Shown: positions 1 through 64,000 of the stretch, piece after piece
Layout: every line of letters begins with the position of its first letter
Numbering within the stretch: the first letter of the stretch is position 1
From: Acidobacteriota bacterium
GTDB taxonomy: Bacteria > Acidobacteriota > UBA6911
DNA length: 64,000 bases
Direction: 5' to 3'
NCBI GenBank assembly: GCA_963664705.1
Contig: OY761556.1
Span: 2,464,001-2,528,000, forward strand
Notes under the pieces: model-generated
Databases searched by the model: none
The model's input: only the letters and a program-made list of their open reading frames with translations
What the model was told of the DNA's origin: nothing
Translations under genes and position numbers: made by a program

Positions 1-107
1 GCTTTTTCGCCGCTGAGCCCGGATTTGCCGGATGTGGAGCGCGGGGCTTGCGCGCAGGCGCATAGGGTAATGGTTAACAAAACCCCGATGCCAATCGTGG
101 AGCGCAT
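1..107 (-). CDS. 5' part of a probable lipoprotein (runs off the window start)
   Basis: Not in the ORF track. Reverse-strand ATG at 107, preceded by purine-rich GAAAGGGAGAGAAG, reads MRSTIGIGVLLTITLCACAQAPRSTSGKSGLSGEK with no stop. Basic N-terminus, hydrophobic stretch and lipobox-like LCAC. Confidence 0.65.
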   Translation of the reverse strand, partial: MRSTIGIGVLLTITLCACAQAPRSTSGKSGLSGEK

Positions 108-122
108 ATCTTCTCTCCCTTT

Positions 123-197
123 CAGGTTGCAGGTTACAATTTATAGGCTGAAGGTTACAGGCTGCAGGCTTCAACTTGCAACCTGCAACTTAAAACT
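123..197. repeat. Degenerate 7-bp tandem repeat with inverted second half
   Basis: CAGGTTG CAGGTTA CAATTTA TAGGCTG AAGGTTA CAGGCTG CAGGCTT, then the complementary units CAACTTG CAACCTG CAACTTA. Confidence 0.8.
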
Positions 198-205
198 GAT
201 CTGAA

Positions 206-234
206 TTGCGACAGGCATAGCCCTATGGTAGTAT
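206..234 (+). promoter_or_regulatory. Sigma70-type promoter for the fusA-like/lgt/rluD operon
   Basis: TTGCGA (206-211), 17-bp spacer ending in TGG, TAGTAT (229-234). SD-like AAGGAG precedes ATG 281. Confidence 0.5.
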
Positions 235-280
235 CTTTTTCTTTTATTGATGCGAGCTATTCCTCCTGAAAGGAGCCTTT

Positions 281-2374
281 ATGCGGGTTTTTGAGAGCGA
301 TTTCATCCGAAATATTTGCATTGTCGGTCACGGAGCTGCGGGAAAAACATCTCTGACGTCCGCGATTCTCTTTGATTCCGGAGCTGTCAACAGGCTTGCG
401 CGAGTCGAAGACGGCAACACCGTTACCGATTATGACGACGAGGAAATAGAGCGCAAAATCAGTATTAATGCGGCACTGGCGCATTGCGAATGGAACAAGA
501 AGAAGATCAACATTCTCGATACTCCGGGTTACCGCCCATTCCTGGCCGAGACGCAGCTCTCCGTGAGAGCCGCAGACGCAGCCCTGGTCGTGGTCGATGC
601 CGTTTCGGGAGTGGAGGTGCAGACGGAAAAAGTCTGGACATTCTGTAATGAATATTCCCTCCCCCGACTGATCGTCATCAGCAAAATCGACAGGGACAAT
701 GCGAGCAGTGAGCGTTGCCTGGCATCGTTGGAAGAAGCCTTCGGCCGCGGGGCCGTGCCTCTTCAAATCCCCATGGGAGTGGAAAAGAACTTTGAAGGAG
801 TCATCAGCATTGTAACGGAAAAAGCCTATAAATATGCCCGTGATGGATCCGGCAAATTTCAGGAAGAGGAAGTCCCGGCACAGTACAAAGACGAACTCAG
901 CGGCATGCGCGATAAGCTCATCGAAAAGGTTGCGGAAGCCAGTGATGCGCTGATGGAGAAGTTTTTTGCTGAAGGCACGCTGGATCAGGCGGACCTTGTG
1001 GAAGGGTTGAAGGCCTCTATTCTACAGGGAAATATCTATCCCGTTTTCTACGCAAGCTCAACCTTGAACATGGGGATCGCACAGATATTGGATGCGGTCA
1101 CCGATCTCCTTCCGTCTCCTGCCACGGTCGGCAAAACCAAAGGAACCGATCCGAAAACAAAGCAGCCGGTGGAACGGGCGATTTCGAGCAAAGAACCCTA
1201 CGCCGCTTATGTATTCAAGACCATCGCGGATCCATTCGCCGGACGCATCAGCCTTATCAAACTGTATTCCGGAACGATGAAGTCCGACAGCACCTATAAC
1301 AACCAGACCAAGGGAAAAACCGAAAAATTCGGACCGCTGCAGATACCTCAGGGAAAAACCATGGTCCCGGTCGGTGAAGTGCATGCCGGAGACTTTTTTG
1401 CCGTGACCAAGCTCAAAGAAACCACGACCGGAGACACTCTTTGTGATCCGTCCAGCCCGGTAGCATTTGCGAGCGTCGAAGTCCCGGAACCATCCATTAC
1501 CTTTGCCATCGAGCCGAAGAGCCGGGGAGACGAAGACAAGATCAGCAATGCCTTGGCCCGTATTCTGGAAGAGGATGCGGCGATCAAATATACGCGGGAT
1601 GCCCAGACAAAGCAGATGCTCCTGTCAGGCTCCGGGCAACTGCATGTGGAAGTCACCGTCGCAAAGCTGCGAAAGCGTTACGGCGTTGATGTACTGCTCA
1701 AAACACCAAAGATTCCGTACCGCGAGACCATCCGAGGAAAAGCAGACGTGCAGGGTCGGCACAAGAAGCAGACCGGTGGACACGGACAGTTTGGCGATTG
1801 CTGGATCAAGCTGGAACCGCTGGCGCGCGGCGGCAAGTTTGAATTTGCCGACGAGATTTTTGGCGGGTCGATCCCACGCAACTTTATCCCGGCGGTTGAA
1901 AAGGGGATTGTAGAAGCTGCCGCCCGTGGATACCTGGCGGGATACCCCGTGGTTGACTTCAAAATTACTCTCTACGATGGCAGCTACCATCCGGTTGACT
2001 CTTCGGAAATGGCCTTCAAAACGGCCGGTCGTATCGCTTTCAAAAAGGCGATGGAACAGGCAAACCCGGTTCTTCTCGAACCCGTCATGGATGTTGAAAT
2101 TTATGCCCCCCAGGAATATGCGGGCTCGCTGACCGGAGACCTGAGCAGCCGTCGCGGAAGACTCCAGGGGCTGGATATCAAGCGCGACATCCAGATCATC
2201 AAGGCGCAGGTGCCGATGTCGGAAATGGTCTCCTACGAACCAGTTCTGACTTCGATGACCGGAGGACGCGGGACCTACCATATGGAATTCTCGCATTACG
2301 ATGAAGTCCCGGCCCATATTGCGTCGAAGATCATCGAGGAAGCCAACAAAGACAGGAAAGAAGAGGAAGAATAG
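281..2374 (+). CDS. fusA: Elongation factor G paralogue (EF-G2/FusA2-like)
   Basis: G1 GHGAAGKT, G3 DTPGY, domain IV KKQTGGHGQF and HPVDSSEMAF, full 697-aa EF-G length; not located in a str operon. Confidence 0.92.
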   Translation: MRVFESDFIRNICIVGHGAAGKTSLTSAILFDSGAVNRLARVEDGNTVTDYDDEEIERKISINAALAHCEWNKKKINILDTPGYRPFLAETQLSVRAADAALVVVDAVSGVEVQTEKVWTFCNEYSLPRLIVISKIDRDNASSERCLASLEEAFGRGAVPLQIPMGVEKNFEGVISIVTEKAYKYARDGSGKFQEEEVPAQYKDELSGMRDKLIEKVAEASDALMEKFFAEGTLDQADLVEGLKASILQGNIYPVFYASSTLNMGIAQILDAVTDLLPSPATVGKTKGTDPKTKQPVERAISSKEPYAAYVFKTIADPFAGRISLIKLYSGTMKSDSTYNNQTKGKTEKFGPLQIPQGKTMVPVGEVHAGDFFAVTKLKETTTGDTLCDPSSPVAFASVEVPEPSITFAIEPKSRGDEDKISNALARILEEDAAIKYTRDAQTKQMLLSGSGQLHVEVTVAKLRKRYGVDVLLKTPKIPYRETIRGKADVQGRHKKQTGGHGQFGDCWIKLEPLARGGKFEFADEIFGGSIPRNFIPAVEKGIVEAAARGYLAGYPVVDFKITLYDGSYHPVDSSEMAFKTAGRIAFKKAMEQANPVLLEPVMDVEIYAPQEYAGSLTGDLSSRRGRLQGLDIKRDIQIIKAQVPMSEMVSYEPVLTSMTGGRGTYHMEFSHYDEVPAHIASKIIEEANKDRKEEEE

Positions 2375-2380
2375 CCCTCA

Positions 2381-3175
2381 ATGTTTCCTAAGATTCTGGA
2401 TTTGGGTCCCGTCACGATCCACACGTACGGGCTGTTGCTCGCCGCTGCATTTATTGCAGGCATCTGGCTGACCAGCCGGAACGCAAGGAAGCACGGGATC
2501 AATCCGGATTCGGTCTGGAATTTGGGATTGATTGTAATTTTTGCCGCCCTCGTGGGCGCAAAGGCTATATTGCTCTTCTCCAATTTCCAGTATTACTCCC
2601 AAAATTTTCGGGAGGTCTTTTCTCTTTCCACCCTTCGCTCGCCCGGTGTCTATTACGGAGGTCTGCTGCTTGCGTTAGGTGCGGCTGCTTTGTATATCAT
2701 CGTCAAGAAGCTGCCCCTCATGACCATGGCGGACATTACGGCTCCCGGGCTTGCGCTGGGACAGGCGGTCGGACGCCTCGGCTGTCTTTCTGCCGGCTGC
2801 TGCTACGGCAAACCTACCAAGCTGCCGTGGGGCATCACTTTCACCAACCAATATTCCTATGACAACGTCGGTGTCCCCCTCAATGTCCCGCTCCATCCAA
2901 CCCAGGTGTATGACTTGGTGGGCGCGCTGGCGCTTTGTGTGTTTCTGACGTGGCGTCTGTCAAAACCCCATGTTCTGGGCCAGATCATTCTGGAATACCT
3001 GGCACTTTTCGCCTGCCTGCGCTTTATCGTCGAATTTTTCCGTGACGATGACCGCGGCTTTGTGCTGTACGGGCTTCTTTCAACATCGCAGTTCATCGCT
3101 ATTCTTACAATTATCGGATCGGCAGCGGCCTATCTCTGGATCAAGCGCCGGCCCACAAAAGTCCCTCAAAATTGA
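2381..3175 (+). CDS. lgt: Prolipoprotein diacylglyceryl transferase
   Basis: IHTYG N-terminal motif, GxxxxGG, GQAVGRLGC, LPWG and HPTQxY; multi-pass hydrophobic. Confidence 0.93.
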   Translation: MFPKILDLGPVTIHTYGLLLAAAFIAGIWLTSRNARKHGINPDSVWNLGLIVIFAALVGAKAILLFSNFQYYSQNFREVFSLSTLRSPGVYYGGLLLALGAAALYIIVKKLPLMTMADITAPGLALGQAVGRLGCLSAGCCYGKPTKLPWGITFTNQYSYDNVGVPLNVPLHPTQVYDLVGALALCVFLTWRLSKPHVLGQIILEYLALFACLRFIVEFFRDDDRGFVLYGLLSTSQFIAILTIIGSAAAYLWIKRRPTKVPQN

Positions 3176-4113
3176 GCAACCCAAACGAATCCTGGACCGT
3201 AGAAGCGGATGAATCGCGTATTCGACTGGATCAATTCCTTTTAAACCACATCCAGGGAGAGAGCCGCTCGCAGCTGCAGAATTGGATCCGGAAGGGTTAT
3301 GTCACGGTAAACGGGAGCCTGGTAAAAACCGGCTACACGGTCAAGCAGGAAGACCGGATCACTTTGAATGTCCCTTCGGCTACGCCGGATCAACCCTTTG
3401 CGGAAAACATCCCGCTGGATATTCTCTACGAGGACTCGGATCTGGCCGTAATCAACAAGCCGGCTGGCCTTGTCTGTCATACCGGCGCCGGCGTCCGATC
3501 CGGCACGCTCGTCAATGCCCTGCTCTTTCACATGGGACCTTTGAATGCCGGCGATCCGGGCAGACCTGGGATCGTCCATCGCCTGGACAAGTACACCAGC
3601 GGAGTCATGATTATCGCCAAAAACGGGAATGCCCATCGCAACCTGGCCCAGCAATTCAAAAACAGAGAAGTCCGGAAGGAATACCTCGCGATGGTGTACG
3701 GAATCCCTGCGCCACCAATGGGAACGATTGACGTTCCCATTGGCCGAGATCCTAATGACAGAAAGAAGATATCCGCAAGGGCGCGCCACAAGAGAAATGC
3801 TGTCACTCATTACAAAGTCATCCGTATCTATGCTCCCGTCGCATTGCTGAACGTGAGGATTGAAACGGGGCGAACACATCAGATACGCGTTCATCTTGCA
3901 CATAAAGGGCACCCCATTGTTGGGGATGCGGTTTATGGCTCCAACCGGGCCAACCAGCTTCCAGCAAGGCTCGCGCAAGCCGTCCACCGATTGAACCGGC
4001 CGTTCCTGCATTCTCATCGACTTGAGTTCAGCCATCCGGGCACTCATAAGCCGCTTGTATTTGAGGCTCCCTTGCCTCAGGAGCTTCGGCAGTTTATCGA
4101 GGCCATGGAATAG
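3172..4113 (+). CDS. rluD: RluA/RluD family 23S rRNA pseudouridine synthase
   Basis: N-terminal S4 domain (RLDQFL...SRSQLQ), NKPAGL, HRLDKYTSG, TGRTHQIRVH and GDAVYG. Confidence 0.92.
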   Translation: MSNPNESWTVEADESRIRLDQFLLNHIQGESRSQLQNWIRKGYVTVNGSLVKTGYTVKQEDRITLNVPSATPDQPFAENIPLDILYEDSDLAVINKPAGLVCHTGAGVRSGTLVNALLFHMGPLNAGDPGRPGIVHRLDKYTSGVMIIAKNGNAHRNLAQQFKNREVRKEYLAMVYGIPAPPMGTIDVPIGRDPNDRKKISARARHKRNAVTHYKVIRIYAPVALLNVRIETGRTHQIRVHLAHKGHPIVGDAVYGSNRANQLPARLAQAVHRLNRPFLHSHRLEFSHPGTHKPLVFEAPLPQELRQFIEAME

Positions 4114-4181
4114 ATTGATCCGGTCAAAGGAAAGAAGCGTCTATGGACATTAAGGGGACTTCGGGGAGCGGCGAGGCCTGC

Positions 4182-4210
4182 TTGACTCGTTTCCAGACCG
4201 AAATTATAAT
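4182..4210 (+). promoter_or_regulatory. Near-consensus sigma70 promoter
   Basis: TTGACT (4182-4187), 17-bp spacer, TATAAT (4205-4210). Confidence 0.7.
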
Positions 4211-4249
4211 CTGTCAGGCTTAATGAACCGCTTAAATAAAGGACAGAAA

Positions 4250-5224
4250 ATGATTTTCCGATTTCCTCGATCACTGGCAATTCTCGCATTGTGCACTTTG
4301 CTGGCCGCGACCTTTCACAACACTCTTCCGGGCCAGGATTCCAGGAAAACTCAAGCCCCCGAAGGCGGGCTTCCAGGAAGGCTTTCCGATCAGACGTATC
4401 GGGTAAACGTCGACCTTGTCAATGTCCTCTGCTCGGTATTTGACAAAAATACCAATGCCTTCCTTACCAACCTGACGCGCGAGGATTTCTCCATTTACGA
4501 GGATAACCAGAGGCAGGAAATTAACAATTTTTCGCGCGAAACCGATTTGCCTCTGACCATCGCCATGCTGATCGATACAAGCCAGAGCGTGGCCCCGAAA
4601 CTGCGATTCGAACAGGAAGCCGCGATAAGCTTCTTCCAGAGCATTCTGCGAGAAAAAGACCGGGCGATGCTTCTATCCTTCGATTCCGATGTCAACATGC
4701 TCCAGGACTTCACCAACGATCCCAACAAGATGGCCAGGCAAATCCGGAAACTGCGGGCGGCAGGCGGCACCTCCATGTATGACGCGATCTACAAGGCTTG
4801 CGATGAAAAGCTGATCCGCGAAACCGGTCGCAAAGCCATCATCATCCTGTCCGATGGAGAGGATGAATCCAGCAAGGCCACTATCCACCAGGCTAAGGAA
4901 ATGGCGCTCCGAGCAGAGGCGCTGATTTTTGGAATCAGCGTAACACGCGGAGGCTTCTTTGGAGTGGGGGGATCCCGCGAAGGGGATAACGCCTTGAAAG
5001 AACTATCCCAGGAAACAGGCGGGCGTGTTTTCATGCCCTTCAAGCTCGATGAACTGGATGACTCCTTCCGCCAGATAAACCAGGAACTGCGGAGCCAGTA
5101 CAATATCGGGTATTTCTCGACCAATCCCGCCAGGGATGGCAGCTATCGAAAACTTGAGATTAAAGTTCCAGAGAGGGGTCTGAAGCTGACATACCGCAAG
5201 GGATACTATGCACCGTCAAGCTAG
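4250..5224 (+). CDS. Exported VWA-domain protein (Acidobacterial VWFA-related type)
   Basis: Signal peptide, RVNVDLV, MIDAS DTSQS, GGTSMYDAI, LSDGED, ETGG, ELRSQY and YRKGYY. ATG 4250 has AAGGA upstream; alternative start 4223. Confidence 0.88.
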   Translation: MIFRFPRSLAILALCTLLAATFHNTLPGQDSRKTQAPEGGLPGRLSDQTYRVNVDLVNVLCSVFDKNTNAFLTNLTREDFSIYEDNQRQEINNFSRETDLPLTIAMLIDTSQSVAPKLRFEQEAAISFFQSILREKDRAMLLSFDSDVNMLQDFTNDPNKMARQIRKLRAAGGTSMYDAIYKACDEKLIRETGRKAIIILSDGEDESSKATIHQAKEMALRAEALIFGISVTRGGFFGVGGSREGDNALKELSQETGGRVFMPFKLDELDDSFRQINQELRSQYNIGYFSTNPARDGSYRKLEIKVPERGLKLTYRKGYYAPSS

Positions 5225-5278
5225 AAGCGAGTCTGAGACTCGCCTCCAACAACTCATGGGTTGATAACCTAACCCACT

Positions 5279-5304
5279 AAGAAGGGCGGCGTTCGGGCCG
5301 CCCC
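5279..5304 (-). terminator. Intrinsic terminator between convergent genes
   Basis: GGGCGGC/GCCGCCC stem (5284-5303) followed by TTCTT on the minus strand, just after the blaI-like stop. Confidence 0.55.
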
Positions 5305-5315
5305 TCCCGTTCCGT

Positions 5316-5729
5316 TCAGGCGACCTGGTTCTCTTTTTCGCCAGACTCCTGCGGCCAGGCTTCCAGCAGACTCTTTACCGTACCAAGTTGCTCGGATTCC
5401 TTCACTTCATTTTCCAGTACGCTTTCAATCATCTTCTCGGGATTGCCGTCAAAAAAGCGGGTGAGAACATCGTGGATTTGGTTTCTCGTGGCCTGTTCGC
5501 GCGATAATAGCGGTTTGTAGACATATGCGCGACCGGATCTCGTGTGAATCAGCGCCCCTTTTTCTTCCAGAATACCCATCAAAGTCAGAATAGTGGTATA
5601 GGCGGTTACCTTCGTTTGGGACATTGCGTCGCAAACCTCTTTCACCGTAGCCGCTCCTTTATCCCAAACCACTTTCATGATTTGAAGCTCCTGCCGTGTA
5701 AGGATTATGGATTCTAAATCCTTTTTCAT
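5316..5729 (-). CDS. blaI: BlaI/MecI/CopY family transcriptional repressor
   Basis: LTRQELQIMKVVW, AYTTILTLMGILEEKG, GRAYVYKP, RFFDG. GGAGG SD precedes ATG 5729. Confidence 0.9.
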   Translation of the reverse strand: MKKDLESIILTRQELQIMKVVWDKGAATVKEVCDAMSQTKVTAYTTILTLMGILEEKGALIHTRSGRAYVYKPLLSREQATRNQIHDVLTRFFDGNPEKMIESVLENEVKESEQLGTVKSLLEAWPQESGEKENQVA

Positions 5730-5957
5730 TTTACCTCCAAAACCAAATGAATTAGCAGTATCTTCTATATAATAATAGTAACATTGCAGCACTTTGAGTT
5801 TAATACGCTTGTGAGAGGCTGAAGTTTCTATGTCTTTGAAAAAAAATTATTAAATTAGTACTTAACTTACTAGTGGATTCAAAGACAACTCCAGTTGGTG
5901 TTTTTTTCCGGCTCAATTCCTGCCCAAATCAGCTGATTCATGGGTTAAGATTAGGAC

Positions 5958-7181
5958 GTGAAACAGACAATTTTACTCCATTACCATGAGATCAATCTGA
6001 AGGGCAACAATAGAGGCTGGTTTGAAGCGCATCTGCAGCAGCATGTTGCTTCCCGTCTGAAGGGTTTGAATGTCGGCCCTATTCAACGATTTGGAGGGAG
6101 ACTCCTCGTTGAGCTTCATCCAGACTCCCCGATCGAGGACATTGCGCGGCGCCTCAAAATGACCTTTGGCGTGGCGAATCTGGTTATTGCCAGGGAAATA
6201 CCGGCCGATCTCGATGCCATCAAAGACGAACTGGTCAAACTGATTCCAACCGTGAGTTTTCAGTCCTTCAGGATCGACTCAAGGCGTGGCACCAAGGAAT
6301 TCCCTTTGAATTCCATGGAGCTAAACCGACAGTTGGGCGCCTTTGTCCAGGAGCTGACGCATGCCGATGTCCGGTTGGAAAACCCGGATGCCGTGTTTTA
6401 TCTGGAAATCGTGCGTGGGCGTGCATTCCTGTATCTCTCCAAAATTGCGGGCGCTGGAGGGCTTCCTTCGGGAACGGGCGGAAAAGTCCTGTGTCTTCTT
6501 TCCGGCGGGATCGACTCCCCTGTGGCAGCCTACCGGCTGATGCGACGCGGCTGCCGTGTTTTGTTCGTTCACTTTCACAGCTTCCCGCATACAAGCATTG
6601 AATCTCAGGAAAAGGTTCGACACCTTCTCCGGGTTCTCGCAAGATTCCAGCTGGACTCTCATCTGTTCATGGTTCCATTTGCAGAACTCCAGCGGGAAAT
6701 TGTTGCCTATACTCCGCCCCCGCTTCGCGTTGTCCTCTACCGGCGATTCATGGTCCGGATAGCCGAGGCTCTGGCACAAAAGGAAAAAGCGGCGGCGCTT
6801 GTTACGGGTGACAGCCTGGGACAGGTAGCCAGTCAAACGTTGGAGAACCTCCGGACGGTTTCGGCCGCCGGAACGTTGCCGATCTTCCGGCCTCTGATCG
6901 GCGACGACAAAGAAGACATCATGCGTGTAGCGCGGGAGATCGGCACGTATGATATCAGCATTCTCGCGGATCAGGACTGCTGTTCACTTTTTGTTCCCAA
7001 GCATCCGGAAACCATGTCAAGCCTGGCACGGGCCGAGAGTGCAGAAAGCAATTTGGACATTCCGCGGCTGGTACAATCCGCCCTCAGCGAAACCACACAC
7101 GAGCTGGTTGCCCCGGATTTTACGTTCTCTTTACCGGAGAAAACGTATGCAAAACAGTCCTGCTGCCAAAAACAGAATTGA
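5958..7181 (+). CDS. thiI: tRNA 4-thiouridine(8) synthase ThiI (short form, no rhodanese domain)
   Basis: [14 protein letters not shown] domain, GGLP, PP-loop [17 protein letters not shown] and DCC. Confidence 0.93.
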
Positions 7182-7665
7182 AGTTGTCCGCGGGGACATC
7201 ACGAAACTGCAGGTCGATGCAATTGTAAACGCGGCGAATAGTTCCCTCCTGGGGGGCGGTGGCGTTGATGGAGCCATTCACTCTGCAGCCGGACCGCAGC
7301 TTCTCGAGGAGTGCAGAAAGCTTGGAGGCTGTCCTACCGGCCAGGCAAAAATAACGGGAGGGTACCGTCTTCCCGCAAAATGGATCATCCACACTGTAGG
7401 ACCGATCTGGCGCGGCGGGGCGCAAAACGAGGAGCAATCGCTCGCAAACTGTTATCGCAACTGCCTCCGGCTCGCAGCAAGCTATGATATTCGAGTGCTT
7501 GCCTTCCCCTCCATCAGCACGGGAGCCTATGGGTTTCCGATCGATAGCGCCTCCAGAATTGCGCTGCACGAGATACGGTCTCACCTCGAGAATAACAAGC
7601 TGCCTGAAAAAGTCGTTATTGTCTGTTTCGATGAGCCAACATTTCGCTGCTATTCTTCGCTTTAG
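7147..7665 (+). CDS. ymdB: Macro-domain O-acetyl-ADP-ribose deacetylase
   Basis: [32 protein letters not shown] and [12 protein letters not shown]. Start placed at ATG 7147. Confidence 0.92.
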
Positions 7666-7826
7666 GGGGAACAATTGCAGCATGCGTTGCCATGGAGCCT
7701 CCGCTCGTACACTCTCAGGTACGCGGGAAATCAGCATCGAAACTATCGTTATTGGCGGGATTGCCCGGTATAATGAAAGTTTTTGAATCAGAAATCACTG
7801 GGAAATAAAAAGGAAAGGGCAAAGAA

Positions 7827-9134
7827 ATGGGCAAAGACAATGAGCAATACCGACTGGCAACTCTGGCTCTGCATGCCGGGCAGGAACCGGATTCGGCGAC
7901 CACCGCTTGTGCCGTGCCAATCTACGCAACAAGCAGCTATGTTTTCAAAAGCACGGAACATGCTGCCAATCTGTTTGCTCTGAAGGAATTTGGCAATATC
8001 TATTCCCGGTTGATGAACCCGACCAATGATGTTTTGGAAAAACGTCTTGCCGCCCTCGATGGCGGTGTTGGCGGCCTTGCATTTGCGAGCGGGCAGGCTG
8101 CAATCACTGCAGCAATCCTGACCCTCACGCACTCCGGGCAGAACTTTATTTCAGCCACCAGCCTGTATGGCGGAACGTGGACGTTATTTACCCAGACGCT
8201 GAAAAAACTTGGAGTTGAAGTCCGTTTCTTTGACCCGAACCACCCGGAACAGATTCCCGGCTTGGTCGATGCCAATACGCGGCTTGTTTATCTGGAATCG
8301 GTAGGAAACCCCAAGAATGACGTCCCCGATTTTGCGGCCATATCCGACATTGCCCACAAGCATGGATTGCCGGTCATTGTGGATAACACAGTGTTGACTC
8401 CGGCTATGCTGCGCCCCATCGATCATGGTGCCGACATTGTCGTTTATTCGACCACAAAGTTCATTGGCGGACATGGCGTACATGTCGGCGGTGCTATTGT
8501 CGACAGCGGCAAGTTCCTCTGGGCGGATGATCCGAAAAAGTGGCCCGAATTTACGGCTCCGGATGATGCTTATCACGGAATGGTTTTTACCGAGGCTTTG
8601 AAGCCCATTGGAAATATCGCCTACATTACGCATATCCGAACTCATTGGCTCCGGGATACCGGCGCATGCATGAGTCCATTCGCTGCATTTCTCTTTCTGC
8701 TCGGGTTGGAGACACTGCACGTCCGCATCGAAAGGCACGCGGCCAATGCAATCGCGCTGGCGCGATGGCTCGAAAAGCATCCCGCAGTGCAGTGGGTCAA
8801 CTACCCTGGCCTGGAAAGCCATAAACACTATAAAATGGCGCAGAAATATCTGACAAAAGGGGCCGGCGCCATCCTGGGATTCGGCATCCGCGGCGGTCGG
8901 GAAGCCGGAATCAAATTTATCAACAATGTCAAACTCGCTTCCCACCTGGCGAATATCGGGGATGCCAAGACGCTTGTGATTCACCCTGCCTCCACCACGC
9001 ACTCGCAACTGTCCGAAAAGGAACAGCAGGAAGCCGGCGTCACCCAGGAATACATTCGCGTTTCCATAGGGATTGAGGATATCGAAGACATCCGAAACGA
9101 TTTTGATCAGGCTTTAAAGGCATCGCAGATTTAG
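7827..9134 (+). CDS. metY: O-acetylhomoserine sulfhydrylase
   Basis: YSRLMNPT, ASGQAA, DNT, PLP lysine in STTKFIGGHG, LANIGDAKTLVIHPASTTH. Confidence 0.93.
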   Translation: MGKDNEQYRLATLALHAGQEPDSATTACAVPIYATSSYVFKSTEHAANLFALKEFGNIYSRLMNPTNDVLEKRLAALDGGVGGLAFASGQAAITAAILTLTHSGQNFISATSLYGGTWTLFTQTLKKLGVEVRFFDPNHPEQIPGLVDANTRLVYLESVGNPKNDVPDFAAISDIAHKHGLPVIVDNTVLTPAMLRPIDHGADIVVYSTTKFIGGHGVHVGGAIVDSGKFLWADDPKKWPEFTAPDDAYHGMVFTEALKPIGNIAYITHIRTHWLRDTGACMSPFAAFLFLLGLETLHVRIERHAANAIALARWLEKHPAVQWVNYPGLESHKHYKMAQKYLTKGAGAILGFGIRGGREAGIKFINNVKLASHLANIGDAKTLVIHPASTTHSQLSEKEQQEAGVTQEYIRVSIGIEDIEDIRNDFDQALKASQI

Positions 9135-9218
9135 GTTGAGCACCGTCGGGCAACGATTGACGATCGGGAAACTGAATCGTCAACCATGATTTGAGTGGCG
9201 CAGACATAAAGGATTGAG

Positions 9219-11033
9219 ATGACAGCTGAACTATTTCAAAGCACGGATTCGGCTCGCTCCGCGCGGCCGCTGAAGCATGTACAGAATGTCACCTTTGATG
9301 AAACGCTTCAGTTGGAATTGGGCGGCGAACTCCAGGGGATCACAGTAGCATTCGAAACATATGGTCAGCTTAATGCAGCCAAAGACAATGCCGTTCTGAT
9401 CTGCCACGCGCTGAGCGGGGATTCCCACGTGGCTCGCCATGATTCAGAGGATGATCCCGGCTGGTGGGATATTGCAGTCGGACCAGGCAAGTTCGTCGAT
9501 ACCGATCGCTATTATGTGATCTGCTCCAATGCCTTGGGCGGTTGCCGTGGAACGACGGGTCCCAACAGCACCAATCCCAAAACCGGCAGATTGTATGGCG
9601 ATGACTTCCCTACGGTAACCGCAGGAGACATGGTGGAGGCACAGCGCAGGCTGATCGACCATCTCGGCATCCGGACTCTCCTCGGTGCGATTGGAGGATC
9701 GATGGGTGGCCACCAAGCGTTAACATGGGCCATCCATTACCCTGATCGTGTCGCCGGAGTTGTTGCACTCGCCACCTCCGCAAGGCTGACGACTCAGGCC
9801 CTTGCGTTCGATGTTGTCGGAAGGAATGCCATCCGGCGCGACGATAACTTCAAGGCCGGTCAGTATATTGAGGAAGGAACCAATCCTTCCGTTGGGCTGG
9901 CAATAGCCCGGATGCTGGGACACATCACATACCTGTCTCCGCAATCCATGAGGGAAAAGTTTGGAGCGGATCGAATGCAGCCCCGCGACCTGGACACGCT
10001 GTTTGAAAAAAAATTCAGCGTAGGCTCGTATCTGGCCTATCAGGGAGATAAGTTCGTTGAGAGATTTGACGCTAACAGCTACATCCGGCTGTCCCTGGCG
10101 ATGGATCTTTTCGACCTCGGAGACAGCCGCGAGGCCCTGGCAGCCAGCCTTGCGCCGTCGACATGCCGCTGGCTGATTATCAGCTTCACCAGCGATTGGC
10201 TTTTCCCCCCGGAACAGTCCCGGGAACTCGCCAATACGCTAATTTCGCTGAATAAGGACGTCAGTTACTGCAACATTGTGAGCAATTGCGGTCACGACGC
10301 TTTTCTGCTGCCGGACGAATTGCCGGTTTATGGCGGCATGATGAGCGCATTCCTTGGAAACCTCCTCGATGGCAGCCCCCAGGGGCGGGATGATGACGAT
10401 CTCTATGCACATGCCCCAGCCAGCATCTTCGGTCCGCTGCTTCGGAGCCGGCTCGACTACGATCAGATTGCCCAACTCATCACTCCGGATGCGAGTGTGC
10501 TCGATCTTGGCTGCGGGCGCGGATCGCTATTGGCAAAACTGCGCGCCGGCGGTAATCGCAAGCTGGCCGGCCTGGAATTGAATCAGGAGGATATTTTGTC
10601 CGGATTGCAGCGTGGATTGGACATCATTCAGGCTGATTTGAACTCCGGATTGGCATCATTCTCCGATGGACAGTTCGACTACGTTGTACTGTCCCATACC
10701 CTTCAGGCTGTTCGGGATGTGGAAAGATTGATCACAGAAATGCTGCGAGTCGGACGAAAGTCAATTGTCAGCTTTCCCAACTTCGCCTATCACAAACTGC
10801 GCAAAATGCTGAATGAACGGGGACGATCCCCCCTCTCCTCCGGTTTGCTGCGGCACGAGTGGTACAACACCCCCAATATCCGGTTCTTCTCCATTGCGGA
10901 TTTTGAGGAATTCTGCGGGGATCGAAATATTCAGATACATCAACGCATTGCGCTCGATATCGAGGCAGGCAATGTCATCGAAAATGATGTCAATCTGTAT
11001 GCAGATATGGCCATTTTTGTCATCAGCAGGTAA
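9219..11033 (+). CDS. metX: Homoserine O-acetyltransferase fused to a C-terminal MetW domain
   Basis: CHALSG, GGSMGG nucleophile, RFDANSY and GHDAFL. The C-terminal ~200 aa has VLDLGCGRG, SFPNF and WYNTPNI typical of MetW. Confidence 0.9.
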   Translation: MTAELFQSTDSARSARPLKHVQNVTFDETLQLELGGELQGITVAFETYGQLNAAKDNAVLICHALSGDSHVARHDSEDDPGWWDIAVGPGKFVDTDRYYVICSNALGGCRGTTGPNSTNPKTGRLYGDDFPTVTAGDMVEAQRRLIDHLGIRTLLGAIGGSMGGHQALTWAIHYPDRVAGVVALATSARLTTQALAFDVVGRNAIRRDDNFKAGQYIEEGTNPSVGLAIARMLGHITYLSPQSMREKFGADRMQPRDLDTLFEKKFSVGSYLAYQGDKFVERFDANSYIRLSLAMDLFDLGDSREALAASLAPSTCRWLIISFTSDWLFPPEQSRELANTLISLNKDVSYCNIVSNCGHDAFLLPDELPVYGGMMSAFLGNLLDGSPQGRDDDDLYAHAPASIFGPLLRSRLDYDQIAQLITPDASVLDLGCGRGSLLAKLRAGGNRKLAGLELNQEDILSGLQRGLDIIQADLNSGLASFSDGQFDYVVLSHTLQAVRDVERLITEMLRVGRKSIVSFPNFAYHKLRKMLNERGRSPLSSGLLRHEWYNTPNIRFFSIADFEEFCGDRNIQIHQRIALDIEAGNVIENDVNLYADMAIFVISR

Positions 11034-11054
11034 TGCAGCCGGGACCCGCCGGGA

Positions 11055-11128
11055 CGATGCCGCATACCATTCGGACACGCCTTTTGGCCATTAGTATGCA
11101 GCGTTAGCCCGGCTGCCAGCGCTCCCGG
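11055..11128. repeat. Degenerate miniature inverted-repeat element next to a GGGAGCGC REP-like motif
   Basis: ATGCCGCATAC...TAGTATGCAGCGTTA matches the ends seen at 32697, 45566 and 63811-63937. Confidence 0.55.
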
Positions 11129-11379
11129 TAAGCCCATTCCCCTCTCCATTTTTCCAATAAAACAATCCTCACACATACCTGTAACTATACCGGCCGCAAA
11201 GCATCTAATGAACTGAGTGGGTTCTATCGATCAGATATGAAGGGAATGACGCAGAGACGTTTGAAATTGCTCAAATGAGATCTCATAATAATTGCGTGTT
11301 GATTGAGAGCATCGCCATTCCTGACTTGGTTGCTTTCCCATGAATTTCGCCGATCCCGGCATCTATAGCAGCAGACGAC

Positions 11380-14300
11380 TTGCAAATGAAGAAAATGATC
11401 GACTGGAAAGTGGATCTGGGGGTTACTGGCTGGATAGGGGTATTTGCCAGTAACCGAATCAAAAGCTATCGCGCCATGCGTGCGACACATTCCGGCTTTT
11501 TCAAATGGCTCCGCAGGCTTTTGATTTTTGCGATCATTGTGGCGCCCATCATTTATGAGGTCCGAACTTCGGCTCTTCAGTCCTGGGTTCTTTCCAGGTA
11601 TGCGCGAAAAATGTCCTACAAGGTCCATCCGGGCCCGAGTCCCAACATAGTCTTCCCCAAACATGGCCCTTTCGACATTCGCGCAGGTTATGCACTCATA
11701 CCGGACTTTCAGCAACGGCTGCAGGCCAAGGGTTACGTGATTGTTCAACAGGCGCGTTTTTCGCCCGAACTGGAGCGCGCAACCAAATGGGGCATTTTGC
11801 CTCCCTACTCGGAGCCGACTTCAACAAAATTGACCATCCATGGCCCCAGCGGGGAACCGCTTTTCCAGGCGCCGGTGGCAGGTTATTTTTTTGAGAGTTT
11901 CGAAGACATTCCCCCACTGGTCGTGAAAAGCCTTTTGCTGATCGAAAATCGCGAACTAAGCGAACCTGCGGATTCTAGGACCAACCCGGTTGTGGATTGG
12001 GACAGGCTGGCCAAGGCCGCGCTGCTTTATACCGGTCACAAGCTTGGCCTGCCTCTGCCTGTCGAGGGTGGATCTACTCTGGCGACGCAAATCGAAAAAT
12101 ACCGGCACTCCTATGAGGGACGAACCGATTCCATGATGGCCAAGCTCCGGCAGATGACGGATGCAAGCCTGAAGGTTTACCAGAATGGGCAGGACACGAG
12201 GGATGAACGCCGACAGATCATTTTGGATTATCTCAATTCCATTCCACTCGCTGCAGCACCGGGCTATGGTGAATTGCACGGCATTGGGGAAGGAATGAAT
12301 GCCTGGTTTGGCCTTGACCTCTCCGAAATTAAAAAGTCCCTGATGCTGCCGGACGACAGGCCCGAAAAAGTGAAAGCGTTCAAACATGCCCTGGCTCTTC
12401 TGTGCTCTGTAAAAGCGCCCAGCTACTATCTGGTCCAAAACCATGCCGCGCTGAACACGCGTGCCAATTTGTATGCTCAACTGCTGGCAAATGTTCAGGC
12501 CATTTCGCAGGACTTCGCCTCACGCTTGATTGCCGCTCCGCTATCGTTTGATACGCGACGGCCCACCCGTACCCCGCCCTCTTACGCGGAACGAAAGTCG
12601 GTAAATGAAGTCCGGGCAAAACTCGCATCTCTGCTCGGCATGCCGGGCATGTACGAACTCGATCGGCTCCACCTGGACGTGGAAAGCACAATCAATCCAA
12701 ACCTTCAGCACAGCGTAGTGAATCTCTTTCAGCGGCTTCACGATCCCAAGTTTGTCGATGCGGCAGGCCTCCGCGGAGAGCGTCTCCTTGCCAAGGGGGA
12801 TCCGGAAAAGGTGATTTACGGCATGATGCTGTTTGAAAAGACTCCGAAGGGGAATCAGTTGCGCGTCGTTACGGATAATCTCAACGCGCCCTTCGATATT
12901 AATACCGGCATGAAAATGCAGTTGGGCAGCACAGCCAAACTGCGAACACTCGTGAACTATCTGAACATCGTGGCCGATTTACATGCGCAACTGTCCGCTT
13001 TGGATTCAGCCTCGCTGCTGAAACAAAAAGAAGATGCGCGCGATCCCATTACGCTCTGGGCAGCGGAGACCCTGGAGCAGAATTCGGGCATCAACCTCGA
13101 AGCCTTTTTGCAGCTTGCACTGGATCGAACCTATTCCGGAAACCCGGGCGAGGCATTTTTTACCGGTGGAGGGCTCCACACCTTCGGCAATTTTGAAAAG
13201 GCGGAAAATGGCCGTATCTACACGGTTCGGGAAGCCACGGCTCTGTCGGTGAATTTGTCTTACATCCGCCTGATGAGGGACCTGGTGCGCTATTACCAGG
13301 CTCGATTGCCCTACGATACAACCGCCGTTCTCTCCGATATGGATAATCCGATCCGTCGTAAACTCCTGCAGGAAATTGCCGACGAGGAATCAAAATACTT
13401 CCTGTACGAATCCTATAAATCGTTCAGGAAGCAGTCTCCGGATGAAATCATCAAAAACCTGCTGGGGAAAAAGGCTGATTCCGATCGCCATCTGGCCATA
13501 TTGTTTTATGCCTGGAATCACGAGGGAGATGCGGCGGCTCTGGCCGACTGGATACAGAAACGACTGGGAGATGCACCGCCCGCGCAAGTCGCCAAACTGG
13601 CGAAAGCCTATGGCAACCCTCAGCTCAACCTTTCCGATTACGGCTACCTCCTTGGTATTCATCCCTTGAAGGTCTGGGCTGCAGGGGAAGTGGCCAAAGA
13701 CGCAGCCATCTCCTGGGATCAGCTCTGGGATGACAGCAGCGAAGCAAGGAAAATATCCGCAGCATGGCTTTTCAAGACGCGAAATCGATCCGCGCAGGAT
13801 TTGCGGCTGCACATTCGATTTGAACAGGACGCGTTTTTGCGCATGACACCGCAATGGAAACGCATCGGATTCCCCTTTGACAAGCTTGTCCCTTCCCTTG
13901 CCACTGCGATAGGAAGTTCCGGTGACCGCCCGGAAGCGCTGGCGCAGCTCATGGGCATCCTGCTAAATGACGGCGTATTGAAGCCGACAGTCCGAATGGG
14001 CCAATTGCGTTTTGCGGCCGGCACACCCTATGAAACGATTTTCGGACCCGTGCAGCCGGAAGGTACCCGGGTCATGCCGCCTCAAGTAGCCCATGCGATT
14101 CTCCCTGTCTTGGCTCAGGTCGTTCAACACGGAACTGCCGTCCGACTTGCCAATGCCTATAAAGTCGGGAATAGACAGTTGACCGTGGGAGGCAAAACCG
14201 GATCAGGAGACAACCGATTTGATGCAGTCGGAAAAGGCGGCCAGGTCATTTCCTCCCGGCCCATCGACCGAACTGCCGTTTTTGTCTTTTATATCGAGAA

Positions 14301-14574
14301 CCGCTATTTTGGAGTGATTACCGTTTTCGTCCCGGGAAAGGAAGCCGGAGACTACGCATTCACCAGTTCCCTGCCCGTCGCGATCCTAAAGCTGCTGGCC
14401 CCCGATATTGAAAACCTCTGGCAGCAATCTCCGGGCGCACAGTCCAACGGAGTCGTTGTGGTCTCCAATCCATCCGTAAACCATGCCCCAGCCACCGCAC
14501 CCGCTGCGCTATCCAAGCCCAAACAATCGCCCGTAGTCCTCGAAGTTCTCCGAACCAAGCCGGGAGCAGAATGA
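11380..14574 (+). CDS. Large class A penicillin-binding protein (transglycosylase/transpeptidase); true start probably near 11477
   Basis: N-terminal TM helix, GT51-like IENRE and GGSTLATQIEK, ILDYLN, transpeptidase motifs GSTAK, SVN and KTG. Confidence 0.85.
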   Translation: MQMKKMIDWKVDLGVTGWIGVFASNRIKSYRAMRATHSGFFKWLRRLLIFAIIVAPIIYEVRTSALQSWVLSRYARKMSYKVHPGPSPNIVFPKHGPFDIRAGYALIPDFQQRLQAKGYVIVQQARFSPELERATKWGILPPYSEPTSTKLTIHGPSGEPLFQAPVAGYFFESFEDIPPLVVKSLLLIENRELSEPADSRTNPVVDWDRLAKAALLYTGHKLGLPLPVEGGSTLATQIEKYRHSYEGRTDSMMAKLRQMTDASLKVYQNGQDTRDERRQIILDYLNSIPLAAAPGYGELHGIGEGMNAWFGLDLSEIKKSLMLPDDRPEKVKAFKHALALLCSVKAPSYYLVQNHAALNTRANLYAQLLANVQAISQDFASRLIAAPLSFDTRRPTRTPPSYAERKSVNEVRAKLASLLGMPGMYELDRLHLDVESTINPNLQHSVVNLFQRLHDPKFVDAAGLRGERLLAKGDPEKVIYGMMLFEKTPKGNQLRVVTDNLNAPFDINTGMKMQLGSTAKLRTLVNYLNIVADLHAQLSALDSASLLKQKEDARDPITLWAAETLEQNSGINLEAFLQLALDRTYSGNPGEAFFTGGGLHTFGNFEKAENGRIYTVREATALSVNLSYIRLMRDLVRYYQARLPYDTTAVLSDMDNPIRRKLLQEIADEESKYFLYESYKSFRKQSPDEIIKNLLGKKADSDRHLAILFYAWNHEGDAAALADWIQKRLGDAPPAQVAKLAKAYGNPQLNLSDYGYLLGIHPLKVWAAGEVAKDAAISWDQLWDDSSEARKISAAWLFKTRNRSAQDLRLHIRFEQDAFLRMTPQWKRIGFPFDKLVPSLATAIGSSGDRPEALAQLMGILLNDGVLKPTVRMGQLRFAAGTPYETIFGPVQPEGTRVMPPQVAHAILPVLAQVVQHGTAVRLANAYKVGNRQLTVGGKTGSGDNRFDAVGKGGQVISSRPIDRTAVFVFYIENRYFGVITVFVPGKEAGDYAFTSSLPVAILKLLAPDIENLWQQSPGAQSNGVVVVSNPSVNHAPATAPAALSKPKQSPVVLEVLRTKPGAE

Positions 14575-14639
14575 AACGCTTCGATTCAAAACCGAATTCG
14601 GGCTAACGAACTGATAGGAGTTTGCGGTACTCTTCAATC

Positions 14640-16175
14640 ATGGAAGCAAACCCTTTACGCCATGGCAGCCTTCGATTGCACCGCACGCCCGAACCCTGCT
14701 CAATGATCATCTTTGGAGGTTCCGGGGATCTGACGCGACGCAAGCTTATCCCCGCACTTTTCCGGCTCTCCCAGCAACGCATGATCCCCGCCGGTTTCAC
14801 CATCATCGGCATGGCACGATCGCCCATGAGCGATGAACAATATCGGTCCATGCTGCGGACATGGATAGAAAAGGAAACGGGCCCGCTGACGGACTCCGCG
14901 CGATGGGACAGTTTTGCCCAGGGCATTCATTATCTCTCGGCGGATTACCATGACCCGGCCGTGTACAGTGGTCTCAAATCAAGTCTTTCGAACACCGAGG
15001 CGGCACGTAAAACTGCAGGCAACCGCATCTATTACCTTGCCACGGCTCCAGGCGATTATGATGGCATCATTCGCAACCTAGGCCAGAGTGGGATGGGGAT
15101 CGAGCATGCGGAAGGAAAGGGCTGGGTTCGCATCATTGTCGAAAAGCCCTTTGGAAGAGACCTGAATTCCGCCCGCGCGTTGAACAACGTGGTCAGCTCC
15201 GTTTTCCGAGAAGAACAGGTATACCGCATCGATCATTATCTGGGAAAAGAGACCGTGCAGAATATCCTGGTCTTCCGATTTGCGAACGGAATGTTTGAAC
15301 CGCTCTGGAATAGACAGTTCATTGAACAAGTCCAAATTACTGCCGCGGAAGATATCGGGGTCGGCACCCGCGGTCCTTACTATGAGCAATCCGGCGCACT
15401 TCGTGACATGGTTCAGAATCACATCATGCAGCTATTAGCGCTTGTGGCGATGGAACCACCACCCGATTTCAGCCCGGATGCGGTCCGCAGCGAGAAAGCG
15501 AAAGTGCTGCACTCTATCCGCCCATTCTCAACCGAGGATGTTCGCCGCTATTCTGTGCGCGCCCAATATGTGCAAGGCCGGATAAGCGGAAAGGAGGTTC
15601 CGGGCTATCTCTCGGAAAAGGGAGTGGCGCCCGATTCAAAAACCGAGACCTTCGCCGCCGTTCGATTCAATATCGATAACTGGAGGTGGGCGAACGTCCC
15701 CTTTTATATCCGGACTGGCAAAAATCTGCCCAAGCGGGTTACGGAAATCGCCATCGTTTTTCAGCGCACGCCACACTTTATCTTCCGCAATGCGCCGTCA
15801 ACCCATGTTGAGTCCAATGTCCTGGTATTTCGCATTCAACCTGACGAAGGAATCAACCTCAAGATAATCGCCAAGATGCCGGGGCAGTCCATGGAAATGC
15901 GGCCGGTAAACATGGATTTTCGCTACGGCAGCACTTTTGGGTTCCATCTCGCGGATGCCTACGAACGCCTCCTCCTCGATTGCATGTCGGGAGATCCGAC
16001 TCTTTTTGATCGCATCGATTCGGTTGAAGCGGCATGGACGCTTATCCAGCCTTTCCTGGAGGTTTGGCATAACGATGCTTTGTCTCGCCTGCCTCAATAT
16101 GCATCCGGCTCCTGGGGGCCGGCTGAAGCGGATGCGCTTCTGGCGCAAGACAATCATGCATGGCGGCTGCTATGA
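14640..16175 (+). CDS. zwf: Glucose-6-phosphate 1-dehydrogenase
   Basis: [34 protein letters not shown] and AYERLL. Confidence 0.96.
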
Positions 16176-17317
16176 ACAACTCCATAACGGCAGCTACAGC
16201 GCCCAGAGAAGTCGATATTGGCCATGTCGAAAAGGAACTGTCGTCCCTTTGGCAATCGTCGGGAGACCCGGGCACCCATACCGCGATGCGGGCTTCCTCC
16301 TGCAATCTGCTGGTCTTCGCACGAAACAGAACGGTCGCCGAGGAATTTCCGGACATCCTCGCCCGCATCGCTGAATGGCATCCATGCCGGTCCATTGTTG
16401 CTTATGTTGAACCGGACGCCAGGCTGGAAGCTCCCGACATGCATGCCTGGATCCGTGTCCTTTGCCAGCTTCCTCCCTCCGGCGGCTCCCGCGTCTGCTG
16501 CGAAACAATCCTGCTCGCGACGCGCAACCGGGCAAAGCCGGATCTGCCCGATACCGTGTCCACTCTCCTGATCCCGGACTTGCCGGTATACCTTTACTGG
16601 CGGTCATTTCGTGCTGAAGATCAGGACATCATCGAACGATTGGCCCGTTTTTCGCGCCTGATGATTGTGGATTCGCATCAAACCAGGGAAAATCCCCAGG
16701 CGAGGCTGGAGGTCCTTCAGCTATTGGTCGACTGCCCGGCGGAAGTGGAAATGAGGGATTTGAACTGGAGTCGGATCACCGCCTGGCGCGATCTCATTGC
16801 ACAGTTTTTCGATTCGACTGCGACGGGTCATTATGTCCGCGAAATTTCCGAGGTGGAAATCACACGGAATCTCTCCGCACCCGATAGCATTCCGACCAGG
16901 ACTCTTCTTCTAACCGGCTGGCTGGCATCCAGCCTTGGATGGCGGCGTGTAACCGCAAAGCGCTCCGGGAACCAATGGATTTCCATCTGGAACTGCCAGG
17001 GGCGCGAGGTACGCGTTACCTTTACAGGCACCGTCGCAGATGAGGGACAAATTCCTGGGATTCACAGCGTCATACTTCGCACCGGCAGCCAAGCGGAGTT
17101 TTCTGTTTCCGTTGAAAGAAGCTCTCAATCCATTACGGCCGTGGCAACCATCGGCGGGACACGCATTATTCACTCTGTCCCGGATGAACCTCTGGACGAG
17201 GCATCGCTGCTGATACGAGAGTTATCGACTTCCGGAAAAGATGAGGCATTTACCGCCGCACTGGCGGAAGCCTGCGATTTGGAAAAAGCCTTCCGCGATA
17301 GCAACCCGAAGGATTGA
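16172..17317 (+). CDS. opcA: G6PDH assembly protein OpcA
   Basis: ATGA overlap with zwf; [30 protein letters not shown] and GWLASSLGW. Confidence 0.9.
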
Positions 17318-17331
17318 TATCCAGCACCCGA

Positions 17332-18237
17332 CTATTGGGAATTCCCACCGATCCGCAACTGGAGGCGCGCCCAGTCGTCGTCCACATCCCTCTGAATATT
17401 GCCGATCTCCTCTTCGGTCAGGTGCTTGAACCGACCCTGTTTAGCCAGGTACTCGCGCACGGGCAGGCATCGGGGTTTGTGGTTGAGCGTATACTTCGTC
17501 CCGTTCTCGACTTCATACAGCGGAAATACATTCGTCTCGACCGCAAGGATCGAAAGCTCCGGCGATATATCTGAGGTGGTTCGCCACCCGGTCGGACATG
17601 GAACGAGCATGTGGATGAACTTGGTCCCGCGGATACTTTTCGCCTTCAGGATCTTCCGTCGAAGATCTTGCGGAAAGCCAATGGCGGCCGTCGCGGAATA
17701 CGGATTGTAGTGCGCCGCCATGATTTCCATGATGTTCTTCTTGCGGCGGGGATTCCCTTTCGGCGTGGTTCCCGTCCACGCATACGAGGGAGTTGCGGAA
17801 CTCACCTGTATCCCCGTATTCATATAAGCTTCGTTATCCAGGCAGACATAAATAATATCGTCATTATTTTTGGTTACACCCGAGAGAGACTGCAGTCCGA
17901 TATCGAAGGTTCCACCATCGCCGGCGAAGGCAACTACCTGGACGTCATCCTTCCCCTGGATCTTGAGTGCATTGGCAATGCCTGCCGCAGTGGGAGCCGC
18001 AATCTCAAAAGCGGAGTGGAAAGTGGAAACGCCGTATGCCGTGACCGGGTAGACGCCGCCGATAGATCCTTCACAGGATGGAACAATCACCGCAATGGTG
18101 CGAGGCCCCATCGTTTGAAATACCAGCCTCATGCCGGCGGCAAGTCCGCAGCCAGGGCAGGCTGCGTGCCCTGGTCGCAAAAAATTCTGCTCTGATCCAG
18201 ATGCAAGCATAGATGAATATCCTCTGAGTCCTCTCAT
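17332..18237 (-). CDS. porB: 2-oxoacid (pyruvate) oxidoreductase beta subunit (TPP-binding)
   Basis: ACPGCG, GDGGTFDIG...DNEAYMNTG and PCPTGW. Confidence 0.92.
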   Translation of the reverse strand: MRGLRGYSSMLASGSEQNFLRPGHAACPGCGLAAGMRLVFQTMGPRTIAVIVPSCEGSIGGVYPVTAYGVSTFHSAFEIAAPTAAGIANALKIQGKDDVQVVAFAGDGGTFDIGLQSLSGVTKNNDDIIYVCLDNEAYMNTGIQVSSATPSYAWTGTTPKGNPRRKKNIMEIMAAHYNPYSATAAIGFPQDLRRKILKAKSIRGTKFIHMLVPCPTGWRTTSDISPELSILAVETNVFPLYEVENGTKYTLNHKPRCLPVREYLAKQGRFKHLTEEEIGNIQRDVDDDWARLQLRIGGNSQ

Positions 18238-19386
18238 TCATTCCATAATCCATTCCGGCGCATCCACCGGAACAGATCGGCTCATGGTCTCGAGCGCAAT
18301 TTTCCGAATTGTGTCAGGGTTGACATCCGTTCCGCCACTACCCGCAATGTAGCTGTAAACCAGCGGGCGATCCGCAGAATGAACAAGAGCAGACTTCAAT
18401 TCCTGGCAGAAGATTCCGCCGCCGCCCACTGAAAAATTGCGGTCAATCACGGCGACTTTCTTCTTCCCCGACAACGCCTGCTGAATGGCCTCAACCGGGA
18501 ACGGCCTGAATGCACGTAATTTCAACATCCCGACCTTCAGCCCTTCCTCGCGCATCTGGCTCACCGCCAGTCTGGTCGTGCTTGTCATGGAACCTACGGC
18601 AACAAGAACAACATCCGCATTGTCCATCATGTAGGGCTCTACCAATCCGTACCCTCTCCCGAATTTCGCCTGGAATTCCTGGTCGACCTGTCGGGCAATG
18701 GTTTTGACGGATTCCATACCCACATGAGCCAGGTGCTTGTACTCCCGATACTTTTCGGATGACACGACCGGGACAAGAAATCCGGGCTTATCGACGTCGA
18801 ACCTGTGAGGCAGGTCCAGCGGGGGCAGGAATGAATCCACCTGTTCCTGATCCGGCACTTCCACCGGCTCGACAAAATGAGACACATAAAATGCATCGAC
18901 GCAGACCATCACCGGCAAATAGACCTGCTCAGCAATTTTGTATGCCTGGATAACCGTATCCAAAGCCTCCTGCCCGTTCTCGCAATAAAACTGCATCCAC
19001 CCTGTATCTCGCTGGGACAGGCTGTCCAGATGGTCCGCCCAAAATCCCCAGGGTGCCGAAATAATCCGATTCACGTTGACCATCACAATCGGAAGCCGGC
19101 AGCCCGCGGCAAAGTGCAGCATTTCATGCATCAGCCCGAGCCCCTGGGAAGAGGTGGCGGTAAATGTTCTTACTCCGGTCAGGGACGCACCAATGCATGA
19201 AGCCATTGCCGAGTGCTCGGACTCCGTGCGCATCATGATCCCCTTCAGTTGACCGGAAGCCTCCCAGCTTGAAAGCCGCTCATAAATGGATGTCTGCGGC
19301 GTAATCGGATATGCGGCGATCAGCGGCGTTCGGCAGAGCGAAACGGCATTCGCCACGGCATCGTTGCCGGACATGAACTCTCTCAT
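18238..19386 (-). CDS. porA: 2-oxoacid (pyruvate) oxidoreductase alpha subunit
   Basis: AYPITPQT, ESEHSA, TATSSQGL and FRPFP. Confidence 0.92.
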   Translation of the reverse strand: MREFMSGNDAVANAVSLCRTPLIAAYPITPQTSIYERLSSWEASGQLKGIMMRTESEHSAMASCIGASLTGVRTFTATSSQGLGLMHEMLHFAAGCRLPIVMVNVNRIISAPWGFWADHLDSLSQRDTGWMQFYCENGQEALDTVIQAYKIAEQVYLPVMVCVDAFYVSHFVEPVEVPDQEQVDSFLPPLDLPHRFDVDKPGFLVPVVSSEKYREYKHLAHVGMESVKTIARQVDQEFQAKFGRGYGLVEPYMMDNADVVLVAVGSMTSTTRLAVSQMREEGLKVGMLKLRAFRPFPVEAIQQALSGKKKVAVIDRNFSVGGGGIFCQELKSALVHSADRPLVYSYIAGSGGTDVNPDTIRKIALETMSRSVPVDAPEWIME

Positions 19387-21101
19387 GACAAATCCTTCAT
19401 CTCAACTGCGTTTCTAGGACAAGCCGTTGCACACGTTCCGCACCCTTTGCAATGCTGGTCGTCGATAGTTCGCGTGCATTGCTCCACATCAACGGTAATC
19501 ACACCTTCCGGACAGTAGTAATAGCAATTGAGACACGCATTACACCGCCCGCAGGAATAGCACCGTGATGCAGACAGAAGCGCGGTCTTCGCATCCGCAC
19601 TCAGGTTTACTTCTGAGAATGTCTGTATTCGCTTTTTGTGGCTGAGTTTTTTATGTTTCAGTCTTTCCGATTGTTCGAAATAGAGCGTGCGGATGGCTTC
19701 GAGCAAAACCACTGATTCGGTTTCCGGCCACACTCCGCTTTCCCTGGCACTCAAATAAGTTTTCATTGAAAGCGATCCTTTGTTGCCTACAGCAACGCGG
19801 GATAACGTCATTGGATCATGAATTCCGCGGAACGCAAGATCCATTGAGATTGCCGCTCTTTTTGCAGACGCAATCGCATTCACGATCGTTCTCGGCTGAC
19901 GCGCGGCATCGCCACCGGCAAAAACGCCGGATCCGGGTACAGGTTCGATCAGTCCCTTTTTTATCAGTTTCTCAGGCACCCATGAAACATCGACCAGTTC
20001 TCCAACTGCAGTGATCAGGCTGTCGGTCTCAATGGTGGTAAATTCCCCTGCCTTTGGCATCGCGGCCGATCGGCCGCTTTCATCCGGGGCGCCCAATTCC
20101 ATCTGCTGAAAGACTACCGCAAGACGCCCATTCATGCGCCTGACCGAAACCGGCTGAAGGAGGAATTTGAATTCAACCCTTTCCTCTTCCGCTTCCCGTA
20201 TTTCATCAGGAATAGCAGGCATTGCCTCTCGCGTCCTTCGATACGCAATGGTCACATTCGAACCAAGGCGGCGCGCGGACCTGGCAACATCCATCGCCGT
20301 ATTTCCGCCACCAATGACCAGCGTCTCAGAGCCAAGCGCGACCTTGTTTTCGGAGTTCAGAGCCTCCAGGAATTCTCCCCCATTCCATATGCCGGCAAGA
20401 TCCTCTGATTCGAACGAGAGAAGTGCATTCAGAGATGCTCCGGGTGAAAGGAAAACAGCGTCATAGGAATCCAAAGCGTCAAATGTTATATCGCGCCCAA
20501 CCTTGCAGTCTGTCCGCAGTTCAATCGGCAGTTTCAGGATCCGACGGATTTCCCTATTTAAAACCGCTTTGGGCAGCCTGAACTCCGGGATCCCCCATCG
20601 CATGACGCCGCCCGCAGCTTCCTTCCCCTCAAATACGGTCGGACGATGTCCGAGAAGAGCAAGAAAGTAGGCGCAGGAGAGACCCGCGGGGCCGGCTCCG
20701 ACGATTGCAATTTTTTTAGGTTCTTTTGCGGGTATAGGCTGCGGCGTAGGGTAAGTCCCGGCCCGCAGACCGGAGACAAAGCGTTCGAGCATCTGAATCG
20801 AAACCGACTCGTCCAGATGCGCCCGGTTGCATCCGCCTTCGCACGGATGGAAGCACACTCTGCCACAGACTCCGGGGAATGGGTTCTCCACAAGAATCGT
20901 GGACATCGCCTCGGCGTATTTCCCCCTATCCGCCAGTTGTACAAACAAGGCAATGTCTGTCCCTGCCGGACATGCCTCCTGGCACGGAGGGACCAGGTGC
21001 TGCGTCCTGGGTTTCAGCGTGCTCCATTTCCCTGTATCTATTGTCTCCGTGCTGCCGTAGGAGATGGGGATGACAAACTCTTTTGATTCCTTACTGCCCA
21101 T
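19383..21101 (-). CDS. PorD-like ferredoxin subunit containing a GltD-like FAD/NADP(H) oxidoreductase module
   Basis: TGKWSTLKP, PCQEACP, CGRVCFHPCEGGC, GAGPAG, GGGNTAMD, YRR, and C-terminal CNACLNCYYYCP and CKGCGTCATACP. Confidence 0.88.
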   Translation of the reverse strand: MGSKESKEFVIPISYGSTETIDTGKWSTLKPRTQHLVPPCQEACPAGTDIALFVQLADRGKYAEAMSTILVENPFPGVCGRVCFHPCEGGCNRAHLDESVSIQMLERFVSGLRAGTYPTPQPIPAKEPKKIAIVGAGPAGLSCAYFLALLGHRPTVFEGKEAAGGVMRWGIPEFRLPKAVLNREIRRILKLPIELRTDCKVGRDITFDALDSYDAVFLSPGASLNALLSFESEDLAGIWNGGEFLEALNSENKVALGSETLVIGGGNTAMDVARSARRLGSNVTIAYRRTREAMPAIPDEIREAEEERVEFKFLLQPVSVRRMNGRLAVVFQQMELGAPDESGRSAAMPKAGEFTTIETDSLITAVGELVDVSWVPEKLIKKGLIEPVPGSGVFAGGDAARQPRTIVNAIASAKRAAISMDLAFRGIHDPMTLSRVAVGNKGSLSMKTYLSARESGVWPETESVVLLEAIRTLYFEQSERLKHKKLSHKKRIQTFSEVNLSADAKTALLSASRCYSCGRCNACLNCYYYCPEGVITVDVEQCTRTIDDQHCKGCGTCATACPRNAVEMKDLS

Positions 21102-21658
21102 CAGACTGTCTCCTCCGGCTCGAATATTGTGATCGTCTCATAGGCACGCTCGACGGCCTGTACATTGACATCAACCTTCGATGGTACCATCTTTCTGACG
21201 GCAGCAATCAGAGTATCCAGGTTTATCAGGCCCGTCAGCCGAGCATAGGCGCCCAGCATCGCGGTATTGAAGTTATCTCCAAGTCCGGCATTCTTGGCAA
21301 TGCCGCTCGCATCGACCAATCCGATTTTGAATGCCCGGAGCGCGGGAAAATGCTCGATTCCGGATCTTGAGTTAATCAGGATGGATCCGCCCGGCTTGAT
21401 TTCCCTCAGTATTTCTTTTTCATCCGCAAGAGACAAATCAAAGACAACAATATGATCCGGATTCTTAATCTGGCATTTCAGCAGTATTGGCTGTTCGTCT
21501 ATGCGCAAAAAACCGAATACGGGAGCTCCCCTGCGCTCTCCCCCAAAAAGGGAGAAAGCCTGGGGATATTTTCCTTCCAGAAAAAAGGATCTTCCCAGAA
21601 TCTCGGCGGCGGTGACGGCTCCCTGACCGCCCCTCCCCTGGAATTTTACTTCAATCAT
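21101..21658 (-). CDS. porC: 2-oxoacid oxidoreductase gamma subunit
   Basis: GRGGQGAVT, FGGERRGAP and NTAMLGA. Confidence 0.92.
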   Translation of the reverse strand: MIEVKFQGRGGQGAVTAAEILGRSFFLEGKYPQAFSLFGGERRGAPVFGFLRIDEQPILLKCQIKNPDHIVVFDLSLADEKEILREIKPGGSILINSRSGIEHFPALRAFKIGLVDASGIAKNAGLGDNFNTAMLGAYARLTGLINLDTLIAAVRKMVPSKVDVNVQAVERAYETITIFEPEETV

Positions 21659-21865
21659 GCGGCATACCCCTTTATCGAGGCTTCGAGTTTAACCTGAAGT
21701 TGCGGAAGAAGCCAGAATTCAGAGTCCTGAATTTGCCTCGATACGCCAGCACAGGGTGTCTCCGCATTCATATGCTCTTCTGGCGATTTCTTCCTCGCCA
21801 GAATTCCAGAGCTCGAAGCCCTTTGAACGCTTCGAGCCCTGCAGTCTCTGAGATTGAACGCGAAT

Positions 21866-24253
21866 CTATTGGTAGGCGGGGTGGATGCTCCCATCCTGAA
21901 GTTGCCAATGCGGGAGCCATACCAATGCAACCATCCGGACTGCTATGTCCGCTTTTTTCGGTCGTTGCGAGGCGATCTCTATTTTCTGCGTTTGCGGATC
22001 GGTTGTGCCTTCAAGAACCTGAATCTCACTATTCAGTTCCGCCTCAAGATCCGCCTTCTGCTGCTGGAGGGCGTCAAGATTCTCGGAAGCAGCGGCGACA
22101 TCCGATTTTTCCTTGGCGGTGCGCATGCCGCTGCGTATGGTTCCGGAAGCTCTGCTGATATTTCCAGCGGAGAATGTCTTTCGCCCCATGAAAGCTCCCA
22201 GCAAGGTAGCGCCCAGAGACATGGCAGTCTGGACTCCGACCTGGCGCACATCGGACTTTTCTTTCTCAATGCGCTGTTCGGCTCGTCGGATTCGATCCTC
22301 CAGCATGGAGATTTTGGGTCCGTACTTGCGCCGGAGCGCCTCAACCGATTGATCCCGCTTCTCCCTCGCCACCTGGCTCACTCGTATGCGGAAATCTCCC
22401 TCGGATTCTCCCGGGTTTGAACTGAGTTTAAAATCCAGGCTGCGGAAACTCTGGATCTCCGAAGTCCGGTAAATGAAGCTGGCAAAATCCCGTTCCCACG
22501 CCTTGTAGTTTTGAGGCTTGCAGGCGGAGGATGGCAGTTGCACAAAGCTTCCCGTAACAGACGGCTCCTTTTCCATCTCCCTTTCATCAAAGTCGCCCGG
22601 TTTCGATTCATCCCACGATAGAGATATCTCTCCCGGGTCCGCAAGAAAGGAATGCCGTTTATTTTCCACGCCGCGATAGCTGACATCCGCCATACCGCAA
22701 ATCGCGGGTCTATATAGGGGCTGTGCCCCAGCCGGTTGTGAACCACGAAGAGGGAAAAAGTATTGGACTATCTGCGGCGGGAGACTTGGCCGATCCCCAA
22801 GGCCGGATGCGGCGATAACAGGCCTTGGCGGCGGAACTTCCGCCGGAGTCACGGTTTTCTTCGCCGAGCTCAGCATTTTGGTCTGAGCCAGAGTCAACGG
22901 TCCCCGCAGATAGGACAGACACCATCGTGTCTTAAATACTTCGGGAGCATTCTCGTGAATATTCTTCATTAGAAAAACACCTTTGCCCAGAGCGGACAAT
23001 GCGGTGCGCAGATCCGTTTGCGCATCGAGGAAGCCTGATCCCAGCCCTTGCGCCAGGCGATCGATGTCCTGCGCAGTCTGCATCTTCCCCAAAAACCAGG
23101 TCCCAGCGTTGGACAACGCTTTGTAATCAAGATCGACGGGGTTTTGAGTGGCAAGCAGCAGCCCGACTCCAAAGGCCCGTGCCTGTTTGAACAACAGAAG
23201 CAGCGGTTTCTTTGAAGGGGGGTTGGCGACTGGAGGCACATAGCCGGCAACCTCATCCATATAAACAAGCGCACGCAGGCTGGTCGTTCCGGGTTGAGCC
23301 CTCATCCACGCAACCACCTGGTTCAGCAGCAATGTGACGAAGAACATCCGTTCCGCATCGGAAAGATGCGCAATGCTGAAAATCGAAATCCTGGGCTTCC
23401 CTTCCGGCGCATATAAAAGTCTGGCAATGTCCAAGGGTTCCCCCTCAAGCCAGGAACCGAATCCAGGGGCAGCCAGGAGATTATTCAGCTTTAAAGCAAG
23501 CTCAAAGCGCTCCTTTGCCGGAAAGAATGAATCCAGATCGAAAGCTCCGACCCTCTCGAACGGAGGCGTTTGTATCGAGCGGATCAGGATGCCGAGATCG
23601 ACATTTTTCCCATCCCTCCAGTATTGCTGGATCACATTGGAAATGAGAATATGCTCGCGGCTGCTGATCGGATCCGCAGCAATTCCAACCAGACCGAGCA
23701 GTCCTGTCGTAGCCGCGGAAATCAAGTCGGCTACAGCCTCGCGATCTTCCAGCAGGGCAGCCGAAGGACAGGCAAAGCTGTTCATTACGGATATGGGCAT
23801 CCCGGCGGAGCTTCCCGGCGTATAGATGGTAAAATCGGCAGATTCTCGCAGCTTGAGAACTCGGCTTCCATCCTGCCCTGAATCCAAAAGCCCTTTCTTC
23901 CATAACTCCGCCTGAATTGCAGCATATTGCTCAGGGGTTTGATTGGCGCGCACGGCATCGTCGCTGTTGACCCAGGGCAAAAATTCGGCGGCACTGAGGT
24001 TGGGAAAATTCAGGAGCAGATTCCCCATATCTCCCTTGGGATCGATGACCAGCGCGGGAATTCTGTCTATCGCCGCTTCCTCCAGAATTCCAATGCCGAG
24101 ACCAGTCTTGCCACTGCCCGTCATCCCGACACAGACTCCATGGGTTACAAGATCTTTGGAGTCGTACATGACAAGATCATCCTCCACCCGACCGGAGGAT
24201 AGGTTGTATCGCTTTCCCAGGTAGAACTGACCCAGCTTTTCAAAGTCCTGCAT
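21866..24253 (-). CDS. HerA/FtsK-superfamily ATPase with C-terminal coiled coil
   Basis: Walker A GMTGSGKT, IDPKGD, Walker B VYMDE, KQARAFGVG and ATQNP. Confidence 0.85.
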   Translation of the reverse strand: MQDFEKLGQFYLGKRYNLSSGRVEDDLVMYDSKDLVTHGVCVGMTGSGKTGLGIGILEEAAIDRIPALVIDPKGDMGNLLLNFPNLSAAEFLPWVNSDDAVRANQTPEQYAAIQAELWKKGLLDSGQDGSRVLKLRESADFTIYTPGSSAGMPISVMNSFACPSAALLEDREAVADLISAATTGLLGLVGIAADPISSREHILISNVIQQYWRDGKNVDLGILIRSIQTPPFERVGAFDLDSFFPAKERFELALKLNNLLAAPGFGSWLEGEPLDIARLLYAPEGKPRISIFSIAHLSDAERMFFVTLLLNQVVAWMRAQPGTTSLRALVYMDEVAGYVPPVANPPSKKPLLLLFKQARAFGVGLLLATQNPVDLDYKALSNAGTWFLGKMQTAQDIDRLAQGLGSGFLDAQTDLRTALSALGKGVFLMKNIHENAPEVFKTRWCLSYLRGPLTLAQTKMLSSAKKTVTPAEVPPPRPVIAASGLGDRPSLPPQIVQYFFPLRGSQPAGAQPLYRPAICGMADVSYRGVENKRHSFLADPGEISLSWDESKPGDFDEREMEKEPSVTGSFVQLPSSACKPQNYKAWERDFASFIYRTSEIQSFRSLDFKLSSNPGESEGDFRIRVSQVAREKRDQSVEALRRKYGPKISMLEDRIRRAEQRIEKEKSDVRQVGVQTAMSLGATLLGAFMGRKTFSAGNISRASGTIRSGMRTAKEKSDVAAASENLDALQQQKADLEAELNSEIQVLEGTTDPQTQKIEIASQRPKKADIAVRMVALVWLPHWQLQDGSIHPAYQ

Positions 24254-24429
24254 ACGATCACTCCCGCTCTGATGTTTATGATGCTATTGTACACATCCCA
24301 TGATTATTTCGTGCAACTTCGATCCTGTTTTTTCTCCGGGTATTATGAATTCCTTTCCTGGATGGCAACGGTTCTTTCAGCGCAGCCGGCATTTTCTGCT
24401 AGAATCTGTCGGCAAATAAAGAGGAGCGT

Positions 24430-26187
24430 ATGCAGCCGGCCAATATCCGCAATTACTTGGATAGTCTGAAAAGGGAGAACGAACTTCGAATCATTGATGT
24501 GCCGGTCGACCCTTGTCTCGAATTGGCGGAAATCCAAAGACGCATCGTTGCGCAACAGGGCCCCGCGCTACTTTTTACGAACGTCAAAGGGACCGAATTT
24601 CCCGTTGCCACCAATCTTTTCGGAACTCGCCGCCGCCTTGACCTGGCATTCGGCAAGGAGCCCTATCGCTTTTTCAGGAGAGTGGCGGAAGCCATCGAAA
24701 CCATTGTCGCCCCATCGGCTTCCGCGCTCTGGAAATATCGAGACCTGGCAAAATCCGCTCTCAAACTGGGCACGGTCCGGCGCAGTTCCGGTCCGGTTCT
24801 CGCAAACGTCATGCGCCCGGCCCGCCTGAAGGAACTGCCCCAGATAAAAAGCTGGCCGATGGACGGGGGGCCATTCCTGACTCTTCCGCTTGCGTATTCG
24901 GAGCACCCATTGTCCGGAAAACCGAACCTGGGTATGTACCGGAATCAGATTTTTGACAACACTACCGCGGGAATGCACTTCCAGGTTCAACGAGGAATGG
25001 GCTTTCACTATTTTGAAGCCGAGAAATTGCGCCAACCACTCCCGGTAAATATTTTTTTGGGCGGCCCGCCCTCCCTGATTGTTTCGGCAATCGCGCCTCT
25101 GCCCGAAAATATACCGGAGGCCGTGCTCGCTTCCCTGTTGCAGGGAGGCAAACTGGAACTGATTCACAAGCCGGCCCTCAGCAAACTCCCGATATTCGCC
25201 GAGGCGGAATTCGCCTTGATAGGACAGGTAGCCCCCGAGGCACGTCGCATGGAAGGCCCCTTCGGAGATCATTATGGATATTATGCCCTTGCGCACCCAT
25301 TCCCGTTTATCGAGATAGAAAAGATCTATCACAGGAAAGATGCCATTTTCCCGGCGACTGTCGTCGGAAGACCTCGGCAGGAGGACCACTATATTGGCGA
25401 GTATTTGCAGGAGCTCTTCTCTCCCCTTTACCCATTGGTCATGAACGGCGTTCGCGCGGTCTGGGCTTTTGATGACGCGGGAGTTCATCCGTTGGCGGGA
25501 GCAGTGGTTCGGGATCGCTACCCAAAGGAAGCGTTCATGGCCGGGATGCGAATCCTCGGAGAAGGTCAGCTTTCCTTGACCAAGTTTCTGATGCTTACCG
25601 ATGAAGATATCCCGCTGCAGGATTTCCGACGCTTGCTGATCCACATTCTGGAACGGGCGGATTTTGCTACAGATCTCTTTGTTTTCTCCCCCGTTTCACA
25701 GGACACATTGGATTATACAAGCGGCAGGATGAACGAAGGCAGCAAGGCTCTCCTGATGGGCCTGGGCGACAAGCGATTCGAGCTGCAAGCCGAGCCTTGC
25801 GCCGAATTGAGAAATCCGCTCTTCCGCCAACAGCGGGTATTCGCGCCTGGGGTTCTGGTCGTTGAAGGACCCGCCTGGCAAGATCAGGACTCCGTTGTGC
25901 AACAGCTGCTTGCAGAAAAGGCTGTGCAGCCATTTCGCCTTATCTGTCTGGTAGACAATGCGTCCGAATGCGTCCGGGATGATCCCTCATTTCTCTGGAC
26001 GGTCTTTACCCGATTTGAGCCAGCTGCGGATATCCATGCCCGGGAATCCAAGCTGGAGCGGTTTCATGTCCGGCTTTCGGCTCCCGTTGTATTCGACTGC
26101 CGGATGAAGCCATGGTATCCCTCACCGGTAGAGCCGCTGCCGGAAACGGTGGCCCGTGTCGATGCGCTGTGGCCATCTTTGTTTTGA
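24430..26187 (+). CDS. ubiD: UbiD-family prFMN-dependent decarboxylase
   Basis: GPALLF, NLGMYR, EGPFGDHYGYY and GRPRQED. Confidence 0.9.
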   Translation: MQPANIRNYLDSLKRENELRIIDVPVDPCLELAEIQRRIVAQQGPALLFTNVKGTEFPVATNLFGTRRRLDLAFGKEPYRFFRRVAEAIETIVAPSASALWKYRDLAKSALKLGTVRRSSGPVLANVMRPARLKELPQIKSWPMDGGPFLTLPLAYSEHPLSGKPNLGMYRNQIFDNTTAGMHFQVQRGMGFHYFEAEKLRQPLPVNIFLGGPPSLIVSAIAPLPENIPEAVLASLLQGGKLELIHKPALSKLPIFAEAEFALIGQVAPEARRMEGPFGDHYGYYALAHPFPFIEIEKIYHRKDAIFPATVVGRPRQEDHYIGEYLQELFSPLYPLVMNGVRAVWAFDDAGVHPLAGAVVRDRYPKEAFMAGMRILGEGQLSLTKFLMLTDEDIPLQDFRRLLIHILERADFATDLFVFSPVSQDTLDYTSGRMNEGSKALLMGLGDKRFELQAEPCAELRNPLFRQQRVFAPGVLVVEGPAWQDQDSVVQQLLAEKAVQPFRLICLVDNASECVRDDPSFLWTVFTRFEPAADIHARESKLERFHVRLSAPVVFDCRMKPWYPSPVEPLPETVARVDALWPSLF

Positions 26188-26437
26188 TGCCAGCCCCCAA
26201 GCAGCCGCGGCAAAACTTCTTCACGAATGGGCTGCTTTGACCATTCCCCTTGGTTCCCCAAGAGGCGATTTTCCGCATCCCCTGAACCAAACAATCTGGC
26301 GAAATAGCCGGACCAAAATTCATAAGTATCCTAAAATTAGCGACTTATCCGCTAAACCTTTTCCCGGGATCGGCCGATCATTAGATCGGCTTTTAATCTT
26401 TTCTATTGGTACGAAAACTGATAGGTGGGAATACGAT

Positions 26438-26953
26438 ATGCGAGTGAAGAAAAGGGTCTTGGATTCAGAACGAAGGAGATGGCCCAGGCTTAAGCCCTCG
26501 GCTGTACCGTTTCTGAAGTCGGTAACTCTAAGCCAGGGTGCCGAAGTGCAGGCCATTGACATCTCTCGAGGCGGGATGCTGATCGAAACCGAGGTACGGC
26601 TTCGCCCTCAGATGAAGATTTTCCTGCGGCTTGTAACCGTTGATGGGATTATCAAACTTGAGGGATCCGTGGTCCGCTCATCCATCACATCTCTCACCGG
26701 CGCGCCGAAGTATCAGTCCGCGATATCCTTCGAGCATCCTTTTCATATGTTGGATGATATTTCCGAAGAGCCCGCGGCGATGCCGGTATCCGAACCGTTG
26801 CCTGAAGCCGAACTACCTCAGTTGCCCATCGAGCATTCATCGTTTCAGCCAATCTGGGGCCAGTTCGATGAAGATTCTTCAGTGATGACTTTCATAACTC
26901 CGGAACCGCAGGTAACCGATATACGGGACCGACTTAAAACCAATGACTGGTAA
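26438..26953 (+). CDS. PilZ-domain protein with acidic/Pro-rich C-terminal tail
   Basis: RRWPR (RxxxR) and DISRGG (DxSxxG) c-di-GMP-binding motifs. Start placed at ATG 26438. Confidence 0.82.
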   Translation: MRVKKRVLDSERRRWPRLKPSAVPFLKSVTLSQGAEVQAIDISRGGMLIETEVRLRPQMKIFLRLVTVDGIIKLEGSVVRSSITSLTGAPKYQSAISFEHPFHMLDDISEEPAAMPVSEPLPEAELPQLPIEHSSFQPIWGQFDEDSSVMTFITPEPQVTDIRDRLKTNDW

Positions 26954-26983
26954 CTCCTGGCCGCGCTACAGGCGTCCTTTATT

Positions 26984-29900
26984 ATGAATATTGTCTTTAT
27001 CAGCAATGATGCCCGTGATGCAGACTTCTTCAAACACGAATTGGAGAAGTCCGGGGCTCCCATTCATGTTGAACTCTCACCCAGCGTCTTGGATGCAATG
27101 GTACGCATTGGGAATGGGGGCAACTATGATGTCGTCGTTCTGGATACATCCCTCTCGACGACGGATGCGGTTAGCCTGGTCTCCTTTATCCGGCAGGAAA
27201 AGAAGCAGCTATCCATCATTGCTCTGACCGCCAGTGATAGCCAAACCGTGCCGGCTGAACTGCAAAATGCGGGGATCGATCAGGTCATTACCAAGCGACC
27301 CGGGTATACGGTTCAATTCCCTGAAATCCTGCAACATTTGCACCAGCCTCAGCAAGGCGAGAGCGCTTCCCGCCGCAGACAGGTGCAACTGCTGTATGCA
27401 GGAAAATTTGAAATTGCCCAGCGATACCTGTCCAATGTCACCCAACTAAAACTGGAACCCGCTCCTATCGCGCCCGATGGAACCTGGCAGATTTCCGAAA
27501 ATTCCGCGACTCCCACGGCAGACGCCTTGGTCCTGGATTTAGGGCTGACGGCCGCACAGGCACTCAAGGCTGTCAAAGATTCCGTTCAGCGGCTGCAGGA
27601 CGTACCTGTCATCCTGTTGACTATTCCCGGCGATGATGACACCGCATTGCATGCCATTAGAGCCGGAGCCGCCGATTGCATTGAAAAGTCGGGAAATTTC
27701 TTTCATCGTCTCCTGCTGGTGCTTCAACGCGAAATCGGCCGCCGGGAGTTGGCCCGGGAGCGAGCAACCCTTCGTGCCCGCGAGGAACGCCTGCGATTGA
27801 TCGTCGAAACGCTGCCGACCGGCGTCACCGTGATTGCTCCCGATGGCTCCATACTCGCGATGAACAATGTCGGGCTCCAAACGGTCAGCGCCCTCAATCT
27901 CGATCAAATCATTGGCAAGAGTCTTGCGGACCTTACTCCCGCAGCAGTGCATCAGGAGATCCTTTCCTTTGTAGCCGCGGTTTGTAGCGGCAAATCAGGA
28001 TCGTTCAAAACGGACCTGCACAGTCTTGATGGTTCGACGCGCCCGGTCGAATTGCGCGCAGTTCCAATGAAAAGAGACGGGAGCGGATCCACTGCAGCAC
28101 TTGTCGTCCTGCATATGGGCGGCGACGCTGCGGCACAACAGCTCGCTCTTCAGCAGACCGCCAAACTGGAAACGGCTGCAAAGGAGCACACAGCCAGAAT
28201 TCGCGAACTGGAAGACGACCTGCAGCGGCGGCAGTCCGAATGGGAATCGGATTTGAAGGCCGCGGATGCGCGGCGCATTGTGGTCGAAGCCGAAAAGGAA
28301 ACACTGCGGTTATCCGTCGAACAAGCTGCCGGCCGCTACACTCAGCTTCTTGCCGAACAGCAGATTGAGCGCAACAACTGGGAAGAACTGCGCCAGGAAC
28401 TCCAGGAACAGTACTCCAAAATTGAGGAAGTCGCGCAGTCGCTTCGATCCGAACAGTCCAGTCTTCAGGAAACACATCGCGTTGGACTCGAAGAATGGAC
28501 ACGGCAGAGAAACGAATTTGATGAAAAGCAGAAGGCGGCGGAACAACAGGCTTCGGATCTTTCGCTTCAACTCGAGCGCGAGCGCTCAGAATGGGCTCAC
28601 CAGCGACAGGAACTGGAACAGCAATGCACCGACAATGAAGGCAGAAGATCGCAGCTGGAATCTTCGCTCCGAAGCGTTGAGTCTAACCTGGCTCAGATTT
28701 TGGAGCAGAACAGACAGGAATTATCTGGAAGGGATGCTGTATTCCAGGAACTGGAACACAAATGCCATGCCGCGGAGGAACGGTGCCAAGAGCTGCAGGC
28801 TGCGGCCCAAAGTCACCAGTCCAGGGTTGCACAACTAACCGATGCCCACTCCGCCGAAATAGGATTGCGCAACTCCGCCTATTCCGATCTCGAGCGCAGG
28901 CTCCGGGAGGCAGAGGAACTCGTTGAAGCAAAGGATTCCGCCTGTATAGCTGCGGAATCACAGCTCGCGCAACTGACGGAAAGTCACGCCCGGGAAATTT
29001 CCGCCCTTGAGGACAAATACCGGTCGGCCGAAGACCGGCTCGCTTCCCAGGAGTCGACCCGGATTGAAATGGCATCCAAATTTGCACAGCTGGATGACGA
29101 GCACCACCGCAACCTCGAGGCAAAGGAATCGGAGCATCGTGAACTTCTGTCAAAACTCCAGATTTCGGAACAGCAGAACTCTGCGCTGGAATCGGCCCTG
29201 CGCAATGCCGACACAGGCGTCGCACATCTGACCGAGAAGCACAGTGCTGAAATATCGGAACTCACGTCCGCAAGGCAACAGCTTGAACAAAAGCTTCAGA
29301 ACGCGGAAGCGCAGAAGGTTCTGCTCGAATCAGCTTTGCGGCGCATTGAATCGAACCTGACGGAATTGGCTCAAATCCACACGCTTGAATCGGCGCAGCA
29401 GGCTCAGGCACAACAGGAGCTCGAGTCGCGATGCGCTGCTATGCAGACCGCATTGCGGGAAGCCGAATCCGGATTTGCGCTGCAAAAGGATGTTTATGAA
29501 AAACAGCTTGCGAGCCGCGAAATTGAGCTGAAATCCTTTGAGCAACAATGCGGCGCTCTCCAGAATGAGACCACCGCCTTAAAAACGGCTCTGCACGATG
29601 CAGAATCCCGTCTTGGACAGGCGACACAAGCACAGAAATACGAAAGCGACCGTCGCGATGCATCCCATAGAGATCTGGTACAGCTCTGCCAGGATCTCAA
29701 GGCTCAAGTAGCCGCGCTTCAGACAGCACTTGGCGATGCTCAAATGGCTCTGACGAGGCAGGCGGAGTCCCACGCAACCGAGATCTCACGCCAGATGGCA
29801 ATAGCCCAGGAACTGGAAAGCAAAGTCGAGGTTGCCGGATCGCGGACTCTTGATCTCCAAAACGAGCTCAACCAAAAACAATCCGAGTACTCGGAACGCG

Positions 29901-32647
29901 TGACCGAACACCGCGCCGAACTAAGCCGACGGGAAACGGTATATCTGGAACTCGAGCAGCGATATCAGGACATGCAAGCGCAAGCGGCGGCATTTCAGAC
30001 TGCTCTGAATGATTCGCAAATGGCTCTGTCACGCCAAGCCGAAACGCACGATACCGAAATTTCCCACCTTGAAGCAGCTCGAAAAGAACTGCAGGAAAAA
30101 CTTCAGACTGAAGAGCCGCAGATTCGTGAACTCCGGCAGGAGCTGGCCAATGCGCAATCTGCCATGGAACGGATCGTTGCAGAACATAGCAGCGAATTGC
30201 AGCGCAGGGATGCCGCACACCTGGAATTAGAGAAACTCTTCCTGGATGCCCAGGCTCAAATAATCGCGCTTCATACAGGCATGGGCGATGCTCAAATGGC
30301 GCTGTCACGCCAGGCCGAAATGCACGATGCCGAAATTTCCCACCTTGAAGCAGCTCGAAAAGAACTGGAGCAAAAACTTCAGACTGAAGAGCCGCAGATT
30401 CGTGAACTCCGGCAGGAGCTGGCCAATGCGCAATCTGCCATGGAACGGATCGTTGCCGAGCATGGCAATGAACTGCAGCGCAGGGATGCCACACACCTGG
30501 AATTAGAGAGACTCTTCCTGGATGCCCAGGCTCAAATGGCCGCGCTTCAAACTGCAATGGGCGATGCTCAAATGGCGCTGTCACGCCAGGCCGAAGCGCA
30601 CGATGCCGAAATTTCCCGCCTTGAAGCAGCTCGAAAAGAACTGGAGCAAAAACTTCAGACTGAAGAGCCGCAGATTCGTGAACTCCGGCAGGAGCTGGCC
30701 GATGCGCAATCTGCCATGGAACAGATCGTTGCAGAGCATAGCAGCGAATTGCAGCGCAGGGACGCTGCACACCTGGAATTAGAGAGACTCTTCCTGGATG
30801 CCAAAGCTCAAATGGCCGCGATTCAAACCGCAATGGGCGATGCTCAAATGGCGCTGTCACGCCAGGCCGAAGCGCACGATGCCGAAATTTCCCGCCTTGA
30901 AGCAGCTCGAAAAGAACTGGAGCAAAAACTTCAGACTGAAGAGCCGCAGATTCGTGAACTCCGGCAGGAGCTGGCCGATGCGCAATCTGCCATGGAACAG
31001 ATCGTTGCAGAGCATAGCAGCGAATTGCAGCGCAGGGACGCTGCACACCTGGAATTAGAGAGACTCTTCCTGGATGCCAAAGCTCAAATGGCCGCGCTTC
31101 AAACAGGCCTGGGCGATGCTCAAATGGCGCTGTCACGCCAGGCTGAGGCCTATTCCGAGGAATTCGCCAGGCGCGATCACGAACAAAAAGATTCCGAACA
31201 GAAGAGGGAGTCTGCGGTATCCCAACTGCTTTCACTTCAAACCGATCTGGCCCAACAGGCACAGGCTCATATGGCAGAACTCTCCCGGCGAGATCTTGCC
31301 TACCAGCAGCTGGAACAGCGCTTCAGCAGCCTGCAGACTTCTCTTGATAAAACAGAGGCGGAGTTGTCCTCGCAGATTGAAAAACACATCACCGAAAGTG
31401 ATCAGTGGAAAAACGCGCTGCAGGAATTGGAACAAAAGGTAAATGCCGGCAATCAGCATCACGCGGAAGCCCTTCAGGCCGAAATCCGTGAATCTGATAC
31501 GCGCATCGCCCAACTGGCAAAGGAAAACCAGTCCACAGCAATGCAGCTGGATCGCATTCGGCAGGAACTGGGACAGGTCCGGACCGAATTCGACGATCTG
31601 CAATCCAGGTATCACCGTCTGTCTGTTCTCTCTTCTTCGGGTATTTTGATTACAAGCATTGAAGGAGATGTATTGCAATGCAATGATGCCGCGGCCAGGA
31701 TGTTCGGTTTCCCGTCCTCCAAAGAGATTCTCCCGCAAGCCGGGAGGCCCCCCCTCAGAATATATTCTTTCGAAGGAGCTCTCGCAGCCCGGTTCCAGCA
31801 GGATGGCAGACTCGAAAATATCGAATGGGCTTCCTTGAATCGGGCAGGCGTTCTTTGCTATTTCAGGGAAAATGCCACGCTGATAGAGGCTGCTTCGGCG
31901 GATAAGGAACCGGTTGTTGAAAGGGTCCTGACCGACATCACCGCGGTGCAGAAACTGAAGGAGGAAATCAGGCGCGTCCGCAGATTGGATACGACCGGCG
32001 ATCTCGCGGTTGCCGCCGTTCAGAGCTTACAGGATTTGTGCGGATCTCTTGCACACTGCAGCGAGCTTTTGAGACAGGCGCCTGATAATTCTGATATTGT
32101 CAGAAAAGTTGCGGACGACATTTCCAGCGATGCCAACCGCGGCATCAAACATGCCCGTCAATTCCTGCAATTGTCCAAGAAGCAGGAACGCAGCCCGGCA
32201 CCCGTCAACCTGAACAAAATACTGACGGAAAATGCAGTCTTGATGCGCAGCCTGGTGGGAGAAGATATCGAGCTGCAAACCATCCTGCCGCGAAGAACTG
32301 CACTCGTATCGGCCGATCGGCAGGAAATTATTCAGCTGATCTCCAACATGATTGCCAGCTCGCGGGAAGCGCTTCCTCTGGGAGGAAGCATCAGCATCGA
32401 AATCACGTTATTGGACATCGATGCCGCGAACAAAATTTATCCATCATCCCTTCAGGCAGGAATCTACACTTGCATGAAAATAAGCGCCGATGGCTGCGCC
32501 GTTCAGCCTGAAAGACGCACCGGGTCCATTCGAGCCATCCTGGAACGAATGGGAGGCTGGCTGGAAAGCACGCACACGCCGCACTCGGGCAACATACACA
32601 CCATCTATCTGCCCAGGATTGAAGTCTGCGCCGAAACTGGAGAATAG
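26984..32647 (+). CDS. Giant signalling protein: REC-REC-PAS, ~1160-aa coiled coil, PAS, degenerate histidine kinase core
   Basis: YDVVVLD...ALT...ITK and ALVLD...LLT...IEK receiver motifs; two PAS-like segments; E/Q/L/A-rich heptads; C-terminal LVGEDIEL, ADRQEIIQLISNM, ALPLGG and IYLP. Confidence 0.85.
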   Translation: MNIVFISNDARDADFFKHELEKSGAPIHVELSPSVLDAMVRIGNGGNYDVVVLDTSLSTTDAVSLVSFIRQEKKQLSIIALTASDSQTVPAELQNAGIDQVITKRPGYTVQFPEILQHLHQPQQGESASRRRQVQLLYAGKFEIAQRYLSNVTQLKLEPAPIAPDGTWQISENSATPTADALVLDLGLTAAQALKAVKDSVQRLQDVPVILLTIPGDDDTALHAIRAGAADCIEKSGNFFHRLLLVLQREIGRRELARERATLRAREERLRLIVETLPTGVTVIAPDGSILAMNNVGLQTVSALNLDQIIGKSLADLTPAAVHQEILSFVAAVCSGKSGSFKTDLHSLDGSTRPVELRAVPMKRDGSGSTAALVVLHMGGDAAAQQLALQQTAKLETAAKEHTARIRELEDDLQRRQSEWESDLKAADARRIVVEAEKETLRLSVEQAAGRYTQLLAEQQIERNNWEELRQELQEQYSKIEEVAQSLRSEQSSLQETHRVGLEEWTRQRNEFDEKQKAAEQQASDLSLQLERERSEWAHQRQELEQQCTDNEGRRSQLESSLRSVESNLAQILEQNRQELSGRDAVFQELEHKCHAAEERCQELQAAAQSHQSRVAQLTDAHSAEIGLRNSAYSDLERRLREAEELVEAKDSACIAAESQLAQLTESHAREISALEDKYRSAEDRLASQESTRIEMASKFAQLDDEHHRNLEAKESEHRELLSKLQISEQQNSALESALRNADTGVAHLTEKHSAEISELTSARQQLEQKLQNAEAQKVLLESALRRIESNLTELAQIHTLESAQQAQAQQELESRCAAMQTALREAESGFALQKDVYEKQLASREIELKSFEQQCGALQNETTALKTALHDAESRLGQATQAQKYESDRRDASHRDLVQLCQDLKAQVAALQTALGDAQMALTRQAESHATEISRQMAIAQELESKVEVAGSRTLDLQNELNQKQSEYSERVTEHRAELSRRETVYLELEQRYQDMQAQAAAFQTALNDSQMALSRQAETHDTEISHLEAARKELQEKLQTEEPQIRELRQELANAQSAMERIVAEHSSELQRRDAAHLELEKLFLDAQAQIIALHTGMGDAQMALSRQAEMHDAEISHLEAARKELEQKLQTEEPQIRELRQELANAQSAMERIVAEHGNELQRRDATHLELERLFLDAQAQMAALQTAMGDAQMALSRQAEAHDAEISRLEAARKELEQKLQTEEPQIRELRQELADAQSAMEQIVAEHSSELQRRDAAHLELERLFLDAKAQMAAIQTAMGDAQMALSRQAEAHDAEISRLEAARKELEQKLQTEEPQIRELRQELADAQSAMEQIVAEHSSELQRRDAAHLELERLFLDAKAQMAALQTGLGDAQMALSRQAEAYSEEFARRDHEQKDSEQKRESAVSQLLSLQTDLAQQAQAHMAELSRRDLAYQQLEQRFSSLQTSLDKTEAELSSQIEKHITESDQWKNALQELEQKVNAGNQHHAEALQAEIRESDTRIAQLAKENQSTAMQLDRIRQELGQVRTEFDDLQSRYHRLSVLSSSGILITSIEGDVLQCNDAAARMFGFPSSKEILPQAGRPPLRIYSFEGALAARFQQDGRLENIEWASLNRAGVLCYFRENATLIEAASADKEPVVERVLTDITAVQKLKEEIRRVRRLDTTGDLAVAAVQSLQDLCGSLAHCSELLRQAPDNSDIVRKVADDISSDANRGIKHARQFLQLSKKQERSPAPVNLNKILTENAVLMRSLVGEDIELQTILPRRTALVSADRQEIIQLISNMIASSREALPLGGSISIEITLLDIDAANKIYPSSLQAGIYTCMKISADGCAVQPERRTGSIRAILERMGGWLESTHTPHSGNIHTIYLPRIEVCAETGE
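29690..31150 (+). repeat. In-frame 276-bp (92-aa) tandem repeat, about 5 units
   Basis: The GDAQMAL-encoding segment recurs near 29732, 30008, 30284, 30560, 30836 and 31112. The last four units are nearly identical in DNA. Confidence 0.95.
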
Positions 32648-32649
32648 TC

Positions 32650-32800
32650 GGGAGCGCCGCCATGCAAGCAACCACGCCCATGGCCGGCGAGGCGGCTAAT
32701 GCCGCATATTATTTGTCGAGGGCGAAGCCCTTCGGAGTGCGGTGGCAAGCCACCGTCTTCGGCTTTTAGGATCTTCAAAGGCGGTGGCGCTTCCAGCCAC
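32650..32800. repeat. Composite intergenic repeat (REP-like motifs plus MITE-like end)
   Basis: CGGCTAATGCCGCATATTATTTGTCGAGGGCGAAGCCCTTC matches the reverse complement of 63901-63941 with 2 mismatches. It is followed by a GGAGTGCGGTGGC...AAAGGCGGTGGC repeat pair. Confidence 0.8.
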
Positions 32801-32820
32801 GCACATACCGCGATAGCGCG

Positions 32821-34521
32821 CTATAAATGCGAACGATCAAATATTTCGCGCTGCGCTTTCAGCGGATCGTTTGCCACTTTGCATTCATTATCAAAAATCA
32901 TCACGGGACGTTTTGCGGAATCGTATGGATCCCATTTCGGCAGGCCGCTTTTCTTCGAATTGGGGTTTCCAGTGCTCGCAAATGCGATCCAGGCTTCACT
33001 GACCTTGGCAGCCAGCCTTTTCGCTTCCGGAACGCCGCCCGTCAATGCAGCCCCACCCTCCTCCACATTGTCGAAGACAAGCGGCATTTCCAGGCCATGG
33101 GGGCTGAGGAACTTGCCATTGAAAATCGGAGTTTCCCAATCCAGCCGGTAGAGATACGCCGGCGCGCGGCCGAGAGTCGCCTTTCTTTCGGCAATCTTCA
33201 CCGACCCCGCTCCCATCATGGAATAACTGGAAATATAAAAGTAGATGCCGGAGGGAGACAGTTTCGGATACTCCGAACGATATACCTTGATCAGTTCCTC
33301 CGCATCCTTCCCGACCAGCAGTGCAACTCTCTTCTTCAGCCCATCCTCATCAAGGGCGAAAACCTGCGCATCTCCCAGTGAAAAAACAGTGGATTCCGTT
33401 TTATTCCATCCGACCATGACCGGAACATCTTCAGATATGCGCGTAGCCGATGGGTCAAAGGGATGCGCCGGCAAAATCTTGGGGTCGAGAACCGGACCGA
33501 AGGGACCGCTGCCAAGCCCTCCACCGCCCTTATACTTTGCCGTGGCTGAAAAGTAGGCGGAAAGGATTTTGTCTGTAGTGAAATTTTGAATTTCCGGGAG
33601 ACGGGCTGCGCTCAATCCCAATTCGGCAAGGAGCAGCTCCGCAACCCTGGTCGCAGATTCCCGTTCCGCCATTCGCAAACCAGGCCCGCTTTCAATGACG
33701 GCGGAATGAAACAGCCCTTTTGCCGGGGGACAGGCCAGTAGCATGGAGACTTTGGCCCCGCCACCCGATTCGCCGAATATCATGACGCGCTTCGGGTCTC
33801 CCCCAAACCGCTCGATATTATCTCGGACCCATTCCAGGGCAGCCACGATGTCCAGTTGCCCCGCGTTTCCCGAATAGGCAAATTCCGGGTGACCCAAATC
33901 TCCGAGATGAGTATAGCCAAAAACATTCAGACGATGATTGACTCCCACCATTACAACATCGCCCCGTCTGGCCAGATTTGATCCATCGTAGAGCAAATCG
34001 GACGCAGCACCCTGGCTGAATCCTCCCCCATGAAGCCAGACCATTACCGGTCGTTTCTTTGTTGCGCCCAAGCCGGGAGTCCAGACATTTAGAAACAGGC
34101 AATCCTCGCTCTCCGGAGGTGGAACTCGAAATCCATCCGATCCGGCCAGAATCTGCGTCATCTCGGTTTCCGGAGCGGCAATGCCCCGAGTGGACGGATT
34201 CGTCTGGGGAGCTTTGTACCCAAAGGAAGTGGCATCGCGCACGCCGCTCCAGGGCACCGGTTTTTGAGGCGGAAGAAACCTGTTTTTTGCAGCAGTGGAG
34301 GCACCATAGCGGACACCTCTAAAAGTGTATATTCCATTACTCAGGAAGCCACGGACTTTGCCATATACCGTCTCCACAATCGGATCGCCTACTACCGGCC
34401 CCGCAGCTCCGAGGAGTCCTGGAATGGAATAGGTTGTGGCAAACATACCGGCTGCAACCGCTGTCCCACCAATAAACTTTCGTCGGTCAATCTTCATATT
34501 TCGCATTGCATTATCGGACAC
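32821..34521 (-). CDS. Tat-exported type-B carboxylesterase
   Basis: GTG 34521 with AGGAGG SD; RRKFIG twin-arginine signal; SEDCLFLNVW, HGGGF, GESGG and HGLE. Confidence 0.92.
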   Translation of the reverse strand: MSDNAMRNMKIDRRKFIGGTAVAAGMFATTYSIPGLLGAAGPVVGDPIVETVYGKVRGFLSNGIYTFRGVRYGASTAAKNRFLPPQKPVPWSGVRDATSFGYKAPQTNPSTRGIAAPETEMTQILAGSDGFRVPPPESEDCLFLNVWTPGLGATKKRPVMVWLHGGGFSQGAASDLLYDGSNLARRGDVVMVGVNHRLNVFGYTHLGDLGHPEFAYSGNAGQLDIVAALEWVRDNIERFGGDPKRVMIFGESGGGAKVSMLLACPPAKGLFHSAVIESGPGLRMAERESATRVAELLLAELGLSAARLPEIQNFTTDKILSAYFSATAKYKGGGGLGSGPFGPVLDPKILPAHPFDPSATRISEDVPVMVGWNKTESTVFSLGDAQVFALDEDGLKKRVALLVGKDAEELIKVYRSEYPKLSPSGIYFYISSYSMMGAGSVKIAERKATLGRAPAYLYRLDWETPIFNGKFLSPHGLEMPLVFDNVEEGGAALTGGVPEAKRLAAKVSEAWIAFASTGNPNSKKSGLPKWDPYDSAKRPVMIFDNECKVANDPLKAQREIFDRSHL

Positions 34522-34625
34522 GAGAGAACCTCCTATTGCTGATGTAATGAATCGCACACCGACCTGGCACCGAATACAATCCGACTTCCCGGTTCGATCC
34601 AATAACTGGAATCCGGCAATCGTCA

Positions 34626-35453
34626 CTACACAGCCCGCAGAACAGTAATAAGATAACCTCCATTCCTATCACGTTCGTCTCCGGTCTGCTCATATACATC
34701 TTCCAACACACGGGATCGAAAAAAAGCTGAGGCCATCAGCCGGAACCATTGAGCCGGGATTCGGCCATCAACCGGGGAATCCAGCGATCCCTCTTCGAAA
34801 GACACATGGGAAAGCTCCATTGGAGATAGTTCGTGGCGCCGCATGGTGGCATATTCCACGCGGACGCAGATGCCACCGCGAACCAGTATCTGGCGCAGAT
34901 TTTTGGAAATGATTCTTCCCTGCTCCAATCCGGACTGATTTGCCTTTGCATCCATTTCCTTCACGCTGTCCGAATCATCATCCACGGTGAGGGAAAGGCT
35001 TCTGGCAACTCTGCGATCGCTCTCGTCAAGGAGACCGGAGCGCGGGCCCGGACCGTCTTTGCTGGCGAAAGGAACCATGTTGGGAAAGCAGAAGACAACC
35101 AGATCCGCTTTCCCACGCATCACTTTGAAATCAGGAAGCCGTGTTTCAATCAGAGAGATCCGGTCCAGACATTTTTGCGGCAACTGTGCCATGTGGTGCA
35201 ATGCTTTCTGCAGCATGAACGCGGACCCATCCAGCCCGACCAGCTTTGATTTCTCAAATCGACGGCTGAGCAGTCCCAGCAGGTGTCCCGGGCCGCAGGC
35301 ATAGTCCACGATTATCCCTGGGTCCTGGACATACGAATCTCTTATGAAGTCTGCAATCTTTCTGTAGGCGCGGGCATGGACCGAATCCTGCGAATGCTGC
35401 AGCCACCAATGCCCAACTTCACCATTGTAGGCAAATCTGTTCTTGTCGCGCAT
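34626..35453 (-). CDS. Class I SAM-dependent methyltransferase
   Basis: Motif I VDYACGPG, VGLDGS, DLVV and LVRGG. Confidence 0.75.
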   Translation of the reverse strand: MRDKNRFAYNGEVGHWWLQHSQDSVHARAYRKIADFIRDSYVQDPGIIVDYACGPGHLLGLLSRRFEKSKLVGLDGSAFMLQKALHHMAQLPQKCLDRISLIETRLPDFKVMRGKADLVVFCFPNMVPFASKDGPGPRSGLLDESDRRVARSLSLTVDDDSDSVKEMDAKANQSGLEQGRIISKNLRQILVRGGICVRVEYATMRRHELSPMELSHVSFEEGSLDSPVDGRIPAQWFRLMASAFFRSRVLEDVYEQTGDERDRNGGYLITVLRAV

Positions 35454-35543
35454 ATGGGACCCATTATAGCCTCGATGTGTAATAATGGAGACTTACTTGA
35501 TAAAAATGCAAATCCATCCAACCCTCAACCGAGGAGGTATCAG

Positions 35544-36074
35544 ATGACCAGGCGGGCTTGCGCGGCAGCATTTGTGCTATTGATTGCGGGGACATTTGCT
35601 TTTCGTTCCGTATCCGGCGGGGAAAAGGCCACCATTTCCGAGCGTCTCCAGAGGCTGGAAGACCGTGAAGAGATACGGGAACTGCTGATGAATTATGGAA
35701 AGTTCCTGGACCAGAGGGATTTCGCCTCCTTCTCAGGGCTTTTTGCCGAGAAGGATGGAGAGTGGATTGGCGGGCTGGGAAAGGCCAAGAGTCGCGATTC
35801 CATCCGCAAACTAATGGAAAGTACCATTGGAAGCGGCAGCGCCGGCGGACCCAATTGTCACGTGTTTACCAATGAAATGATCCAGGTGGATGGAAGCCGG
35901 GCAAAAGCCCTCACCAAGTGGATCTTTATGATTCAAAACAGTTCCAAGCAGCCTCAGCCTTATTATGTCGGCCACTACGACGATATGTTCATCAAAGAGA
36001 ATGGCCGATGGAAATTTCTCAAACGGACGGTCTACAGCGATATTCCACCCGATGAACCCTCATCACGCAAATGA
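35544..36074 (+). CDS. Exported SnoaL-like/NTF2-family protein
   Basis: GAGGAGG SD, signal peptide, LEDREEIRELL, GHYDD and ENGRWKF. Confidence 0.82.
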   Translation: MTRRACAAAFVLLIAGTFAFRSVSGGEKATISERLQRLEDREEIRELLMNYGKFLDQRDFASFSGLFAEKDGEWIGGLGKAKSRDSIRKLMESTIGSGSAGGPNCHVFTNEMIQVDGSRAKALTKWIFMIQNSSKQPQPYYVGHYDDMFIKENGRWKFLKRTVYSDIPPDEPSSRK

Positions 36075-37444
36075 ACCGACCCAGTTTCAGATGGAATTGC
36101 CGTTGAGAGGTCGCCCGAATTAGTCTTTACGGAGAGCGCCTGTGGACCAAATTGAATCCCGATTTTGTGCAGAAAATTGTTCGGAGCGACCCCGCCGGCA
36201 AATACCCAGACAAAGTCATTCTTTATTTCTTTTCGTGTGCCGGAGCAATCCAGCACGACGCTCCCCTCTCTGAATTCAACCGGATTTGAACTAAACCAAA
36301 CCTGTATCCGACCCGAGCGCATGTATTGTCCGATGCGCTTTGCATTTCGATCCTTCAACCGGCTGAATACTTCCCCGCGATAGGAAAGCGTTATCCGGTT
36401 TCCTTTTTGATTAGCTAATCCCGTTGCAGCCTCAATGGCGCTATCCCCTCCTCCGACCACCAGAATTTGCCGGTTCGTATAAGCCTCTGCCTCGACAAGT
36501 CGATACATAACCTTCGGCAGTTCTTCTCCCTTTATTCCCAGTTTGCGTGGCGTACCGCTTCGGCCAATCGCCAGGACAATGGCGCGAGCTCTGTATTGTC
36601 CTTTCGGAGTAGTGATTTCAAATATCCCATCTTCAGCCTTTTTGATATCCTCCACGCCTTCGTTGGTTCGCGCCATAAAGTCTCCACGTTTGCCGACCTT
36701 GGCCCAGAAATCGAGAATCTCCTCCTTTGAAAGAGCCATCTTTTTGAATTTTCCGTACAGCGGAAAATGCACGGGACTGGTCATGACCAGCTTTTGCCGC
36801 GGATACTTGGAAACGGTCCCGCCAATTTCACTCTGCTCCAGCGTCAGATATCGCAGGCCGTTTTCGATGGCGCGCAGAGATGCGCTGATGCCCGCAGGGC
36901 CTGCGCCGACAATACACACATCAAACGCGCTCGCGTCCGTTCCCGGCGCACTGCTGCGCATTCGTCCGGCAATAGTATCGATGCAATCACGCCCCTCGTT
37001 CACCGCATTCTTGATCAGCGCCAGGCCTCCCAGCTCTCCCGCAATAAAGAGTCCGGAAATGCTGGTTTCGTGTTCCGACGAAAGATACGGCAGATCTGCG
37101 TTCATGCTGGGCGCCGCGTTTATCATTTTTATGGCACCAACAGGGCAGGCATCGGCGCACAATGCATGACCAATGCACTTGTGTCCGTTGATGATTGTGG
37201 CCTTGCCTTTCAAGACAGCAAGAACATCCCCTTCCGGACAGGCTCTGACACAGCTGCCGCAACCGATGCAGGTGGAGACATCAATGCTCGGGTGCTGCGC
37301 CCGGGGCCCCTCGGCAAACAGCTTTCCCTTCTCCGTGGATTGAAGCGTACGAACCCTGTTGGATCGCAGGCGCCATAGATATATGAAAAGAGGCACGGCA
37401 AAGATGATAATCGTGAGGATATAGCCCGGCAGCAAATCTGTCAT
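36032..37444 (-). CDS. Membrane-anchored 2x[4Fe-4S] ferredoxin fused to a TrxB/FNR-like FAD-NAD(P)H oxidoreductase
   Basis: N-terminal TM helix; CIGCGSCVRACP and CIGHALCADACP; GLFIAGE; GAGPAG; GGGDSA plus YR. Confidence 0.88.
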   Translation of the reverse strand: MTDLLPGYILTIIIFAVPLFIYLWRLRSNRVRTLQSTEKGKLFAEGPRAQHPSIDVSTCIGCGSCVRACPEGDVLAVLKGKATIINGHKCIGHALCADACPVGAIKMINAAPSMNADLPYLSSEHETSISGLFIAGELGGLALIKNAVNEGRDCIDTIAGRMRSSAPGTDASAFDVCIVGAGPAGISASLRAIENGLRYLTLEQSEIGGTVSKYPRQKLVMTSPVHFPLYGKFKKMALSKEEILDFWAKVGKRGDFMARTNEGVEDIKKAEDGIFEITTPKGQYRARAIVLAIGRSGTPRKLGIKGEELPKVMYRLVEAEAYTNRQILVVGGGDSAIEAATGLANQKGNRITLSYRGEVFSRLKDRNAKRIGQYMRSGRIQVWFSSNPVEFREGSVVLDCSGTRKEIKNDFVWVFAGGVAPNNFLHKIGIQFGPQALSVKTNSGDLSTAIPSETGSVHLRDEGSSGGISL

Positions 37445-37497
37445 TGTGAGCCCGATTCACAAGTCCTGTATACAATCGTAAAGCATCCGGCAATTGT

Positions 37498-38448
37498 TTA
37501 GAAGTACCCGAACCATGTCACGACGCTCACATGAATGATCACGAAAAATGCGAAGGAGATGCTGAAGGGTCTATGAATCACATGCCACCCGTAAAACACG
37601 CGCTGGGTTTGAGACAGAAATAGAATTCGCTTCGATAATGCAGCCTGCCTGGAAGCGAGACGAACGGCCTTCTCAAGCTCTGCGTCCGAGCTGTGGATTA
37701 CTCCTCCCAGCAAAGCGGACCGGCCGGAAGCCTTGATTCCCTGCCGCCGCAGCCTCCAAACCATGAACGGTCGAGCAATATCCAGCAGAACCATGCGCAT
37801 CAGCGCACGGTACAGCGGGATGGACTGAATCTCGCCAATTGCGGGCAATCGCAGCAGTTCTTCTATTCGGAAGAAAGGCAGTGCTTTCTGGGACCGTAAC
37901 TGTTCAACCAGGTCATTCTTGAGATCCTCCATCTCCTTCAATGACAATTCCGCGGCGCCGATGTTCCTGGGAATCTGCGCATAAAAATAGCGACCGATCA
38001 TACCGCTGATCACCAGCGCCATCATTGTCCAATAAGCCATACCGGCAAACCCGTGCAGTTTGAAGGCAGAATGAAATGTAATCAGAACGGGGGCGGTTAA
38101 CCCGAAAAGGACATGGTAGTCGAACCAATTGCGTGTCTTGCCAAAACGCCCCAGAAACGCCCAGTGTTTCCTCAGAGGATAGAGATAAACCATGGCAAGG
38201 AACGTGAAGCCGCACATTCCCAGCCGAATCCCGATATTCCCACTCGGCTTCAAATAGACATGTTTGGGTGAAAAGGGTCGCGCAGTCAGATCAAGGAAAT
38301 AGTAATCCCACCCATACGCAATCAGGCTGATCCCAATACAGACAACAGCAGCCCCAATTGCGATGATCCCCAGTCTCCTGCCGATTCCTTGTCCGACGCT
38401 CAGCGCCGGCGCAGCTCTATCTGAGTCCATATCGATCGATTCGTTCAC
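37498..38448 (-). CDS. Inner-membrane protein, probable diheme cytochrome b (ferric-reductase-like)
   Basis: About 5 hydrophobic helices; HVLFGLTAPVLITFH and HRPFSISFAFFVIIH (both H-x13-H); GTGA overlap with the upstream gene. Confidence 0.75.
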   Translation of the reverse strand: MNESIDMDSDRAAPALSVGQGIGRRLGIIAIGAAVVCIGISLIAYGWDYYFLDLTARPFSPKHVYLKPSGNIGIRLGMCGFTFLAMVYLYPLRKHWAFLGRFGKTRNWFDYHVLFGLTAPVLITFHSAFKLHGFAGMAYWTMMALVISGMIGRYFYAQIPRNIGAAELSLKEMEDLKNDLVEQLRSQKALPFFRIEELLRLPAIGEIQSIPLYRALMRMVLLDIARPFMVWRLRRQGIKASGRSALLGGVIHSSDAELEKAVRLASRQAALSKRILFLSQTQRVFYGWHVIHRPFSISFAFFVIIHVSVVTWFGYF

Positions 38449-39239
38449 CGGGATGTCCTCTCGATAGCCTGTACATTGAAGCGCCTGTATTGAGAATAGT
38501 GATGGATGTTGCGCCAATGCTGGAATCCGGTCTCGATCTCGATCAGGCTTCGCGACGGAAGCCATCGCGCCAAATTCGCGGAGAGTTTCTGGAGCTTATA
38601 ATTCACCTCCACTTTGAACTTCATTACATTAATTTCCCTCATTGGAGCGATCAGGTTCGCACTCATTCCTGTGACAATACCGGTGTCCGGTTCAATTACA
38701 GCCGTACCAATCAGCTCAAGCGGATATATCCGCCCCTGAACGGTGATCGCGGCCGTGGAAGGCGTTCCGGAAATATGTTCAAATCGGATATGCAGGGCTC
38801 CATCCCGGGTTGTCTCCGGATCCATCTGGAAGCGATAATTGGATTGATGCACCGGATGAAAGATCATCAGCATCGTCGGAAATCCATTTGTGCTAAGAAG
38901 TGCAGGCGCCTCCGCCCTATCCGCTCTTTTGCCCAGCGGAAGGCGAACTTCTTCTACCGTCAGATCCTCATCTTCCTTTCGCGTAATGGCGAGGTAGTCA
39001 AAAACCGAATCCTGCTGGTATTCGATCTTCCCGTTCTTTGCGATCTTTTCCTGGCTGATTGATTCAGTGCAGCTAAACGAAGAGACCTCCGCCCAGAAGG
39101 AACTGACGACCGCTCCGGCTTTTCGGAGCACTTCCTCGATGGAGGGATCCTTTACCTCCGATCCTGCGACACCGGGTACTGCCGCAGCCCCCAGTGAAAT
39201 CGCAATCAACAGGCACGTCCGAATCAGGTTATTCCTCAT
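38445..39239 (-). CDS. Exported hypothetical protein
   Basis: Sec-type signal peptide, beta-rich pattern, 4-bp overlaps with both neighbours. Confidence 0.75.
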   Translation of the reverse strand: MRNNLIRTCLLIAISLGAAAVPGVAGSEVKDPSIEEVLRKAGAVVSSFWAEVSSFSCTESISQEKIAKNGKIEYQQDSVFDYLAITRKEDEDLTVEEVRLPLGKRADRAEAPALLSTNGFPTMLMIFHPVHQSNYRFQMDPETTRDGALHIRFEHISGTPSTAAITVQGRIYPLELIGTAVIEPDTGIVTGMSANLIAPMREINVMKFKVEVNYKLQKLSANLARWLPSRSLIEIETGFQHWRNIHHYSQYRRFNVQAIERTSR

Positions 39240-40942
39240 TGCGATCTCTTGTGGTTATCAAAGCGATATCCCAGGTTTACAAAGTACTGGTTGTATCGCT
39301 GTACCTGGCCGCGGTAGGCAGTGATACCGATTCCCATGATGTAGTGGGCTCCCACATACCAGTCGAATGTACCGTTGATAAACCGGGCACGGCTCTGATC
39401 GGTAAACTGCGACGAGAGTGCCTGCTGACCCAGTTGCACTTCGAATCGGAACCCCTCGCCAACCTGTCGATCCGCAGTGAATGTCTGGTAGGTGCCGCGG
39501 CCAAATGAACTGTCGAAGCGGGAATACCTGTAATCAGCCCGGACGCCCGAATGCAATATGTCTCCCAGGGACGCTCCGGCCAGATAATTCCAGGAGGCGC
39601 GATTATCCCCGGTTCGGCTGCTCCGTCCCGTATTCCCATACACGCTGAATCTGTAAGGCAAAGATAGACGAATACCCCCATTCAGCCCCTGGAACAGGAA
39701 CTTATCCAGCAATCCCGTACCAATCAACCGGATATCAAACGTGGGAACATTCCGGAAATAATTTTCATTGATATCGAAAGCAATGATGGGATGCGGCTGG
39801 ATTCGCACCGTGACATAGCTGCGGCTAAGTTTGACTTCCCGATTGTTTCCGGTTTGAGATCGCGTCAGCAGATCGACTTCCTGGTTGCTGTAGACTGAAA
39901 AATGCGATTTGTAAAATATTCCATTTTCGAAAAACGCAAACTGCCGGTCCGGCTGCCAATGCACGCGTGAGATTGCGATTCCGGAGGTACTGCTAAAGCG
40001 CACGGCATCAAAGCTGCCTCGTTCCATATTAAAAAAGGCGCCCCCAATGGTGCGGTTCCGATCGTAATTCCATGAGGAGGGATCCGGAGTCGTTCCTCCG
40101 AATGCACCGAGGGTCTGTCGACCCACGCGCCGCCCCACATAAAATCCGTCAATCGTGCTGAGGCTTGCGGCCCATGGCACATAGAGCCGGCCGAATCCTG
40201 CCATCCAGTTGCTCTTCGGACTATCGTAGTTAATGCTGAATGTGTACGTGCGATTAATAAGATCGGAGAGCGTTTCCTGCTGATAATCCTTCCTCATCTG
40301 ATAGCGCCCACGGTGATATCCGTGCACACTCCAGTAGGATCCACCCAGACGCGTGGCATCCAGCCGAAGCATGAACCCGAACTGCGAGGACTGCACGCCG
40401 GTGCCCGGGATCTGCAGGAAACTGGTATCGGCTCCAATACGCGCCCGAACCCGGTTTACCTCGGGCAATGGCGGTTTGGGAATACTCTCCCGCATTTCCT
40501 GTAATGGCGGCGCGCCTTCAGTGAAAGCCGCGATCTGCGGATACTTTCGAACCTCGCGCATCATCGATTCCTGCCGAAGCATCTGCCGGTCTCCCGGCCG
40601 AAAATAGGCGGCGTCTCCCGGCACGATTTCGGATTTGGATGAAACAATTCTACCCGCCGCGGAGGTCGCGGCCACTGACTCGATCTCGATTTCACCAACC
40701 GTCATCGCTTCGGCAAACGCCTCGTCAGATTCTTTGCGGCGGATCGAGAGAATCTGTCCCTCCGCCAGGCCGGCTCCGCTTCCCGCCTCAAGGTAAACAG
40801 CGTTATCGTGAACAAATTTTACGCGAAATCCGCCGGATGAATCGGGCCCGGCCATGACTATCCGGTACGAATTGAAAGCGAGGACAAGCAGCCACAACAT
40901 CGTTGCTGTTCCTGATTGCCCGAAATGCCTGCAGCGAATCAT
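39236..40942 (-). CDS. Probable outer-membrane beta-barrel (porin) with N-terminal soluble domain
   Basis: AGGAGG SD, signal-like N-terminus, many G/Y/F/R-rich amphipathic strands after ~aa 160, final strand YFVNLGYRF. Confidence 0.75.
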   Translation of the reverse strand: MIRCRHFGQSGTATMLWLLVLAFNSYRIVMAGPDSSGGFRVKFVHDNAVYLEAGSGAGLAEGQILSIRRKESDEAFAEAMTVGEIEIESVAATSAAGRIVSSKSEIVPGDAAYFRPGDRQMLRQESMMREVRKYPQIAAFTEGAPPLQEMRESIPKPPLPEVNRVRARIGADTSFLQIPGTGVQSSQFGFMLRLDATRLGGSYWSVHGYHRGRYQMRKDYQQETLSDLINRTYTFSINYDSPKSNWMAGFGRLYVPWAASLSTIDGFYVGRRVGRQTLGAFGGTTPDPSSWNYDRNRTIGGAFFNMERGSFDAVRFSSTSGIAISRVHWQPDRQFAFFENGIFYKSHFSVYSNQEVDLLTRSQTGNNREVKLSRSYVTVRIQPHPIIAFDINENYFRNVPTFDIRLIGTGLLDKFLFQGLNGGIRLSLPYRFSVYGNTGRSSRTGDNRASWNYLAGASLGDILHSGVRADYRYSRFDSSFGRGTYQTFTADRQVGEGFRFEVQLGQQALSSQFTDQSRARFINGTFDWYVGAHYIMGIGITAYRGQVQRYNQYFVNLGYRFDNHKRSQ

Positions 40943-40951
40943 AGGAGCCTC

Positions 40952-43126
40952 CTAGTCCGTCCGGCCGGTCGGATGGCATGAATAGCAATTTGCACTGTTG
41001 TAAACGTAATTCGAGACTCCCTGATGCTGAGAATCCGTGGTTGCTTTGTCATGGGTGTGACAGGTAATGCAGGAAAAAACCGAGTAATTGTTCGAGTTCG
41101 TATGGCAGTCTCCGCAACTGGTCCAGCGTCCTGCATGCGAGCCGCTGTAGATCGGGAACTGGGCGTGGTTGAAGGTCGCCCCGCTCCATGAGGAGGTCGA
41201 ATGGCAGCTGTCGCATGTTTTGGGGAAAAGAGCAGCCACATGGTTGGGGTCTGTCGTACTGGTATATTCCTTTGAATGGCAGGAATAGCAATCGGTCGGC
41301 GTGCCCGCATATATCCCCGAAATGTGGCATAGAGCGCACTGCACACTAGTGTGAGCGCCGGTCAAAGGGAAGTTTGTCTTGCTGTGGTTAAAGATCGACG
41401 GGCTCCAGGCGCTGGTGGAATGACAGATCGTGCAATCCTGGGGGAAGCCCGCGCTGACATGGTTCGGATTGGAGGCACCGTTGAAATTGGCAAGATGGCA
41501 TGAAACGCAGGCGGTCGGCAGGTTTGCATACTGGCCGCTGGAATGACACGCGGGGCATTGCAGCGGCGCATGCGCGCCGGTGAGAGGGAATTTCGTCTTG
41601 CTGTGATCGAAGAGCGCCGGAGTCCATGCTGTCGTGCTGTGGCATACGGAACAATCCTGAGGAAATCCGGCGGCAGTATGGTTTGGATTCGTCGTGCCAT
41701 TGAAATCGGTCAGATGACAGGAAACGCAAGTTGTCGGCAGCGTCGCATACTGGCCGCTTGCATGGCAGGCACTGCATTTCTGGCCGGCATGCGCCCCGGT
41801 CAGAGGGAATTTTGAGGTGTTGTGGTCGAATATGGACGGCGTCCAGGCTATCGTGCTGTGGCATGTCGAACATACCTGGGAAAAACCTGCAGCAACATGA
41901 TCAGGGTTTTTGGAACCGGTGAAATCGCTGAGATGGCAGGAGGCACAGGCCGTGGATAGCCCTGTATACTGGCCATTTTTGTGGCAATCCACGCACTGCC
42001 TCGATGCATGAGCGCCCGTAAGCGGGAACTGCGTCTTGCTGTGATCGAATGAGGCCGGATTCCATGCCGTCGTCGCATGACAGATTGTGCAATCCTGGGG
42101 GAAGCCCGATGTGACATGGTTCGGATTGGTGGTCCCGTTAAAATCAGCCAGATGACAGCTGATGCAGGCCGTGGGAAGGCCCGCATATTGTCCGTTCTTG
42201 TGACAATCGATACACTGGATGCCCGAGTGAGCGCCCGTAAGCGGAAACTTGGTTGCATTGTGGTTAAAGGTTGTCCCCTGCCACGAATTTGTTGTGTGGC
42301 AAACGGAGCAGTCTTTCGGAAAATTGGCCTGGACGTGATCTGGATTCGTTGCTGCATTGTAGTCCTTCAAATGACATCCGATACAGTCGGCCGGTGTTCC
42401 AGAGAATTTCCCCCCGATGTGACATTGAGTGCATTGCAGGCTGGCATGAGCGCCCAAAAGAGCGAATCCTGTGACCTTGGCATGATCCAAAAGGCTGCGT
42501 TGCCAGTTGTCTGCCTGGTGACAGGACTCGCAATTTGTTGAAAATCCCGCGGCCTGGTGATCAATCACCCTGGCACTCAGGTAATCGGCCTGGTGACACG
42601 ATACGCACTGCGTGCTCAGCCCCTTAAACAACCCCACCGCCGCACTCTTATGGCAGTCCTGGCAGGATGTCGCCGCATGCGCCCCAAGCAGCGGAAACCG
42701 GTTTTCGTGGCCGCCGGGATTCCTCCGCACATCACCCCAGCCGCGAATCGTATGACATTGTTCGCAATTGCTTCCCATCTGCCGCCTATGGATATCCGCA
42801 TGGCAATCCGCACAGTTTTTCCCAACATTGGAGAAGACAAGCTTGAGGTGGCACTGCCTGCAGTCCAACGCGGCATGCATCCCCTGCAGCGGGTATCCCG
42901 TGCTGGCATGGCTGAAATCCGGGAAAGGTCGAATCGGCTTCCAGCTCGTGGTGGTATGGCAATTGGTGCACGAGATTTTAATTGCGCCATGCGGGCTGTA
43001 TGTCCGTTCCGACGACTGTTGAACCGAAAGGGCAAATCCGGCAACGACCGCAGCACAAACCAACACACATATTGCGGTTGCCGAAATTCGCAGCGAAAGC
43101 CTCCTGGTAATATGCAATAATTTCAT
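40952..43126 (-). CDS. 28-heme c-type cytochrome built from 73-aa triheme repeats
   Basis: 28 CxxCH motifs counted; repeating FxH...FPLTGAH...NPNH. ATG 43126 overlaps the upstream stop and is followed by a signal peptide. Confidence 0.95.
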   Translation of the reverse strand: MKLLHITRRLSLRISATAICVLVCAAVVAGFALSVQQSSERTYSPHGAIKISCTNCHTTTSWKPIRPFPDFSHASTGYPLQGMHAALDCRQCHLKLVFSNVGKNCADCHADIHRRQMGSNCEQCHTIRGWGDVRRNPGGHENRFPLLGAHAATSCQDCHKSAAVGLFKGLSTQCVSCHQADYLSARVIDHQAAGFSTNCESCHQADNWQRSLLDHAKVTGFALLGAHASLQCTQCHIGGKFSGTPADCIGCHLKDYNAATNPDHVQANFPKDCSVCHTTNSWQGTTFNHNATKFPLTGAHSGIQCIDCHKNGQYAGLPTACISCHLADFNGTTNPNHVTSGFPQDCTICHATTAWNPASFDHSKTQFPLTGAHASRQCVDCHKNGQYTGLSTACASCHLSDFTGSKNPDHVAAGFSQVCSTCHSTIAWTPSIFDHNTSKFPLTGAHAGQKCSACHASGQYATLPTTCVSCHLTDFNGTTNPNHTAAGFPQDCSVCHSTTAWTPALFDHSKTKFPLTGAHAPLQCPACHSSGQYANLPTACVSCHLANFNGASNPNHVSAGFPQDCTICHSTSAWSPSIFNHSKTNFPLTGAHTSVQCALCHISGIYAGTPTDCYSCHSKEYTSTTDPNHVAALFPKTCDSCHSTSSWSGATFNHAQFPIYSGSHAGRWTSCGDCHTNSNNYSVFSCITCHTHDKATTDSQHQGVSNYVYNSANCYSCHPTGRTD

Positions 43127-45318
43127 GGCCGTTTTCCTGATGTATCCAATCCATGGCATGCCGTACACTCGCGTTTCGTCCCCTTGTAAACAACCACCTT
43201 CTTGCCCTTCACATCCATGGAATCGGAATGGCACAACACACAGGCTACACGCTTGTGTGCGCCGGTAAGTGCAAACGTCGACTGCTTCTCATGATCAAAG
43301 GAGGAAGGCACCCACTTCTGAAACGGATGGCAGCGGCCGCAATCCAAAACTGTACCGGTCACCGCGAATTGCCCCGCATGAGCATCCTCATGACACCCGA
43401 TGCATTCCTGCGGAGTTCCCGAATATCGAACAATGCCCCCGGCTGATTTGGAGTGGCATCGTTCGCACTTGACGGACTGATGTGCCACCGATAGCGGAAA
43501 CCGGGTTGTGGCATGATCAAACGTAACTTCAGCCCAGGCATTGATGGAGTGGCAACTGCTGCACCCGCCCACCCTGCCGTCCGGCATTGGAGTTCGCATG
43601 CGCGATGTAAACTGTCCCTTGTGCGGATCCTGATGGCAGCCGGTGCATTGCTGCGGCGCATCTTTATATACAATGTCCGCAATAGCAGCCTTTCCCAGCG
43701 GTGGCTTGTGGCACTTGATGCATTCCGCCCGCTTATGCGCCCCCTCAAGCCGGAATTCCGTGGCCGCATGGTTAAAAGAATCCAGTTCATGCCACGAATT
43801 GACCGTGTGACACGCCCGACAGCTTTTCGCCGTCCCGTCAGGAAACCGATCCTGCATCTGCAAGGTGAATTGTCCGCGATGGAGATCCGAATGACACGCG
43901 GGACAGGACCTGTCATCAAAACGATATTGGACCGGCTGTGCTCCGCCTTTATGGCACTGGGAACACTGCAGCCTTTCATGCCCCCCGGATAGAGGAAAAC
44001 GTGTGGATGCATGCAGCGGCGCAGAAAAGAGGGATGGTTTGAACGTACTCTGGTTATGGCATTTCTCGCAATGGTTGTTATACCGTTCATCGGAGAATTG
44101 TCCCAGGTGAATATCCCGGTGGCAGGCAATACAGGAAATATCCCGCATCCGATAGACGACCGCCTTTGCGCCATTGGCCTTGTGACAATCGGCGCAGCGT
44201 ACGATCCGATGATGCTCCTCAAGCGGAAACCGGGTCGCGGAATGTCGTGCGACATCGAACGTGGTCGGAGTAAAGCCGTTTACCGTATGGCAATCACCGC
44301 AATCGCGCGGCAAGCGCTCCGCATCGAACTGACCTTGGTGAGGATCCCTGGAGTGACAATCCCTGCATTTCTCAAATACGAGCGGCCTGGAGAATTTTGC
44401 CTGCAAGTGACATCCGGTACATTCAACCCGCACATGTCTGCCCTCAAGCGGAAAACGCGTTCGGGAATGATTGAATCCATCATCACCATGGATGGATTTC
44501 CAGCTTGTCTTGGCCGAATGACATGTCCGGCACGCATCCTTAAAGGTTCCGCCGTGTGGATCCTTGTGGCATGGCGTGCAGTCTTCAAATTGCAGGTTCC
44601 TATAACGTCTGACGGCTCTCCCGGTCGCAGGCATCGAGTGACATTGGATGCAATCAACCTTTTCGTGAGAGCCCTCCAGGTTGAAACGCGCATTCCGATG
44701 ATTGAATCGAGCGGGCCTTTTCCAATCTTCAAAATCATGACACCGATCGCACCGATCCGTCAGCTCGCCCTGGTGCGGGTCCGCGTGGCAACCCGAACAC
44801 AATGTCGAAAGCCCCAGATAAGTCCGGTTCAAATCTCTTATCACAATGGAGGTTCTGGAGGCTCCGGGAATATTGTCCGCTTTGTGGCATCTGCGACATT
44901 CCACCCGAGAGTGCTTTGCCTCCAGACGATAGCCGGTGGAGGCATGATCAAATTGGCTCAAGGGCATGGTCCAGTGAATCAAGTTGAAAGCCCTTCCATT
45001 ATGCTCATTGTGGCACTGGGCGCAGACGCGTCCGCTTCGGTCCGCACCTACCAGCGATGGGTGCAATCCCCTGTTCCCCTGGATGCGATCCCGAATGTCC
45101 TTATGGCAGGAGATGCATTTGAATTCGGGAGGCCTCTTCCCGGCATCGTGACAATCGCCGCAGTGGCCCGATCCGCTCAACGACTGATGAGCATTGGATA
45201 GGTCGCCGGGCGAAATCTGAGGATAGGCCTGATGGATCAAAACCGCGATCAGCCAGCCAAAAACCAGGGCTCCCTGGACCAACGCTTGTCCGCTTCCAGC
45301 AATCCGGGAGAAATCCAT
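43123..45318 (-). CDS. 26-heme c-type cytochrome
   Basis: 26 CxxCH motifs counted; signal peptide then QISPGDLSNAH; repeats FxH...FPLEGxH...DPHxGQF. Confidence 0.95.
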   Translation of the reverse strand: MDFSRIAGSGQALVQGALVFGWLIAVLIHQAYPQISPGDLSNAHQSLSGSGHCGDCHDAGKRPPEFKCISCHKDIRDRIQGNRGLHPSLVGADRSGRVCAQCHNEHNGRAFNLIHWTMPLSQFDHASTGYRLEAKHSRVECRRCHKADNIPGASRTSIVIRDLNRTYLGLSTLCSGCHADPHQGELTDRCDRCHDFEDWKRPARFNHRNARFNLEGSHEKVDCIQCHSMPATGRAVRRYRNLQFEDCTPCHKDPHGGTFKDACRTCHSAKTSWKSIHGDDGFNHSRTRFPLEGRHVRVECTGCHLQAKFSRPLVFEKCRDCHSRDPHQGQFDAERLPRDCGDCHTVNGFTPTTFDVARHSATRFPLEEHHRIVRCADCHKANGAKAVVYRMRDISCIACHRDIHLGQFSDERYNNHCEKCHNQSTFKPSLFSAPLHASTRFPLSGGHERLQCSQCHKGGAQPVQYRFDDRSCPACHSDLHRGQFTLQMQDRFPDGTAKSCRACHTVNSWHELDSFNHAATEFRLEGAHKRAECIKCHKPPLGKAAIADIVYKDAPQQCTGCHQDPHKGQFTSRMRTPMPDGRVGGCSSCHSINAWAEVTFDHATTRFPLSVAHQSVKCERCHSKSAGGIVRYSGTPQECIGCHEDAHAGQFAVTGTVLDCGRCHPFQKWVPSSFDHEKQSTFALTGAHKRVACVLCHSDSMDVKGKKVVVYKGTKRECTACHGLDTSGKRP

Positions 45319-45530
45319 AGGGCACTCAGGATGAGGGACAGCATCACGGCGCTTGGCACAACTTCAGGAGCGCCAACCTGAAAATCATGTTTTAAGACTT
45401 GATACCGGTGCCTTGGTGGGAACGAATACACACAGGGCCGGACTCATTGTTATTGCGCACGCGTGCGGCATCAATGCGCAGAAATACTCATTTTGCAATA
45501 TGGAAAACTACTCAGTGGACAAGGATGCAT

Positions 45531-45586
45531 TGGGAGCGTACTACTGCAGGTTCCGCCGTCCCGGCTAATGGCTGCATACTATTTGC
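45531..45586. repeat. Solo MITE-like end with GGGAGCG context
   Basis: TGGGAGCG...CCCGGCTAATGGCTGCATACTATTTG matches the 63.9-kb end apart from one extra G. Confidence 0.6.
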
Positions 45587-45734
45587 GAGTTTGGTCAACG
45601 AGATTTTCATCCCTTAACTATAGCGTCGTCGGCTCGACCCGAAATGAAATCGGCGGCGTCTCGCCGGCACGAGACAATCTGCATCCACCCCCGCCATTGC
45701 CGCCGGAATCTGGAATCTGAAATCCGCACTTGGA

Positions 45735-48700
45735 TCAGTAGGACTGGGCCTTCAATTCATTGACGAACTGGTCGAGGGTTTTTCTTTCACCTGCAGGAGT
45801 GGCTTCAAAGGCACGCTGCGCATAAACAGCGCCCGCATCAGGATCGCCTTTTCCGAAATACAGGGTCGCAAGCCGCTTTAGAAGATAGCTATCCCGGGGA
45901 GCATCGCGCAAAGTGTCCAACGTTATCCGGATTGCTTCATCGCGACGATTGAGAAGCGCAAGCAATGCCACAACGTTTTTTCTGGCCTCAATGTTGCCCC
46001 GACTCAGGCGGGCGGCCGTGGAATAACTCTTCAGCGCTTTTTGCAACTCATTTTGCCTATAATACATTTCACCCATAACCATATGCGTCCCCACGTATCG
46101 CGGGGCCAATTGCAGGGCCTTTCCGAGATAATCCTCGGCGCTGCTGTAGTCACCCAGAAGAAAAAGACAACGTCCTATCCGGGAGTAAGCGGCTGGGAAA
46201 TGAATCGCAAGTGCCGCCTGCTTTTGAAAAAAAGAAATTGCATGTTCCAGACCATCCTTACGGACAGCAGGATCGGTAGAGCGCTCGGCGATCTGTTCGT
46301 AGAAGGCACCCAGGGTCATATAGGTCGAGGGATCCAGCCGGTTCATTTCCAGGGCGCTTTGCAGAACCTCTCCGGCATGCGATAAATCGGCAACTCCGCT
46401 GTAGGCCGCAGAAGAATGCGCAAGCCCCAATGACAGCCGGTATACGCTTTCTCCCGTCCCCAGGTCCGAAGCTCTTTGATACAATTCTATCGCGGCGGAT
46501 GCGTTCCCCGAGGACTTGTACGCGTTTGCTGCGCGTGCGGCAACATCGGCCCAGGCCGGACGAACCGATAGCATCCAGATTGCCGCAAGCGAGCAGAAAA
46601 GCACGGTGCATCCGAATGCCCATTGCCCCTTATGCCAAACGCTTTCACCCAACTTCCTTTCGTTGCTTGAACTCAAGATGACAGTCAACAGCCCAAGAAG
46701 CAGCATCAGGCAGATCCCAAAGAGGCTGATGCGCGCCTCGGCCTGCTGTGCAATCAATACGGGAAAGGTCCCATCCTCTACTGTCCAGAAGGCAGCAGTG
46801 ATCCATCCCACAACAACCCATAAAGCAGCAACGGAGGCAACGAAAAGGACGACGGTTTTCCTGACAACAACTTTACGCATCCCCGCTTCGGGAATCTCGG
46901 ACATCAGCAAACCGATATTGACTGCAACCGTCAGCAAAAGAACCGCCAACGCGGCAGGTACTGGCAGTCTCTGGGTAGTAAACGAAAACCACGAATGCCG
47001 AAAAATCTGGAGCGAATTCAAACCGGGCGTGACATTGAAAATAAAAAACCAGATGGGAACCAACAGGACCAACCCTGATATCGACGCATAGGAAATCAGC
47101 GGATTTCCCCTATCTTTGCCGATCTTATCGTGACCGCTGGTCGTTTCCTCCTCCCGGTGCGCCGGGTTACGGAACGAAACGGCCGCCAGAATCCCCAGAA
47201 ACAAATAGAAGTAGAGACGCGTCGGCGCCACCGCCATGGCAAATCCGGTCTCGATGATATGGGCAATGATCCCGCCCGCCAAGCCCAGCACAAGCCATTG
47301 CCCCGGCTTAAATCGCGTTTCCACGCAGGGAGCACAAAATCCGCTTACCCCGATAAAAACAACGGTTCCGGTCAGCAGCCCCGCCAGGACTCCGATGCCG
47401 GCCATATAGGGTGCCTTTGTCCAAAAGGACACGCCGATGCCCACAAATCCGCCAAGCCCGGCAAACAGAAAAAACAGTGCTCTCCAGCGGCCCTCGCAGT
47501 TGAATCCCAGGAACCGAAGAGTGAGGAATATGGCCACGGCGATCAGAATCAGATAGGCGATGACGCCGACATGCCCGAGAGTAATCAGGTCGTCGTATAC
47601 CTCATTGTGCATCCGATCCATCGGCGCTTCAGGATGCAATTGGATCAGCGCGGGTACGGCATAAAGGTTTCCCGGCACCCAGGCGCACTCGGGCCCGTAT
47701 CCGAATGCCCATCGCAAAAAATGACGCGGATCGCGCGTCCCATCCGGCAGAACCGCCGGAGCTCCTTCCTGCGCATACCGGATGCTCGTGATCCACAAAC
47801 CCTGTCTTACGGGATCGGACGTCTTTGCCAGGCGGCCCAGTCCCGGCATTGTCAATGGATTGATGAATCCAGCGGAAACCAGGACTAAAAGCAGAACCAC
47901 CGGGATCAGTTGGCTCAGCCAGGTCAGCCAAAACCAGGATCGCCCCCAGGAAGCGCGATAAAAGAAATAGTAACCGAACAGGCTCAGTCCAGCGAAAGCG
48001 CCAAAGATCGAAAAAAACACCATTGCTGGAAGCCTGGAACCAAGGCGCACGACTGCAAGCGCCAGCAAGGGCACCAGCATTCCGATTCCAACCGCTGCCA
48101 GCGCCGGAACAAAACTTCGGTTGCCGGGAGAGCGATGAAGCACCAGGACGACAAAAACACAGAGATATAAAGCGACAACCAAACCGATCAGCGGCCCACG
48201 GCTCTGCGTAGCAATGAGGGCTCCTGCCTGTAGGATCAACGCCAGCATGCAACTGCATATCAACAAAACGCCGGGTTTTCGAGCGGCCTTCTGACGCAAT
48301 CGACCGAAGCCCTCGGCCATTCGACACAGCGTCAGCGGGAGAACCATGGCCAGGTAGCCTCCCAGGAAAATGGGATTGCCCATCGTCGAGGACGACCTTC
48401 CGACCAGCCCTTTCCACGGAAGTGGATCCATTGAAAACCGCTGCAGGATTGCATAGGAAGCCGCAGGAATGCTGGTAAGAATTAAGATGAACTGAAGCCT
48501 CTTCAACTGATCCGCGCGTCGAAGCTCAGAAACAAGCAGCAGGAAAATGATCAAATAGCAGAGAAATGCAACGGTTCCCTGCGCCCGGCGGTAAGACCCC
48601 AGCCAACTCAGTTGTGGGATGATGGAACAGAAGGAGCTTACCAGGTAGACCGCAGTCAGCGCCAGGATCGGTTTTATCAGAGGAATGCGAATAAAGCTCC

Positions 48701-48911
48701 TCAGACAGGATCCTGAGGACTGGATGGGCCAGCCCCAAGTTAACAGCCATGCGGCACCGGCAATCGCAACGAGGAATTTGAGGACAAACATCTTGTCCGG
48801 CTCGAAAACCTGCACCGAAGAGATGTTAAAGAACAGAGGAATGACGGCCGCTGCCGCCAGCCAGGATACCTCTATGAGTGCTTTTCCAAAGCGATGCCAC
48901 TTGAAACGCAT
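45735..48911 (-). CDS. O-antigen ligase (Wzy_C)-family membrane protein with C-terminal TPRs
   Basis: STMGNPIFLGGYL, TQSRG, FGYGPE and RMHNE; many TM helices; TPR-like C-terminal ~270 aa. Confidence 0.85.
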   Translation of the reverse strand: MRFKWHRFGKALIEVSWLAAAAVIPLFFNISSVQVFEPDKMFVLKFLVAIAGAAWLLTWGWPIQSSGSCLRSFIRIPLIKPILALTAVYLVSSFCSIIPQLSWLGSYRRAQGTVAFLCYLIIFLLLVSELRRADQLKRLQFILILTSIPAASYAILQRFSMDPLPWKGLVGRSSSTMGNPIFLGGYLAMVLPLTLCRMAEGFGRLRQKAARKPGVLLICSCMLALILQAGALIATQSRGPLIGLVVALYLCVFVVLVLHRSPGNRSFVPALAAVGIGMLVPLLALAVVRLGSRLPAMVFFSIFGAFAGLSLFGYYFFYRASWGRSWFWLTWLSQLIPVVLLLVLVSAGFINPLTMPGLGRLAKTSDPVRQGLWITSIRYAQEGAPAVLPDGTRDPRHFLRWAFGYGPECAWVPGNLYAVPALIQLHPEAPMDRMHNEVYDDLITLGHVGVIAYLILIAVAIFLTLRFLGFNCEGRWRALFFLFAGLGGFVGIGVSFWTKAPYMAGIGVLAGLLTGTVVFIGVSGFCAPCVETRFKPGQWLVLGLAGGIIAHIIETGFAMAVAPTRLYFYLFLGILAAVSFRNPAHREEETTSGHDKIGKDRGNPLISYASISGLVLLVPIWFFIFNVTPGLNSLQIFRHSWFSFTTQRLPVPAALAVLLLTVAVNIGLLMSEIPEAGMRKVVVRKTVVLFVASVAALWVVVGWITAAFWTVEDGTFPVLIAQQAEARISLFGICLMLLLGLLTVILSSSNERKLGESVWHKGQWAFGCTVLFCSLAAIWMLSVRPAWADVAARAANAYKSSGNASAAIELYQRASDLGTGESVYRLSLGLAHSSAAYSGVADLSHAGEVLQSALEMNRLDPSTYMTLGAFYEQIAERSTDPAVRKDGLEHAISFFQKQAALAIHFPAAYSRIGRCLFLLGDYSSAEDYLGKALQLAPRYVGTHMVMGEMYYRQNELQKALKSYSTAARLSRGNIEARKNVVALLALLNRRDEAIRITLDTLRDAPRDSYLLKRLATLYFGKGDPDAGAVYAQRAFEATPAGERKTLDQFVNELKAQSY

Positions 48912-48921
48912 GGGTCTCCCG

Positions 48922-50079
48922 TCAGGAGAGCATCTTTCGAAACAGTATTTTTCGCATGGCAGGGTACCGCGTCAGAGCGACCACCAGCTTTTTGTGCTGA
49001 TTGAATCTCGCCGTTTTTCTGACCAGCGGCATCAGGCCATCCGTCATCCACAGGTCGAAGACGGATTCCACTTCCTCATCCGTTAAACGCTGCAGCAGCA
49101 GACGCAAAGTCAGCTGGGCATCGATTTCCTCCATGAGACGTTCCCGCCACATGTCCTGAAATACCGACAGATCGGATTCACCAAGCTTATCCTGCCGGAG
49201 AGCATCTACCAGCACCTCGGCAGATATTTCCGCGCTGATCATGCCGTAATATACTCCGCCGCCCGTAGTGGGTTTCACAAACCCCGCGGCATCTCCAATC
49301 ACCAGGAAACGAGGACCGTAGGTTTTGGGAATCGGAGCCAAAGGAAGCATCCTCGGCCGCACCGATCTATCCATGCCACCCATGACACCAAACGGTTTTA
49401 GCCGCTCCATAAATTTGGCGAAATACGCTTCCGCGCCGCCTTCACACATCAAGCCCGCCCGTACCGCTCTGTCGTTCCCTTGACGGACAGGGACAGCCCA
49501 GGCAAACCCTTTCGGCGCCAGCTCATTCCCAAAAAAAATCCTCACATCCTCCTGAATATCGGCGGCCAATTCCATCTGAACGCAATTGAGGTATACTCCG
49601 GGCAGCCCAATGCCCAAATCCCGATGGAGCATATAGGAGGAACCGGTAGCCAGAACACACGCACGTGCCACATACGGCTTATCTCCGTTGCAGTGAATAG
49701 CCACGTCAGCATCCCGAATCTCGACTTTGGTCGCACGCTTCCCAGCACTTACCACCGCACCGCAGGCTATGGCCAAATCCCGAAGATTCCGATCAAATGC
49801 GGAACGATCCACAACAACCGCTTCAACCTGGTCCGTTTCATACCGGACGGTCCGGCCGCTCGGAGAATGAAACTGAACAGCCTTCAGCTCCTGAACCGGT
49901 CCTGCCTGTGTAATTGAAAATTCCCGGAAGATATCCGGCGAAAGAATGCCTGTGCAGTGGGAAGATTCAGCCTCGGGCGAATGCTCTTCCAGAATCTCTA
50001 CATCAAACCCATTGGAAGCCAGACGGCGGGCGAGCTGCAGGCCCGAAGGCCCGCCACCGATAATAATCACATCTCTCAA
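48922..50079 (-). CDS. Geranylgeranyl reductase-family FAD oxidoreductase
   Basis: IGGGPSG, CTG, DRSAFD, PKGFAWAVP and GDAAGFVKPTTGGG. Confidence 0.88.
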   Translation of the reverse strand: MRDVIIIGGGPSGLQLARRLASNGFDVEILEEHSPEAESSHCTGILSPDIFREFSITQAGPVQELKAVQFHSPSGRTVRYETDQVEAVVVDRSAFDRNLRDLAIACGAVVSAGKRATKVEIRDADVAIHCNGDKPYVARACVLATGSSYMLHRDLGIGLPGVYLNCVQMELAADIQEDVRIFFGNELAPKGFAWAVPVRQGNDRAVRAGLMCEGGAEAYFAKFMERLKPFGVMGGMDRSVRPRMLPLAPIPKTYGPRFLVIGDAAGFVKPTTGGGVYYGMISAEISAEVLVDALRQDKLGESDLSVFQDMWRERLMEEIDAQLTLRLLLQRLTDEEVESVFDLWMTDGLMPLVRKTARFNQHKKLVVALTRYPAMRKILFRKMLS

Positions 50080-50135
50080 AGAAAAATCCCCTGTTGCTTC
50101 GGAATAATCCGGCAGCCAGCTCCGGCCGGCCAGGC

Positions 50136-50807
50136 CTATCTGCCACCACGCTGATTCAGTTTGCCGCCTCGAACCTCCCAGCGTCCGAGAAAGCTGATAT
50201 AAAAGGATAGGATGATCAGCCGCAGATCCAGCCAGAAATTTTGCCGTTGTATATAGAAGTTATCGTAGCGAAATTTTCGTTCCCGCGTGGTATCACGGTC
50301 TGCAAATATCTGGGCAATCCCCGTTAACCCGGGACGGACCTGCAGCCTCTCTTTGAATCCGCGTACTGCCTCATCCGGAACATCGTTCCCGATGTCACTG
50401 GATTGCATTTCGTTGATGGGCAGGGCTCGCGGTCCGACAAAACTCATGTCTCCACGGAAAATATTCCATAGCTGGGGCAGCTCATCCATGGCACAAGCTC
50501 GCAGAAAGCGCCCTACCTTTGTGATGCGTGGATCCTCCTGCCCCGCCTGCACCGATCGTATATTGCCCGCGCTCTTCCACATGGTCCGAAATTTGAGGGC
50601 TGAGAAAGTGCCGCCTCCTTTTCCCCAGCGATTCTGACAGAAAAAAACGGGGAACCCATCCTCAAGAATAATGGCAATGGAAATCAACATCCAGACTGGC
50701 GACGAAAACAAAAGACCGATTCCTGATAGCAGCGCATCAAATCCGCGTTTCATAAACCCGTGCATCCGGAAAGAAGGCTTTGTGCCGTTAGCCAAGGACT
50801 TCACCAT
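50136..50807 (-). CDS. Initiating polyprenyl-phosphate phosphoglycosyltransferase (PglC/WcaJ C-domain type)
   Basis: KRGFD, KFRTM, DPRITKVG, DELPQLWNI, GDMSFVGPR and RPGLTG. Start uncertain. Confidence 0.92.
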   Translation of the reverse strand: MVKSLANGTKPSFRMHGFMKRGFDALLSGIGLLFSSPVWMLISIAIILEDGFPVFFCQNRWGKGGGTFSALKFRTMWKSAGNIRSVQAGQEDPRITKVGRFLRACAMDELPQLWNIFRGDMSFVGPRALPINEMQSSDIGNDVPDEAVRGFKERLQVRPGLTGIAQIFADRDTTRERKFRYDNFYIQRQNFWLDLRLIILSFYISFLGRWEVRGGKLNQRGGR

Positions 50808-51897
50808 AAACCTCTAGCGTTCTGGCTACCATGCGATCGACGCCAAACTCGCGTTCCACACGACGTCTTGCGGCACCACCATATTCGGCACAAAGGAGAG
50901 GATTCGCAATCAAAGTATTCAAAGCGCTCGCAAGAGCATCATCTCTTCCGGGAGGGACAACAAGGCCTGTAATGCCATTCTGATTGACCGATTGGACTCC
51001 CGTAGGCAGGTCCGTGGACACAACAGGCTTCGAACAGGCCATTGCCTCCAACTGCCCAATGCCGAATGTCTCACAGCCGTTAATGGAAGGCAACACAAAT
51101 ACATCCGCAGCATTCAGCAAAAGCCTCAAGCGCGATTCGGTCACCTCACCATAAAACCGCACCCGCGAATCGATCCCCAGGTCCGATGCCAGGCGCTTTA
51201 TCTGCGGCGCCTCCGTTCCTCGACCGGCCAGTAGAAGATACCCGGCAACCGATACCATGGACTTCAAAAGCACCTCAATCCCCTTGTAGTGCCTGGCGGC
51301 TCCCACAAATAAAACTATCGGAGCATCAAATCCACAGCGGAAATCCGTCACCTCTCCCTGCTCCTGACCACTCAACCGAAATAGATCCACCTCGATTCCA
51401 AATGGAATGACCACGCTCTTGTCGCGATGCCTCGAAAAATAGGATGCGGAAGTTATATTTTCCTTTGCACTGAAGAGTACTTTGCTGACTTTATTAAAGA
51501 GACGCTCGAGTATTGGCCGGTACAAGGGGAGAAAAGCCTTTTGCCGGATGATATCGGCATGATAGGTCAGGACAAAAGGGATTCGAGGCGCCCCCCAAAG
51601 CTGCGCCAGGTCGCCCATCGGATTCGGAAAATGGAGATGCACGAGGTCAGGATTGATTTTTCGCAATTCAGCATGTGCCGTGGGACACAGCGGCACCGAG
51701 GCATACCTCCCGAATTCCGGCACTCGGACAATGCGAACGCCATCCAGTGTCTCTTGAATTCTATGACGGGATCGGCTGGGAACCAGAACCGTGACTTGGA
51801 TCTTCCGGGCAAGCTTTCGGCACAGAAGACTCATGTGCTGCTCGACTCCCCCCGTCGTCGGAGGATAGTAGTCCTTAAATACATGGACAACATTCAT
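50788..51897 (-). CDS. GT4 glycosyltransferase
   Basis: GGVE, HLHFPNP, YKG and ETFGIGQLEAMA. Confidence 0.92.
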   Translation of the reverse strand: MNVVHVFKDYYPPTTGGVEQHMSLLCRKLARKIQVTVLVPSRSRHRIQETLDGVRIVRVPEFGRYASVPLCPTAHAELRKINPDLVHLHFPNPMGDLAQLWGAPRIPFVLTYHADIIRQKAFLPLYRPILERLFNKVSKVLFSAKENITSASYFSRHRDKSVVIPFGIEVDLFRLSGQEQGEVTDFRCGFDAPIVLFVGAARHYKGIEVLLKSMVSVAGYLLLAGRGTEAPQIKRLASDLGIDSRVRFYGEVTESRLRLLLNAADVFVLPSINGCETFGIGQLEAMACSKPVVSTDLPTGVQSVNQNGITGLVVPPGRDDALASALNTLIANPLLCAEYGGAARRRVEREFGVDRMVARTLEVYGEVLG

Positions 51898-52135
51898 ATA
51901 ACCTTAGCGCTTTCTTAGGATTGAAGAACAGAGAATAAGCGATCTATTGATCCCAGTTCAAATCCTTTTGCTCAAGTTTGTGTTCGTCCTTACGGTGCCG
52001 GTCCGGCGGCATCCGCCCCGTTTCGCCACAAATATTTGGATCCATGTCAGAAATAATTTTGCGAATACGCGGACAAAACCAGGACGCCGCAATGTACAAT
52101 GCGCCGAGTCTATTGCATTGCCGGGAGGATAGCAA

Positions 52136-53683
52136 TTGAAGGCGGCAAATCCGCAGGAATGGGCAGAGCCCTCTCAGGACTCGCCTCATCGCAGCCTGCA
52201 GCGACTGGTTGATCAGGTAGCGGGATACAGTATCGGAGCGGTGTTCAATCGCATTTTGGGCATAATAGTGGCCTGTGTGTATCCCCTCCTCCTGAGCAAG
52301 GAGGAATATGGTCGCCTCGATGTAATCCTGAGTATCCCCCCTCTACTGGCCTGCATTTTTTACCTCGGACTGGATTCCTCTTTGCCGCGCTTCTATTACG
52401 ATGAAAACCGCGGCAGACAACGGGAGAGACTGGTTTCGGCTACCTTCAATTCCGTGATACTCTTCACCCTCATTGCGGTCGTACTGCTGCTTCTCTTTTC
52501 CAGGTCCCTAGCGTTGTGGCTGTATCAGGATGCCCGCTATATTCTCTATTTCCGGCTGATGCTTATTGGAATGCCCTTTACCATGGCCAGCTCGATTGCA
52601 ATGGTGGTGCTCCGCCTTCAGGGACGGATCCGGGCTTTTAACATCCTGATGGCCGCTAATCTGTTGATCGCAGCCATGTGCGGCATCACCAGCATCCTGC
52701 TTCTCCGGATTGCGGCTTCCGGAGTGCTGGTGGGATTCATCGCCGGAAATATGGCGACGGCCGCTGCCGGCATCTGGATCATCCGGGCAGACCTTGCCCC
52801 TGTGATGCCCCTGAGAGAACTAACGCAACTGCTGACCATAGGATTTCCCCTCGCGTTATCAGGCTTCGCAATGTGGCTCATCGGGTTTGTCAACCGCCCG
52901 ATTCTGGTCCGTCATGTTTCCGCGGATGATATCGGCCTCTATGCCATTGCCAGCGGCGCGGTTGCCATGTTTGGACTCCTCATCGCCGCCTTCCGGAATG
53001 CGTGGCAACCCTTTGCCTTTTCCATTATGGAACACAGGGAATACAAAGGCGTTTACGCCCGGGCACTGACGCTGTTCACCGCAGTGGGAGCGACGGCGGC
53101 GGTAGGCCTGTCGTTATTTGCGCCGCAGGTATTGCTATTGATCAATCTGTACACTCACAAAGACTGGTCGGGAGCCGCGCAGACCGTCGGCCCCCTGGCA
53201 TTAGGAATCATCCTGAGCGCTATGTTTTCCGTCATTCAGACGGGAGCCTTTATCGCAAGGCGCACCGGCGTTATTGTTGTCACGGTCGGAATTGCCGCAC
53301 TTATAAATGCGGGGCTCAATTTTCTATGGATCCCTTGGTGGGGCATGATGGGGGCCGCGCTCGCAACCGCCGTCGGACACCTGGCTTCGTTGGTGATCGG
53401 GTATCTTTTTGCCCAGCGACTCGAGCCGATTCCATACCATATCAGGCGGCTGTCGTTTACCATCCTCGCCGCCTCCGTTGCTATCGCGACCGGATCCAGG
53501 CTGCACTCAGAAATGGGAATCCATGATTTGCTGTTGCGATCGCTGATCCTGATCGGCTTCTGCGGCCTTTTGCTTGTCGGCCGGATCATCAATCGGGACG
53601 ACCTGCTGCTTTTCAGGAATATCAACTGGTTCGCCCCACACAAGGAAAATCAGGCCGGTAGAGCTGCTCGTGAGAATGCCTGA
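52136..53683 (+). CDS. wzx: Wzx-type oligosaccharide flippase
   Basis: LLSKEEYG, LGLDSSLPRFYY, IGLYA, AWQP and GMMGAALAT; many TM helices. Start uncertain. Confidence 0.85.
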   Translation: MKAANPQEWAEPSQDSPHRSLQRLVDQVAGYSIGAVFNRILGIIVACVYPLLLSKEEYGRLDVILSIPPLLACIFYLGLDSSLPRFYYDENRGRQRERLVSATFNSVILFTLIAVVLLLLFSRSLALWLYQDARYILYFRLMLIGMPFTMASSIAMVVLRLQGRIRAFNILMAANLLIAAMCGITSILLLRIAASGVLVGFIAGNMATAAAGIWIIRADLAPVMPLRELTQLLTIGFPLALSGFAMWLIGFVNRPILVRHVSADDIGLYAIASGAVAMFGLLIAAFRNAWQPFAFSIMEHREYKGVYARALTLFTAVGATAAVGLSLFAPQVLLLINLYTHKDWSGAAQTVGPLALGIILSAMFSVIQTGAFIARRTGVIVVTVGIAALINAGLNFLWIPWWGMMGAALATAVGHLASLVIGYLFAQRLEPIPYHIRRLSFTILAASVAIATGSRLHSEMGIHDLLLRSLILIGFCGLLLVGRIINRDDLLLFRNINWFAPHKENQAGRAARENA

Positions 53684-53689
53684 GACAAT

Positions 53690-54805
53690 ATGCCTACAAT
53701 ACTGGATGCCCGCACTGCCATCAGCCATTTCCCGGGTATCGGGCGCTATGCCTGTCAACTGGCACGCTCTCTGGCAAGGCAAAGCAATCGCGATGAGCTG
53801 ATTATCCTTACCAACGCCAATAGCACCGAGGCGCGCTTTGATTTTTCGATGCCGGCAGCCCAGCCGGGCATCCGAATTGTGCCGGTAGATGCTCCCCCTT
53901 TCTCCGTCAAAGAGCAGACTCGGCTTCCCGGGATATTGCGCAAACTGACACCTCGATTGACGCATTTTCCCTACCTTGTCATGCCCTATGCAGCGCCGCG
54001 ACCATTGGTCCTGACAGTTCACGACATCATCCCGCTGCAACTGCCGCGCTTCTTTACAAGCCGCCAGCGGATCCTCTACCGCCTCTCCCTTGAACTGGCA
54101 TTGAGACGCGCAGATGCCGTGATCTGCGTATCGGAATCCACGCGTTCCGATCTTCTATCCAGATTGCACCTGTCCCCGTCGCGGCTTTTTGTTGTCCCCG
54201 AAGGCGTTGGGGAAGCATTCCGAGACTCCGCGGAAAAAGAGGTGCAGAGGGCGCGGGCGGCCTGGGATCTGCCGTCGGAATACCTTCTATATGTTGGAAG
54301 CAACAAGCCTCACAAAAATCTGCCCGCCCTGGTCGAGGCATTTGCGCAGCTGAAAACCAGCGCCGTTCTTGTCCTTGCAGGCCCCGAGGACAACAGGTTC
54401 GACCAGGAACGAAGAATTTCAGAACGGCTTGGATTGGGAAATCGCGTGCGCTGTTTGGGGACAGTGCCCGAAGCTTTATTGCCCGGCCTTTATAGCGGTG
54501 CCCTGGCTTTTGTTTTCCCCAGCCTCTACGAGGGTTTCGGGCTGCCAGTACTGGAAGCGATGGCCTGTGGCATTCCCGTTGCCTGTTCGAATATCCCAAG
54601 CCTGCGGGAAACCTGTGCACGTGCAGCTCTATTCTTCAACCCCGGGGATTGCCGATCTATCGCGCTGGCCCTTGAGCAGATTATCCAGGATAAGCGCCTG
54701 CGCACAGATCTCCGTGACAGCGGATTCAAACGCGCGGCGGAATTGAGTTGGGATGCTGCTGCAAAAAAAACCCTGGAGGTGTATGGGGCAGTGGGTAGTG
54801 GGTAG
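53690..54805 (+). CDS. GT4 glycosyltransferase (MtfB-like)
   Basis: GIGRY, TVHDIIP, PHKN and FPSLYEGFGLPVLEAMACG. Confidence 0.92.
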   Translation: MPTILDARTAISHFPGIGRYACQLARSLARQSNRDELIILTNANSTEARFDFSMPAAQPGIRIVPVDAPPFSVKEQTRLPGILRKLTPRLTHFPYLVMPYAAPRPLVLTVHDIIPLQLPRFFTSRQRILYRLSLELALRRADAVICVSESTRSDLLSRLHLSPSRLFVVPEGVGEAFRDSAEKEVQRARAAWDLPSEYLLYVGSNKPHKNLPALVEAFAQLKTSAVLVLAGPEDNRFDQERRISERLGLGNRVRCLGTVPEALLPGLYSGALAFVFPSLYEGFGLPVLEAMACGIPVACSNIPSLRETCARAALFFNPGDCRSIALALEQIIQDKRLRTDLRDSGFKRAAELSWDAAAKKTLEVYGAVGSG

Positions 54806-54855
54806 TGGGTAGTGGGTAGTGGGCAGTAGGCATTCGCTGCCTGCTGCCCACTTTT
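54790..54855 (+). terminator. (AGTGGGT)n heptamer array ending in a terminator-like hairpin
   Basis: Four perfect AGTGGGT units plus AGTGGGC and AGTAGGC. The last two pair with TGCCTGCTGCCCACT, followed by TTT; located between convergent genes. Confidence 0.7.
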
Positions 54856-54861
54856 GACCGG

Positions 54862-55890
54862 CTATTTCTTCAGCTTGAAATCGGCAGGGATGGCTATGTC
54901 TGCCTCCGGAACAGCAGTATCCACTTTCAGCAGTTCCTGGGTAACAGTCATCATTGTTGCCCTGTTTTTCGGCTGCTGCGTCGAGGTATCGGCCTCGGCG
55001 GCCTTTTTCTTTCGCAGTCCACCCAGCATTCCGCCAATTCCCCGAACAGAGGTCAGGCTACCGGAATCGTTATCCTGCTTTTGTTCCTGAGCCGATTTGG
55101 CCTGGGCTTGGGCCTGGGCTGCGCTCACCACGGTTTCCACCGTCATTTCCGTCAGGATCTGAGCGCCTTTCATATTCACGCTCTCCACCTGCATTTTGCC
55201 CATCATCTCTTTCATCCCTGGATACATTGCCATGACCATGGCCATCTGTTCTGCAGACCCACCCATCCCAAGGGCTTGCTCCAATGCCTTGGCATAGCGC
55301 ATATCGAAGTCCGCGATTTCTTTGGTCGCTGGAATTTCAGGCCCCAGCCAGAGGTGGGATGTGAGCACCATTCCGCCGGCCTCCTCGAGCGTTTTCCCTT
55401 TTTCTCTCATGGTAATGGTCATCAGGACTTCGCGGCAGTCATACCCGTTGATGGCACGCTTTTGACCGGTTTCCTTGAGGGAGAAGTCTACCTCCATCCG
55501 ATTTTGGGGTGCCTGGTCGTCCTTTTTTTCCTCTTTTGTGGCTTTCATCGCCTTTTCCTGCTGCTCCTTCAACCGCTGGCGCATCTCGTCGAAGGTCATA
55601 ACGGTATAGCTCTTCTTTTTCAGGTCGAGTTCATAAATCTTCTGTTCGTTCAGATCGACGATCTCGCTTGTGTTCTCGGATATCGTGGCCTTCCGGTTCC
55701 CTTTTACCGCAACCGTGCTGACGACACCTTCCTTGGCGGCTTTCCCGCCAAACATGCCCATAACGCGGCCCATCATTCCTTCCATCTTGAACTGATTCTT
55801 TTGATCTACCTTCACTTCCGCCCGCAAAACAGCGGAGGAAAGAATCAGTCCTCCCACCAGTACCAAGCCTGCCACCAACCGTCGATTCAT
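54862..55890 (-). CDS. Exported hypothetical protein
   Basis: GGAGG SD, signal peptide, KETGQKRAINGYDCRE and C-terminal IPADFK (reminiscent of DUF4412/GLPGLI-type proteins). Confidence 0.8.
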   Translation of the reverse strand: MNRRLVAGLVLVGGLILSSAVLRAEVKVDQKNQFKMEGMMGRVMGMFGGKAAKEGVVSTVAVKGNRKATISENTSEIVDLNEQKIYELDLKKKSYTVMTFDEMRQRLKEQQEKAMKATKEEKKDDQAPQNRMEVDFSLKETGQKRAINGYDCREVLMTITMREKGKTLEEAGGMVLTSHLWLGPEIPATKEIADFDMRYAKALEQALGMGGSAEQMAMVMAMYPGMKEMMGKMQVESVNMKGAQILTEMTVETVVSAAQAQAQAKSAQEQKQDNDSGSLTSVRGIGGMLGGLRKKKAAEADTSTQQPKNRATMMTVTQELLKVDTAVPEADIAIPADFKLKK

Positions 55891-56089
55891 GTTTACCCTC
55901 CCTCAGTGTTCAACATGGGTACCAAAACAAACAGGGTATTCTACGTCGAACTCAGACCTTATTGGAAGCATCAGCTTCATTTGCGTTGTCATCCCTTTCC
56001 CTGTTTGAACTTGCGCCGATGTAAAAAAAGAGCAACCATCCTAGGAGATGCAACCAGGCAACCTGGAGTTTTCATGAAGGAGGCTCAAG

Positions 56090-57058
56090 ATGAAAGCAGT
56101 TCGCGTACATGAAACCGGCGGTCCGGACAGGCTGATTTACGAGGAGGTACCGGTACCGGTTCCCGGCCCCGGAGAAGCCCTTGTGAAGATTCAGGCTATC
56201 GGGCTCAATTTCATAGACGTCTATTTTCGAACAGGGCTGTACAAATCGTCGCTTCCCTTTATTCCCGGACAGGAGGCGGCCGGTATCGTTGAGAAAGTCG
56301 GCGAGGGAGTCGACACGACTCGGCCGGGAGATCGGGTCGCCTATGCCGGCACCATGGGCGCCTATGCGGATTATGCAATCGTCCCTGCATCCAGACTTGT
56401 GAGTCTGCCGGACGGTGTTAGCTTTGACCTGGCCGCGGCCGTAATGCTCCAGGGAATGACAGCGCACTACTTGACCTATTCGACCTTCCCCTTAAAAAAA
56501 GGCGAGACCATTCTGCTTCACGCGGCTGCCGGCGGCGTGGGACTTCTGCTCACCCAGATCGCCAAAGCTATTGGTGCCACCGTCATCGGAACCGTTTCAA
56601 CCGTGGAGAAGGCGGCGCTTGCGCTTGATGCTGGCGCGGACCATGTCATTCTCTACACTCAGCTGGATTTTGAAGAAGAAGTGAAGAAGATCACTTCCGG
56701 TGCGGGAGTGGAGGTGGTGTACGACTCTGTGGGACGCACAACTTTCGAAAAAGGCCTGAACTGCTTGCGGCGGCGAGGCATGATGGTCCTGTTTGGTCAG
56801 TCGAGCGGACCGGTGCCGCCGTTAGAATTGACTCAACTGAATGCAAAGGGATCCCTTTATATCACGCGGCCCGGATTGCCACACTACATCGCAACCCGCG
56901 ACGAGCTTTTGTGGAGGGCCGGAGATGTTCTGAAATGGGTGGCCGACCAGCGATTGAAGGTGCGGATCGACCGTACATACCCGCTGCAGGAGGTTGCCAG
57001 GGCGCATCAGGATCTGGAAGGAAGAAAAACCTCGGGAAAAGTGATTATCAAACCATAA
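56090..57058 (+). CDS. qor: NADPH:quinone oxidoreductase (zeta-crystallin/MDR family)
   Basis: [34 protein letters not shown] and TSGK. Confidence 0.93.
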
Positions 57059-57117
57059 GCCGTCGAAACAGGTGAAGGCTCGAATTGCTTCGAGCCTTCA
57101 TGTTTTATCACAACCGC

Positions 57118-57849
57118 CTAGTTCATGCGGAACACGACCGTCACCGTTGCAATGACGGAAACCGGTTCGCCGTTCATGATGGTGGGAGAATATTTCCACT
57201 GCTTGACCGCTTGAATGGCCGCGTCAAGAAGAAGCGGGTGCCCGCTCAGAACCTTCAGGGTGGATACGCCGCCTTCTTCATCGATAACAGCCTCGAGTAT
57301 CACAGTCCCCTGCACATGCGCCTTAACCGCAAGAGGAGGATAAGCAGGATTCACTTTGTAAATCAGCTTGGATTGTTCCAGACTTGCCACGCGAATCGGC
57401 GTGCGCTGCTGCGGCTTTGGAGGCTCAGGAAGCTTGGGCAGCTCAGGAACAAGCCCGACGAAGGATTTCGCGCTGGCCTGGCCTGGACCGTCAATATTCG
57501 GGATCTGCAACAGTGCGAAATTCGGGATCACCGGTCCGGGATCCGTATCATCCGCCACGGGAATACCATCCGGAATCACTCTGGGAGCCCCATACTGCAC
57601 ATTGGATATCGGCCTTTGCGCGGCAGCCGCGATAGGGGCAGGCGGCTTGATGGCCGGGGGCTCCGGAGGCGGCTGCGGCGGCTCAATGAGAAATGTCAGC
57701 AGTTCCTGTGCCTGCAGCACGTTGAAAAAGACCAGCGGTACGAGCACAAGCGCACAGAGGATTACCGCATGAACAACCAGGGAAACCAGCAAAGATGCGG
57801 CGTACCGGATTCCTCCCCGGTCAGTTTCCAGTTTCACGGATTCGAACAT
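57118..57849 (-). CDS. tonB: TonB-family energy transducer
   Basis: GGAGG SD, TM helix SLVVH, Pro-rich linker, PAYP...VQGTVILEAVID...GHPLL...WKYSP. Confidence 0.88.
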   Translation of the reverse strand: MFESVKLETDRGGIRYAASLLVSLVVHAVILCALVLVPLVFFNVLQAQELLTFLIEPPQPPPEPPAIKPPAPIAAAAQRPISNVQYGAPRVIPDGIPVADDTDPGPVIPNFALLQIPNIDGPGQASAKSFVGLVPELPKLPEPPKPQQRTPIRVASLEQSKLIYKVNPAYPPLAVKAHVQGTVILEAVIDEEGGVSTLKVLSGHPLLLDAAIQAVKQWKYSPTIMNGEPVSVIATVTVVFRMN

Positions 57850-58015
57850 AGACACCTCCCCGCAGACTTCCGCGTCATGTAGGCTGCATTCCAAATTGGG
57901 CGAAATAATTTTCTTTTGGTAAGTGCCTGATCTCTCAGGTCTTTTCTGTTTCTAGCTATGTAGACACTTTTTCAGTGGAGAGGTTCCGCCTTTTCTCAAA
58001 ATACGCACAAATTGA

Positions 58016-58057
58016 GTGGTGACCCCAAAAGTAAAATCTCACTTTTGGGGTCACCAC
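58016..58057. repeat. Perfect 17-bp inverted repeat
   Basis: GTGGTGACCCCAAAAGT, 8-nt loop, ACTTTTGGGGTCACCAC; 43 bp downstream of the argF stop. Confidence 0.85.
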
Positions 58058-58100
58058 CCGCTATTGAAAAATGGAAGAACGAGTGGGATGCCTCGCCGAT

Positions 58101-59030
58101 CTATCGTGACATTACGGCGAGCAGGATGGCCTTTTGAGCATGCAGGCGGTTTTCCGCCTGTTGGAAGACAACCGAGTGAGTGGAGTCAATCACCGAATCG
58201 GAAACTTCTTCTCCTCGGTGCGCGGGCAGGCAATGCATGAACACATAGTCCGGCTTGGCATGCCGCATCAATGCATCATTAATTTGATAAGGTTGGAAAA
58301 CCTGACGTCTTTTGGCCGCCTCGGACTCGAGGCCCATGCTTGTCCAGACATCCGTGTAGACCACATCTGCCCCGGCGGCCGCTTCCTCAGGATTACGCAG
58401 GATATCAAGCCTGCACCCTGTCGCACCGGCATTATCCGCGGCCCATTTCAGGACCTGAGAATCCGGCGCATATCCCTCAGGCGTGGCTATCGCGAGATGA
58501 ACGCCAAAACGAACGGCGGCATATATCAGCGAGTGGGCGACATTGTTGCCATCGCCGATATAGGCAACCTTCAGCTTGCGCAAATCCCCCTTCAATTCCT
58601 GGATAGTTAAGTAATCAGCCATAGCCTGGCAGGGATGGCTGAAATCCGTAAGCCCGTTAATGACCGGAATGGAGGCATACTGCGCCATCTCTTTCACATT
58701 CTCATGGCTGAATGTACGGATCATGATGCCCTGGACCATGCGCTCCAGATTTTTGGCAACATCACTGACCGTCTCACGCTTCCCAAGATTGATCTCCGCC
58801 TTGGTCAGGCTGATCGAAAAACCGCCAAGCTGATGAATCCCCACGTCAAAGCTGACGCGTGTGCGAAGCGAGGGCTTCTCAAAAATCATCGCCAGAGCCA
58901 TTCCGTCCAGTTTATGACTGAACTTCTGCGGATCATTCTTTACCGCGACAGCAACGGATAGGGCTTCACTCAGCTCTTCACTCGACCAATCGGCAATCGA
59001 AACAAAGTCCTTCGTCTTCATAATCTGCAC
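58101..59030 (-). CDS. argF: Ornithine carbamoyltransferase
   Basis: FEKPSLRT, HPCQ, GDGNNV, TDVWTSMG, HCLP and QAENR. Alternative ATG start at 59021. Confidence 0.94.
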   Translation of the reverse strand: MQIMKTKDFVSIADWSSEELSEALSVAVAVKNDPQKFSHKLDGMALAMIFEKPSLRTRVSFDVGIHQLGGFSISLTKAEINLGKRETVSDVAKNLERMVQGIMIRTFSHENVKEMAQYASIPVINGLTDFSHPCQAMADYLTIQELKGDLRKLKVAYIGDGNNVAHSLIYAAVRFGVHLAIATPEGYAPDSQVLKWAADNAGATGCRLDILRNPEEAAAGADVVYTDVWTSMGLESEAAKRRQVFQPYQINDALMRHAKPDYVFMHCLPAHRGEEVSDSVIDSTHSVVFQQAENRLHAQKAILLAVMSR

Positions 59031-59202
59031 CCATTTAGAGAATCAGATAATGTAACGGAAAGAAGAAGCCGGAAGCAAGGAGCAAGAAGCAAGGAGACAC
59101 TTGGCAATGAAGCCCACTGGGGCGCCGCCATCCCGGCGACAACGGCTTTGATAGAGACCTTGCCGGCGAGATGGTGAATGCCATTTGCTTTTCTCGGCGC
59201 TT

Positions 59203-59293
59203 TTCTTTCGCCCCTTCAGGGCTCCTTGAGCTCTGAACATAACCCCGGGCTCGCAGGCTCGCCCGGGGCTACTATCTTTCGCGCCTTCGGCGC
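59203..59293 (+). repeat. Three-hairpin REP-like element, left copy (interrupted by the IS)
   Basis: GCCCC-TTC-AGGGC, CCCCGGGC...GCCCGGGG and GCGCC-TTC-GGCGC; inverted homologue at 61195-61294. Confidence 0.75.
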
Positions 59294-59384
59294 CTGGACC
59301 TTGGACATTTGCGTATGTTAAGTTGTTATTTGCTATACATACATACGCAGTTGTGGCATTATCTCTGCAACGGAGGTTAATGCC

Positions 59385-59738
59385 ATGAAGAAACTAGATC
59401 CGCTAGAACTACAAGATCCGATCCAACTCGCTGTGCTTAATGCCTTCGAGGTGGCACTCGATGCCCAGCTACGTGCAATTCGAAAGTTAAAGAATCCCGA
59501 TTCCGTGAAAGAGCAGCGTACGGCAGGGAGTATGTCACAGATCGATATGGTATACGACATACTTCAACGGGCAGGCAAGCCGCTACATATTACGGAAATC
59601 CTGGAACGTATTGAGAAGGTCTTTGGTAAACAACTGGATAGAGAGTCCGTGGTCTCATCCTTAGTGAAAAAGGTACGTCGCCACGATCGCTTTCTGCGAA
59701 CGGACAAGAACGTCTTTGCTCTGAAGCAAGGAGAGTGA
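59385..59738 (+). CDS. Small winged-helix (HARE-HTH-like) protein inside the IS
   Basis: GGAGG SD; VYDILQRAGKPLHITEILERIE...SLVKK...FLRTDKNVFAL; GTGA overlap with the transposase frame. Confidence 0.8.
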   Translation: MKKLDPLELQDPIQLAVLNAFEVALDAQLRAIRKLKNPDSVKEQRTAGSMSQIDMVYDILQRAGKPLHITEILERIEKVFGKQLDRESVVSSLVKKVRRHDRFLRTDKNVFALKQGE

Positions 59739-61114
59739 TCATGCTGCTGCCCTTCTACCGTTCCTTGTTGGAGCAGAGTTGGAAGGATGTTTTTAAGCAA
59801 GCACGGACACTGAAGCGAGGAATTGACCACGCTTTGACGTGGCCTTCGGCCTTGGGTCGAAGGACGATCTCGCAGATGATCTGTGTGCAAGGGCGGAATC
59901 AGGAAGACTGGAGCGCAGATTACAAGTTTTACTCGCGTAGTCATTGGGACGAGCAGGCATTGTTTGACAGGATCTCTGAAGAATATCTGAATCGATATCC
60001 GAACAAGCCTGTGGTTCTAGCAGTAGATGACACTCGGATAGTAAAGAGCGGAAAAAAAATCCCAGGGGCCAGCTGGCAAAGAGATCCTTTGTCGCCTCCG
60101 TTTCAAGTAAACATGATTTGGGGGCTTCGGTTTCTGCAAGGATCCTTGCTGTTTCCGCACCATTGCGAGGGTGAATTCTCTGCGCGGGGTTATCCAGTGG
60201 CCTTTAGACACGTACCCGTCGTAAAGAAACCCGGGATCCGTGCCAGTGACCAGCAGCGAGAAGAATACAGGCGATTGAAAAATGCTAATAATCTTTCCAC
60301 ACAATCGTTGGAATGGATTCAAAACTACCGGAACCAGTTAGACAAGATGAAGGCAACAAATCGCACATTGCGAATCGTCGCAGATGCGAGCTTCTGTAAC
60401 CGCTGTTTTTATAAAAACCCTCTCGACCGGACAGAGTTGCTGACACGATGTCGGAAGGACGCCCGCCTGTGTTTCCCTGCACCCGAGGGCAGTGGCCGGC
60501 GATATAGTATCGACATCTTCTCTCCTAAGGATGTCCTCGATTCCCAGCGCGCTGTTTTTAAATGGTGCAAAATCTGGATGGGCCAAAGAAGACGCCGTAT
60601 TCGTTACAAGATAGTGGAAGCCGTTCTTTGGCGACGTGGGGCAGGCACTCGGCAATTGCGATTAATTGTTATTGCACCCATACCATATAAGCTCTCGCCC
60701 AATGCCTCCCGAAATTTTCGTCAGCCAGGTTATTTGCTGTCGACCGACACCTACAGCCCCGTCCGAGACTTGATCCAAAGCTACTTTGATCGTTGGCAAA
60801 TCGAAGTCAATCATAGAGACGAAAAAACTGTGCTTAGCGTCGGACAGGCTCAGGTCTGGTCGATGTCGTCCGTATCGAAACAGCCGGCCTTGACAGTAGC
60901 TTCGTATTCCATGCTTTTGCTGGCAGGGTTGCATTGTTTCGGGCCCGGTCGCGATTTTTGTCGCATCCCTCTTCCGAAATGGCGATCGAACAGTTCACGC
61001 GTTTCTTTGCTCGATTTACTGACCTTGCTACGCACAGAAATCATTGAAACGTCTGTCAAGGAGCCCATTTATGCGAAAATGGCCCAAAATCTAACCATTT
61101 TCGCTAAAACATGA
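59735..61114 (+). CDS. DDE transposase
   Basis: VDDT, VADASF, and YFDRWQIEVNHRDEK matching the Y-2-R-3-E-6-K signature; intact 459-aa frame. Confidence 0.92.
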   Translation: MIMLLPFYRSLLEQSWKDVFKQARTLKRGIDHALTWPSALGRRTISQMICVQGRNQEDWSADYKFYSRSHWDEQALFDRISEEYLNRYPNKPVVLAVDDTRIVKSGKKIPGASWQRDPLSPPFQVNMIWGLRFLQGSLLFPHHCEGEFSARGYPVAFRHVPVVKKPGIRASDQQREEYRRLKNANNLSTQSLEWIQNYRNQLDKMKATNRTLRIVADASFCNRCFYKNPLDRTELLTRCRKDARLCFPAPEGSGRRYSIDIFSPKDVLDSQRAVFKWCKIWMGQRRRRIRYKIVEAVLWRRGAGTRQLRLIVIAPIPYKLSPNASRNFRQPGYLLSTDTYSPVRDLIQSYFDRWQIEVNHRDEKTVLSVGQAQVWSMSSVSKQPALTVASYSMLLLAGLHCFGPGRDFCRIPLPKWRSNSSRVSLLDLLTLLRTEIIETSVKEPIYAKMAQNLTIFAKT

Positions 61115-61194
61115 TTTGTTTTTGTCCAAAGTCCAGGCGCCTTCGGCGCTGGATCTTTGTTCCATCTATATACTAAGCGCCGGAGCCGCGCCTC

Positions 61195-61294
61195 ATCCAG
61201 CCCCGGCAGGGGCGATCAGAAATTAGCCAGGGGTGAGCGCAGCGAACCCCTGGTAGAACAGTGAAAATAATGGAGCCCCAAAGGGGCGAAAGAA
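61195..61294 (-). repeat. Three-hairpin REP-like element, right inverted copy
   Basis: Reverse complement reads TTCTTTCGCCCCTTTGGGGCTCC...CCAGGGGT...ACCCCTGGCTA...TCGCCCCTGCCGGGGCTGGAT, colinear with the left copy. Confidence 0.75.
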
Positions 61295-61405
61295 CGGCAA
61301 TTGCAAAAAAGTAAATGGCATTGGGCGGGGCGGCATAGTTCCCCGCAGTCGCGGATTTTTCTGTCTCTTTGCATTTCATTTCACGGGGCGTAAGATCTGT
61401 TCTCT

Positions 61406-63772
61406 ATGGATGACCGGACTTTTGAAACACTGGAACTGAAAGCACTGATTGAACTGGCGGCACGGCACGTTCACACGCCTCCCGGCCACAGCCGAATGCT
61501 CAGCCTGCGGCCGTTGACCGTAAAAGCCGATATTCTCAGGGATCTGGAGATTACCAGCGAATGTGTTGGCTTCGTGAACACGCGTGGCAGATTCGGGCTA
61601 TCCGGGATTGAAGATCCGGAGCCGATTGTTTCCCAGTTGCATATCGAAGGCACCAGTCTGGAACCGAAACAGATACTGGCGCTGGAGCGAATTCTCATTG
61701 TCAGCCGCGATGCAAGAAACCTGATCAAAGCGGCGGAGGCCGATGGAATTTACCCGCATCTCCTGCAAATGGCATCACAGATCCCGGATCTCCGGCCAAT
61801 TCTGTCAGGGATTCACGGCAAGATCCTGCCCAATGGCGAGCTCGACGACAATGCCAGCCCGGAACTGCGTGATATCCGTCATGACCTGATGGAGCGGCGG
61901 CACCGCATCCATCGCGCACTGGAATCCATTCTACGCGGGCAGGTTCAGGCAGTTCAGGAAGAGATCATCACCTTTCGCAACGGCCGTTTCGTCATCCCGG
62001 TTCGAACCGATTCGCGCAACCAGATCCCCGGTGTTGTCCATGGGCTATCTTCCAGCGGGCAGACGACCTTTGTCGAACCGATGACCATCATCAACCAGAA
62101 CAATGATCTCGTTCGCCTGCGGGAGCAGGAGGAGATCGAAGTCTCCCGGATCCTCATCTCCATCACGGAATCGCTGCGCGGCAGCCTCGAGTCCATCAAA
62201 ACGGCGATCCGTATCCTGACCGATCTGGACGTCGCCCAGGCGAAAGCGGCATTTGCCATGGAATTTCACTGCATCGTGCCGCAGATTTCCGACACCGGGA
62301 AATATCGGCTCCGCAATGCGCGTCACGTTCTGCTGGAGCATTCGCTCCGGACCTCAGGCGGCAAACCGGTCCCGATCTCTCTTGAACTCGATGACGACCA
62401 CCAGGTGCTCATTATCAGCGGCCCGAATGCGGGCGGCAAAACGGTGGTGCTGAAAACGCTCGGACTCCTCTCTCTGATGGCTCAAATGGGATTTCATGTC
62501 CCCGCCGAAGAGGCGCTTCTCCCCATTTTCGAGCAGGTTTTTGCCGACATCGGAGATCAGCAATCCATTGCGGCGAATCTCTCAACCTTTACCGCGCATA
62601 TGCGCAACATCGCCGAAACGGCGCAGCGAGTGCACCCTCCGGCACTGGTGCTGCTGGACGAGGTAGGCACGGGCACCGACCCGGACGAAGGCGCCGCCCT
62701 GGCCATCGCGATCGTTGATTTCTTCCGGCGAGCCGGCGCGACTACCATCGCATCCACACACTATCCCAATCTCAAAATGTGGGCATCGCGCACCGACAGC
62801 GTCCTGAACGCATCCGTCGAATTCGACGAGCGGACTCTGCGCCCGACCTATCGGCTGCTCACGGGTATGGCAGGGGCTTCATCCGGGCTGGAAATCGCAA
62901 GACGCATGAATGTGAACGAAGGAATCTTGATCCAGGCGAAGTCATTGATTGACCCCAGCCACGCCGAGGCTCGCGATTATCTGAAGCGACTGAAGGAAAG
63001 CCTGGACGAGCAGGAGAGGCTGCGGGCATCCCTGGAGGTCGAACGCGCAACCCTTGCGGATAAAAGCTCCAGGCTGGAACAGGAATTCAGCAAGCGGGAG
63101 GAATCGCGTAAAACGGAATTTGACGCTGCGTTTGGACAAATCATCGCTGATTTCAAAGCCGAAAGCGAAAAAGCGGCTCGCAAGATCAAAGACCGGATCG
63201 AAGCAGCCCGCATCAAGCGAGCGACGGACAATCATGCCGCCGAATTGCGCAGAAGATCCGCGCAACTTCGCGCCGGCGCCGGGCAAGCCGATGCGCAAGC
63301 CGAAGTCGCCGAAACCATCGCGGAGATTCATGAGGGAGATCGAGTGCGCGTTCAGTCTCTTGATCGTGAAGGGATCGTGGAATCTATTCGGGACGGTCTC
63401 TACACCGTGCTGGTCGGCCCGTTGCGCTACCGCGCCGACCGCAAGGATCTTGAAAGAAAAAGTGCCGGCGGATCCGCCGCAGCCACCCCGGCGCCGCGAA
63501 TCATCGTAACGGAAGCGGGAGATGAAACGGTGCGGGAACTGAAAGTCATCGGGTTAAGCGCTGACGAGGCGCTGGATCGGGTTGACAAATTCCTGGATCA
63601 GGCTTTCCTGGCGGATATCGACAGTATCCGCATTATTCATGGACACGGTAAGGGGATCTTGAGGAATGCGATCGCTCAAATGCTTACCGCGCACCCGCAG
63701 GTGGAACGGTTCAGTCTGGCGCCGCCCGATAAAGGCGGCGGTGGCGCAACCATTGTGGAGCTGAAAAAGTAA
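61406..63772 (+). CDS. mutS2: Endonuclease MutS2
   Basis: SSSGQT, GPNAGGKT, DIGDQQSI, LSTF, DEVGTGTDP, coiled coil, KOW, and Smr domain IIHGHGKG...GGGGAT. Confidence 0.95.
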   Translation: MDDRTFETLELKALIELAARHVHTPPGHSRMLSLRPLTVKADILRDLEITSECVGFVNTRGRFGLSGIEDPEPIVSQLHIEGTSLEPKQILALERILIVSRDARNLIKAAEADGIYPHLLQMASQIPDLRPILSGIHGKILPNGELDDNASPELRDIRHDLMERRHRIHRALESILRGQVQAVQEEIITFRNGRFVIPVRTDSRNQIPGVVHGLSSSGQTTFVEPMTIINQNNDLVRLREQEEIEVSRILISITESLRGSLESIKTAIRILTDLDVAQAKAAFAMEFHCIVPQISDTGKYRLRNARHVLLEHSLRTSGGKPVPISLELDDDHQVLIISGPNAGGKTVVLKTLGLLSLMAQMGFHVPAEEALLPIFEQVFADIGDQQSIAANLSTFTAHMRNIAETAQRVHPPALVLLDEVGTGTDPDEGAALAIAIVDFFRRAGATTIASTHYPNLKMWASRTDSVLNASVEFDERTLRPTYRLLTGMAGASSGLEIARRMNVNEGILIQAKSLIDPSHAEARDYLKRLKESLDEQERLRASLEVERATLADKSSRLEQEFSKREESRKTEFDAAFGQIIADFKAESEKAARKIKDRIEAARIKRATDNHAAELRRRSAQLRAGAGQADAQAEVAETIAEIHEGDRVRVQSLDREGIVESIRDGLYTVLVGPLRYRADRKDLERKSAGGSAAATPAPRIIVTEAGDETVRELKVIGLSADEALDRVDKFLDQAFLADIDSIRIIHGHGKGILRNAIAQMLTAHPQVERFSLAPPDKGGGGATIVELKK

Positions 63773-63810
63773 TTTCGCTGAAAGCGCCGGCGTGGCTGCT
63801 TTCGCGACGC

Positions 63811-63937
63811 TGGTGCCGCATATTATTTGCAAAAAGGCGCGCCCGACTGGAAACCGTGGAGTGCCGCAGTAAGCTTCCGCCTTTGAAAATCATGAAGGCG
63901 GAAGGGCTTCGCCCTCGACAAATAGTATGCAGCATTA
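63811..63937. mobile_element. Putative 127-bp MITE
   Basis: Imperfect terminal inverted repeats TGGTGCCGCATATTATTTG and CAAATAGTATGCAGCATTA; no target duplication visible. Confidence 0.55.
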
Positions 63938-64000
63938 GCCGGGCCGGCGGCGCTCCCAGTGGTAATCCCCCAACCCCGGAATTCCCGAATTATTCCCGGC

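Follow-up and report, generated by a model that had tools for sequence, protein, structure and literature searches.

To our knowledge, only a handful of bacterial histidine pseudokinases have received study, among them DivL and PsmA, both of which organise cell polarity. Another arrangement, an N-terminal pseudo-receiver joined to a long coiled coil, is found in AglZ of Myxococcus xanthus. FrzS of the same species has this arrangement and serves as a polar beacon (PMC9811614, PMC1974792). PsmA of Streptomyces venezuelae is described as a cytoplasmic, PAS-containing relic of a hybrid kinase and proposed scaffold; it has no H-box His, a CA domain incompatible with ATP, a 696-aa disordered spacer between its kinase and receiver portions, and a dispensable receiver Asp (PMC12963549). 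DivL of Caulobacter crescentus is a PAS-DHp-CA pseudokinase without autokinase activity that has Tyr at the His site and an ATP lid, and that senses DivK~P (PMC4211667; PDB 4q20). Stand-alone PilZ proteins with both c-di-GMP motifs are represented in Pseudomonas aeruginosa by the HapZ-SagS and MapZ-CheR1 pairs; HapZ binds the receiver (REC) of the hybrid kinase SagS, itself an active enzyme (10.1101/2020.02.11.943704; 5xly/5y4r).

The window analysed here, a 64,000-nucleotide stretch of an Acidobacteriota genome, holds a PilZ gene followed after 30 bp by a giant gene, whose product starts with REC-REC-PAS and ends with PAS-DHp-CA, the two being joined by about 1160 aa of coiled coil:

26438..26953, plus strand: PilZ gene (ATG at 26438, stop at 26953), single-domain protein of 171 aa, Pfam PF07238 over cut-off
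26474-26488, plus strand: RxxxR motif of PilZ, aa 13-17
26558-26575, plus strand: DxSxxG motif of PilZ, aa 41-46
26879..26950, plus strand: conserved C-terminal tail of PilZ (V/I-L-T-V...helix-N-D-W), candidate docking peptide
26984..32647, plus strand: giant pseudo-histidine kinase gene, open reading frame of 1887 aa
26984..27343, plus strand: REC1, pseudo-receiver (S7 N8 D54 T82 K104), Pfam Response_reg
27380..27739, plus strand: REC2, atypical receiver (G140 K141 D185 T213 K235), Pfam Response_reg
27773..28114, plus strand: PAS1, Pfam PAS_4/PAS at aa 268-376
28115..31603, plus strand: coiled-coil rod, ~1163 aa, period 3.54, 46-residue modules
30017..31143, plus strand: recent tandem repeat expansion inside the rod, 276 bp x 4.1 copies
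31604..31945, plus strand: PAS2, Pfam PAS_8 and AlphaFold model
31946..32188, plus strand: DHp-like helical hairpin, Gln1680 in place of His (nt 32021-32023), Ser at the next position
32189..32623, plus strand: CA (GHKL)-like domain, Ser1792 for the N-box Asn and Ala1835 for the G1 Asp
32483-32530, plus strand: ATP lid remnant in the CA-like domain, F and G2 boxes deleted

Against the described systems, the likeness to PsmA lies in the missing His, the degenerate CA domain and the long spacer; compared by layout, the order differs (PAS-HK-disordered region-REC in PsmA, REC-REC-PAS-coiled coil-PAS-HK here), the dedicated PilZ gene belongs to the Acidobacteriota unit, and PsmA is reported to bind DivIVA and to be limited to Streptomycetaceae (PMC12963549). 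The available account of DivL mentions neither receivers at the N-terminus nor a giant rod nor a partner PilZ (PMC4211667). The giant protein combines a pseudo-receiver with a long coiled coil as FrzS and AglZ do, a likeness of layout alone, and no PAS or kinase-derived head or linked PilZ appears in the accounts available of those proteins. Its DHp-CA region falls in the same subfamily as that of CckA but is without the catalytic residues and the c-di-GMP site of that kinase (5idj; PMC5026420).

An earlier note on this DNA had described a CckA/NtrB-type C-terminal layout, an H box without His, a collapsed ATP-lid region, about 1160 aa of coiled coil (~170 nm) between the PAS domains, an intact PilZ gene 30 bp upstream, and Asp, Thr and Lys in both receivers, and had proposed a catalytically dead kinase; the sequence features all hold, and the proposal is supported. 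A Pfam scan of the giant protein found two Response_reg domains and PAS and did not find HisKA or HATPase_c, while the NCBIfam CckA model matches aa 1560-1843 (E=1e-17). The H box reads TGDLAVAAVQ(1680)SLQDL, with Gln in the His column. The lid, SADGCAVQPERRTGSI, has 20 residues fewer than that of active kinases. Among 64 relatives chosen by similarity alone (24 genome copies and 40 database proteins), the H-box His is absent in 63, the sole exception having Ser next, and the 20-residue lid deletion spanning the F and G2 boxes is common to all 64. A wider non-redundant set of 71 pseudokinases, with 49 active kinases as controls, retains the F box, the G2 box and the G1 Asp in 0/71 each (49/49 each in the controls) and the N-box Asn in 24/71 (49/49). 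In place of the His followed by Asp/Glu of active kinases, the giant protein has Gln1680-Ser1681, and His occurs in 1 of the 71, there too followed by Ser. A DivL orthologue was rejected, Tyr occupying the His column in 0/71 and the lid being deleted.

The fold itself appears intact: the DHp-CA model (pLDDT 83) shows a helical hairpin and GHKL sheet, and its CA domain aligns with that of CckA at TM 0.70 by target length. CckA is also the best solved relative of the kinase end (5idj, E=2.6e-23), which appears to have descended from CckA-type kinases. The site with which CckA itself binds c-di-GMP has been lost, the G318 column holding Gly in 1/71 and the Y514 and K518 columns aligning with Arg and Glu in the giant protein. 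In a quick tree, one branch (SH-aLRT 100) separates 35 pseudokinases from 75 active kinases. Active full-length homologues, close relatives with intact H and G boxes that would have spoken for mere decay, were absent from every search: among ~8000 top candidates scored in each, the shorter-length search returned four N-terminal pieces and the longer-length profile search 17 proteins, of which the 15 that span most of the N-terminus carry no HisKA/HATPase_c annotation. The dN/dS ratio is 0.11-0.68 in the 33 unsaturated pairs of 190; values of 0.4-0.68 fall in a high-GC clade, where constraint is therefore moderate. The catalytic loss is kept under purifying selection, as in histidine pseudokinases of the DivL and PsmA kind. 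These alignments support a kinase end that is catalytically dead across the family, and by its sequence the giant gene is an ancient histidine pseudokinase without His, G1 Asp or ATP lid.

RxxxR and DxSxxG are both kept in all 31 related PilZ proteins listed, and the source protein carries RxxxR and (D/N)xSxxG on a predicted barrel (pLDDT >90) whose fold matches the PilZ domains of MrkH, YcgR and MapZ; it is predicted to bind c-di-GMP. Behind a variable acidic linker lies the NDW tail, with N169 invariant and W171 conserved in at least 90% of 28 sequences. The tail is modelled as a free, low-confidence segment with a helix at 159-168, unpacked against the barrel, and linker plus tail had no match among solved structures.

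The giant gene is single-copy in the source genome. Of 36 genomes from the same family, 25 have an orthologue, and orthologues extend to a second order of Acidobacteriota. The synteny with PilZ is borne out: the PilZ gene lies directly upstream in 25/25 family genomes with both ends assembled and in six of the seven second-order genomes examined, the seventh (G527) having the giant gene without it. PilZ is also missing from 8 of the 11 family genomes without the kinase end, two genomes have a PilZ that lacks the tail and is not followed by the giant gene, and two others carry two PilZ-pseudokinase pairs in tandem. Synteny, co-loss and co-duplication thus support coupling of the giant protein to PilZ, and together the two genes form a conserved, intact unit of uncultured Acidobacteriota. 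The remaining flanking genes are shuffled housekeeping genes; at the unit itself a promoter scan found none, and a terminator scan found two hairpins, a number within the chance range. The source genome has 17 GGDEF matches. A link to flagella was rejected, since the unit is present in nine genomes without flagellin and absent from five with it, and PilT, found in 60 of 61 genomes, is therefore uninformative on pili. A FrzS/AglZ-like part in motility is conjectural. Family proteins bear no label beyond "PAS domain S-box protein", and a literature search of open-access articles, supplements aside, returned no description of a PilZ-giant pseudokinase family.

Because the catalytic parts are lost across the family, the pair is likely a messenger-controlled scaffold and not an enzyme. 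The reading we favour, at a probability of about 0.5, is a DivL/PsmA-like pseudokinase that has become a cytoplasmic rod scaffold, likely switched or positioned by its own c-di-GMP-binding PilZ adaptor. The giant protein would dimerise in parallel, as is usual for DHp domains, keeping the REC-REC-PAS and PAS-DHp-CA heads up to ~170 nm apart; the PilZ protein, having bound c-di-GMP, would dock through its NDW tail. The PAS2-pseudokinase head may be the likeliest docking site because no other part is kept wherever the tail is kept. By analogy with PsmA and FrzS at the poles, the rod may bear partners or anchor them at some place in the cell; a guess at the process served would be surface or pilus behaviour. 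A bolder version, less likely than not, is that the kinase relic has become a molecular ruler, or a strut of the cytoskeleton, gated by c-di-GMP; the NDW tail would dock on the dead head at high c-di-GMP and steps of 46 residues (~7 nm), over 15-190 nm, would set head spacing or build a cell-spanning structure.

It is somewhat unlikely that the protein works instead as a reversed sensor of the DivL type, its dead DHp-CA binding a phosphorylated response regulator encoded elsewhere in the genome and signalling through PAS2 and the rod, with PilZ in the same pathway and without direct contact. Such a mode is known for DivL (PMC4211667), and both the CckA-type ancestry and selection on the DHp domain are consistent with it. 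However, no cognate or conserved response regulator was found among the flanking genes, DivL keeps its lid and binds TNP-ATP weakly where here the lid is deleted, and PilZ co-duplication and the conserved NDW tail are left unexplained.

A role as a phosphorylation-controlled response regulator, with REC2 phosphorylated in trans, the rod and dead head as output, and PilZ sitting on a receiver as in HapZ-SagS, seems unlikely. A canonical receiver needs DD1, DD2, D, T/S and K together (PMC12632262), a combination present in 0/43 for REC1 and 0/43 for REC2. The acidic metal-binding pairs, whose loss the earlier note overlooked, are replaced here by S7-N8 and G140-K141, and REC1 keeps its Thr/Ser in only 5/43. 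REC2 retains more, with 36/43 keeping the Asp and 39/43 the Lys, and the joint presence of DD2, D, T and K in 13/43 suggests that some members may be phosphorylated; one genome (G070) also encodes an active REC-REC-PAS-kinase relative. Yet DD1 of REC2 is Gly in 43/43, DD2 is Lys in the source copy, and deletion of REC1 in five genomes and of REC2 in one leaves the PilZ tail in place. Phosphorylation control of the giant protein is doubtful because both receivers are atypical and either can be deleted. Of the dual control proposed in the earlier note, the c-di-GMP part remains likely, with PilZ genetically coupled and its motifs kept, and the phosphorylation part is weakened.

The filament suggested in the earlier note found no positive evidence, and we consider an intermediate-filament-type, self-assembling cytoskeletal filament, its assembly gated by the end domains and PilZ/c-di-GMP, to be unlikely as well. 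The stretch between the PAS domains (1163 aa, about 173 nm computed if straight) is 0.3% Pro, and its hydrophobic residues recur with a period of 3.54; by these two measures it was called coiled coil. It draws SMC-like NCBIfam matches below cut-off. So long and nearly Pro-free a rod with a conserved period would suit a filament, as would the 46/92-residue module that prevails in 22 of 37 proteins. Against it, the rod has a net charge of -85, a charge-period scan found nothing long beyond harmonics of its own repeat and no filament-type charge banding, clades differ in module length (32, 39, 46, 49, 89), and across the 37 proteins rods span 100-1277 aa, often varying by 46-residue modules, with rods of just 100-330 aa persisting in some members. 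The tandem repeat, also overlooked before, has a unit of 276 bp (92 aa, 2 x 46) with 94% matches. Contigs from two short-read runs, which probably represent the source sample and hence are non-independent of the assembly, agree with the locus with zero differences, and the repeat unitig has ~3.5-fold depth in them, so the repeat is not an assembly artefact.

That a decaying kinase gene or an artefact lies beside PilZ by chance is extremely improbable: frameshifts split three relatives, but the lid deletion is identical throughout, dN/dS is below 1, the 1887-aa frame is open, short-read contigs concur and PilZ pairing recurs in two orders, and decay of the source copy was rejected on the family-wide catalytic loss, the shared deletion and dN/dS.

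The family combines a clean, shared catalytic loss with a c-di-GMP adaptor of its own, and nature provides deletion variants: some lack REC1, others REC2, and rods run from 100 to 1277 aa. It is therefore a compact two-protein system for studying the reuse of dead kinases and the control of scaffolds by c-di-GMP. Were the ruler or strut version true, Acidobacteriota would possess a second-messenger-controlled structural element made from two-component parts; the family also hints at unexplored cell-organisation machinery in this phylum.

The PilZ gene and the giant pseudokinase gene form a real, conserved two-gene module that is apparently undescribed; a search of open-access main texts found no account of the pair. 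As the earlier note had read, the PilZ gene ends just upstream of the giant open reading frame:

26438-26953, + strand: PilZ open reading frame, 171 aa (Pfam PilZ), 30 bp upstream of the giant gene
26984-32647, + strand: giant pseudokinase open reading frame, 1887 aa

Pfam recognises PilZ in the small protein and, in the giant one, PAS domains and two receiver stretches; the HMM scan that the note had proposed yields no Pfam match to HisKA or HATPase_c there; NCBIfam detects CckA at its C-terminus (E=1e-17, far under the cut-off). The AlphaFold model of residues 1541-1880 (pLDDT 83) contains a PAS domain, a helical hairpin and a GHKL sheet, a fold resembling histidine kinases in structure comparison, and the closest solved relative by sequence is CckA (5idj). 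By sequence and predicted fold, the giant protein is a histidine pseudokinase. Short-read contigs, probably from the source sample, match the window sequence across the gene, with elevated depth over the rod repeat.

Catalytic loss is family-wide, and the DHp-CA region is under selection. The H-box His is missing in 63 of 64 relatives (24 genome copies, omitting the truncated or split G023 and G029, plus 40 database proteins ranked by similarity), and an identical 20-residue deletion removes the F and G2 boxes of the ATP lid in 64/64. In the sole His-bearing copy, from genome G015, Ser comes directly after the His, and the lid is likewise missing. The catalytically dead kinase proposed earlier is thereby borne out, and the intact H and G boxes that would have marked this copy as simply decaying occur in none of the 64. 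A wider set of 71 sequences (<90% identity, from 102; omitting P0051, P0131, P0053, P0193, P0194 and the G141 and G196 copies) retains His in 1 and the G1 Asp, F box and G2 box in 0, a count with some built-in circularity, as 32 of its rows had been picked for missing His or lid; the N-box Asn is kept in 24/71. Each of these five features is present in 49/49 active control kinases. Simple counting gives DHp-CA dN/dS of 0.11-0.68 (33 unsaturated of 190 pairs), the upper values belonging to a GC-rich clade. A quick tree, whose second-order rows are subject to long branches and composition bias, splits 35 pseudokinases from 75 active kinases (SH-aLRT 100).

Close relatives sit in Acidobacteriota-titled records. 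Among 61 genomes searched, clear orthologues of the C-terminal part occur in 21/29 of the same genus, 4/7 others of the same family and 0/24 others of the class; the best two outside matches are intact kinases. Profile scores across 301 genomes of the phylum (best seven candidates per genome) show a gap from 373 to 244 bits, beneath which all 23 aligned matches are intact kinases. Remoter members among protein representatives pointed to another class, in which one further order carries the family: at least 5 of its 151 genomes, all from one family, matched one query; an N-terminal profile added G271, G141 and G196. From these occurrence counts, which are lower bounds, the distribution is patchy.

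The coupling to PilZ has also held up in homologue synteny. PilZ lies immediately 5' of the giant gene in 25/25 family genomes with both assembled (G010 excluded, at a contig end), and directly upstream in the second-order genomes G087, G547, G477, G271 (giant gene C-terminus unassembled), G141 and G196, with G527 as the exception and G497 omitted. The kinase end is absent from 11 family genomes, eight of which lack a match to the partner PilZ as well; a contig end interrupts the pair in G006, and the PilZ genes of G002 and G008 have neither the tail nor a giant gene downstream. G012 has the kinase end and a weak PilZ match (genome 89% complete). In G141 and in G196, two PilZ-pseudokinase pairs stand in tandem. 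Within these clusters (loci L118 and L117) the PilZ genes number three and the pseudokinase genes, which have diverged, two: PilZ, PilZ(NSW)-long form, PilZ-short REC-PAS-pseudokinase form. Another PilZ from this subfamily, ending ELNNW, lies in the G000:C1:4130050 region (L124:5945-6550, - strand) with no giant gene adjoining, and several relatives have such orphan paralogues. Genome-wide matches number 13 for PilZ and 17 for GGDEF.

The c-di-GMP motifs RxxxR and (D/N)xSxxG are kept in all 31 related PilZ sequences listed. A variable acidic linker leads to the conserved C-terminal tail (Asn invariant, Trp near-invariant); in the model the barrel is confident and the tail is free and of low confidence, with one helix, as expected of a candidate docking peptide.

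The receivers retain Asp, Thr and Lys in the window copy, as previously noted; the phosphorylation control proposed with them fares poorly. By the five-residue definition (PMC12632262), 0/43 sequences have a canonical REC1 or REC2. REC1 keeps Lys in 34, Asp in 32 and Thr/Ser in 5. At REC2, DD1 is Gly in all 43; Lys is kept in 39, Asp in 36, Thr/Ser in 28, and DD2, D, T and K combined in 13/43. Asn8 (REC1) and Lys141 (REC2) occupy the metal-binding position in the window copy. Either receiver can be deleted (REC1 in G023, G021, G022, G004 and G015; REC2 in G020), and phosphorylation control is an improbable core function of the family. In one subclade (L140, L144, L146, L149, L126) a single hybrid receiver joins the opening strand and helix of REC1 to the remainder of REC2; in L147 (G020) REC2 is absent instead.

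The stretch between the PAS domains, put earlier at about 1160 aa, measures 1163 aa; Pro makes up 0.3% of it, its hydrophobic period is 3.54 and it includes a 276-bp unit in 4.1 copies. Across 37 of 38 rods (G141 could not be bounded) the span is 100-1277 aa and the period 3.46-3.62; the dominant repeat is 46 or 92 residues in 22/37 and 32, 39, 49 or 89 in other clades. Free length with kept helical register fits the spacer half of the suggested "filament or spacer", whereas filament assembly is unsupported, given a net charge of -85 and no long charge period where one was sought. Orthologues in G017 (L022), G033 (L032) and G029 (L033) are broken into at least two ORFs inside the rod; G029 neighbours are also often split, so sequencing indels are likely there.

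Genome G070 encodes an active REC-REC-PAS-histidine kinase without the rod (L115:3334-5649), whose receivers score 177 bits against the family profile, a plausible ancestral layout; locus L115 has no PilZ match, and the quick tree does not place this kinase as sister to the pseudokinases.

Remaining flanking genes are housekeeping and vary between genomes. A HerA/DUF87-like P-loop protein (795 aa, 21866-24253, - strand), divergent from ubiD, also keeps its place next to both ubiD and the PilZ pair in genomes G017 and G029. argF (OTCase)-like and mutS2-like genes (58101-63772) lie ~26 kb downstream of the giant gene, and Pfam-confirmed counterparts adjoin the pseudokinase in G011, G016 and G026, which suggests that this chromosomal site is stable within the genus. 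Two neighbouring genes (40952-45318, - strand) encode very large multiheme cytochromes with 28 and 26 CxxCH motifs. They are followed at 36032-40942 by two proteins that match no Pfam family (568 and 264 aa), a membrane protein with weak likeness to ferric reductases, and a 4Fe-4S/FAD oxidoreductase; from its sequence, the cluster looks like an electron-transfer conduit.

By analogy, the giant protein would work most like the pseudokinase PsmA (PMC12963549) and DivL (PMC4211667), though it is not an orthologue of DivL. FrzS (PMC9811614, PMC1974792) shares the pseudo-receiver and rod layout; HapZ (10.1101/2020.02.11.943704) seems an adaptor of like kind to the PilZ partner.

We infer that the giant pseudokinase would be a parallel dimer with two heads. 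PilZ, judging from its motifs, would bind c-di-GMP, and its tail may dock on the giant protein. The likeliest site would be the PAS2-pseudokinase head, since no loss of this head is seen, whereas REC1 or REC2 is missing from some members. The family has not preserved the site at which CckA binds c-di-GMP directly, which fits dependence on a separate adaptor. Among the genomes compared, presence of the unit shows no tracking of flagellin, and PilT is near-universal. Output would come through localisation or binding of partners.
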